Origin: Octopus vulgaris
Taxonomy: Eukaryota
NCBI GenBank assembly: GCA_951406725.2
Contig: OX597840.1
Span: 20,770,001 to 20,834,000, forward strand
Direction: 5' to 3'
DNA: 64,000 nucleotides
The notes below the pieces were generated by a model. That model was not told where the DNA came from. It did not search any database and saw nothing but the letters and a program-made list of their open reading frames with translations. The position numbers and the translations under genes were made by a program. Of this stretch, positions 1-64,000 are shown one piece after another. How positions within the stretch are numbered: position 1 is the stretch's first letter; the number at the start of each line of letters is the position of its first letter.

Positions 1-769
1 TGACTGAAAATAAAACGTGATTGTTGGAATTCTCTTCCTCCTCGTGACGGCCCCATCCTCATGACGGCTCTAACCTTGAGCTATTCGGTACGAGGTCCTA
101 ACGCCAACAATAGCATCACCACCACCACCACTACTCCCTCCATTAACCGCAATAACAACAACACTAGTACACCATCACTACCAACACCAACACCTCCACC
201 ACTACTGCAAACAACACTGTCACCACCATCACACCTAAAGCCACCACTGCCTCCCCTTAAACCAATGTAAAGGCTCATAATTCATTAACGTGCCCTATAA
301 AAATTTCAACTCTTCAACGACTCCTAAATGGGAGACGTGATGCTATTGTAATGTGTTTAATAAAGGGGCCATAAATTGACCATATTAACGTCTAAGGGAT
401 AAATGGCCCCTGTTGTCCATCTCCACCTCCACCTCCGCTTCTATCACTCCCTGTATCCTTCTCGCCATGCTATCGCACACCAATAACCAAGATCGTCGAC
501 CATCTTTTTTTTTTTTTTACTTCACCTGTTTTCCTTCTCAGTAATTATCTCCAACCTTGTCTCTTTCTCTCTGATGTCGTCTGCCTGTTTCTGAGTTTTA
601 TCTTCTTTCTACTTTTTTCTTTCATTATATATATATTTTTTTTCATTTTCTTCAATTTTCTGCCAACATCTCTCTTGATGTCTTCCGTTTCTTTCTGATA
701 TTTTGGGGTTGTTTTGTTGATGAGGTTCCTTTTATACTTGTTCTTATAGGTATATATTTTAATCTTTCA

Positions 770-1170
770 GTTAGTTAGTTAATTTCTTGGCTTAAAAAGC
801 AAAAAGCAAGGCCATGTAGGGGGACATGGAGTTATGTACAGGGTGGTGTTCATGTAAAGAGTTCAGGCCATTTGTGGTCAAGGGAGTCTTTGAACCGAGC
901 GGTCGTCGGCATCTTCACTATCTCATCCGGCAGCTTATTCCACGGATCCGCAACCCGGACGGAGAAAGCCCCTCTCCTTCGATTGAGATGAAATCGTCGC
1001 AGATAGAGCTTTTCGGAGTGACCCCGCTGCCGACGCTCTGGAGCAGGAGTGAAGAACAGCTCTTTCGAGAGGTTACACTTTCCGCTTATGATGTTGTGAG
1101 CAAGAATGAGATCACCACGGCGTCGTCGTTTTTCTAGAGAATAAAGGTCGAGCGTCTTCAGCCTTTCTTC
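770..1170 (-). mobile_element. CR1-type LINE 3' fragment
   Basis: ERLKTLDLYSLEKRRRRGDLI...RGHSEKL...FSVRV..PWNKLP matches the CR1 ORF2 C-terminus; (TAAC)n tail ~770-781. Confidence 0.85.
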
Positions 1171-1810
1171 AATTTGCATTACTTTTCCATTGTGATGCAA
1201 ATAAAATGAACCAAGCATCTTCTTTAATTTTTCGTCTCCATTTTCTGTTATTGACTTATTAATTTATGAGACTCTTTATACTTATATATATTGAAGAACT
1301 TTCTATCAATATATTTAGTTAAACACAGTTGGCATCTAGATTCAGAAGTATTAAATTTCTAAATGTCTCAAAGAGACATGAGCGGTGGTGGAGCGATAGA
1401 GTGGTTATATACTGTCAACTTAACGTGACAGTCCCGTATGGGAATTACACCACCGCTGTTTAGCCCTAGGAAGCATCGAACGCTTCCTGTCGGCTTTGAC
1501 ACATTTTCTGTGTCCTTATATTTGTGAAGGGGAGGCAAGCACCCCTACAAGCCAAGATTCAGTTAGCATCTGGATTGTTTTTTAACAATCTCTTACGGAG
1601 ATATTGCTTCCTCAAATTTGTATATACATTTTTTTTCTCTCCTTGTTTCTCTCCTTGTTTCTTTTTGTGTTCCTTTCTGTAGAGGAGCGTAGGCTCGAAA
1701 CGTAAAAGACTTTTTCTATTCCTGAGCGTTATACTAACACATCTGTTTGTTTTGTACACCACCTGTCTTCGTCTGCTGTTGTTTTTTTCTTTATTTTTCG
1801 TAAACTCTCC

Positions 1811-2243
<433 letters not shown>

Positions 2244-2423
2244 AATATATATATATAAAAGAAAGAGATAGAGAAAGAGAGAGACAGGGAGAAAGACTAA
2301 GAGGGAGAGAGAAACAGACAGATACAGAGACAGAGAGAAGAGAAGAGAGAAGGACAGAGAGAGACGAAGAGAAGAGACAGAGACAAGGAGAAGAGACAGA
2401 CGGTCAAAATGAGAGAGAGATAC

Positions 2424-2462
<39 letters not shown>

Positions 2463-2632
2463 AAGACAGACTGACACACAGGATAAGGGAGAGGGAAAAG
2501 AGAGAGAGAAAAAGAAAAGGAGGGAGACAGAAACGTACAATAAAAAAAAAACACACACACATACACATACATACACCGACACACAGAGCAAGAGAGAGAA
2601 AGTGGGAGAGACAAACAGAAACAAAGAGAAAA

Positions 2633-2668
<36 letters not shown>

Positions 2669-2951
2669 GGGAGAGGGCGGGAAAGGGTCTGTGATGGTAC
2701 GTTCCCGTTGTCCCCTAAATTATCAGAAAACGTCCGGAGCGCAGCCGACAATTGATGTCAGCTAATATGGGGATCCGAGGGAGGGTGTATGTGTGTGTGT
2801 GAAGATGTGTGTGTGAGTGTGTGAGTGTGTGTGTGTGTGTGTATGTGTGAGTGAGTATGTGTGTGTGTGTGTGTGTCTTCACTGAAACTCTAAAGTACGT
2901 GACATAAGGATAAGGGTGGAACTAAAAGACAACAGTAAACAGAACTGACTT

Positions 2952-4155
<1,204 letters not shown>

Positions 4156-4337
4156 CAGTTCTTTCGTTTGTTGCTCCCATTCTTATATTGTTTACTGTTG
4201 TTATAATTGTTGTTTTTGTTATCGTTGTTTCTCTTGCTCTTGTTGTTGATGACGGCAGTGGTGATGATGATGATTATGATGACGACGACGACGGTATACA
4301 CGCGCGCGTGCGGCAGAACTGTTAGTACCGAAAGGCA

Positions 4338-4816
4338 ATCTTCTTATCCAACTTAACGTGGATGTATGTTAGAACGCCTTATACTGCGTAATTCGCCTTG
4401 CGGGGTATCGTATAAAGACGCATGATGCATAAAAACACAAACATATATCGCAGGAGACGAGAATCGTTTGGCATGGTTGCCGAAACTGTTAGATCACGTG
4501 ATTTCGTTGCACTGCGCTTCTTTAATGCCAGTTGTCCAGTCCCGCATACCATCCCAAATTCGCTACCATCGATACCTAGAATAACATGCCTTTTCAGTCA
4601 CTGGCGTGCAGGGATAGAGGCCTGCCACTAAAGAAATACAGTGCGCTGAAATGACGTGACACAGCGCTCTGGTGTCCATGTCAGATCATTCTCGTCTGCC
4701 ACGATATATACTTGTGCTTTTATGCACCCAGCATCTATCTGAGAGAACATCTCTGAGTGAATGCCGCAGTATTTGGCGTTCTAACAATACATCCACGTTA
4801 ATTTGGATATAAAGAT
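4338..4816. mobile_element. Old foldback/MITE with ~190-bp diverged inverted arms
   Basis: TCCAACTTAACGTGGATGTATGTTAGAACGCC at ~4347 versus its complement at ~4775-4810; arms align over 4338-4530 and 4622-4816; a single arm recurs at ~14603-14810. Confidence 0.7.
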
Positions 4817-5053
4817 CTTTCTTCAACGAGTACTTCCTGCCAGTGATGACTTAGAAATGTAATCTCCACAATGTAACCTTCATTTCATTAAGATAATTTC
4901 AGCTTCATCATTAGCTACGTTGACCATAGCTTGTTGCATAACTATTACATAACTAGTATCAGTTAACTAAGAAACATATGTAGCATGCATTTTACCTTTC
5001 CATTCCCTCGGCTTGAACTTATACACACGCATACTCATATACATATATATGTA

Positions 5054-5139
<86 letters not shown>

Positions 5140-5468
5140 CATATATATATGTGTGTGTGTGTATATATATATGTATATATATATTAGCACATGTACATAC
5201 CCTGCTTTGTGAATACATTTCTCTTTCTTGCGTTTCTAATTCGTACTATGAATATGGCATTTCTTTTTAAACCAAACAACGATATAACGTAAGTAAATAC
5301 GTGAATAAACTGATGCATTTGTGAAAATAAATGGATGAGAAAGGAATTCAGACGACACAATGAAGGCAAATATTTGGAATATTTTATTAACAGAAGCCAA
5401 ACAAGAAAACAAATTGTACGAATCTACCGAGAATAGCTCCACCAATTTCTATAGAAATTTCGCGTCCG

Positions 5469-5527
<59 letters not shown>

Positions 5528-5763
5528 AAGCGTGGTTGTATGGTAAGAAATTTACTGGTTCTGGGTTCAGTCTCACTGCGAATGTCTTTTGCTATGGCCC
5601 CGGGTCGACCAAAGCCTTGTGCGCCTGTCTTTATTTCGAAAAGGAACATTGTCTGATACGCGAAACACTTATCATTACTTTATTCTTCCTTTCAGCGTTA
5701 AACTAAACAGGATAAACTTTATATTCGTTTGAAACAAGGCTTGAGACCATGTAAGTGGAAGGG

Positions 5764-5794
<31 letters not shown>

Positions 5795-6213
5795 CTTCTT
5801 CTTCTTCTTCTTCTTCTTCTTCTTCTTCTTCTTCTTCTTCTTCTTCTTCTTCTTCTTCTTTTAATTTGAAAAAAAGAACTATCATTCGATATGTTATACA
5901 AAATCCGAATTTTATATCTCTGAAGAGCAGAAGCATTGTCTATAAATGCTTATCAATATAGGATTTCATTATAGGAACAACTCTTCTGTGAAACGATTGT
6001 AAGATGCTTTAAGTACTTAATTCAAAACTTTTAAACTGTCATATACATTATATATTTATACTTATACATATTTACATATATTTTTATACAAATTTATATT
6101 TATTTATTTATATATTTTTAATACAACAATTATTTTTCACACGTGTATATCTTTCAGAGGAGTTTTGATATTAATTTCCTAATTTTAATAATAATATATT
6201 ATAAAAAAATATA

Positions 6214-6943
<730 letters not shown>

Positions 6944-7381
6944 TATGTATGTGTGTATATATATGTGTGTGTGTGTGTGCATAAAAACATATACACTCAT
7001 ACACCACACACATACACACGTACACACACAAACACACACATATACGTACAAATGTACCTATGCATATATACAATGAATGAAAGAACCATCCATGTACACC
7101 TGAATGTGCGCAGTTGAGCGAGGAAACACTGCGGGAAAGGTAAAGTGGAATGTAAAGTGAAATGAAATTTATTCAAAGCTCAAGTTTAGTGTTTCAGGTT
7201 CATTAGACGTCCGACCAAGCGGAACCACTAAACCTGAGTAGCGGCGACCCATTCTTACTCAGTTTCCCAAAAAATATCATGGGTGTGTGTGTGGGGGGGG
7301 TGTATATATAAGTTTGTATGTATGTATTTATTTATGCGTGTATATATACATACATACATATATATACATAGATATATATAT

Positions 7382-7414
<33 letters not shown>

Positions 7415-7516
7415 TGGACGGACAGATAGATAGATAGATATAGATATATAGATGTATATACATATATATATGTATGTATATATATGTTTGTATGTATGCA
7501 TATATATATATATATA

Positions 7517-7709
7517 ATTTTATAGAAGGAGCTTCTACAGGACTAGAACTGTTTCATTCAAATGAAATCACCAGGAAGCTTCCTGATGATTTCATTTGAA
7601 TGAAACAGTTCTAGTCCTGTAGAAGCTCCCTCTATAAAATAAATTAATTTACTCTGCTATGTATTGAGTACCTTATTTACTGTGGTTAACCCCGACTCAA
7701 CCCGGGACC

Positions 7710-7712
<3 letters not shown>
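7517..7712 (+). mobile_element. Penelope-like element remnant with inverted terminal duplication (124-bp palindrome 7517-7640)
   Basis: Spacer-less palindrome with 2 mismatches containing a hammerhead motif, flanked by (TA)n. Confidence 0.55.
7577..7627 (+). ncRNA. Minimal type I hammerhead ribozyme motif (Penelope-like element type)
   Basis: Stem I AGCTTC/GAAGCT; core CTGATGA 7583-7589; short stem II; GAAA 7602-7605; stem III CAG...CTG; GUA cleavage triplet ending 7621. Confidence 0.7.
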
Positions 7713-7796
<84 letters not shown>

Positions 7797-7878
7797 ATAT
7801 ATTTGTATATTATATTTATGCATATGAGTATATATATATACATACACACGCGCATACATACATACATACATACATACA

Positions 7879-7932
<54 letters not shown>

Positions 7933-8104
7933 GAACAGTAAATATATGCAAGAATTTCTCAAGCTGAGCATATGACATAGTTTTCGTTATTTACATTCCA
8001 ACGACAAAGCTTTGTATCTTTGTCGGAAACCATCTCCTTCCTTACAAGTATGCCTTGAAATAATTTTTCTTAACGTACAAAAGAGAACATACATATATAA
8101 ACAT

Positions 8105-8203
<99 letters not shown>

Positions 8204-9052
8204 AAACAATACTGGGAGGATAGAGACGGAACGAAGCGAAAATTCGAACGAACCCGACGCGAAGCGCTGTCAGACAATAGTGTAATAAATAAAATATATG
8301 CATACATACAAACATATATGTACGTACCGACATCTACATGTATATACACATGCATATATAAATATATATACGTACAGGACACCACAAAAAGACGTAAAAC
8401 TCAACAGAAACGAAAACGGAAAAGCCATTTTGTTACAACAGAATGACAGAGACGTGGAACAGGACGTGAACAACATTATTTACAACAGAAAAACGAGGTA
8501 CAGGACATGCTACACAAGGAAAAATCCCCTTCATCAGTTGTCACTAGTAGACATAGCGTGTTTCGAAGGCAAGACAGGACACGGGTTTTCCAGGTGGTCA
8601 CTTTGGTAGTTAATGCGTTTGTGATAAAAACATCATAACTTCAAGTTTCGTTCCCAACCATTCTTTAAGCATTGTTGCGTAAATAGACGATCATGTAAAC
8701 GAGACGGGTGGAGTAGCCAGAATGGGACCAGAGCATTAACAGAAAACAGAGCTGATGAGGCGGCGAGCTGGCAGAAACGTTAGCACGCCGAACGAAATGC
8801 TTAGCGGTATTTCGTCTGCCGCTACGTTCTGAGTTCAAATTCCGCCGAGGTCGACTTTGCCTTTCATTCTTTCGGGGTCAAAAAATTAAGTACCAGTTGC
8901 TTTTTCCATAGCGTTTTTTCAGATGGCCAGATAACCGAAGAGATGGTGTTGTGGAATTCCACTTCGGCATCCGAAACTCAGTTTTATCTTGACTATTGAA
9001 TAATGTAACATATTATTTTACACACACACACACACACACACATACATATATA

Positions 9053-9451
9053 TCTCTTTTAATCTCTTTTACTTGTTTCAGTCATTTGACTGCGGCCATG
9101 CTGGAGCACCGCCTTTAGTCGAGCAAATCGACCCGGGACCTATTCTTTGTAAGCCCAGTACTTATTCTATCAGTCTCTTTTGCGAACCGCTAAGTGACGG
9201 GGACGTAAACACACCAGCATCGGTTGTCAAGCAATGCTAGGGGGACAAACACAGACACACAAACACACACACACATATACATATATACGACAGGCTTCTT
9301 TCAGTTTCCGTCTACCAAATCCACTCACAAGGCATTGGTCGACCCGGGGCTATAGCAGAAGACACTTGCCCAAGATGCGACGCAGTGGGACTGAACCCGG
9401 AACCATGTGGTTGGTTAGCAAGCTACTTACCACACAGCCACTCCTGCGCCT
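9053..9451 (-). mobile_element. SINE family A, full length
   Basis: Reverse complement of 14119-14545. Confidence 0.85.
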
Positions 9452-9939
9452 ATATATATATATATATTGTATTGTATTGGCATCCTTTCTGTCTCGGGAG
9501 ACAATGGAGTTGCGCATTTTTTTTTTTTTTTATAGTCTAGTCCGGCTTTTATATTTCATGTCCTGATACATTTCCTGCTGTGGCTGTGTAGTCCTATCCT
9601 GGACAAATATATATATATATATATATATGTAATATCAAAATTAGCAACAGGATATCAAGTAGTAATGCAGTACGACCGTTTCAAGCGGCTCTATATATAT
9701 ATTCGATGGGCTTCTTTCAGTTTCCGTCTACCAAAATCATCCACTCACAAGGTTTTGGTCGACTTGAGGTTATAGTAGAAGACACTTGCACAAGGTGACA
9801 TACAGTGAGACTGAAACCGGAACCTTGCGGTTAGTAAGCAAGCCTTCTTACCACACAGCCTCGCCTGCGCCTTTGTACAGTTTTACTTACACACGCTTAA
9901 AAGAAAACTGTGTTATACAAATATATGCGTGCATTTCTA

Positions 9940-11991
<2,052 letters not shown>

Positions 11992-12277
11992 GAAACCTAG
12001 GCTCTGTACACAGACAGACAGACAGATATTATCCGATTCAGTGCTTACGGTAATTTTTCTTTCTTCAAATAATGTCACAGATCAACGAAAGAAATTAGAC
12101 GAATACATTCACTCGGTAATTCACATGAAAGAGATAAATAAAAGAGATTCGCAAACAAATGAATGCGTAAACAAATAAATAGATAAAATAAATAGATAAA
12201 TAAATAAATAAATAGATAGGGAATAAAGAATGAAAGCCTGATGGATAGACAGACAGACAGACAGGTGAAGTAAGTAG

Positions 12278-12993
<716 letters not shown>

Positions 12994-13393
12994 GATGGAT
13001 AGACAAACAGACAGACAGGCAGACAGACAGAAGGATAGAAAGAAAGGAAGAAAGAGACAAACAAACAAACAAAGAAGTTAAGAGAAGAAAGAATCCATGT
13101 AAATTTAATGTAATTCATGTTTACACAATTTCTAATGCATTTTGTGTGTTGTGTCGATGTGGTGGGTGTTATCCAGAGTCAACCATGCGAGAGAACGGAT
13201 TCAAGAGGGACATACGAAAAGGCGGCTTTGTTTATGTAGCTGTCTTTTTGTTTGCGTGCGCACACGTGTTGTGTGTGAGTGTGTGTGTGTGAGACCATCT
13301 ACTATTTTCTTAATAGTCCATCGATTTATCTCTCTGCTTATCAATCTATCATCTACCTACCTACTTAACTGCTTATCCATATCACGATCTACC

Positions 13394-13553
<160 letters not shown>

Positions 13554-13739
13554 CATACATACATACATACATACATACATAGAAAAATATATATATAATA
13601 TATACATACATACATATATATATAACCAAATAAGCAAATAGGTAGGTAGATATCGAAACATAGATATATGTAGAGAGAGAGAGAGAGAGAGAGAGCAAAA
13701 TCGAGAGAGATTGGTCCTGAGAAGAGATTTTTATTAACA

Positions 13740-14118
13740 CTGAAGCTGCGAGTTTGTCGCTTGACTCGAGATTCACGCCGAAGATCGTTGTGGCATGAAA
13801 CTCAAGTCAAAGTGTAAACCCTATCCTCTACATGTATTGAGCACCCTTCTCGTTCATTCAACATTAAGACTGTGTTTCTTCGAACTGGTTGATCACCATT
13901 CTCGTTCTCTTGATTTGGTCTCCAAAATATACACTCGGCCGGGAACCAGTGTCATAGGGATGATGACGTCATATCTGTTGTTGATGACATTTTTGATCAA
14001 CACGATGAAAGCTTCTCTTCACCAATGGTATCCAAGCACTGCAACACCGATGCAAGAAGTGTGTGGTTCGCAAGGGGTACTAAGTTGAAAAATAAACCTC
14101 ATATGGTCACATTCCGTG
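13740..14118 (+). mobile_element. Mariner transposase C-terminal remnant
   Basis: FELVDHHSRSLDLVS (degenerate PHPPYSPDLAPS) and GIQALQHRCKKCV..KG.*VEK. Confidence 0.65.
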
Positions 14119-14545
14119 AGAGGCGCAGGAGTGGCTGTGTGGTAAGTAGCTTCCTTATCAACCACATGGTTCCGGGTTCAGTCCCACTGCGTGGCATCTT
14201 GGGCAAGTGTCTTCTGCTATAGCCTCGGGCCGACCAATGCGTTGTGAGTGGATTTGGTAGACGGAAACTGAAAGAAGCCTGTCGTATATGTGTATATATA
14301 TATGTATGCGTGTGTATATGTTTGTGTGTCTGTATTTGTCCCCCTAGCATTGCTTGACAACTGATGCTGGTGTGTTTACATCCCTGTCACTTAGCGGTTC
14401 GGCAACAGAGACCGATAGAATAAGTACTGGGCTTACAAAGAATAAGTCCCGGGGTCGATTTGCTCGACTAAAGGCGGTGCTCCAGCATGGCCGCAGTCAA
14501 ATGACTGAAAACAAGTAAAAAGAGTAAAGAGTAAAGAGTAAGAGA
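14119..14545 (+). mobile_element. SINE family A, full length
   Basis: AGGCGCAGGAGTGGCTGTGTGGTAAG ... GACTGAAAACAAGTAAAAAGAG. Confidence 0.85.
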
Positions 14546-15321
14546 GTATCTTGGTCAGCCTTTGAGCTTTTCAGCCGAACCTCGTATATATTAAAAGACA
14601 ATCTGTATGTCCAACTTAACGTGGATATTTTGTTGCAACGCCAAATACTGTGGTATTTGCCTTGAGAGGATCCCGCATATGGGCGCATGGTGCATAACAG
14701 CACACATATTTATATCGCTGGCAGACGAGAACCGTGCGCTATGGGCGCCGGACCTGTCAGATCACGGGATTTCGATGTACAGCGTTTTTTCAGTGACAGC
14801 TGTTCACTCGCACGTTTTTTTTTTTTTGCGTGGAATCAACTACTCTGGCCTCCTAATATGCTACGAAACTATTTTTGTGGTCCGTGAAACGGAGTGGGGT
14901 GTGCTGGAAGCCTCGGAAATTGTACCCATTTATATTGTGTAATTCACTGACAAATTGTTACCCACCTCTTTGTTTCTTTGTTGTTAAATAAATGGATTCT
15001 CAACAAAACACTTTTATACTCGGTGTAAAATAAAAACAAAACTCTTTCGCACCCAAAGTAATGTGTGTGAGAGAGATAGGGAGGAAAAGGAAAAGAGACA
15101 GAGAAAAGGGTGGAGAGTGAAAGTAGAACAGAAGATAGGTTGAAAGAAGACGAGTCAAATATAGACACATGTGTGTTGCGATTGTTGGCTTTTTTTCTCT
15201 CCTTCTTCTTGGACTTTCCTGTTTCCGAAGAAGAGCTTTGCTTGAAACGTAAAACTACTACTCTTTTCTTTCTCTGAGTGTCTTATTTCTTTTTTCTTTC
15301 TCTTTGTGTTTTTTAAAATTG

Positions 15322-15384
<63 letters not shown>

Positions 15385-15636
15385 CTTATCTATCGTTCTT
15401 TCTCTCAATCTCACTGTCACTCAACCACACAGATCTCTTTTCTCTCTCTCTCTCTCTTTTTGATAATGACAATGCACCATATCCAGTCTTGACACAATTT
15501 GCTACAGATGATAACTTCCCCCACCCGTAGCCAATCTGTTTTCATCGTCATTGTTGCCGTTGGGGGTAGTGGTAGTGGAGGTGACGGCAGGGGCGTGGGT
15601 CTAGTATTGTCAGTAGAGGCTCAAGTCAGCAGCAGC

Positions 15637-16058
<422 letters not shown>

Positions 16059-16324
16059 ATTTTGTACATACATATGAGCTGGCAGAGACGTTAGCACACC
16101 GGGCGAAATGCGTAGCTGAATTTCGTCTGCCGTTACGTTCTGAGTTCAAATTCCGCCAAGGTCGACTTTACCTTTCATCCTTTCGGGGTCGATAAATAAA
16201 GTACCAGTTTCGCACTGGGGTCGATTTAATCCGTTTGTCCCCTCTCTGTTTAGCCCCTTGGCAATATGTATGTGATCTATGTCTGTGCCCATGTGTGTAT
16301 CTTTTAAGCATACGTTTCTATGAA

Positions 16325-16610
16325 TATGCATGTCCTTAGTGCTTGCTCTTGGGCAGCACAGATTAGAGCCTCCGTTTCCGGTTTAAAATCACTTTTGGTC
16401 ATCCATAGCCATCTTTTTTCTCTGTCTGTCTCATCTTCAACATCCCTATGAAATTGACCATGCATTCTTTTCTTTAACCACCTATTTTCAGTTCCATTTG
16501 TTTTCAATTTCTTGTATGGTGCTTTATCTTTGCAATCTTTCATTCTACACAAGCCTGACCTTCTTACTTCTAATATTAGCGGTTCTGTGGCCTTTTTTAC
16601 ATACCATGCT
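16325..16610 (-). mobile_element. R4/Dong-like (RLE) non-LTR retrotransposon fragment
   Basis: WLKKRMHGQF...WLWMTKSDFKPETEALICAAQEQALRT; adjacent to (TAA)n at ~16620-16650. Confidence 0.7.
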
Positions 16611-18358
16611 GTTGTTTTATTAATATTATTATTATTATTATTATTATTATTTCTCTTTAATGAAGCATACAGTTTTTGAATTAAATTCAAAAAAGAGATA
16701 ATGTCAAGTTTTGATGTTCATAACTTTCCAGAAAAAAATAAACAAACAACAATCAATGAAAGAAAAATATAAAAGACGATAATAATTAAGTAAAGGACTG
16801 TTTGAATTTAATTAATCTAAACGTTTATTAATTTCAAATATGAGTTGTAGCAAATGAAATGATTAATTAAGTGGTTGAGTGACTGCATACATTAAACACA
16901 CTAACATCAAGTCAACACCTAATCAAATAAAATGCCACCAGAAGCAGTTGGTATTTAGTTAGGTGTTGACATTTATCAGTGAGCTCAGATTTTCTTTGTT
17001 GGTTTTTTTTTTAAAGGGGAGAGGTGAGGTCTGGTGTATGATTGTGTTGTGATGTGAGGTGCTTGTTGTTGTTTGTGTGTGTATGCACATGAGTGCTTGC
17101 TCGTTTTGTATGTGTATGAGTGTACATGAATGCTTACATGTGTGTGTGTGTGTGTGTGTGTTGTTTAATGTCTGTGTTCATTTCATTTACTCTTTATCTG
17201 ATGTTATACAGTGTTGGACGGATCTACAAATTCTTACTTCAACATATCTACACATGGAGCAGGGACAGGCTTGTGTCAGCTCTGCCCCAAAGTCCCAAGT
17301 AAAAAAAAAGAAAAAGAAAACCAAAAAAAAAACTGCAGGGGTGAGATGAGGGTCAAAGTTTACCCTTGTGAGACTTTCCTCGGTCTATTTTGTCAGTGAA
17401 GGCCACATTTGGTTGTTTCCATTGTTGTTGTCATGATTGCTGTTGTTTAGCCCTGGGTCAACCATACCTGATTGAGGAGATTCAGGATCTAAGATGGTCC
17501 CGTCTTTGGTATGGTGTGTTTGGCATTACCTTGTACAATGTGTAATGTGTCCGTCCCTTTTTAAAGAGGAGAATGATCAGAGGAGGAAACTCGACTGCTG
17601 TTTCTAGCAGATCAAGCTGTTGCGTAGAGGTATCGTTATGGGTGATGAGGCATGCAGAGATGAGGTGTGACAACTGTGCTTAATAATTATGAGTTGATGT
17701 TGTTGTTATTGTGGTGGTGGTGGAGAGGGATGGAGGTGGTGGTTGTGGTGACAGCAGCGGTGGTGGTGATGGCGGCAGTGGTGGTAGTAGTGGTAGTGGT
17801 GATGGAAGAGATGGTAGTAGTGGAGGGGGTGGAGGTGCTGATGGTAGTGGTCGTTGTAATGGTGTCTGTGGGGGTGATGGTATCTGGGGGGTGCTGATGG
17901 TGGTGGAGGTGGTGGTAGTGGTGATGGCAATGGTGGTGTAGGAGGTGTGGCAGTGGTGGTGATGATGGTTGTGAGGGGAAGGAGGTGATGATTGCTGTTG
18001 GGTGATGGTGGTGATGGTGGTGATGTTCTTGGTGGTGGTGGTGGCTGTGGGGGAAGGGGGTGATGATTGCTGTGGGTGGTGATGGTGGTGGTGGTGGTGG
18101 TGGTGTTCATGGTGGTGGTGATGGTGGTGGTGGCTGTGGGGGAAGGGGGTGATGATTGCTGTGGGTGGTGATGGTGGTGGTGGTGGTGGTGGTGTTCATG
18201 GTGGTGGTGATGGTGGTGGTGGCTGTGGGGGAAGGGGGTGATGATTGCTGTGGGTGGTGATGGTGGTGGTGGTGGTGGTGGCTAAGCTGTCCCAGTCAGT
18301 TCTGTATGTGCAAAGCTGACTAGAGCAACACAGGAAAACACATTCACACACACAAACA

Positions 18359-18400
<42 letters not shown>

Positions 18401-18527
18401 CTATACAACATTCACATACCACACACAATAACACATGCATACATCAAACACAATACACATACATTTACAAATACACACACACTCACACATACAAGTGCAC
18501 ACATCTACATTACACACATATACACAT

Positions 18528-18561
<34 letters not shown>

Positions 18562-18952
18562 CTGTCCCTCAAAACGTACACAAATCCAACAAGTCTAAAG
18601 GTGGTTGCCCAACCTGCCAGAAAGAGAAGTCAAATCCCCCTCAAGCCATACCTTACTAATTTAAAAAAGAAAGGACACATTAAATGAAATAATCCAATAA
18701 AATAACCTTAAAAAAAAAAGAAAACAAAAAAATAAACTGAATGGCCATGGCTGGAATGCCTCTGATTACAAGTTTCCTCAATCAGGACTGACCTAGGGCT
18801 AAACAACAACGACATCAAGACAGAGAAAACTGTTCAGTGTAGAGAAAACTGTTCAGGTGATTAAGATATAAAGTGACTGCCTCTCCTCCAGGAGGTGAGA
18901 GTCACCGTGTCACCGTAAGTCTCTCCTGATGATGTTGATAGTGATGATGCTG

Positions 18953-19068
18953 CTATTGGTCTTCATCAAGGGTCATGTGATCCATTTGAGCCAATAGGCT
19001 GTCACTGTCCTCGGCTCCCAGTTCTTTGGGAGAAGGGGATGATGGGAAGGCTGCCAGTTGTTTTTGAT
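18953..19068 (-). CDS. BBS9: BBS9 probable last coding exon ([38 protein letters not shown])
   Basis: Long polypyrimidine tract plus ttccag acceptor; phase 1 matches exon 20; TAG at 18953-18955. The peptide is low-conservation, so support comes from splice signals and phase only. Confidence 0.7.
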
Positions 19069-19393
19069 CTGGAAAGAAGAAGAAGAATGAGTAAGAGCAC
19101 GAGTGTGAGTGGGACATTGAGCATGAGTGAGGGTGACATAAGGTGAGTGACTGTGGAGCATTGAGTATGAGTGAAAGTGGAATTGAGAGAGTGAGTTAAA
19201 AATGGGAGAGGATATATATATATATACATATCATCATCATCGTTTAACGTCCGTTCTCCATGCCAGCATGGGTTGGACGGTTCGACCGGGGATCTGGGAA
19301 GCCAGAAGGCTGCACCAGGCTCCAGTCTTATCTGGCAGTGTTTCTACAGCTGGATGCCCTTCCTAACGCCAACCACTCCGTGAGTGTAGTAAC

Positions 19394-19424
<31 letters not shown>

Positions 19425-19513
19425 TATACATATATACATACATATATACATACATATATATATACATATATATATACATATATACATATATACATACATA
19501 TATACATACATAT

Positions 19514-19571
<58 letters not shown>

Positions 19572-22500
19572 GAAGGTTTGAAAATGCAATTTTAAAAGGT
19601 GTTTATTCATTTGACCAGTTTCACTTTTTTAGAAAAAGATTGTCAAAAGTAAAATGTAAAGCTTTGTATAAGCTTTGTTGTGTTAAGTACTGGTTGTCAC
19701 TAAAAATTTTACAATACATATATACATCATCATCATCATTTAGCATCCGCTTTCCATGCTAGCATGGGTTGGACGGTTCAATTAGGGTCTGGGAAGCCAG
19801 AAGGCTGCATCAGGCCCAGTCTGATCTGGCAGTGTTTCTATGGCTGGATGCCCTTCCTAACGCCAACCACTCCGTGAGTGTAGTGGGTGCTTTTTATGTG
19901 CCACCCGAATAATAAGAAAATGTTAAAAGTAGTTTACAAGGAAAAATCTTGTGAAATTATTAAAAAGTTCATTGAAAATATTAGGATTTCATTATAATAA
20001 GCAGGGGAAGGGGAAGGCAGGCTTGAAATGAGTGAGAAAAAAATGTGAGGAGGAGAAATCATCATCATCATCGTTATTTAACATCCATGTTCTATACTGA
20101 CATGAGTTGAAGGGTTTGGCAAGGTCCAACAAGTCTGAAGATTGCATCATTCACCAGTGTCTATTGTGGTATAATTTCTATGGCTGGATGCTGCCCTTCC
20201 TAATGCCAACCACTTTACAAAATGGACTGGGTGCCTTTTTACGTGACACCAGCACCAGTGGGGTCACCATGCAGTTTGCAAGAAAAAGAGAGAAATGAAG
20301 AGAAGTGGAGAGAATGAGATATAGAAAGGGAGACAGATAGGGTGTTAGGTGGGGGTGAGAGAAAGGGAGAGAGAGGAGAGATAGGGGAGGTGGAGAGAGA
20401 GAGAGAGAAAGAGGGAAAGAATGAGAGAGGAGGAGGGAGAGAAAACAGAGCAGGACAAAGATGGAGAGTGTGAAAGAAAGAGAATAAGAACTAACCAGAA
20501 GCGGCTGGAACCAGCTTTACTCCTTTCCCCAGTTTATCACAGAATGTAGTGATGTGTTTACAGACTTTCGAGGAATCAGTCGGGAGGCTGAACGGTGGAG
20601 GGTTGATCGTTGTGTCTTTGGTATTCTTTGCCAGCACAGTCCGCAGCATGTGGGTGATGGCAGCGTCGACGTTCTCCTCCCAACCCTGTGAAAATGACAA
20701 ACAGACATTAAGACGAACGGACATGAAGATGAACAGACATGAAGACAAACAGACATCAAGATGAACAGATGTGAAGACAAATGGATTTGAAGGCATACAG
20801 ATGTGAAGACAAACAGATGTGAAGACATACAGATGTGAAGACAAACAGATGTGAAGACAAACAGATGTGAAGACAAACAGATGTGAAGACAAACAGATGT
20901 GAAGACAAACAGATGTGAAGACATACAGATGTGAAGACAAACAGATGTGAAGACAAACAGATGTGAAGACAAACAGATGTGAAGACAAACAGATGTGAAG
21001 ACAAACAGATGTGAAGACATACAGATGTGAAGACATACAGATGTGAAGACAAACAGATGTGAAGACAAACAGATGTGAAGACAAACAGATGTGAAGACAA
21101 ACAGATGTGAAGACAAACAGATGTGAAGACATACAGATGTGAAGACAAACAGATGTGAAGACAAACAGATGTGAAGACAAACAGATGTGAAGACAAACAG
21201 ATGTGAAGACAAACAGATGTGAAGACATACAGATGTGAAGACAAACAGATGTGAAGACATACAGATGTGAAGACAAACAGATGTGAAGACAAACAGATGT
21301 GAAGACAAACAGATGTGAAGACAAACAGATGTGAAGACAAATGGATATGAAGACATACAGACATGCCAAAACACACTCAGGAGCAAGGTGTAGGCTCCTG
21401 CCTGGCCAGCTCCTGTCAAACCATCCAACCCATGCCAGCATGGAAGGAGAACATTAAACAATGAATCATCATCATCATCATGATTTGACATCCGCTTTCC
21501 ATGCTGGCATGGGTTGGATGGTTTGACTGAGAACTGATAAGTTGAGGAGCTGCACCAGGCTCCAATCTGATATGGCAAGGTTTCTACAGCTGGATGCCCT
21601 TCCTAACACCAACCACTCCAAGAGTGTAGTGGGTGTTTTTTACGTGCCACCAGCATGGGTTCCAGTTATGAAACACCGGCATCGGCCACAACTATGATTG
21701 ATGCCTGTGGTTTGTAGTCGAGGCCAATGTCGGTGTTAAAATTTCAAAGCTACAAGATGATGCATGATTCACTGAAAATGATGTGAATAAATAAACGATG
21801 CATTTGACAGAGAAATCTGAAAGCTGAAAGATTAAAGCAACAGCTTGGAAACACACCAGCAGCGAAGTGAATGGGGAAAGTTTGGTGTGCAATATATATA
21901 TATATATACAGACGTACAAGTTTATCTTGGGCTGGGCTCACTAGTCGCAGGTGGAGCCACAGGTGTGAAGTGTAAGTTTGTCTGACTGCACAATAGTCTT
22001 AATGACCAGTGACGGCCTTAGTCCACAGGTGGACAACCATCATAAATATCATCATCATTGTCATCAGTTAATGTCTGTTTTCCATGCTGGCATGGGTTGG
22101 ATGGTTTGATAGCAGCTGGCTAGGCAGAAGGCTGCACCATGCTTCGCTATCTGTTGTGGCATGGTTTCTACAGCTCTTTGCCCTTCCTGATGCTAACCAC
22201 TTCAGTGAATGTGCCAGGTGCTTTTCCACAGCACCAGTACAGTTGCCTTTTACATGCCACTGGCACCCACAAGCCCACAAGATTAGGAAACGAGAGATGA
22301 AGAGCTTAGAATGCAGTAGAGGTGGAATGAGCTGAAAAACATAGTAGGGGAGGACGTACCTGATGGCTGTTGTTATTGATGATGGGAGACAGGACTGTGT
22401 TAAGGACAGCAAACTCCTGGTCAGTCATGTGGCCCGGGTACCAAAGACGTATGAGGAGATTTAAGAGAGACGTACCACAGCTGAGATGGTCAGAGGCCAG

Positions 22501-23829
22501 TTCCAGCTCCCTCTGGTTCCCTTCGATCATTTCAGACAGAAGAAGGATCTGCAATGAGATAACGCAACATACATTTGATGGTAACTACGTGTTATTCATT
22601 AAGTATGGTGGTGACAGTGAGAGAGGATGGTGGTGATGGTGGTTGTTGGGGGAGATGGTAGTGGTGGGGGAAGGTGGTGGTGTTGTTCATGGTGGTGCCT
22701 GTGATGGGGGTGGCTGTGGTGGTGGTGTTGGTGGTGATGGTGTTAATGATGATGGTGGTGGTGGTGGTAGTGGTGATGGTGCTAATGATGATGGTGGTGG
22801 TGGTGGTGGTGGCATTGGTGCTTTTTTTGGTGAGGTAGTGCTGGTAGTGGCACCGGTGCTGGTAGTGGTGTTAATGACGATGGTGGTGGTGGTGGTGGTA
22901 GTGGTGATGGTGGTGGTGGTGGTGGTGGTAGTGGTGATGGTGGCTGTGTGGTAGTGGTGATGGTGCTAATGATGGTGATGGCATTGGTGCTTTTTTGGTG
23001 GGGTAGTGCTGGTAGTGGTGTTAATGGTGGCACTAGTGTTAGTGATTGCGGTGGTGGTGTTTTTTGGGGGGGGGGGGGGCGGGGGGGCACTGGTGGTTGT
23101 GCACCCCAAAATCGCATGGTTCCAAACCAACCTTCTTAACCACACAGCCATGCCTACACCACAGCAAATAGATGGAACAGTCATGGCCGGAATGCCACTG
23201 ACAAATCAGGCTTGGTGTGGTAAAGTAAACATCAACAACAACAACAGCAACATGAACGTTTGCTCACCTGATGGTAGGTTTCTTCCAGAAGGATGTCCAA
23301 CCCAACAAGATGCAAAGGGGACTTGTCCTTGTATTTGATTAAGAGACGCCTCTGAATGGCACGGAACTGTGCCGCCTTCGTTGCCAGCTCCTCTTTGCAC
23401 CGTTCCACTTCTTGACGATGCTGCAACATGTTGGAATGGTATAAGAGATTGAAACGGTAAAGGGGAAAAAGAAAAACAACAGAAAAAAAACAAACAAGGA
23501 ACAGAAGAGCAAAATTCTTCCCCCAAAATAACAATTATTGCTTATCCATCATCCTCTTCATCATCATCATCCTCCTCTTCATCATCATCATCATCCTCTT
23601 CATCATCATCATCATCCTCTTCATCATCATCATCCTCTTCATCATCATCATCATCCTCTTCATCATCATCATCATCATCTTCATCATCATCATCCTCCTC
23701 TTCATCACCATCATCATCATTCTCATCATCATCATCATCCTCTTCATCATCATAATCACCATCATCATCATTCTCTTCATCATCATCATCATCGTCTTCA
23801 TCATCATCATCATAATCACCATCATCATC

Positions 23830-23865
<36 letters not shown>

Positions 23866-25191
23866 TTCATCATCATCATCATCCTCTTCATCATCATCAT
23901 CATCCTCTTCATCATCATCATCATCATCCTCTTCATCATCATCCTCTTCACCTTCATCATCACCATCATCATCCTCGTCTTCCTCATCACCATCATCCTC
24001 ATCGTCATCACCACCACCCTCCTCCTCATCATCATCATCATCATCATCCTCTTCATCATCATCCTCTTCACCTTCATCATCACCATCATCATCCTCGTCT
24101 TCCTCATCACCATCATCCTCATCGTCATCACCACCACCCTCCTCCTCATCATCATCATCATCATCATCCTCTTCATCATCATCCTCTTCATCATCATCAT
24201 CACCATCATCATCCTCGTCTTCCTCATCACCATCATCCTCATCGTCATCACCACCACCCTCCTCCTCCTCCTCATCATCATCATCATAATCATCATCCCC
24301 ATCATCATTATCTTCATCACCATCATCATCATCATCATCATCATCTAACATCCGTTGTCCATGCTGGCATGGGTTGGAGAGTTTGACCAGAGCTGGCAAG
24401 GCTGGTGAGCTGCACCATACTTCTGAGTGTGTTTCGGCCCTTCCTAACACCGACTACCCCACAGAGTGTGCTGGGTGCTTTTACGTGGCACCGGCTTTAA
24501 ATAATAACAATAATAATCTTTTCTACTATAGACATGAGGGCTGAAATTTTGGGGGAGGGGACTAGTTGATTACATCAACCCCAATGCGTAACTGGTACTT
24601 ATTTCATCAATCCCAAGAAGATAAAAGGCAAGGTCGACCTTGGTGGAATTTGAATTCAGAATGTAAGGATGGACGAAATGCCACTAAGCATTTTGCCCAG
24701 TGCGGTAATGATTCTGCCAGCTCACCATCTTGATGATGATGATGATGTAATATAAATGAAATGTCAAATGTTTTGATGCATGACTTTTGGGCCATACTGC
24801 ATAATATACACACACACACATAATGGGCTTCCTCACAGTTTTCGTTTAGCAGTTTCATTCATAAGGCATTAGTCAACCCGGGACCATGGTATAAAACATT
24901 TACTCAACATGCTGTGCAGCGGAACTGAACCTGAAACCTCGTGGTTGCAGAGTGAGCTTCTTAAACCACACAACCATATATACTCTTTACTTTTTTACTT
25001 GTTTCAGTCATTTGACTGCGGCCATGCTGGAGCACCACCTTTAGTCAAGCAAATCGACCCCGGGACTTATTCTCTGTAAGCCCAGTACTTGTTCTATCGG
25101 TCTCTTTTGCCGAACCACTAAGTGACGGGGACGTAAACACACCAGCATCGGTTGTCAAGCAATGCTAGGGGGGACAAACACAGACATACAA

Positions 25192-25228
<37 letters not shown>

Positions 25229-26397
25229 CGACAGGCTTCTTTCAGTTTCCGTCTACCAAATCCACTCACAAGGCATTGGTCGGCCCGAGGCTATAGCAGA
25301 AGACACTTGCCCAAGATGCCACGCAGTGGGACTGAACCCGGAACCATGTGGTTGGTAAGCAAGCTACTTACCACACAGCCACTCCTGCGCCTATGGATAT
25401 GTAAAAAAAAAAACGATGATCCAAACCTCTAAATGTATGTTGATCAGTTCAAAATACTCCGGGAGAGGAAGATGGCTGCTAAATCCCAGCTTGAAATCAC
25501 TGTTTCTGTCGTGCTCAAAGTTCTTCTTCAGCCTCCGCACTAATTCCTCGCACAAAATGTACATCGCTTCAAATTTATCACACTGGATCCGGTAACGATC
25601 TGCAACCAGATAAAAAAAAAACACAAACACATAGTTTTTACATAATTACACAACAGATCGTTATTATTATATTTAATAACTAGCAATATCACCCGGCGTT
25701 GCTCGGGTTTGTTTCGACCCTTTAGAATTGGAATTTTTGAAAAGTAAAAACTTTGCATTATGTAGCTTGTTAATCTCTTCAAGTGAACATTTTTCTGGTT
25801 GAAATACACCGAAAAATGGTGACACAGCAGTCAAATAATCATAAAAAATAGGGATTTTCATAGAAAAAAAGCACCTTTTTGATGTAAATAATCTTTGGTG
25901 TTAACATGGTCCGATTTGAATTTTTTCTTCTACGGAAGGAAGAGCAAGCCTTCTTCTATCATACTCTCAATTTTGGTCAACTTGCGCTGCAGGGTCTTGG
26001 AGGAGATAGTGTTAGTTGAAGGCTACCAAACCTGCCACACCCAGACAACTTCAGCTTTATATATACAGAGATATTATTTGCTGTGACCCCCTTCATGAGT
26101 GACCATGGGATTGCACCTAGAAAGTTACCCTCTGAGGCACAAGTCCGGGCAAAGTTGTTTATGGAAGACCAGCAGTCGCCCATGCATACCAGCCTCCCCT
26201 CTCTATGGCACCGATGTTATCCAAGGGAAAGGCAAAGGGGCCGATACAGCTTGGCACCAGTGACGTCGCAACTCATTTATTAAGATGCAAGTGGCTGAAC
26301 ACTTCACAGACACGTGTACCCTTAATGTAGTTCTCAGAGAGATTCAGCGTGACATAGAGTGTGACAAGGCTGGCCCTTTGAAATACAAGTACAATAG

Positions 26398-26452
<55 letters not shown>

Positions 26453-29400
26453 CATTATTGAAGCTGGTGTGCTGGCACAACTGTTAGCACACCGAGTGAA
26501 ATGCTCAGTGGTATTTCATTTGCTGCCACGTTCTGTGTTCAAATTCCACCGAGGTTGACTTTGCCTTTCATCCTGTCGGGGTCAATAAATTAAGTATCAG
26601 TGAAACACTAGGGGTCGATGTAATCGACTTAATCCCCTCCCATCTAATTTCAGGCCTTGTGCAGAAAGGGTCTGTATTATTATGAGGAAAAGTTTTCTTT
26701 TGTTAGAAGGAGATGTTAATGAAATGATACAAAAATAATCAAAAAAACTGTAGAAAAAAGTAGAATTATAAAATGAGAGGGAGGAGAGAGAGAAAGGAGA
26801 AATGTGAGAGGTGAAAGAAAGAAAGGATGAGAGAAAGAAAGGAAGAGAGAAAGAAAGGAAGAGTGAAAGAAAGAAAGGAAGATAGAAAGAAAGAAAGGAA
26901 GAGAGAAAGAAAGAAAGAAAGGAAGAGAGAAAAAAAGAAAGGGAGAAAGAAAGAAAGAAAGAAAGAAACCAACACACAAACAAACAAAGGAAAAAGGAAT
27001 GAAGGAATAGAGAAGAAAGAAAGAGAGGAAGAGAGAAGGAAAGAAAGCATGAAAAATGAGTGGTGAATTCTTTGGATAGATTGTGGCATCACACATACCT
27101 GACTTTGAAGCAAGAATTGTAACGATCGTCCCGTTGAGGTATTCACAGCCCACCACTGAGTTGGAACCTGAGCCACTAGGATCTGTTAAGTCTAACACAC
27201 AGACAGAAACAAGATATCAATTAAACTGATTAAATGAATGTTCATTAAAAGGAAGCATTTAATAAAGAAAGCAGCTTATTAATTAGTTGTGATTACGTAA
27301 CTTTTACTAAAAGAAATCAATTATCAAAGTCTTTACTGTCTACAAAAATCTTATAATTTCCAAATTTTATATATATGACGGGCCTCCGTGCCGGTGGAAC
27401 ATAAAAGGCACCATCCAACCATGGCCGTTTGCCAGCCTAGTCTGGCACCTGTGCCGGTGGCACGTAAAAACCACCCACTACACTCATGGAGTGGTTGGCA
27501 TTAGGAAAGGCATCCAGCCATAGAAACATTGCCAGATCAGACTGGGCCTGGTGCAGCCTTCTGGCTTCCCAGACCCCAGTTGAACCGGCCAACCCATGCT
27601 AGCATGGAAAGCAGACGTTAAACGATGATGATGATATATATATATATATATTTATATAGTCAATCCAAACATGAACAAGCAAGAAAAAACAACAACACGT
27701 GGATGTGGAATAAGTACAGTGTTATTGGACGCTGAGGAAAGGACAAAATGTGGTTTTCAAACTTCTTTTATTATTGACTAACTTAAAAGTCACATTCCGT
27801 GCAGACCTTTAAAATAGCTCCTGCAGAGGGTTAATTGGATTTGTGGCCCAAAACAAAACAGGGCTAAAAAGCATGACTATAATACATCTATAATGACTTA
27901 TATGCCTCAGGGGATGTTTGATCAGAGGTTAAGGACGGATGGGAATTAATTCTGTAATGCAATCATTCTATTGTTCCAGTTGCAAGTTCAATCCCAACTG
28001 TTGGCCAATTTGTCCCAAATTTCTTATCACAATGTGTATAATGCGATGGATGTATATTAATCTATGTGTACATGTGATGTGTATATATTAATCTGTGTAT
28101 AAATTAATCTATGCACTGTGCTGTATATAGTAGCCCACCTTTGCCTGTTCCATCCATCACATGTGATATAAAGGACATATTTCCCTGCTGTCCATGCTTT
28201 ATATATGATATACGTTCCCATTTCTTTTCCAGCCACAATGAAAGCTTTATATTAGTCAGACTGTGTGAAACAAGGTCCGACTGAAAGTTAGGAAACAAGC
28301 AAGGATGCTTAGGACAACCTTATGAAAATACTTTGGGTAGGCAAAGGGTTCGAGAATAAATCTGTAGACCTAAACCTTTGAAGGTGGTGCCCCAGCATGG
28401 TCGCAGTCAAACGACTGAAACAAGAGAAAGAAAGAAGGCGTAATCCAAGGAGAATGATGAGGAGAAGAAAGAAAGGAAGGAAAAAAAAGGTGAAGAACCT
28501 GGGAAAATCTTGTTTAAATTCAAAGATGCTTTGTTTGAGTCAATGGTGATCTTGTAGTTGGCATTCTTCATTGGAACTGCTGGCTTCACGACTAAACGGA
28601 GTGGTAGTCTCAGATCAGTCACCACTCGTCGGCTGCTTCCTGGAATTACAGACAATGTGGCATTAACAACAACAACAGCAACAACAACATTCTATCATCT
28701 GTTCTAACTTTTTATGGGACCCCTGATAACCCTTTCGTTGCCATATTTCTCTTGAAATACACATTCTTTGGTTCAATTAATTTTGGGAAATATTGAAGAA
28801 TTTAGAGAAACAACTTTGTCATTATTAACCCTGTTCGTTACCATATTTCTGGTAACGATTACGGTGATTTCAGACACAGCATTGTATAAAATGGACATTG
28901 TTTGCTTACCTGAAGATGGTCGCAGGTAACTGGTGCAAACTTGGACAGCTAGGCTGGTCGGCAGGTCTAATGAGGAAGGGTACACACACATAATGGTTTC
29001 ATGGGGTCGATTCGGCTCTGAGGAGCAGAAGAAGAGATAAATACCAATTAGAGCAATGTAACAATAACAACAATAATAATAATAATAATTAAAAGAAAAA
29101 ACATTTGAGCGAGGTCGTTGCCAGTGCTACTGGACTGGCTGCTGTGCAGGTGGCACATAAAAAACACCATTTGAGCGTGGCCACTGCCAGCACCGCCTGA
29201 CTGGGCCTCGTGCTGGTGGCACATAAAAGCACCCACTACACTCTCGGAGTGGTTGGCATTAGGAAGGGCATCCATCTGTAGAAACTCTGCCAGATCAAGA
29301 TTGGAGCCTGGTGCAGCGATCTGGTTTGCCAGTCCTCAGTCGAACCGTCCAACCCATGCTAGCAAGGGAAGTGGACGTTAAACGATGATGATGATGATGA

Positions 29401-32400
29401 TGAATAATCCTTTCTACTGGAAACACAAGGTCTCAAATTTTGGGGAAGGGATTAAATCGATTACATCGACTCCAGTGCATAACTGGTATTTATTTAATCA
29501 CCCCCGAATGGATGAAAGGAAAAGTTGACCTTGGTGGAATTAGAACTCAGCAGACAAAATATTGCTAAGCATTTCATTCAGAGTGCTAATGATTCTGCCA
29601 GCTCACCACCTTCAATAATAATAATAATAATAATAAAAATAAATAATAATAATAATAATAATAGTCGTCATCATCATCATCGTTTAACGTCCGTTTTCCA
29701 TGCTAGCATGGGTTGGACGGTTAGCATGGGTAATAATAATTTATACAAAACTCACTGACCATGTGGTGAACTGAACTGACAGCATGGGGAGATAAGCTGG
29801 GAGAGGTAAATATCAAAAGAGGAATCTTTCAAGGGGACGGTCTGTCACCTCTCCTATTTGTTGTCTGAATACTACCGTTAATGAGTGTTTTAAGAAAGAT
29901 GCATGTGGGGTACATGCTAGGCAGGGTGAAAGTAAACAGCCCCCAGTACCTGACTGATACTTTATTTCAGTGACCCCAGAAGGAACAGAGGCGAAATCAA
30001 CTTCAGCAGAATTTGAACTCAGAGCCAGAAGGAAAGCTGCTAACGTTTTTGTCCAGTATAAATACAAACGATTCTGCCTTCTTGACGACCACGACGACGG
30101 CGACGAGGAGAGGAGGAGGGGATTTGAAACAAGTTAATCTCATTACTTCACAGTAAATCCCCCACCCCGTTGGGAGGAAGCGGGAGAGTGAAAGGCAAAT
30201 TTGAATTTGGGACGTAAAGAACCAGAGCAAATGTTTGCGAATGTGATGGGTAGGGTGGGGAGTGTCAGTCGATACCATCGACCCCCAGTATTCGACTGGT
30301 ATTTCATTTTAATTGCCACCTGAGAGATAAAATGCGAAGTTGTCGAAGGCGGAGTTTGAACACGGAACGTAAAGAGCCAGAGCAAATTCCGCAAATCATC
30401 TAAAAAAATAAAATGGACACTGAATAATTAAAGCAGGTCAGTGGGGGAGTTCCCTTTTTTCTTTTTTTTTTTTTTCTTGGTTAATTAAAATCGAACATTT
30501 CGTAGCGAGGAAAGGAAAATAACAGTCAAAGTGGTAATCGGGAAATTATTTCGAAACCAAAAATCCAAGGGAGATAACTTTTAACTACAAGAGTTGTTTC
30601 CCTTGGACCTGCTTTCGCATTGCTATAAATATGATTTGGTGTCTCAAAAGTCACAGGTAGGTTTCAATTTTTAATAACTTCCTTAACTTTACAAGAAGAT
30701 GGATGAAATTTTGATACAGTATAAAGGACATAATGGAAATTAATATGCGCGGGTCAAATTTTGTAACACCCCTACATCACATACGAAGAATGACATCGTT
30801 TAAATGGCGGCCATTTTCGGCATCGCACGCCCGTGTTCTTTCCAAAACCTGCACTGTAACACCCTCAAGAATTTCAGACCCCACTTCTCTGATTTATCTA
30901 TTGGTGTTGTCCTTCAGTTGCACCAGGGTTTCCGGTTTGTTGACGTAACTCCACTCTTTCAGGTATCCCCCACAAGGAAAAATCCGGGCTTTTTCATGGT
31001 GACATGCGTCAGGCAGAGTTTATTGAAGCAGATTTTCCATGGTCCTATGTCCTTCCTTTTGCTTGTATGTGTGCATGTTTTTAAAGGCAGAAACGTTAGC
31101 ACGACGGGCGAAACGCTTAGCGGTATTTTGTCTGCCGCTACGTTCTGAGTTCAAATTCTGCCGAGGTCGACTTTGCCTTTCATCCTTTCGGAGTCAATTA
31201 AATAAGTACCAGTTACGCACTGGGGTCGATGTAATCGACTTGATCCCTTTGTCTGTCCTTGTTTGTCCCCTCTGTGTATAGCCCCTTGTGGGCAGTAAAG
31301 AAATAAGTATTTCGTCTGCCCCTACGTTCTGGGTTCAAATTCCACCAAGATCGACTTTGCCTTTCATTCCTTCGGGGTCAATTAAATAAGTACCAGTTAC
31401 GCACTGGGGTCGATATAATCGACTTAATCTGTTTGTATGTCCATGTTTGTCCCCTCTGTGTATAGCCCCTTCTGGGCAGTAAAGAAGTAAGTATGTGTGT
31501 GTGTATTTGTTTGTGTGTGTGTGCGTGTTTGTGTGTGTTCGTGATTTTGTGTGTGCATGCGTGTGTATGTAAATTGTGTGATTGTTGTAAACAAGCATCA
31601 CTGTCATACAAGTGGAGTGATCTGTTTGCAATCTTCTGTGAAACTATGTCCAGCCATGAGGGAAGTATAACTTTGGTTGGCAACAGGAAGGGCACCTGGC
31701 CGTAGAGAACCTGCCTGTCACATGCTAGCACAGAAAGTGGACATCAACCAATGAAGACATCATGTGCTTGCTTCTTATTTGACCAGCACTGACCAATAGC
31801 TAGACAACAACAACCCTGAACAGATGAACAGATATACAAGGGGGTAGGGCTGAAAAGTTCCTGACTTTTGGGCAAAAGAAAATAGAGGAGGATCAGTTAA
31901 TTATGATTTTATTCAACATATACTCCTCTCAGATTCACACACTTATTGCAGTGGTCCTTCAGTTTTTCTAAGCCCTATAGAAGAACTTGGAAGGTTGGAC
32001 AACACCCTTAAAGCCACAAACTTTTCAGACCCCTTCACATATATATATATATATATCCCTATTTCTTGGAGAGGCAAGGGCACTTAAGAGAGAGGGAAAT
32101 GAATGAATGAATGAATGAATGTATATATGAGGTGGGGCTGAAAAGCTCTTGGCGTTGGGAAAAAGAAAATACGGGAGGGTCAGTTAATTATGATTTTATG
32201 GTTTTATTCCACATATTCCCCTCTCAGATTCAACCAGATATTGCAGCGATCCTTCAGTTTTTCTAAACCCTCTAAAAGAACTCGGAAGTTGGCCCTCCAA
32301 CCAGGCCTTTTGTGACACCCTTAAAGCCAGGAACATTTTTCAGCAACCCCTCATATAAGAAATTCGAAACTCACCCAGTTTGCTGAGGTGGAATTCTGGT

Positions 32401-33298
32401 TTCTCAGCAGTTATGTGGTTCCCAACACAGATCTGGCAGTTCACATTCTCCAGAACAGTTTTGCACTTGAACACAATCTGTAATGGAAGCAATTGATGAA
32501 AGCACGGTAATGATAGCTGTTGAATAAAGCACACCTAACATTGCCGCGGAAACTAGTGTGCCATGAGACAATGCTAGGTGTGCCGCAGTGTAAAAAAATG
32601 TAAAATGTGCCCTTTTGAAAGCCTAGCCAGGTTCATGGGCCCGATTTCTCGGTTTCAATGGCATATGTGTTCCCCAGCTGGACGGGACGCCAGTCCATCG
32701 CAGGTTGCCGCAGTGTAACCTGAATGTAATTTTTTTTTTTTTTCTAGTTACATTTTCAGTCTAGGTGTGCCACCAAAATTTGAAAATAATACAAGTGTGC
32801 CACAGGTGGAAAAAGGTTGCAGGGCATTGGAATAAAGCAGAGTAAGGATGGCTGTTGAATAAAGGAAAGTGTAATATGGGGAACTGTAAATATGAGGAAC
32901 AAAATGTGATTGACCTACATCTCTGGGTTGACTGTCCAGCCGGATTAAATCTGAGACGTGCCCTACCCGTCTGGCCTATCACTAGAACTTATGACTAATT
33001 CCCTTTCTAGCTCACACATCTACATACATCCATCCACTTCTGCTGGCTGAAACCATAGAGACCCATGCTGGCCCTACATTCACCTCCTTCCTCACTGACT
33101 GGCCCTTGAACTGGTAGCACATAAAAACACCCACTACACTCTCGGAGTGGTTGGTGTTAAGAAGGGCATCCAGCTATAGAAACTCTGCCAGATTAGACTG
33201 GAGCCTGGTGCAGCCATCTGGTTCCGCCAGTCCTCAGTCAAATTGTCCAACCCATGCTAGCATGGAAAGCGGATGTTAAACGATGATGATGATGATGA

Positions 33299-33343
<45 letters not shown>

Positions 33344-36300
33344 ACAGGCTTCTTTCAGTTTCCATCTGCCAAATCCCCTCACAAGACTTTGGCCAACCTG
33401 AGGCTATAGTACAAGATACTTGCCCAATGTGTCACACAGTGGGAGTGAACCCGGAAGCATGTGGTTGCGAACCAATTTACTGGTTGTACGAGTCCCAGTA
33501 CACAAGACAGTACCTACTTTACTAACATGTACCTGTTGCACCTGATGCAGGAATGGGTGTATATAAATGGTATGATAAAAGGCGGCAAGCTGGCAGAAAC
33601 GTTAGCACGGCGGGCGAAATGCGTAGCCATATTTCGTCTGCCGCTACGTTCTGAGTTCAAATTCCACCGAGGTCGACTTTGCCTTTCACCCTTTCGGGCT
33701 CGATTAAATAAGTACCAGTTACGCACTGGGGTTGATGTAATCGACTTAATCCATCTGTCCTCTCTATGTTTAGCCCCTTGTGGGTAGTAAAGAAATAGGT
33801 ATGATAAAATGATGACCCCTACATGAATGGTACTGATAAAAAGAAGCGGGGTATATCCCCTTAGACAGTATAATTACCTTTAACGAGACACAGGACACTT
33901 CATGTTCAGTCTCATAGTCAGAATAACTGCCAATCTGTAATTAAAGACAAATGATAATTAGTAAATAACATCTAATGCTTTGGTGTACAGCAGCGATCCG
34001 TAACCATATTTCGGACCAAGTTCCATTCAAGACAATTTTATATTTTATAATAGATCAATCACATCATAAACCACAGTATAATACATCATTTAGATGTTAT
34101 TACATATATTATATATATTACATTGGCAACAGACAAGTCCCTCAACCCCTTGGGGGTCTTGTGGTTGCTGTAGCCATGCAGTGTATCTAGGGAGAGAAAG
34201 CCTGGTAGAGCCTATTCCTTTCCAAGCTAAATTCATTTTTGCCAGCTGAGTGGACTGGAGCACTGTGAAGTGAAGTGTTTTGCTCAAGAACACAACAGAT
34301 GGCCCAGTCCAGGATTCGATGAAGGAACAAGAGCTCTGATGAAGGGACAATAACTCCTGAAATATGTATATACACCCATTGTTTTTCTATCTCCGGCTGT
34401 ATTGTTTGCATAGATGTATTCATATGTGAAATGTCATAACTCTCAGTGCTGGCTCTAATCTATTGAGAGATGCACTTAAAAAATGAAAACAACACATTAT
34501 TAATACAAAGTAGGATACAGTGTTAACTTATAAAGTGTTTAGAATATTATGGTTGCAAAACGAAATATGGTGTACCAACCACCAATTAATAGATATAAAT
34601 ATTATAGAAACATAGAGTGAGCCATACTTACTACTCTGGTCTGTAGTTCAGGAAGGAGATCAGCAGTGACAGTCAGTTCTTCCGATTCCTTTGGGTGTGG
34701 GATTAATATGTCTAGAGAGTAGAGGAGAAAGAGAAAGAGAAAGTGTACTTTCATATCATCATCATCATAATTTAGCATCCGTTGTCCATGCTGGCATGGG
34801 TTGGACGGTTTGACCAGGGCTGGCAAGCTGGGGAGCTGCACTAGGCTCCAATCTGATTTGTATATAATTTGTTCATGTGCACACATGGTTTTCAGTTGGT
34901 GGTTTATTTTAGAGGTAGTAGATAATTTCTACTACCTAGGGGACCAAATTAGTAGTGGGGGAGGGTGCACGGAGAGTGTGACAGCCACAATAAGAACAGG
35001 AGGGAGGAAATTCAGAGAGCTGTTACCTCTGTTGGCCATGAAAGATTTCTCTCTCTGGGTGAAAGGAAGATTGTGTGACGCATGTATATGGACAGCAATT
35101 CTACATGGTAGTGAGACATGGGCCCTGAATGCAGAGGAAATGCAACGGTTAGAAAGGAAAGGGGCTAGTATGTTCCGCTGGATGTGTAATGTAAACATAC
35201 ATGTTCGATAGAGGGCTAGTGTTCTGAGAGAGAGTTAGGCATAAGAGGAAATGGTTGCTGTGTGCAAGAGAGAAAAGGTTGCACTGGTTTGGTCATGTGG
35301 GTTGGATGGTTTGACTGAGGATTGGTGTGCCAGAGGCTGCACCAGACTCCGTTCTTGATCTGGCAAAGTTTCTACAGCTGGATGCCCTTCCTAACACCAA
35401 CCACTCTAAGAGTGTAGTGGGTACTTTTATGTGCCACCGGCACGAGGGCCAGTCAGGCGGTTCTGGTAACAACCATGCTAAAAAGGCATTTTTACGTGCT
35501 ACCTGCACAGGAGCCAGTCTGGTGGCACTGGCAACAACCACACTTGAATGATGTTTCCCATGTGCCACCAGCACATGTGCCGGTAAGGCGACGCTGGCAA
35601 CGATCACGGCTGGCACATTACATTTGACAGAGAAATCTGAATGCTAAAGGGTTAAACAAATAAGAAGGAAATGAACTGGGATAATTTAATGAGCGCACTA
35701 ATTAACAAAGTCTAAAAGAACACCATGTGCAATGTTTGGCCACAATTACGGCAATTTGGGGATATGGACACTGGCCACTTCCCCCACCAGAGACATTGTC
35801 TGTAATTTCAGGAAGCAGTCGACGAGTGGTGACTGATCAGAGACTACCACTCCGTTTAGTCGTGAAGCCAGCAGTTCCAATGAAGAATGCAAACTACAAG
35901 ATCACCGTTGACTCAAACAAATTAGAATTAAATGAAATAAAAGAATGACAAATAAAGGAATCTCTTACCAGCCTTGTGAGATAACTGACGGATCTTCTTG
36001 TTCAAGGAGCTGATTTCTTTGTCGATGTCGTCATAGCGGACGTCACGAGAATCGACCATCGGAGGGGTGAACAGGTCTGGGTCACTACCCAGGTAGGAGA
36101 CTTGCAGGTAACCATTCTCTGTTAGGCTAACAACTAAACCCTTGATGCCCCTACGGCAGCAACAGAGAACAAGGGAGAGAGATTGAAAAGATTTGTCAGG
36201 GAGAGACATGAGGCAACAAAGTGGTTAAATACAGAAAACCCAAAACAAATCTCAACAGATCCTACAAACTAAAATGCAAGTGCTACCAGTGAAAAACTCT

Positions 36301-38984
36301 GCATACCAGAAGCCAGCAAGTGTATGGGGTCATCAGGAGAGAATGCATGCCGTTTCGAGGCCTACCAGTCAGACACACAAACATACACACACACACACAC
36401 ATATATATATACATATATATACGACAGGCTTCTTTCAGTTTCCATCTACCAAATCCACTCACAAGGCTTTGGTTGGGACGAGGCTATAGCAAAAGTCACT
36501 TGCCCAAGGTGCCAAGCAGTGGGACTGAACCTGGAACCATATGGTTGGGAAGTAAGCTTCTTACCACACAGCCACTCCCGCACATATACATGGGCTTCTT
36601 TCAGTTTCCATCTAAGACATGCATACAAAGCTTCGGTCCTGAAACCATGTGGTTGGAAAGCAAACATTTTAACCATCCAGTCACACCTGTGTCTGTAGCC
36701 ATACCTGGTCCTATAAAGATGCTTGCACCTGTTATCCACACCTGAACCATGAAGCCCCCCCCCCGTCTCTGCCTATATATAAATAAGAGTAACTTACTGG
36801 AAGGTGCCAGTACAGATATGAACTGGGGTGTGGTCCATTTTGGCTGCCCACAGGAGCTCCACATCTTGATAGACCAATAGAGATGCTGCATGAGTGGCCA
36901 CAAGAAACTTCACTGAGTCTGAAGGGATAAAACAATGCAGGGACAGTTTCACTGATATGGTCAGGTAGAGAGGTTACAGAAAAAAAAGGGGTCAAGAATT
37001 TAAGGAAATCTTTGGTAAACACAAGAAGAAGGATCTTCCTGAAAAAGATCCCAGGAACTGTTTCACTGATATGGTCAGGTAGAGAGGTTACAGAAAAAAA
37101 AAAGGGTCAAAAAGTTAAGGAATTCTTTGGTAAACACAAGAAGAAGGATCTTCCTGAAAAAGATCCCAGGAACTGTTTCACTGATATGGTCAGGTAGAGA
37201 GAGGTTACAGAAAAAAAAAAGGGTCAAGAATTTAAGGAAGTCTTTGGTAAACACAAGAAGAAGGATCTTCTTGAAAAAGATCCCAGGAACTGTTTCACTG
37301 ATATGGTCAGGTAGAGAGGTTACATAAAAAAAGGGGTCAAGAATTTAAGGAAATCTTTGGTAAACACAAGAAGAAGGATCTTCCTGAAAAAGAACCCAGG
37401 AACTGTTTCACTGATATGGTCAGGTAGAGAGGTTACAGAAAAAAAAGGGGTCAAGAATTTAAGGAAGTCTTTGGTAAACACAAGAAGAAGGATCTTCCTG
37501 AAAAAGATCCCAGGAACTGTTTCACTGATATGGTCAGGTAGAGAGGTTACATAAAAAAAAGGGGTCAAGAATTTAAGGAAATCTTTGGTAAACACAAGAA
37601 GAAGGATCTTCCTGAAAAAGAACCCAGGAACTGTTTCACTGATATGGTCAGGTAGAGAGGTTACAGAAAAAAAAAAGGGTCAAGAATTTAAGGAAGTCTT
37701 TGGTAAACACAAGAAGAAGGATCTTCCTGAAAAAGATCCCAGGAACTGTTTCACTGATATGGTCAGGTAGAGAGGTTACAGAAAAATAAAGGGTCAAGAA
37801 TTTAAGGAAATCTTTGGTAAACACAAGAAGAAGGATCTTCCTGAAAAAGATCACAGGAACAGTTTCACTGATATGGTCAGGTAGAGAGCTTACAGAAAAA
37901 AAGGGTCCTACTGAAAAATGTTAAAAATGTGATGGAATTTAACACGATGGTTAAGTTGAAAGGTCAAGTCCAAAGATCAAAGGTCATGTTTTAACCTTTT
38001 TTTACCATATTTCTCTTGAGAAAGTCTGTGTTTATTTCAATTAATTTTAAATGTTACAAAGAATGTAATAAAATCACTTTGTTGTTATTAAGCTTGTGGT
38101 AGCAATGTAAATCAAGAGTAAGTTTTGGTGGAAAATTTTAATTCAGAGCTTTTGAAAACAAGACATTCGTACTACAGAGCCAGGCATGGTCAGATGGATT
38201 GGTATCGAAAGGGTTAAAAGTTGAGTTGCAAGGAAGACAGAAGAGAGGATGCTCTAAAAATAGTTGGAGGCAGGATGCTGAGGTAGAGCTAAAAAAACAG
38301 GGATCTGACTGGAGCAAATCAGGGAAGAAGGTGTAGAGGAGAGAACAGCAGGGAAAAGTTATGAATGGCCAATGTTCGATAAGGCATTTATTTGAACAAA
38401 ATGGACAAATATGGCAAAAGAAAAAAATACAGGGAATAACGTTTGAAACTTACTTGACACATAGGAACAGAAACAGCTGACATCATATTCCAGTTTCTTC
38501 ATGAAATGCAAACAACCGTTCTCTGTCAGCAAATATATGTTACGCTCACCTGGAAAGAGAAACCAACAGAAATTTGGCTCCATACATCTAGCTTAGGGTT
38601 GTAAATCCAATTTGGAGTCTAAAGATTAATTAGGGAGATATAAATCTAATCAGTTAAGCCTTTAGCATTCAGATCACTCTGTCAAATATACGATGGGGTA
38701 GGGCTGAAAAGATCCTGGGTATTGCGAAAGGTCTGGTTGGAGGCCCAGCCTTCTGAGTTCTTTTAAATGGCTTAGGAAAACTGAAGGACCACTGCGATAA
38801 GTGAGTGAACCTGAGAGGTGAATATGTTGAATAAAATCATAATTAACTGGTCCTCCTTTTATTTTATTTTACTCAAAGCCAGAAACTTTTCAGCCCCACC
38901 CCTTGTATATATAAGTAAACATTTAAGTATAGGGTATGTTCTTACTCCATTTTATATATATGCATATATGTGTGTGTGTGTGTA

Positions 38985-39041
<57 letters not shown>

Positions 39042-41866
39042 GTGTGTGTGTGTATGTGTATATATATGTGTGTATGTATATATATATATATATATATATA
39101 TAAATATATATATAAAATATATATCTATATATTTATGTATACACACACACACACGATAAGGTGCTAAAAAGTTCCTGGATTTAAGGATATCATGAAAGGC
39201 CTGATTGAAGGCCCAACATACTGTGTTCTTTTATAGCACACAAATCAAAATTATGGGACTGTGAGTGTGGACTGTATACGTGAGTGCAGGCCTCTGTGTG
39301 TAGTGTGAGCCTGTGTGAGTGTGGGCCTTCCATACAGAACTTACCAAGAACCAAAATGAAACACAATGTTTCCTGGGCACAGTATGTGATTGTTGTGATG
39401 TCCAATGCATTTTCTTCGATGCCATACACCCAGTGCGGCTGCAAAGACAGGAAGAACACATAAAGAACAGATTAAAAAAGGAAGCTTGTGAAACAGGCAG
39501 AAATAATGGCACACAACGAGGAATTCTTTATTTGGATCCACAAGTGCCAGGTGACCTTGCCAGAGCTGGCACCATGGGAAAATGTATCCAGTCCACTCTG
39601 TAAAGTGATTGGTGTTAGGAAGGGCACCCAAAGGTGGCGAGCAGGCAGAAACGTTAGCATGTCGGGCGAAATGCTTTGCAGTATTTCGTCCGTTGCTACG
39701 TTCTGAGTTCAAATTCCGCCAAGGTCGACTTTGCCTTTCATCCTTTCAGGGTCGATTAAATAAGTACCAGTTACGTACTGGGGTCGATATAATCGACTTA
39801 ATCCATTTGTCTGTCCTTGTTTGTCCCCTCTGTGTTTAGCCCTTTGTGGGCAGTAAAGAAATAGGAAGGGCACCCAGCTATAAGAAACCTGCCAAAACAG
39901 GCCTCTCCAGTGCAAGTGTCACATGAAAAGCACCTAGGACATTCTGTAGTGGTAGGCATTTGGAAGGGCATCCAGCTGTAAAAATCATGCCAAAACTGAC
40001 CTCACTTGTGCTGGTGCCACATAAAAAGCATCCAGTTCACTCTGTAAAGTGGTTGGCATTAGGAAGGGCATCCAGCTGTGAAAACCAAGCCAAAACAGAC
40101 ATTGTAGTTTGGTGCAGTCCTTTGGCTTGCTAGCTGCTATCAAACCCTCTAACTCATGCCAGCATGGAAAAACAGATGTATGATGATGTCTTGCTCGGGG
40201 ACACAATGTGCCACCGGGAATCGAACCTTTGACCATCTGCCAAACCGCTAAGTTATGGGAATGCAAACACACCAACACCAGTTGTCAAGCGGACATACAC
40301 AAATATATACATACATACATGACAGGCTTCTTTCAGTTTCCATCTACCAAATCCATACACAAGGATTTGGTTGGCTCAAATATAGTAGGAGACACTTGTC
40401 CAAGGTTCCACACAGTGGGACTGAACCCAGAACCATATGGTCGGGAATCAAGCTTCTTACCACACAACCATGCGTGCACCTTTATATCTTACCACACAGC
40501 CACACCTGCACCAGGTGAGTAATATATTGGAAAGGTATGTCCTGGGCATACCATTATGACCGTTAACTTCAGTGATAGATAGGTCTCTGCCATACAGTCA
40601 TTACAAATACTACAGTTCTCCTATCTTCACCACCATACCATTGATTGGAATTCTATATTCCATGAAAACTACAACATCTTACAACCATCTGACAAACAAT
40701 AACTCTGAGCACTTTTTCAAACTCCACCCGTCTAACACCCGTGGACATATTTACAAAGTAAGAAAACAGCACAGCTCCCATGACTTTAGGAAACGAAGCG
40801 TGGAACAAACTGCCGGCATTAGTTGTTAGTTGTCGGAGCACTGCATCCTTCAAAACTTCCAAGTTATGGTGCACCTGAGCACTGTATACAATAATTTCAT
40901 TATTATTATTATTATCGTTTGAAACAAGAACAATAACTTCAAAAGCCAACGAACCGTTACACGTTTGCCCTGTTTTATATTCTGCGATTCTTCTTTGGTT
41001 TTAGAATCTGTTGCCACTGCAAGAACTTGGTATCTGCGGAAATAGAAAAAACGTGAGCATGAAATAACTGAACGGAATTGAAGCAACGGAGCAGATCAGA
41101 GGCTGGTCTACTGAGGGACATAGATTCTGGTATGAGACGTTTTGGCACAGCTGTTTTGGTGCCGCCCATTCGGCGCTGATGATTTCATGCTGACTTGTTT
41201 GACATCAGACCTTTTAATGTTTTTCTTACTCTCTCTCTCTCTCTCTCTTTATCTATCTATCTATATATATATATATATATATCACTTTCTCTTTCTTACT
41301 CTCTCTCTCTACCTATCTATCTATCTCACTCTCTCTTTCTTACTCTCTCTCTCTCTATCTATCTCACTCTCTCTTTCTTACTCTCTCTCTCTCTCTATCT
41401 ATCTATCTCACTCTCCCTTTCTTACTCTCTCTCTATCTATCTATCTCACTCTCTCTTTCTTACTCTCTCTATCTATCTATCTCACTCTGCCTTTTTTACT
41501 CTCTCTCTATCTCTATCTATCTATCTCACTCACTCTCTATCTATCTATATATCTATCTATCTCACTCTCTCTTTCTTTCTCTCTCTCTCTCTCTCCCTGT
41601 TTATTTGTGCAAGTAGAAACAAAGTGTTTTTGTCAATCATGTTCAATTAATTCATTGCAATGTCTCTCACTCTTCCTCTCTATCTCCTTCTCTCACTCTC
41701 CCTTTCTCTCCCTCTTTCTCTCACTCAATCTGTATGTGTGCACTTCTGCGCATGCATGCATGTGTGTGTGTGTGTGTGTGTCTACAATCACATGCACACA
41801 ATGACAGTAGCTGACAAAGTAGCAACGAGTGAATGAGAAGTAGTAGTAGTGGTGGTGGTGGTAGTG

Positions 41867-41925
<59 letters not shown>

Positions 41926-41944
41926 GGTAGTAGTAGTAGTAGTG

Positions 41945-42006
<62 letters not shown>

Positions 42007-42007
42007 G

Positions 42008-42038
<31 letters not shown>

Positions 42039-43929
42039 TAGTAGTAGTAGTGGTGGTGGTGGTGGTGGTGGTGGTGGTGGTGGTGGTATGTAGGTAACTG
42101 ACTTACTTGTAGCATTCGACCAAACGACTCGAAGACACGGTGACCAGTGAGTCGGTGCTGGGGACGTACTTCATGGGGCCCGGGATGAAAGCTGCCGGAA
42201 GGAAGCGTGTGAATGCATAGCTCTCCTGTTCAAACACGGACACTGTACCATCGAGGGACTGGACGCAGATGAAGTCTTTGCCTAGAGAGACACACAGACA
42301 CAGACACGTAAGCCAGGAAGGTTATAGCACAGTCGTGAATAGAGGAAGTAATTTCAATAATCAACACAAACATCATCATTGCCATTATTATGGCAACGAC
42401 CACTTTTATCATCATCATCATCATCATCATTGTCATCATCATAGTCATTTTTATCATCATCATCATCACAAACACCCCTCTTACCATCATCATCATCATC
42501 AGCATGACAACCTCCACTTTTACAATCACTGTCATCATCAACAACATTATATTCAATAACGTTTTATTACCTTGGATCGTAGGGTGACCAGCTGTGCTTG
42601 AGTCAAGTACATCAACATCAAAATAAAAATCAAATGGAAATTGTAGTTGTGATACCTCTGCCGGTGGCACGTAAAAAGCACCATCTGAACGTGGCCAATA
42701 CCAGCGCTGCCTTGACTGGCTTCCGTGCCGGTGGCACATAAAAAGCACCCACTACACTCACGGAGTGGTTGGCGTTAAGAAGGGCATCCAGCTGTAAAAA
42801 CACTGCCAGATCAGACTGGAGCCTGATGCAGCCTCCTGACTTCCCAGACCCCGGTCGAACCGTCCAACCCATGCTAGCAAGGAAAACAGACATTAAACGA
42901 TGATGATGATGATATATATATATATATACATATATTCTGAATAGTTCTTTCTACTCAGCATTGGTCAGCCTGAGGCTATAGTAGAAGACACTTGCCCAAA
43001 GTACCACACAACAGGACTGAACTGAAAACCCAATCATTGCAAAGCTAAGTTCTTAACCACACAACCATGCCTGTACCTAGAGAAATTTGAAGACTGTCTT
43101 ACCATAGACATTTCCGAACGGACCGTAGCAGAAGTTGTAGACGGATCGCTGCAGGTTGTGTTCATACATGTGATAGAGCTGATAATGGTTGCCTTGTTCC
43201 ACATGACCGGTCACAGCTGAAATATAGAGTTTGATACAGTTCAATTGTAATTATCGTCATTTTAACACCCATTGTATGGATCAGACAGATTTTATTGAGG
43301 CAGGAGTAATGGCCCCATGGCTGAGTGATTTGGGTATTCTGCTCACGATCGCAAGGTCATGAGTACTTATTCTATCAGTTGCTTTTGCCGAACTGCTAAG
43401 TTATGGGGACATAAACATACCAACACCGGTTATCAAGCAGTGGCAGGGAGGATAAACACAGACACAAAGACATGCACACACACACACATACAATGGGCTT
43501 CTTTCAGTTTCCATCAACCAAATTCACTCACAGAGCTTTGGAGACATCACAAGATTACTGTCCAAGGTGCCACGCAGAGGGACTGAATCCAAAACCATGT
43601 GGCTGGGAAGCAAACTTCTTACCACCCAGCCATGCCAGTCTCTACAGAAAAGCAGGATGGTCAAGACCCAGGGCTAAATAACAATAAATTGCTGTCACAT
43701 TCTACAGAAAGAACCGACTGAACAACCAGAATAAATTTGCTGCTACCAACCTGTGACGCCATAAACACTTAATTTCTGTGGGTGGAGAATAGCCAGGTAT
43801 AATTTGTCGGTGCCGCTGGAAGTAGAGAAAGAGAATAAAGACAAATCAGTTTTGGTCCCCAAAAACACATCAATGGAATTGGTAAATCCTCAGAGACACA
43901 CTCACTCTTGCATTTATACACATTTGCAG

Positions 43930-43981
<52 letters not shown>

Positions 43982-46349
43982 GTATCCCTCTCTCTCTTTC
44001 GGAGAGGCACTGAGCAGTTATACGCACACATACACAAACGGCAGTAACTTCCACCTACCGAATCCAATCACAAAGCTCCGGTCGGCTCGGGGCTATTGTG
44101 GGAGACACATACCCAAAGTGCCACGCAGTGGGACTGAACCCGAAACCATGTAGCTAGGAAGCAAGCTCCCTAACCACACAGCCATGCATATAAAATATAT
44201 GCATACATACATACATATATGTATGTACCTACATCTACATGTTTATATACATGCATATATATATGTATATATATGTATATGAGTACAGGACACACCACAA
44301 ATAAACATAGAACTCAACGAGAAACGAAAACATAAATCAAACAAGGAAACGGACTTTTTTTTAACAACGAAAAAACAGAGTACAAGACAAACAATACAAG
44401 GAAAATTCCCCTTCATCAGCTGCCCCTGGTTCGGCTCAATGCGTATATATATATTTCTTTACTACCCACAAGGGGCTAAACATAGAGGGGACAAACAAGG
44501 ACAGACAAAGGGATTAAGTCGATTACATCGACCCCAGTGTGAAACTGGTACTTTATTTATCGACCCCGAAAGGATGAAAGGCAACGTCGACATCGGCGGA
44601 ATTTGAACTCAGAATGTAACGACAGACGAAATACTGCTAAGCATTTCGCCTGGCACGCTAACGTTTCTGCCAGTTCGCCACCTATATATATATATATATA
44701 CGAGAGGTTTTAGTATCCAGAGGACCCAAAAGGCAGGTGAGGCTATGTAAGTGCTATGGAAAGATCGCTGTTAGACTCCCGGTTCAATGAATGAGGAGTC
44801 TAACGTAGATTGTGTGTGAGCATGTATATGTTGAATAAAATGAGACAACAAAGCCAAGGCTGTGTGAAATTTCTAGGACATTTTATAAAGGGAAGGGTGG
44901 CCTTACAGCTGTTTCGGGGATATAAAGGATATCCCATCATCAGACGTAAAAACAGCAAAAAGAAAAAAAACAGAAATCAATCAAATCACAAATATTGATT
45001 TCCAATTTTGGCACAAGGCCAGCAATTCTAGAGGAGGGAGTAAGTTGATTCCATCAACCCCCAGCATTTAACTGGTACTTATTTTATGAACCCCAAAAAG
45101 ATAAAAGGCAAAGTCAACCTGAGTGGGATTTGAACTCAGAATGTAAGGACAGACAAAAATGGTGCCAAGCATTTCGCCCAGCATGCTAACCACTGTACCA
45201 GCTCACCAGTCAAACCAGTCGAACCAATTCTGCTATATGGCTCAGAAACCTGGACGTTATCAAAGAAGCTTGAGAGGCGGTTGGATGGAACCTACACTCG
45301 CCTTCTCATGAGAGCTCAAAATCTCTCGTGGAGGCGTCATCCAACCAAAATGCAAATATATGGGAAACTACCACCTGTGTCATCTCTTGTGAAAAGCAGG
45401 AGAGTCCAGTTTGCTGGACATTGTTGTAGAGCTGAAAACGAGGCAATTTCTACTCTTCTCCTCTGGAAGCCATCTGCTCGCAACACCAGAGGGCGAACAC
45501 TCTCCTACTCTGATGTAAGCTCCAGGGATACAGGCATCCAGCAACAGGACATCCGTAATGCCATGATGGACCGTGAAGTCTGGCGTAGCATGGTAAATTC
45601 CATTGTCTCGACCACGGTCGAACAATGATGATGATGACCAGCTCACCACCTTATTAAATATATTAATATCGGCTTCCAACTTTGGCACAAGGCCAGCAAT
45701 TTCGGGGAAGGGGTTCTGTCGATTACATTGACCCCAGCATTCGACTGGTGCCTATTTTATTGACACTCCACCCACCGCCAAAATGATGAAAGGCAAAGTC
45801 CACCTCGGCAGAAAGGACAGACAAAAATACTGCCAAGCATTTTGCCCAGATTCTTCCAGCTTGCCATCTTAGGCAGGTCACAAACGTTAAACAAGTTTTG
45901 CTACTCACGACACGAATTGGCCAGCAGAAATCTGTAGGATGGGAAGCTGAAACGGGGTCTCGAGGAGAAGGTGCTGGGGACTGAAACCACTCCATCCATG
46001 ATCGGTTTTGGTAGGTTGCGGGTTGTAGATCCGGAGCATTCCTTGGAAACTCCCAGTGATGATTTGATCTGTAACAAAAGAGGAACGGATGGAGACGGAA
46101 ATAGCAACTGCCAGGTGTGGCAATACAGGTGAGAGGTTTGCCTCTCAGACCCTTGTCAGTGGATTTGGTAGATGGAATTCCTCCGATCGGTAATTCCGTG
46201 TACTCTTCGCTGAATGATAAAAATTGTCTGGAGTATATATTGATAATAATGATAATAAAAATAATAAAAAGTATGGAAACTTTTTACATAAAAATAAATG
46301 AATTTTGTGGATGTACAAGTCTCAATATTCTTTATTATTATAAATATTT

Positions 46350-46380
<31 letters not shown>

Positions 46381-47080
46381 ACGTGCAGGTGGCACGTAAA
46401 AAGCACCCACTACACTCGCGGAGTGGTTGGCATTAGGAAGGGCATCCAGCTGTAGAAACACTGCCAGATCAGACTGGAGCCTGGTGCAGCCCTGGCTTCC
46501 CACACCCCGGTCGAACCGTTCAACCCGTGCTAGTGCGGAAAACGGACGTTAAACGATGATGATAATGGGCTTCTTTCAGTTTCCATCTAACAAATCCACT
46601 CAAAAGGCTTTGGTCAGCCTAGGGTTCTGGTAGAAGTCACTTGCCCAAGGTGCCGTGCAGTGGGACTGAACCTGAAACCACTTGGTTAGGAAGCTAGCTT
46701 CTTAACCACACAGCTACATATATGTCTACGAAAATATAAATAATAACAAAGGGTAAAATTAATTAAGAAGTAATCAATAATTTCACCAAGTAGAATTCGG
46801 CATGAAAAAGACCATTTCATGGTAAACTTAAGTAATACTTAATAATTAGGGTTCAGCAAAGATTTGCTTTACCACATACCGAAGTTTAGAAATAGCAGCC
46901 AAAAAACGTTTGCTGTGTCTACGAAAATATATATATATATACATTTAAAAAGAGTAAATTCTGTAACTCACCATGTTGCTCACCATTGATGATGTTGGCT
47001 ACACAGAGACATCCCTGGTCAAATTCCTCCTCCACACCAACTTTGGTTGACCACCAATCACGCACTTTAAAGAGCGACAT
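18953..47080 (-). CDS. BBS9: Bardet-Biedl syndrome 9 protein (PTHB1), BBSome core subunit; 21 coding exons, 865 aa
   Basis: Exons joined by hand: 47080-46972, 46068-45909, 43815-43751, 43216-43103, 42281-42107, 41033-40955, 39438-39345, 38549-38454, 36918-36798, 36150-35969, 34711-34632, 33934-33878, 32477-32375, 29017-28910, 28639-28499, 27191-27099, 25599-25427, 23420-23268, 22548-22360, 20685-20496, 19068-18953. Sum is 2598 nt, all GT-AG, phases consistent, no internal stop. Hallmark BBS9 motifs: [40 protein letters not shown]...[46 protein letters not shown]. Confidence 0.96.
20496..20685 (-). CDS. BBS9: BBS9 coding exon 20 ([20 protein letters not shown]...[13 protein letters not shown]...AAS)
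   Basis: tcacag acceptor, G|GTTAGT donor, 190 nt. Confidence 0.93.
20700..21362. repeat. 16-bp minisatellite (ATGTGAAGACAAACAG)n, about 35 regular copies plus degenerate flanks
   Basis: Direct reading; variant unit ...GACATACAG interspersed. Confidence 0.95.
22360..22548 (-). CDS. BBS9: BBS9 coding exon 19 ([12 protein letters not shown]...LIRLW...NNSHQ)
   Basis: ttgcag acceptor, GTACGT donor, 189 nt. Confidence 0.93.
23268..23420 (-). CDS. BBS9: BBS9 coding exon 18 (HRQEVER...[20 protein letters not shown]...ETYHQ)
   Basis: ttgcag acceptor, GTGAGC donor, 153 nt. Confidence 0.95.
23547..24345. repeat. (CAT)n-based repeat with a 120-bp higher-order unit (3 copies, ~23900-24265)
   Basis: Lines 23941/24061/24181 and 24001/24121/24241 repeat. 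Confidence 0.9.
24983..25392 (-). mobile_element. SINE family A, full length
   Basis: Same sequence; head lies ~35 nt from the exon 17 donor. Confidence 0.85.
25427..25599 (-). CDS. BBS9: BBS9 coding exon 17 ([14 protein letters not shown]...[15 protein letters not shown])
   Basis: ttgcag acceptor, GTTTGG donor, 173 nt. Confidence 0.94.
25679..26072 (+). mobile_element. Helentron-associated (HINE/DINE-like) non-autonomous element
   Basis: Starts ACTAG...CCCGGCGTTGCTCGGG hairpin and ends CAGACAACTTCAGCTTTATATATA; near-identical copy at 59752-60126 (minus); related element at 52796-53315. Confidence 0.6.
27099..27191 (-). CDS. BBS9: BBS9 coding exon 16 ([31 protein letters not shown])
   Basis: tgttag acceptor (a second in-frame AG lies 9 nt downstream), GTATGT donor, 93 nt. 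Confidence 0.9.
28499..28639 (-). CDS. BBS9: BBS9 coding exon 15 ([47 protein letters not shown])
   Basis: ttccag acceptor, weak CAG|GTTCTT donor, 141 nt; RLPL.L and KITIDSNK match BBS9. Confidence 0.9.
28910..29017 (-). CDS. BBS9: BBS9 coding exon 14 ([36 protein letters not shown])
   Basis: cctcag acceptor, GTAAGC donor, 108 nt. Confidence 0.88.
29101..29402 (+). mobile_element. SINE family C (internal GGTGGCACGTAAAA repeats, (GAT)n tail)
   Basis: GAGTGGTTGGCATTAGGAAGGGCATCC...CAACCCATGCTAGC...GACGTTAAACGATGATG; copies at ~19231-19390(-), 19726-19907(-), 21472-21695(-), 27378-27634(+), 33115-33300(+), 35295-35612(-), 42595-42912(+), 46385-46562(+), 53717-54110(+), 58118-58565(-), 60282-60793(+). 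Confidence 0.8.
30630..30990 (-). mobile_element. Tc1-like transposase C-terminal remnant
   Basis: Frameshifted DFFLWGYLK-like motif, then [11 protein letters not shown]...[15 protein letters not shown]. Confidence 0.6.
31085..31490 (+). mobile_element. SINE family B dimer
   Basis: Second unit restarts at GTATTTCGTCTGCC (~31307). Confidence 0.85.
31837..32355. mobile_element. Two adjacent mariner-derived MITEs (further copies ~38693-38905 and ~57050-57165)
   Basis: Inverted ends GGGGCTGAAAAGTT...AACTTTTCAGCCCC with a shared interior. Confidence 0.6.
32375..32477 (-). CDS. BBS9: BBS9 coding exon 13 ([34 protein letters not shown])
   Basis: ttacag acceptor, GTGAGT donor, 103 nt. Confidence 0.88.
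33581..33800 (+). mobile_element. SINE family B (tRNA-like head with Meta-like central domain)
   Basis: GGCGGCAAGCTGGCAGAAACGTTAGC...GAGTTCAAATTCC...GAGGTCGACTTTGCCTTTCA; copies at ~8758-8900, 16075-16262, 26462-26660, 39632-39865, 44454-44682. Confidence 0.85.
33878..33934 (-). CDS. BBS9: BBS9 coding exon 12 ([19 protein letters not shown])
   Basis: ttacag acceptor, AG|GTAATT donor, 57 nt, phase 0 to 0; position matches the short vertebrate exon ending VPSVTVK. Confidence 0.8.
34632..34711 (-). CDS. BBS9: BBS9 coding exon 11 ([27 protein letters not shown])
   Basis: ctctag acceptor, GTAAGT donor, 80 nt; phases fit both neighbours. Confidence 0.85.
34905..35292 (+). mobile_element. RTE-type LINE RT C-terminal fragment
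   Basis: [14 protein letters not shown]...KFRELLPLL...KGRL...LHGSETWAL...MFRWMCNV. Confidence 0.85.
35793..35921 (+). pseudogene. Inverted (antisense) partial duplicate of BBS9 exon 15 and its acceptor, inside intron 10
   Basis: Reverse complement of 28530-28658 with 5 substitutions in 129 bp. Confidence 0.95.
35969..36150 (-). CDS. BBS9: BBS9 coding exon 10 ([27 protein letters not shown]...LSHKA)
   Basis: ccgtag acceptor, GTAAGA donor, 182 nt. Confidence 0.95.
36798..36918 (-). CDS. BBS9: BBS9 coding exon 9 ([39 protein letters not shown])
   Basis: cttcag acceptor, GTAAGT donor, 121 nt. Confidence 0.94.
36941..37907. repeat. ~114-bp tandem repeat, about 8.5 copies, in BBS9 intron 8
   Basis: ACTGATATGGTCAGGTAGAGAG occurs 9 times at ~114-bp spacing; the A-run length varies. 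Confidence 0.95.
38454..38549 (-). CDS. BBS9: BBS9 coding exon 8 ([32 protein letters not shown])
   Basis: ttccag acceptor, GTAAGT donor, 96 nt. Confidence 0.94.
39345..39438 (-). CDS. BBS9: BBS9 coding exon 7 ([31 protein letters not shown])
   Basis: ttgcag acceptor, GTAAGT donor, 94 nt. Confidence 0.92.
40660..40890 (+). mobile_element. CR1-type LINE fragment
   Basis: [12 protein letters not shown]...WNKLPA.VV; related 3' end at ~47420-47670 on the minus strand. Confidence 0.7.
40955..41033 (-). CDS. BBS9: BBS9 coding exon 6 ([26 protein letters not shown])
   Basis: ccgcag acceptor, GTTCGT donor, 79 nt. Confidence 0.9.
42107..42281 (-). CDS. BBS9: BBS9 coding exon 5 ([28 protein letters not shown]...LVECY)
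   Basis: ctctag acceptor, GTAAGT donor, 175 nt. Confidence 0.95.
43103..43216 (-). CDS. BBS9: BBS9 coding exon 4 ([37 protein letters not shown])
   Basis: tttcag acceptor, GTAAGA donor, 114 nt. Confidence 0.95.
43751..43815 (-). CDS. BBS9: BBS9 coding exon 3 ([21 protein letters not shown])
   Basis: ttccag acceptor, GTTGGT donor, 65 nt. Confidence 0.93.
44899..44947 (-). ncRNA. Degenerate minimal hammerhead motif in BBS9 intron 2, sense orientation
   Basis: Minus strand CTGATGA-T-GGGATAT ccttt ATATCCC-C-GAAA-CAGCTG-TA; palindromic stem III; stem I poorly paired. Confidence 0.5.
45209..45636 (+). mobile_element. 5'-truncated RTE-type LINE with (TGA)n tail and 12-bp TSD
   Basis: [11 protein letters not shown]...[10 protein letters not shown]...DREVWR; TSD ACCAGCTCACCA at 45197-45208 and 45637-45648. 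Confidence 0.85.
45909..46068 (-). CDS. BBS9: BBS9 coding exon 2 ([17 protein letters not shown]...[11 protein letters not shown])
   Basis: ttacag acceptor, GTGAGT donor, 160 nt, phase 1 to 2. Confidence 0.95.
46972..47080 (-). CDS. BBS9: BBS9 coding exon 1 ([36 protein letters not shown])
   Basis: ATG at 47080; donor G|GTGAGT; acceptor ttcctcag ends 15 nt upstream of the ATG (exon starts 47095), implying an upstream UTR exon. Confidence 0.95.
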
Positions 47081-47146
47081 TGCTCTTTGGACAATCTGAG
47101 GAATGAGAAATAACAGACACTAAAACCATTAATGATATTTCTCTAA

Positions 47147-47365
47147 ATAATAATAATAGTATTTTATAAGCTTAAAGCTTCTAAGCGTTCACTGTGTATA
47201 TCCCTGCGGAAAAAAAGCAGGTTTTCTGTATGCATGGTTTTCCATACGGAAAACCCACTTTCTCCCCGTCAAGGGCTTGTATGTCCTAATGTTAGATTCT
47301 TTTCTTTAGCCGATATATGGTGATCGCTTAAAAGCTTTAAGCTTATAAAATATTATTATTATTTA
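47147..47365. mobile_element. MITE-like inverted repeat just upstream of the BBS9 coding exon 1 acceptor
   Basis: TATTTTATAAGCTTAAAGCTTCTAAGCGTTCAC versus GTGATCGCTTAAAAGCTTTAAGCTTATAAAATA. Confidence 0.6.
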
Positions 47366-47756
47366 CAGAATTGTCACTCGTCAGAACTTCTCAAATTATA
47401 ATAATAATAATAATAAAACATTGTGTACAGTGCTCAGGTGCACAACAACTCATCTAAAGTGTATGTATAGTACATAGGGTAATGTACAAGCGTCAGGAAA
47501 AAGAACAGTGCATGAGTCATGGCATACACATATGTGTATGAGTATGGAAGGGGGACAATCAGGTGTAGTTTCGGCGGATTTCGGAAAGCATGAGGGCCTT
47601 AAAGGATGCAGTGTCATGGCAGTCAACAACTGACTCAGGCAGTTTGTTCCATGCTTCAGCAACTCTGAGCAGAAAGCACACCTGCTTGTTTGCTTAAAAT
47701 AGTATTTGTTTCAAAACAAAAACACCTTAATTAGGTTGTAATTAAGTCTTTGTCAG

Positions 47757-48327
47757 GTGGAAAGCATCATTTATGGAAGATCTGTAGAGCTTGATGAGGA
47801 CATCCTGCAAACCCTGGTGGAACAAAATCCCATCGTAACTGTTGAGGAACTAGCAGAGAAGCTTGGATTCGGTCATTCAACCATTCATCGACCACTGTGT
47901 GCCATCAGAAAACGACCATCTTTGGTTTCTAGACAAAAGGTGTTCCTCCATCAGTGTAATGCTCGGCCACATACAGTGAGAATGACATTCCAAAGGCTGG
48001 AGCAGTTTGAATGGGAAATGATGCCCCACCTACCATATTCGCTGGACATTGTCCCATCTGATTATCATTTATTCTACAGTCTTCAAAATCATTTGGACGG
48101 AAATAATATGAATTCTGTAGACGAGGTCAGAACAGTACTGGAAGAGTATTTTTAATCACAGACAAGTGAATTTTGGAAGAGGGGCCTTGCAAGTCTACCA
48201 GATAGATGGAAGAGTATTATAGAAAATGAAGGAGGGTATATTTTAGATTAAAAAAGAATTTTCTTTATCTTAATTTTGATAAATAAAAGAAGTATAAAAA
48301 CAACCGTATTTATGGGATGACCCAATA
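47757..48327 (+). mobile_element. Internally deleted mariner transposase remnant with 3' TIR
   Basis: HTH region GRSVELDED...ELAEKLG; NARPHT; PHLPYSLDIVPSDYHLF; LPDRWKSIIENEGGY; terminal TATTTATGGGATGACCCAATA. Confidence 0.85.
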
Positions 48328-49424
48328 TAATTAAAATGTAATATGTATGCATTATATATGTAATAATTAAATTAGCTCTACTCGAGCGTTGGGCCTCATG
48401 GCGGCAGTGACAGATGACCGAAACCTTTGACGGTATGCTGTGCATGTATAGACATGTCAAACCAAGTGAGATCATAGTTGTGGCTGATGCCAGTGTTACG
48501 TCAACGGCACTCATGACAGTGGTATGTAAAAAGCACCCACTACACTCTTGGAAGGGCATCCAGCATTAGAAACCTTACCAAATCGGACTGGAACCTGGTG
48601 CAGCTCCCTGGCTCACCAGTTTTCAGTCAGACCGTCCAACCCATGCCAGCATGGAAAGCAGACGTTACACGATGATGATGGTGATGATGATGATGCACTT
48701 AATTGTGTTTTGTTATGTGCAGGATCCACTGGTTCATGGAGAAATTATTTTGCATGAAACAGGTCCATGATGCAAAAAAGCACGGGGACTGCTCTTCTAC
48801 GGGATTTGAACTCAGAATATAAAAGGACAAAACTAAAAGATGGTCATGCTGACATCTATGTAAACAAAACAACAGACAAGCATAATCCAATCAATGATGG
48901 AGCATAGACATGGCTGCTCCATTTATTGCTAGAAACAACAGCCAAATCTACCTTCTATTACACCCTGTCCTACTTTTCTTTTCTGTAAGCACCCGTTTGA
49001 TAATATAGTCCTAGATACACTATGCCTGAATAAAAAAAATTCGATGGGTCACAAGTATGTATGTATACTATATGGTATAACGTTTTTAACTCATCCTGTG
49101 TTTTTATAGAACCATGTCCCAAATTATCCTGTGAGCGCTTTTAGTAACATGTTATTATAGGAATCTAGGACCCTTGCGGCAAATAAATGAACGTATCATC
49201 ATTATTTCACTAATCTATCACAAGTGAAAAGACCTTTGGGTTTAGGGCTGCAAGAACGGGATTCACTTGGTAATGAACAATAAAGAAGGAAACACTGGAT
49301 AATGTATGTACTCCCTATATACACACCACGCCCGAATAAACGAGAGTATGCTCGCTCTTAAGACACCTTTTTGACTATAGATCCACTGGATCAAACTTCC
49401 ACCTCGATCGATATAAACAATACA

Positions 49425-49455
<31 letters not shown>

Positions 49456-49547
49456 TTCTGTATATGCGTGTGTGTGTGTGAATGTTTATAGGTACATAAA
49501 TGTGCGTATATACGTGTATATATATATATATATATATAATAAATGTG

Positions 49548-49587
<40 letters not shown>

Positions 49588-49740
49588 ATATATATATATA
49601 TATATATATTAATAAATTAAATAAAACATATGCATATATATAAACATATATGGGTTAAACTAAAGCGTTACGCTTTAGTTTAACCCATATATGTACGTAC
49701 CTACCTCTACACGTATGTATATATATTACACACACACGTA

Positions 49741-49787
<47 letters not shown>

Positions 49788-49894
49788 CACTTAGATAAAA
49801 CATAGATGTGTTTCGACCAAAGATTGGTCCAGGCCGTGTCTAACTTAATAGCACCACCTGATAGGATTATCTAAATCCTTTTTAAGCCAATATA

Positions 49895-49941
<47 letters not shown>

Positions 49942-50039
49942 TGGCCTGCCCGCTTAACCAGCGGGGTGGCTAAAACAATGCGAAGCGCATTGTGACTAGC
50001 GATGTGTAGCAACATCTGATAGTCTGGTCAGTCACGGTG

Positions 50040-50091
<52 letters not shown>

Positions 50092-50093
50092 GC

Positions 50094-50130
<37 letters not shown>

Positions 50131-50183
50131 TGTGTATAAGTGTATGCGTATTCATATCTGATACCCGATTCGTGGGAACCTAC

Positions 50184-50305
50184 CTAGAACATTTTAGCAG
50201 GTGCGAATAAGGTAAATCAAATCTTTCAGCTCACGGAGCCATACTGGACGCCACTCGTTGTCATAGTTATAAGAGCATTTCCGCTATTTTAGTTTCAACT
50301 TCCGG
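50184..50305 (-). promoter_or_regulatory. Candidate BBS9 promoter and non-coding first exon with RFX X-box and ETS site
   Basis: Unique CpG-containing island. X-box ATAACTATGACAAC (minus, 50257-50270) fits RTHNYYWTRRNRAC; ACTTCCGG at 50298-50305; donor CTAG|GTAGGT at 50184/50183; coding exon 1 needs an upstream donor. Confidence 0.6.
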
Positions 50306-50434
50306 CATTTTTTTTTTTTGTCTTTTGTTCCGCAGAAAATTCAAACTTTTGAAACACAAATGTTTAAAAGAAACAATAAGCTTACAAATGAAGTAAAAAT
50401 AATTATAATGCATTATTTGGAAGAGAGTAATTAG

Positions 50435-50857
50435 GGATCTTTTCGGTTTGAACGGCAGTTTTTTTTAAATAATTTCCACGTAACTAAACACTTTTAAACT
50501 TCGTATACTGGTAGAATGTGTTTATAAAACATCTTTTTCTCTTGGCTTTGTTGAGAAAATTCTATAGTTTGTAAGATATTTGTTGGGGGTTTTTTTCTTC
50601 AATTTCTGCAATTTCAACCAATCAATGACGTCTATTGAGGTAAAAAAAAAACCATTCTGTGCCGTATGAATATGTCCCTCGTTTAAGAAACAGATTAGGT
50701 TTATTTACATTTGTGAAGAAAAAAATATACCCTTCCCCCCACCTCTAACCCTAAAACAGATTGAAATGCAATAGATCGATACTAGGGTCATAATTATGGG
50801 TAACAATTTCATATGACACCGCTAGAGAAAAACTGCAGTTCAAACCGAAAAGATCCA
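50435..50857. mobile_element. MITE with ~28-bp TIRs
   Basis: GGATCTTTTCGGTTTGAACGGCAGTTTTT ... AAAAACTGCAGTTCAAACCGAAAAGATCC. Confidence 0.75.
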
Positions 50858-51680
50858 AAAATTTATTCGTATTAAAATTTTGTCAGTTTTGAGAGTTAAA
50901 GCAGACCGCAACAAAGCATCTCAGAAATGTAAGGAGGCGAATAATCTGGGCGACAGATTGTGGGGGAGGTGTTATTGTTTTATCTTGTTTCGTTCATTGG
51001 ACTGCGGCCGCACCGGGGCATCTCCTTCAAGGGTTTTAGCCGAATCAATCGACCCCAGTCCTTAATATAATTTTAAAGCCTGATACTTATTGTATCAGTC
51101 TCTTTAACCGAGCTGCTAAGTTATGGGAACGTAAACAAACCAACACCACTTATCAAGCGAGCAGGGACGAATACATACACATGTATGTATGTATGTATGT
51201 ATGTATGTATGTATGTAGGCGTGGCTGTGTGGTAAGAAGCTTGCTTCCCAACCACATGGATCCAGGTTCAGTCCCACTGTGTGACACCTTGGGCAAGTGT
51301 CTTCTCCTATAGCCTCGGGCTGGCCAAAGCTTTGTGAATGGATTTGGTAGATGGAAACTGAAAGAAGCCCATCGTATGTATATATTTGTGTGTTGTGTCT
51401 ATGCCTGACAACCGATACTGGTGTGTTTATGTCCCCATAACTTAGCGGTTTGGCAAAATAGACCGATAGGATAAGGACCATTGCTCCAGCATGACTACAG
51501 TGAAATGGCTGAAATAAGTAAAAGGCAAAGTCGACCTTGGCAGAATTTGAACTCAGAATATGAAGACATGAAATGCTGCTTGGCATTTTGCCCGGCATGC
51601 TAACAATCCTGTCGCCTCACCCCCTTAACAACAACAACAGCATTAACAAGAAGAATGGCCCTTTTGTAACAGCAAACATT

Positions 51681-52080
51681 GTGGCTGTGTGGTAAGTAGC
51701 TTGCTTACCAACCACACGGTTCCGGGTTCAGTCCCACTGTGTGACACCTTGGGCAAGTGTCTTCTACTATAGCCTTGGGCCGACCAAAGCCTTGTGAGTG
51801 GATTTGGTTGATGGAAACTGAAAGAAGCCCGTCGTATATATATATATATATGTATTTACATGTGTGTTTGTGTGTCTGTGTTTGTCCCCCCCAACATCGA
51901 TTGACAAACGATGCTGGTGTGTTTACGTCCCCGTCATTTAGCAGTTCGGCAAAAGAGACTGATAGAATAAGTACTGGGCTTACAAAGACTAAGTCCCAGG
52001 GTCGATTTGCTAGACTAAAAAAGCAGTGCTCCAGCATGGCTGCAGTCAAATGACTGAAACAAGTAAAAGAGTAAAGAGTA
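51681..52080 (+). mobile_element. SINE family A
   Basis: Same sequence; other copies at ~51217-51520, 56467-56806, 62643-62890, 36370-36580, 40240-40510. Confidence 0.85.
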
Positions 52081-52795
52081 TATACCCTTATACCATACAC
52101 CACACATCTTTCGTCAATGACTGTCAATGTTTGAAACAAACATGAATTTCACAGTTCATATATCTGGGTTATGATTATCTGAGATTATTTCTTAATCCCT
52201 TAATCCAGTTATACTTTTATTCATTTCATTTAAGTTGTTGTATTGACACAACAGCTAAAAGTGGTCATATAACATTGAACTTCCAGCTTTCACACAAAGT
52301 GAAGGTGAACGACCTAATGCAGATGTTCTCAAAGTGGGTAGTGCTGCTCCCAAGCGGGGGCTGCCCATGTCTAAGGGGACGGGGAGCTAACATAATTAAT
52401 ACACAAAATCTTACCTATCCCTCTCTCTCTTTCGGAGAGGCACTGAGCAGCTATACGCACACATACACACACGGCAGTAACTTCCACCTACCGAATTCAA
52501 TCACAAAGCTTCGGTCAACTCGGGGCTATAGCGGAAGACACCTACCCAAAGTGCCACACAGTGGGACTGAACCCGAAACCATGTAGTTGGGAAGCAAGCT
52601 CCCTAACCACACAGTATTAATAATGTTAAACATCTTAAACAAGTAATTAAAATAAAATGAGATCTCATCAAGCAGAGAAAAGTCGTTAAATTGCAATATA
52701 TAAAGTAAACTATTTCCTTTTGTCTTAATTAATTTTTTAATCAATTAACTGTGAGAAGCTTATGCAATCCATTTTCATATTAAAATTTATAAATG

Positions 52796-53315
52796 ACTAG
52801 CAGTATTGCCCGGCGTTGCTCGGGTTTGTAAGGGAAATAACTATATAAGCCTTTTTAGAGAGTTACTTCCCTTATAGATGCCAATTCGGGCTTTCTTAGC
52901 CATTTCTGTTTTGGTGTCTTCAAGCCATGAAGTTGTTGTTCTAAAAGAAGGCTGGTCTCCTTGACAACGCTTTACGACATTGATTTCCTTACACTCCCTT
53001 CCCCACAGCTTCACGAGGGAGGGAAGAAGGGGGAGAAGCAAACACAGGTGCAGGTGTTTGAGCGTGGACGCCAACTCTGCCGCCATCGACACACGAAAAA
53101 TTATGCATTAAAATGGAATAAAAAATGATGTTAAATTATTTTTAAAATCGTAGACTCATCGTAGACGCGCGCTAATACCCAGAAGGGCTCGATATGAATC
53201 ACGACTATAAGATACCCGAATTTGGTTAAACTGCACCGCAAAATGTGGGAGTAGTTAGGAATCTAAATCGAAGGGGACAGACACTCACACAACTACAGTT
53301 TTATATATATAGATT
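52796..53315 (+). mobile_element. HINE-like element, different interior
   Basis: ACTAGCAGTATTGCCCGGCGTTGCTCGGG start; ...ACAACTACAGTTTTATATATATAGAT end. Confidence 0.55.
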
Positions 53316-55071
53316 GTCCATGTCAAGTTAATTAATTAATGATACCTCACTCACCACTTAGGTGGGTGCCACAAAAATTGAGTTTAACCCTTTCAATGCC
53401 AACCTGGCTAAAACTACCTCGGGCTCTATAGTACAAGTGTTTTGTACTACAGCATATTTAAAGGGAAATTTGCCAGGGTGGTCATTCGCCCACTGACATT
53501 CATTGATGCTGCATCAAAGAAACCAAAGAACAAAGAAAAACAAAGAAAAAAAAACATACTCATCACCGGAGCTGAAGACACCTCTGAAAGTGGGGGCCCT
53601 GCCACGTTGAAAATGGTAGAGAAGTAGGGGCCAAAACTGGACATGGTTCCTCCTGATGATGTCCTCCTTAGCCACTGGATCGTATACAGGAGCTGTTGAG
53701 GTAGTGAACCACAAAGCGTGATTGTTGCCAGGGCTGCTGACTGGCTCCTGTGCCAGTGGCACGTAAAAAGCACCATTCAAGCATGATCGTTGCCAGCGTC
53801 GCCTTACTGGCACATGTGCCGGTGGCATGTGAAAAACAACATTCAAGCGTGGTTGTTGCCAGCGCTGCCGGACTGGATCCCATGCAGGTGGCACGTAAAA
53901 AACACCTTTTGAACATAGTCGTTGCCAGTACCACCTGACTGGCCCTCGTGCCGGTGACATGTACAAGCACCCACTATACTCTCAGAGTAGGAACTTTGCC
54001 AGATCAGACTGGAGCCTGATGCAGCTTTCTGGCTTGCGAGTCTTCAGTCAAACCGTCCAACCCATGCCAACATGGAAAGCAGACATTGAACAATGATGAT
54101 GATGATGATGATACATACATACACACATACATACATACACACACACATACATACATATGTGCTTATACATAATGCATGCCCCACACAGCATGAAGCAGAA
54201 GAAGTGAAATAAATTTCATTCACTCCTCAAACATTATTTCAAATTTACTACTACTACTATTCAGGCCACCCTGCTTCAAACCAGTCTATTTTTAGTTGCT
54301 GTACTTCCACAATGGATGTCATCATAGAAATCATTTATGTAAATTTATTGCAGCACTTCATGTACAACAACAACAACAACATCTCCTTGGAAAGCAATCT
54401 CATTATCAGAAATAAGTTTTTGTCTAATTGCTTTTATAGTCTCTCACTTACTCAGCAATTATTCTCTTTAAAATGGAACTACAATTTATGAATATATTTC
54501 TTTCCTGAAGGTCGTTTGTCACTGAAATGTTTGTAAACCAAAACTATTTTTTCCCATTTAGAGAAATTCAAGATAAAGCACTGTGAATTTGAGCAGGAAT
54601 GTGAGAGCTTTTCTGTTTGGCTTCTATTTCTCAATATCTTCACCCTTATGGGTCCTTAAACTCATGACAGACCCTTTTGCAATTCCACTTGACTTCCGGG
54701 AAAATTGTCATTTTAACTTAAAGTTAAAATGACAATTTTTCTGGATGTTATGAGGAAACAAAGACGAACGTGTGAATTTTCTGAAACTCCTCTCTCCATC
54801 CCACTCCCAGAATTTTTCTTTTACAACAAATTCCAATATAAACAGAATCTAGACCATCTGAAGCATATCTGTAGAAAATTTCATTGAAAAACATCCATTT
54901 TTCTGGAAGTTATGAGGAAACAAAGTGCAGGGAGGGGGGTGCGCATTTGTGTCGATATGCCCAGTTTTCTGCTTGTTTTAGTAGCAAGAAGATGGACTTT
55001 CCTGTCGTAGACAACTCGTGAGGGTTCTACGATTCCTTGCTGAACAACCTGCGAAATGGTTTGTTTATATT

Positions 55072-55815
55072 ATTTCTTTATTGCCCACAAGGGGCTAAAC
55101 ATAGAGGGGACAAACAAGGACAGACAAACGGATTAAGTCGATTATATCGACCCCAGTGCGTAACTGGTACTTTATTTATCGACCCCGAAAGGATGAAAGG
55201 CAAAGTCGACCTTGGCGGAATTTGAACTCAGAACGTAATGGCAGACGAAATACCTATTTCTTTATTACCCACAAGGGGCTAAACACAGAGGAGACAAACG
55301 GATTAAGTCGATTATATCGACCCCAGTGCGTAACTGGTACTTTATTTATCGACCCCGAAAGGATGAAAGGCAAAGTCGACCTCGGCGGAATTTGAACTCA
55401 GAACGTAATGGCAGACGAAATACCTATTTCTTTATTACCCACAAGGGGCTAAACACAGAGGAGACAAACGGATTAAGTCGATTATATCGACCCCAGTGCG
55501 TAACTGGTACTTAATTTATCGACCCCGAAAGGATGAAAGGCAAAGTCGACCTCGGCGGAATTTGAACTCAGAACGTAACGGCAGACGAAATACCTATTTC
55601 TTTACTACCCACAAGGGGCTAAACACAGAGAGGACAAACAAAGATATAGGTATTAAGTCGCTTACATCGACCCCAGTGCGTAACTGGTACTTAATTTATC
55701 GACCCCGAAAGGATGAAAGGTTAAGTCGACCTCGGCGGAATTTGAACTCAGAACGTAACGACAGACGAAATACCGCTAAGTATTTCGCCCGGCGTGCTAA
55801 CGTTTCTGCCAGCTC
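55072..55815 (-). mobile_element. Head-to-tail array of 4 SINE family B units (~170-180 bp each)
   Basis: Body repeated four times; only the first (55815 end) has the full 5' head. Confidence 0.9.
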
Positions 55816-57167
55816 CATGCCTTCAATGGCTTTTTTATATTGTTCAAAAGTTTGTATCAGCTCGTTGCCTCCGTCAAATCGACAGGTTGACTGACGGTTT
55901 GCCACGTCAGATGTCAGAGTGATCGCAGAGCAACGAACATGAAACGAAGTGCTTCGCTCCAGAAAAATAATATACCGCCGGTCTGGGAATCGAAACTGCG
56001 TTCTAGCAATCGTGAAAGCAACACCCTAACCACAATCCTATGCATCCTCGCAAGAAGCAGGGTATAACATATATTCCGTACTAAGCGGCGAATATAAACG
56101 GAAAATAAGTACGTTTCGTCATTTCCGATCCGGCTTTTCGTTTACCGCTCAAATCTTCTCGACGTGTAAGTCAAATAAGAAACTTGCTCGGGTAGACGGA
56201 CGGGTAGATAATAAACACGTATACGTGCATGGGGAAGGGTGTGTACCTCACGTGTTTATAAAACCGTAAATTATAATGATGTAATTAGCAAAGGTTGTTG
56301 TTTCATCATGAACTGAAATCTCGGAAGTTCGAGATTACACGCCAGCTTAAAGGAAATAATTTTAAAATCACATTTTTTTCCGGAAATTAACAAGGGAAGA
56401 TAACTCTTGCACGTACAGAACCGGACTGAAATATCCGGCAAGTTCCAGACACTCATAATATATACTCTCTCTTTTTCTCTTTTACTTGTTTCAGTCATTT
56501 GACTGCGGCCATGCTGGAGCACCGCCTTTAGTCGAGCAAATCGACCCCGGGACTTATTCTTTGTAAGCCCAGTACTTATTCTATCGATCTCTTTTGCCGA
56601 ACCGCTAAGTGACGGGGACGTAAACACACCAGCATCGGTTGTCAAGCAATGCTAGAGGGACAAACACAGACACACAAACATATACACACACATACATATA
56701 TATATACATATATACGACAGGCTTCTTTCAGTTTCCGTCTACCAAATCCACTCACAAGGCTTTGGTCGGCCCGAGGCTATAGCAGAAGACACTTGCCCAA
56801 GATGCCATATATCTGTAAAAATAATGTAACAATTACTCGGTAGCCAAGATAAAACTCTGAGTAGAGTGTCATGTAAGGCCTGGTTGGAGGTCTAACCATC
56901 TGAGTTGGTTGGTTTACAGTTATGTGACTTAGCGGTTCAGTAAAAAGGAACTGGTAGCATAAGTCCCAGACTTTAAAAAGATATTCGGGTTGATTTGTTT
57001 GACTTAAACATTTCTAGGCGGTGCCCCCACCATAGCTGCAGTCGAATGAGGGCTTAGAAAACGGGTGTGTGAATCTGAGAGGGGAATATGTTGGATAAAA
57101 TCGTAATTAACTGATCCTCTTGTATTTTCTTTTACTCAAAGCCAGGAACTTTTCAGCCCCCCATTAT

Positions 57168-57390
57168 ACTTGGATCTCTTCTCAGCTGCTTCCGTCATTG
57201 CCATAAGAGCTCTGACTCTCTTTCTCGCAGAAACTGAGAACCATCTCATGAGATCAGGAGCAGATTTGCCCACAAACCTTCTCACGCCCATCTCTTTGGA
57301 CTTTGGTTTGGAAGTCAGATTCTCTCAATCTCATGGCTAAACCGTCGTATTTTTCACTCCTATATCTATAATGGGCTTTCTCCATTCTGT
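57168..57390 (-). mobile_element. Decayed RLE-endonuclease C-terminus of a non-LTR retrotransposon
   Basis: Frameshifted AHYR...KYDGLA...EMGVRRFVGKS...MTEAAEKRS resembles the AHERK..KY..L / EVG.RGF / AAE..S motifs. Confidence 0.5.
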
Positions 57391-57739
57391 TTTCATATGG
57401 CACAACGGGTTCAAACAGAATCACTTGTTTTGATACAAGTGACGCGAATACAATGTCTGGTCTCTATACCGCATATGTGTGACTTTGTGTCTGTTTTTGT
57501 TCACCGCTACCGCTTGGCAACCGGTGTTGGTGTGTTTACGTCCTTGCAACTTAGCGATTCGGTAAGAGGGGACGATTAAATAACTACCAGACTAAACAAA
57601 AAAAGAAGAGGAACCCCTATCGATTAATCCGACTAGATGAAATATAAAAGGAGTGGAAACTAACCAACTTCGAAAACAGATTCCGTTTATTCAATAAAAA
57701 GGGCAGAAGAGTACATTGCAGAGCGTTGTACAGTATACA

Positions 57740-57912
57740 CGGATTTCTGGAACTTCCGGATTTCTGGAGTCCGGAAGTCGGTTCCGCGCTGTATTTATTT
57801 TTAGACACTATATTTCAGCAATTCGCGCGCGTAACGGAAATTGCCAGTACGAAACTGCGGCTTTGAAAACTCGTTACTGTCAGTATAATTAATGTTTAGG
57901 AACATGGCGACT
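57740..57912 (+). promoter_or_regulatory. Housekeeping-type promoter of an unidentified gene
   Basis: CpG-rich island with inverted ETS sites (ACTTCCGG ~57752, CCGGAAGT 57771), E2F-like TTCGCGCG ~57822 and YY1/Kozak-like AACATGGCG 57901-57909. Confidence 0.5.
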
Positions 57913-58634
57913 GTATTGACTGAAATTCCCCATAAATTAGTCTTAAGAAAACTTAGTATCGGCGACTGTTATTTACTCTATTTGATAGAAACTGAATGTT
58001 TTAAAGTAGATTTACAGTTCCTGAATGCTTTTAATTTCCGTAACTCCTGCTGTGAAACCCTACAGAGACAGGCTATAAAACAGCCTGGTGGTCATTCCTC
58101 TTATATGTATGTGTGTATCATCATCATCGTCGTCGTTTAACGTCCGCTTTCCATGCTAGCATGGGTTGGACGATTTGACTGAGGGCTGGCGAACCAGATG
58201 GCCGCACCAGGCTTCAATCTTGATCTTGGTGAGTTTCTACAGCTGGATGCCCTTCCTAAAGCCAACCACTCTGAGAGTGTAGTGGGTGCTTTTTACATGC
58301 CACCGGCATGGGGGCCAGTCAGGCAGTACTGGCAATGACCTCGCTCGAATCTTTTTACACATGCCACCGGCACAGGTCCCAGTAAGGCGACGCTGGTAAC
58401 GATCACGCTCAAATGGTGGCTTTTACATGCCACCAGCACGGAAGCTAGTTAGCCGCTCTGGCAACGATCACGCTCGAATGGTACTCTTAGCACCCTACTA
58501 GCACGGGGCTCGAGTGCCAGTAAGGAGAAGCTGGTAACGATCACACTCGAATGATGATGATGATGACACACAGGAGTGTGTGAACAAAGGAAAGAAAGCA
58601 GCCCCCAACACATTTTGCTGGAGCCATATGTATT

Positions 58635-59053
58635 TAGGCAATCTTTCGTCTCTAGTAGACCTTTCTGTCGATTTCCGTAAAAAATTTTTTTTTTTTACAT
58701 ATGGGCTTGCGGGAACTTTTGAAGTAATGAGAGCGAAAGAGACTAAGAGAAAACGATTGTATGACGAGGGAAATTCTTTTGAAGTTACCGTGCATGGGAA
58801 GCATTGATGTACATGTGTGTGTGTGTGTGTGTGTTTGATGGGGTGTGGGAGACAGACAGTATGTTGTGTAAGTGAAGTGCTTCTGTTAGTATGTGTGAAG
58901 AGACAGAGTAATGTGTGAAAGAAAGAGATAACTGAAATTTTTTACTCGGTGTATGTGTATATGTATGTATATTACTTCAAAAGTTCCCGCAAGTCCATAT
59001 GTAAAAAAAAAAATTATTTTACAGAAAGGTCTACTAGAGACGAAAGATCGCCT
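58635..59053. mobile_element. MITE with ~90-bp TIRs
   Basis: ATCTTTCGTCTCTAGTAGACCTTTCTGT...TTGCGGGAACTTTTGAAGTAAT mirrored at ~58970-59050. Confidence 0.75.
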
Positions 59054-59419
59054 GTATTTAATATCAGGGCAACTCAACTCTACATTACTTGAAGTTTCTT
59101 GGTTGCAGAACACATTCACGGTACATAATATTCAGAAGGTCTCTGCCCTTTGGCTGACGGATATAGCTTAGGATAATTGTCATGCTGAGACATTCATTGA
59201 GGTAGAAACGTGTCCGCAACTCTACTGTAACCTCCAGAAAAGAAGCCTGTCCTTTTCCTTAGTGCCATGTCAACTTTGGAGAATTCTTTTATTTAATTCT
59301 TGGAATTATCCCCCCTTTTCCTGTGGCAGTAGTCTCAGATGCCGTTTGGTAATTATGACACATCCTCTAAAGGCAAAGACATTTTAAGAAATCAGTCATT
59401 TATTTTGTGTGCCGATCTT

Positions 59420-59600
59420 TCAGAGTGGATGGAACGCATAAAAGTGGGAGACCCAGGGAAACATGTGTTGAAGTACTGAAAGAGAGACATCAGGTTGCTG
59501 AACCTTTCAGGTGTGATAACAAAGGACTGAGATACCTGGTGCTTGGCTGTACTCAAGGAGACCTGTACCCTTCTGTAAAAGCGTAAAAACTGATCTTTCG
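59420..59600 (+). mobile_element. Degenerate RTE-type LINE 3' end
   Basis: VDG...GRPRETCVEVLKRDI.LLNL...D*DTW pattern. Confidence 0.55.
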
Positions 59601-59751
59601 GGTGGTGTAAAGCAGTGCTACTCAAAGTGGTGGTCTGTGGACCAGCACCGATCTGTGAGCCATCAGGTGCCGGTACACAACGAGTTTCCAGAAAAGAAAG
59701 AAATATAAAATGCTTTTGTAATATTGTATTATTTGTTTACAAAATAAATTT

Positions 59752-60126
59752 CTCTCTATATAAAGCTGAAGTTGTCTGTGTATGGCAGGTTTGGTAGCCT
59801 TCAACTAACACTATCTCCTCCGAGACTCTGCGGTGCAAGTTGACCAAAATTGAGAGTATGATAGAAGAAGGCTTGCTCTTCCTTCCGTAGAAGAAAAAAT
59901 TCAAATCGGACCATGTTAACACCAAAAATTATTTACATAAAAATGGTGCTTTTTTTCTATGAAAATTCCTATTTTTTAATGACTACTGTATTGTCATTTT
60001 TCGGTGTATTTCAACCAGAAAAATGTTCACTTAAAGAGAATAACAAGATACATAATGCAAAATGTTTACTTTTCAAAATGGGTCGGAAAGAAAACGAACC
60101 CGAGCAATGCTGGGCTATACTACTAG
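59752..60126 (-). mobile_element. HINE-like element, copy of 25679-26072
   Basis: Same interior (shared pseudo-ORF [19 protein letters not shown]) and same termini. Confidence 0.6.
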
Positions 60127-62938
60127 TATAAGATAAAAATAAATGTCAACTTTTATTATATTTATCATTGTTTCTGGTATCAATTAACATTACTAAGAAG
60201 TATTATCGATACCTGGCACATTGGAAAAGAAAAGAAAAAACTGCCAGTATGCCACATCGGATAGTTTAAGAAGCACGTCTTTCATGGCAGTGCCATGTGA
60301 AAGCGCTTATGCAGTACCATATAAGAACACCACGTAACAGCACCTATGCGGTGCCACATAACAGCGCCCACGCAGTGCCATGTCAGAATGCCTGTATGGT
60401 GCCACGTAAAAACGCCCATGTGGTGCTGCATAACAGTTCCCACATAAGAACGTCTGTGCGGTGCCACATAAAACCGTCCATGTGGTGGTATGTAACAATG
60501 CCTGTGCAATGTCACGTAACAGCGTCTGTATGGTGCCATATAGAAGTGTCCATGCAGTGCTATGCAAAAGCTCCTGAGTGTCACCACATAAAATCATCCA
60601 GCACCCTCTGCAAAATGGTTGGCATTAAGAAGGGCATCCAGCTGTAGGAACCATGCCAAAATAGACTGGAGTCTGGTGCCTCCCCCCACCCCTCAGCTTG
60701 CCAGCTCTGGTTACACCATCCAACCCATGCCAGTATGGACAACAGACGTTAAATGATGATGATGATGATGACGATGATGATGATGATGATGATTGTGTTG
60801 TATGGTATTTGATATACCTGTATTATCTATGTTGTTCACATACATTTCACAGGGTACTCCGAGTTATTTCTCACCCACTCGTCCTACCCAATCCTCTCTA
60901 CTACTTATACACACTTCCTTCCACTTTGAGTATGCACCCCAACACATCTTCTTTGCCATCTTTCCTCTCTTTTTCTTTTCTCCTCTGCCTCTTTCCAACT
61001 GGGGGAGCCATGTATCCACTTTACTCATTCTCAAAAAAGGAGGGTAAGGGGTCATGAATGACCACGGGATGGCACCCAGAGAGTTCACCTCTGAGGCATG
61101 AGTCTGGGTAAGGTTGTTTATGGAAGACAGTTGTCCATGCATGCCAGCCTCTCCTCTCCATACCACCAATGTTACCCAAGGGAAAAGCAAAGACTGATAC
61201 AGCTTGGCTCCAGTGACATTGCAACTCATTTCTACAGCAGAGTGAACTGGAACAATGTGAAATAAAGTGTCTTGCTCAAGAACACAACACACAGCCCGGT
61301 CCAGGAATTGAACTCACTACCTCATGATCGTGAGCCCAATGCTCTAACCACTGAGCCATGCACCTTCATATTCATACTCAAACAGGAAATTGGAAATTTT
61401 TTGTATTATTTATTTACCATTACATGTGTTTCATTTCCTAATAGGAATTACAAAGTCTTACATGTTAGACCAGAGGTCAGCGAACTGGGGGAAATTACTC
61501 TAATTAGGATAAAAATGAAATTTTTGTGGGTAATGAGGACTCGTTAGACATAAGTAAAATTATATAAAAAACATGTTCCTTGTTTTGACAGATATTTTCC
61601 TTCTGTCCACACTGCATCGGCCCAATGAAATGGACATGCAAATAGATTCAATAAATGTTTTGAATTCAAAGAATCTGTGATTTTCTTCCTTTGAAATCAA
61701 AAGGGTAGCATCAGTGTAAATAAATATATTTTGGGACAATTGTTTAAAAAAGTTCCCTAACATTTTTAAGGCACATGGCCTAATGGTTAGAGCAGCTGAC
61801 TCGCAGTTGAGGGATCATGGGTTCAAATCTTAGACCGGGCAATATGTGTGTTTATGAGCAAAACACCTAAGCTCCACATGGCTCCACTAATGGCGGTGCC
61901 CCAGCATGGCCACAGCTCGTGAGCTGAAACTAGATAAAATGAAAAATGAAATGAACCCCTGTGTTAGACAGACCTGGAAGGAATTGTCTATTAGAAATTC
62001 TTCTGACAGAAGAAAAAAAAAAAAATTAATTATTCTGGTATTATTTTTTTCTCTGCTTGACAGGAAATTCCTAACAAGTAAAACCTTGTAATTCCTATTA
62101 GCAAACGAAACATGTGTAATGCAGAAGAAATAGTACCAAAAATTTTACATTTTCTTGTTTCGTTTATACAATAACCCAGCAAATATTTCCATAATTCTTA
62201 ATTTTAATATGTATTTTGACGAATATATGTAGCAGCAATTGAGACAATGAATTGGATTGTGTTGATGGAATGAGCAGATGTGGTTTAAGAGGGAACAGCT
62301 GGGATTTGAAAAGTGGGAAATTCTAAGTGGAGCAGTAAAGGGAAGTCTTGATCGGGAGTGTATATACTCTTTTTCATGTATTGAGTACTTATCTGCTTTG
62401 TAAATTATGGAGAGAACAAGAGATCAGGAGGAGGAGAAGGAGAGGAGGATGAGGGAAGAAAGAGTGAGAGAGAGAGAGAGTGAATATGTGTGTGTGTATG
62501 TGTGAGAGAGAGAAGAGAGAGGTATGAGAGAAAAGGGAACAGACAGAAATAAATGAGAGAGAGAGGATAGAAAAGGAGAAAGAAAGAGAGAAAGAGAGAA
62601 AAAGGAAAGATAGATGGATTGATAGATAGATAGATAGATAGAGCTGTGTGGTAAGTAGCTTGCTAACCAACCACATGGTTCCAGGTTCAGTCCCACTGTG
62701 TGGCATCTTGGGCAAGTGTCTTCTGCTATAGCCCCGGGCAGACCAATGCCTTGTGAGTGGATTTGGTAGACGGAAACTGAAAGAAGCCCGTCGTATATAT
62801 GTATATATATATGTGTGTGTGTTTGTGTGTCTGTGTTTGTCCCCCTAGCATTGTTTGACAACCGATGCTGGTGTGTTTACGTCCCCGTAAGATAGATAGA
62901 CAGACAGACAGATAGATAGATAGATAGATTGATATAGA

Positions 62939-62982
<44 letters not shown>

Positions 62983-63000
62983 TCAAATGACCGATAGATG

Positions 63001-63032
<32 letters not shown>

Positions 63033-63259
63033 CAGGCAGACAGACAGACAGACAGGCAGATAGATGGTAGGTAGGTAGGAAAGAGAGAGGATGATTAGAT
63101 GGGAATACTGCAGGGAAGATATTAAGGTTGGAGAAAGCAAGAAAGGCAAAAGGAGGAAAAAATAGATGGATTTTTTTTAAAACGAGAAATACAGAGAGAA
63201 GCAGTGGAGTGAGGGGGGGAAGCAGCGGTTGGGAAAGCGTGTGTGATGTGTGTGAGGAA

Positions 63260-64000
63260 GAGAGAGAGAGAGGGAGGGGTGAAAGAGAGAGAGAGAAAGT
63301 GAGAGAACTGAAAGGAATAGAATAAGAAAGAGAGAAGGGGAGAGGGAGGGACAGAGGTAAAATATAGAATTAGAGAGAGGGAGGGGAAAAGTGGAAAAGA
63401 AAGGATAAATAGATATAGAAAGTAAAGTGGGGGAAGGAGAGAAAGAGAGTAGAGAGAGTAATAGTGAGAGAAAGTGATAAGGATGGAGGGAGTAATAATG
63501 AGGAAAGAGAGGAGAGAGAGAGAACGGAGAAAGCTAAAGAGTAATAGTGAGAGTAAGTGAGAAGGAAGGAAAGAGAGAGAGATTGATAGTGAGAGAGAAA
63601 TTAAGAAAGCGAGAGAGATAGAGAGAGGAAACAGAGAGCAATAGAGTAATAGTGAGAGGAATGGAGAAGGACGGTAAGAGAGAGAGAGATAGAGGAAACA
63701 GAGAGCAATAGAGTAATAGTGAGAGGAAGGGAGAAGGACGGTAAGAGAGAGAGAGAGAGATTAATTGTGAGAGAGAAATTAAAAAGGGAGAGAGAGAGGA
63801 AACAGAGCAATAGAGTAATAGTGAGAGGAAGGGAGAAGGAAAGAAAGAGAGAGAGAGATTAATAGTGAGAGAGAAATTAAGAAAGGGAGAGAAAGAGAGA
63901 GAGGAAACAGAGTAAGCTAAAGACAGTAATAGTGAGAGGAACGGAGAAGGACGGTAAGAGAGAGAGAGAGATTATTAGTGAGAGAGAAATTAAGAAAGGG
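63260..64000. repeat. Polypurine minisatellite-like region (AATAGAGTAATAGTGAGAGGA.. units)
   Basis: Direct reading. Confidence 0.85.

Follow-up and report, generated by a model that had tools for sequence, protein, structure and literature searches.

An inverted copy of exon 15 in intron 10 of Octopus vulgaris BBS9, probably a young and neutral template-switch insertion

In apes, an inverted pair of Alu elements leads to skipping of TBXT exon 6, and the known exon:intron editing-complementary sequences used by ADAR (GRIA2 type) are conserved, imperfect and site-selective. Among the closest known arrangements are two human lesions, an inverted duplication of CHM exon 12 (PMC8756506) and one of MANBA exons 8–11 (PMC6549551), both of which result in exon skipping. 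These duplications are new, are 1.75 and 13.1 kb long, have short loops (274 nt in CHM) and cause dominant skipping and disease. Reverse-complementary matches also flank circRNA exons (Ivanov 2015, as cited in PMC9699675). Short templated insertions that are inverted relative to a nearby template (MMB-TI/FoSTeS/MMBIR) appear as germline variants in PMC8421209, in which the tool used looks within 100 bp. A literature search, subscription literature aside, turned up the human cases but nothing that treats an inverted duplication, an exon and ADAR together in a cephalopod.

We analysed a 64,000-nt stretch of Octopus vulgaris DNA (the window) in which an intron of BBS9 holds an inverted genomic copy of exon sequence that lies several kilobases away in this gene. 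As in the CHM and MANBA cases, a hairpin covering the exon and its splice site is predicted for the pre-mRNA. Unlike those duplications, it is 129 nt long, partial, 96% identical to its source and 7.1 kb upstream of it, with four exons in the loop; it is also common to several samples, and the exon is included in the one RNA run. It resembles the MMB-TI insertions in being short and inverted, but its template lies 7.1 kb away. Like GRIA2-type elements, it is an intronic sequence complementary to a coding exon with which a long duplex is possible, but it appears young, is nearly perfect and lacks compensatory change, and it is a candidate editing substrate. As with circRNA-flanking matches and the TBXT Alu pair, pairing across the exon block could favour back-splicing or skipping; in those cases both arms are intronic repeats, whereas one arm in BBS9 is the next exon with its acceptor.

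The inverted copy and its source

Translation of 21 minus-strand coding exons reproduces P0005 (Octopus vulgaris PTHB1) letter for letter, and the PTHB1 N, GAE, platform, hairpin and C-terminal helix domains all lie in one reading frame. The gene and the two arms are laid out as follows.

18953..47080, minus strand: BBS9/PTHB1 coding region, 865 aa in 21 exons (translation and domain matches)
35969..36150, minus strand: BBS9 coding exon 10 (gene model; exon-bounded piece in X10)
28910..34711, minus strand: BBS9 exons 11–14, total 348 nt, inside the predicted loop (gene model)
34711–34632, 33934–33878, 32477–32375 and 29017–28910, minus strand: exons 11, 12, 13 and 14, respectively (gene model)
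28499..28639, minus strand: BBS9 coding exon 15, 141 nt, donor GTTCTT (gene model)
28530..28658, minus strand: source arm, consisting of the intron 14 acceptor (28658–28640) and the first 110 nt of exon 15 (28639–28530) (alignment, gene model)
35793..35921, plus strand: inverted copy within intron 10, hence an antisense segment of the BBS9 pre-mRNA (ungapped alignment, genome search, gene model, X2 contig)

The reverse complement of 35793–35921 aligns with 28530–28658 without a gap and is identical at 124 of 129 positions, with similarity ending at both edges. Of its 129 nt, 19 correspond to intron 14 and 110 to exon 15, and 7,135 nt separate the copy from its source. The alignment and gene model confirmed the original prediction of a reverse complement with five substitutions that spans the 19-nt acceptor and 110 of the 141 nt of exon 15, and the 21-exon translation bore out its exon numbers, phases, lengths and donor; the start, given as about 46 nt past the exon 10 donor, was correctly located and is 47 nt into intron 10. 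The five differences (3.9%) leave one 51-nt run identical in copy and exon. If the copy is read as exon, two of the five are non-synonymous (I547V and L524Q), and two synonymous sites differ. A search of the genome (2.8 Gb), which passes over very common words, found two places, with E = 1.5e-52 for the copy.

Run contigs were compared over 9.35 kb at a likeness of 88 in four of 24 listed runs. The X2 contig (organism B) covers 35627–36321, including both copy junctions, with 10 differences and no gap. An X3 contig covers 35862, inside the copy, and close by X3 has 8 mismatches to the window in 362 letters; a sixth copy change, at a CpG, is present in X2 and X3. In X1, 0.97 of 73 sampled words were present, a word share only, from a run that may be the assembly's own source. 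The copy is found in organisms A and B, and the second organism-A sample likely carries it. All three A/B DNA samples that were considered have it (S2, S3 and, judged from the word share, S1), and it may therefore be fixed. That the copy is an assembly artefact can be ruled out with near certainty by the five differences from the source and the X2 contig spanning both junctions, in agreement with the X3 contig over 35862 and the X1 word share.

A processed retrocopy was rejected, since the copy keeps 19 nt of intron 14 and no poly(A) tail was found at it; the locus is a genomic inverted duplication, as had been proposed. We also rejected a cryptic sense exon, as no acceptor with at least 13 of 18 pyrimidines occurs inside the copy and X10 has no cover there. 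A scan of metagenome contigs with a 17-nt pattern gave 77 loci and no match longer than 28 nt, which equals chance.

Age and origin of the copy

Organism C is represented by run X6. Its contig 32 (depth 53.6) aligns solely over 35919–36303, reaching three letters into the copy, and the remaining 175 letters of this contig lie off the copy. At 35862 the depth of X6 drops to 0, and the X6 exon 15 contig (28392–28789) is unbroken despite the 51-nt run common to copy and exon. This one contig and the zero-depth site suggest that the copy is probably absent in organism C, which differs at 12 of 385 letters (3.1%) in the flanking stretch; with probable absence at about 3% divergence, the copy looks young. 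Copy–exon divergence is no lower than this flank divergence, in keeping with decay. Five changes are slightly many if the copy postdates the A–C split (Poisson P = 0.053, all on the copy branch), which counts against youth. None of six changes is compensatory; the five to six copy changes all break or weaken pairs. In these samples, the conservation and compensatory-change check set by the original prediction went against it.

The surroundings of the copy contain four further features.

35915..35936, minus strand: 22-nt stretch across the copy's 5′ junction, ending in the copy's first seven letters; candidate microhomology or scar (sequence comparison)
35676..35792, no strand assigned: 117 nt of single-copy sequence beyond the copy, probably ancestral intron 10 (source search and length arithmetic)
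35298..35557, no strand assigned: intron 10 member of a dispersed repeat family, enclosed by the copy:exon pair (repeat comparison, fold)
29095..29356, no strand assigned: dispersed repeat that lies at the intron 13 3′ end and is inverted relative to its partner, 35298–35557 (repeat comparison, fold)

The junction stretch is an imperfect direct repeat of 35654–35675 (19/22), a score that none of 2,000 shuffles attained and only one among 1,000 random stretches; no comparable repeat lies over the junctions of the other local inverted pairs. For the 117 nt between the 22-nt repeats, no source was found elsewhere, and by length arithmetic the 175 extra letters of X6 fit 166 nt plus ~9 nt of ancestral intron. 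For these two reasons, we did not retain a reading in which 35914–35654 was inserted as a unit and the 22-nt repeat is its target-site duplication. The intron 10/intron 13 inverted pair measures 262 nt at 82% identity, and further repeats similar to its intron 10 member lie in introns 4, 12 and 15.

Local inverted copies recur in this genome. In 864 kb, 13 of 16 local two-copy pairs were inverted, compared with 2 of 7 distant pairs; a genome-wide check of three local pairs found two full-length copies for each, and short local inverted copies occur at roughly 5–9 per Mb of the sampled 864 kb. Judged by its sequence, the BBS9 copy is a member of this recurrent class. We infer that it arose near or after the split from organism C, when a DNA end in intron 10 would have jumped 7.1 kb to a template on the opposite strand and come back after copying ~125 nt, a template switch that may also underlie the other local inverted copies. 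A quite improbable variant, with the same neutral outcome, is that unspliced BBS9 pre-mRNA was the template, reverse-transcribed from a DNA break in intron 10 whose end served as primer. It predicts the same antisense orientation and retained intron 14 letters, both of which fit, and the region is flanked by the imperfect 22-nt direct repeat; however, poly(A) is absent, the sourceless 117 nt and the X6 length fit ancestral intron, and the other local inverted pairs lack such a junction repeat.

Predicted duplex and splicing

In the minimum-energy fold of the 7,541-nt pre-mRNA, the copy pairs with exon 15 over 124 of 129 nt, burying the exon 15 acceptor and enclosing the nested intron 10/intron 13 repeat pair. 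The net energy of the duplex is −175 kcal/mol, with a 51-bp perfect run. The model therefore predicts a feasible, thermodynamically favoured duplex, in line with the ~129-bp structure originally envisaged, in which the acceptor would be hidden and exons 11–14 looped out. These exons are bracketed by complementary arms, as for circRNAs that form from flanking reverse-complementary matches. The paired part of the exon contains 37 adenosines, 25 of them non-synonymous, and a single A:C mismatch at codon 547, in a CAU context; CAU is a poor context for ADAR.

Skipping of exon 15 (141 nt) or of exons 11–15 (489 nt) keeps the frame, and a circle of exons 11–14 (348 nt) has one frame free of stops. 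The claim that all outcomes are in frame is correct as arithmetic, and follows from the intron phases (11 of 20 BBS9 introns are phase 1). Since 19% of comparable intron triples in BBS9 share the same phase, it is weak evidence for a switch. The donor described as weak is indeed GTTCTT, but its weakness is not unusual, as it scores 6/9 on a crude consensus count and equals or beats 4 others among the 20 donors. Exon 15 encodes aa 515–561, the GAE/platform linker and the first third of the platform domain, and skipping of exons 11–15 would remove aa 399–561 with the entire GAE match (438–513). In-frame skip products would, on this sequence, cut the GAE/platform domains; the GAE of BBS9 dimerises with BBS1 (PMC7018513). 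All five full-length octopus proteins of the cluster retain exons 11–15, and none differ in exon 15. Single-exon protein searches gave no recoded or skipped variant, with P0001 as sole match, which is weak evidence.

RNA evidence comes from X10, one RNA-like run with contigs at depth ~9, in which minor isoforms are dropped and library, tissue and genotype are unrecorded. In X10 contig 1, exon 15 is flanked by 300 nt before and 266 nt after, exactly exons 12–14 plus 32 nt, and exons 16–17; exons 11–17 are thus joined normally in a single contig with exon 15 included. A skipped transcript as main product, as in CHM and MANBA, is seen neither in this contig of one shallow run nor among the annotated proteins, which keep the exon. 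The X10 depth in bin 35786–36097 is wholly accounted for by exon 10. X10 shows two differences in exon 15 vs none in exon 10; these could be edits, or may be ordinary polymorphisms. O. vulgaris has yielded only 296 filtered circRNAs (PMC9699675).

Possible consequences for BBS9 and for coleoid RNA

A neutral insertion of the CHM/MANBA type, made by template switching, is the most likely explanation of the copy, and it may lead to some editing or circle formation at a low level. In the account that we consider probable as a whole, this young insertion pairs with exon 15 only in pre-mRNA that retains intron 10, low-level editing and trace circular or skipped RNA are likely, and splicing is normal in the one RNA run. 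Intron 10, of 1,257 nt, would usually be gone by the time transcription reaches exon 15 some 7.1 kb further downstream, and early removal would limit the effect of a duplex that is predicted to be favoured, with the nested repeat pair helping. The strong energy of the duplex and the skipping caused by the human CHM and MANBA duplications both count against so minor an effect. The recent neutral duplication, given as an alternative in the original prediction, fits best. Its main proposal, a built-in switch selected to hide the exon 15 acceptor and so tune skipping or make the 348-nt circle, was not supported and is very improbable. The geometry fits, with arms flanking exons 11–14, the downstream arm over the acceptor and all products in frame, and human inverted exon duplications do cause skipping; yet organism C probably does not have the copy, which lacks compensatory changes and belongs to a recurrent class, the X10 contig runs unbroken from exon 11 to 17, loss of exons 11–15 would delete the BBS1-dimerising GAE, and frame keeping is common in BBS9.

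It is unlikely, too, that the copy acts as an accidental but effective editing-complementary sequence, with slow removal of intron 10, a frequent nested duplex and substantial ADAR editing of exon 15 in carriers only, recoding the platform domain (e.g. K533R, K539R, K544R, I547V). Coleoid editing is extensive and aimed at repeats as well as exons (PMC9068888). The fold contains both the duplex and the nested repeat pair, the paired adenosines are mostly non-synonymous with one facing C at codon 547, and the two X10 differences fall in exon 15. Against this, the loop is 7.1 kb and intron 10 short, the A:C site lies in the unfavourable CAU context, exon 15 is identical across the octopus proteins of the cluster, and the X10 differences may be polymorphisms, given the 8 mismatches of X3 to the window in 362 neighbouring letters and the two synonymous sites that distinguish copy from exon.

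Read as a neutral insertion, the BBS9 copy represents, in wild animals that tolerate it, a type of lesion that causes exon skipping and disease in humans. It is also a natural experiment, in which lineages ~3% apart do or do not carry a near-perfect antisense exon copy in animals with very active ADARs. Being datable, it can serve to test whether recoding, circles or skipping follow when a new long-range duplex with an intronic arm appears. Short local inverted copies are in strong excess in this genome, which points to many similar test cases. Tentatively, and with doubt, local inverted copies might form all over the octopus genome and, where they capture an exon, give ADAR ready exon:intron duplexes, BBS9 exon 15 being a dated case that is hyper-edited and recoded in carriers and unedited in the copy-less sister lineage. 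If true, this would be a mutational route by which coleoids gain clustered recoding sites in one step.

The inverted copy within BBS9 intron 10

The sequence at 28530-28658 matches the reverse complement of 35793-35921 without gaps and with 124 of 129 letters identical, and the similarity stops at both edges of the match. When the genome was searched, only these two places were matched. A protein query made from a single exon matched PTHB1 of Octopus bimaculoides, whose cluster of six members includes P0005 from O. vulgaris. Translation of 21 minus-strand exons with AG/GT ends reproduced P0005 exactly, and all five PTHB1 Pfam domains are present in this protein. The resulting exon model bears out the exon numbers of the original prediction, the content of the copy (19 nt of the intron 14 acceptor and 110 nt of exon 15), the exon 15 donor GTTCTT and the sizes of the proposed products (141, 489 and 348 nt). 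The copy begins 47 nt inside the 1,257-nt intron 10, close to the predicted distance of about 46 nt. The exon 15 donor had been described as weak, but a GTT start is common to 5 of the 20 donors and is thus not unusual for this gene.

Donors beginning with GTT in BBS9 (minus strand)
43750, GTTGGT, exon 3
40954, GTTCGT, exon 6
28498, GTTCTT, exon 15
25426, GTTTGG, exon 17
20495, GTTAGT, exon 20

Elsewhere in the gene, an annotated O. vulgaris isoform, P0003 (712 aa), reads out of the usual frame beyond exon 18 and is missing the C-terminal helices. Intron 8, directly upstream of exon 9, contains a tandem array at 36938-37907 (period ~115 nt, ~95% identity). Intron 2 has a 164-codon open frame at 45134-45625 that resembles the last part of a LINE reverse transcriptase, with a second copy 128 kb away.

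Presence across samples and divergence

Four of the 24 listed sequencing runs (X2, X3, X6 and X10) were compared at the locus. In X2, from organism B, a single gapless 695-nt contig covers 35627-36321 with 10 differences; organism B therefore carries the copy, which is confirmed beyond the assembly. The contig end at 35627 coincides with a repeat. X3, a second sample of organism A, has a contig at 35862 (depth 14) with a G-to-A change in common with X2, and the copy is likely present there. X6, from organism C, differs at 12 of 385 nt (3.1%). Its 560-nt contig aligned over 35919-36303 only, leaving 175 letters off the copy that fit the 166 nt from 35792 to 35627 plus about 9. Depth at 35862 is zero, and the exon 15 contig (28392-28789) is unbroken despite the 51-nt identical run common to copy and exon. 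From these observations we infer an empty allele in organism C; loss of the copy there, instead of its never having been gained, is a possible alternative. One X6 bin at the locus shows extra depth, which probably comes from short repeat matches. X3 differs from the window, which has the same organism label, at 8 of 362 nt, and X2, X3 and X6 share letters unlike the window at 36123, 36198, 36266, 32365 and 32538. Polymorphism between samples is high and can mimic editing where matched DNA is absent.

The five copy/exon differences would place A:C (codon 547), C:U (541), U:U (524), C:A (517) and C:A (intron) mismatches in a duplex, and the change found in both X2 and X3, which falls at a CpG, contributes a further G:U. 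None of these six changes is compensatory and the copy appears absent from organism C, so the proposed conservation check failed. Two of the five differences are non-synonymous when read as exon, and the residues at both sites are invariant in all five full-length Octopus proteins; hence both most likely arose in the copy and not in the exon. Divergence between copy and exon is 3.9-4.7%. If the copy postdates the A-C split, three changes on its branch would be ordinary (P=0.32) and five borderline (P=0.053). Neither the differences nor the divergence gave any sign of constraint on the copy.

Predicted duplex and observed splicing

The predicted copy:source duplex has an energy of -230 kcal/mol (net -175 once the unfolding of each arm is counted) and a 51-bp perfect run. 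When 35980-28440 was folded at 20°C, the minimum-energy structure paired 124 of the 129 copy letters with the source arm and buried the exon 15 acceptor. Inside this pairing, the predicted fold joins an intron 10 repeat (35298-35557) to an intron 13 repeat (29095-29356). No other inverted pair in BBS9 is as long as this one (262 nt, 82%), which sits within the copy:exon pair, encloses exons 11-13 (240 nt, likewise in frame) and stops 78 nt short of the exon 14 acceptor. Dust filtering leaves 77 inverted pairs in BBS9, of which 15 are at least 100 nt long and at least 85% identical, so long duplexes are ordinary here; the exonic arm is what sets the copy:exon duplex apart within the gene. The fold presupposes that the whole 35980-28440 stretch exists at once. 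In co-transcriptional splicing an intron can be removed once its downstream exon is transcribed. Intron 10 could be excised as soon as exon 11 has been transcribed, with about 6 kb still to go to exon 15, so the copy may be gone before exon 15 appears.

That the proposed products stay in frame is weak evidence for a switch: phase 1 is found in 11 of the 20 BBS9 introns, with the same phase in 19% of (i, j, j+1) intron triples. Skipping of exon 15 would remove aa 515-561, where the platform domain (527-633) begins, and skipping of exons 11-15 would remove aa 399-561, including the GAE match (438-513). A passage of PMC7018513 describes dimerisation of the GAE domain with BBS1. The skipped products are likely non-functional rather than tuned.

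In X10, taken by guess to be RNA, pieces end at exon borders. A 707-nt contig (depth 9.5) contains exon 15 preceded by 300 letters (exactly exons 14, 13 and 12 plus 32) and followed by 266 (exons 16 plus 17). A second contig continues from exon 10 into 76 letters that do not align to intron 10, and the depth of 3.66 in bin 35786-36097 is accounted for by exon 10 alone. Normal splicing is thus the form seen in this one run, read as contigs, which drop rare forms. Its exon 15 piece (28499-28638) has two differences from the window, which may be polymorphism or editing. According to PMC9699675, most editing falls within introns and 3' UTRs, splice sites are rarely affected, and O. vulgaris has 296 filtered circRNAs; in squid, 54% of neural recoding sites are edited under 1%, according to a passage of PMC9068888.

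Local inverted copies and the origin of the BBS9 copy

Two-copy duplications were surveyed in 864 kb (464 kb around the window, plus one arbitrarily placed 200-kb stretch on each of contigs C5 and C21), with tandem repeats masked and pairs defined as at least 60 nt, at least 85% identity and only two copies in the sample. Of the 23 pairs found, 16 were no more than 20 kb apart. Inverted orientation was seen in 13 of the 16, versus 2 of the 7 distant pairs. The 13 lie on the window's contig C27 (9) and on C21 (4), with none on C5. Merging nested pairs and keeping gaps >500 nt gave 8 events including the BBS9 copy, with the arbitrarily chosen 400 kb contributing 2. Three of the seven others were checked genome-wide: two had exactly 2 matches, and the third had 10 short partial matches in addition to 2 at full length.

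Local two-copy pairs
C27:20715927-20716240 and 20717393-20717698
C27:20723302-20723447 and 20724672-20724822
C27:20906829-20907109 and 20911289-20911572
C21 block (L065-L084)

Template switching during replication characteristically leaves inverted copies of a nearby template (PMC8421209), and PMC8756506 proposes this mechanism for the duplication in CHM. The BBS9 copy would stem from such a switch onto a nearby, opposite-oriented template. Alternatively, BBS9 pre-mRNA may itself have been the template for reverse transcription, which would yield the same orientation. Beside the insertion site lies an imperfect 22-nt direct repeat (35936-35915 and 35675-35654, 19/22), a score that 0 of 2,000 shuffles matched.

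The human intragenic inverted duplications in CHM and MANBA share their anatomy with the BBS9 copy, but their defining outcome is dominant skipping, which is missing here in the data seen (one RNA-like run). The copy might function as an editing-complementary sequence for ADAR, although the conservation test failed, or it could act as a circRNA-promoting match. Our literature search returned no paper joining cephalopod, inverted duplication, exon and ADAR. The copy is real and was correctly described, and we think it probable that it is young and neutral. Substantial by-product editing through the copy:exon duplex is unlikely, and we give very little credence to a selected switch.

Short local two-copy duplications, mostly inverted, look like a recurrent mutation class. 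For local inverted copies the survey gives a rate of about 5-9 per Mb, extrapolated up to ~26,000 per genome; should one or two percent of them overlap exons, a rough guess, the exons with a copy of this kind could number in the hundreds. With low confidence, we suggest that local inverted copies may seed new recoding clusters, of which BBS9 exon 15 would be a dated example.
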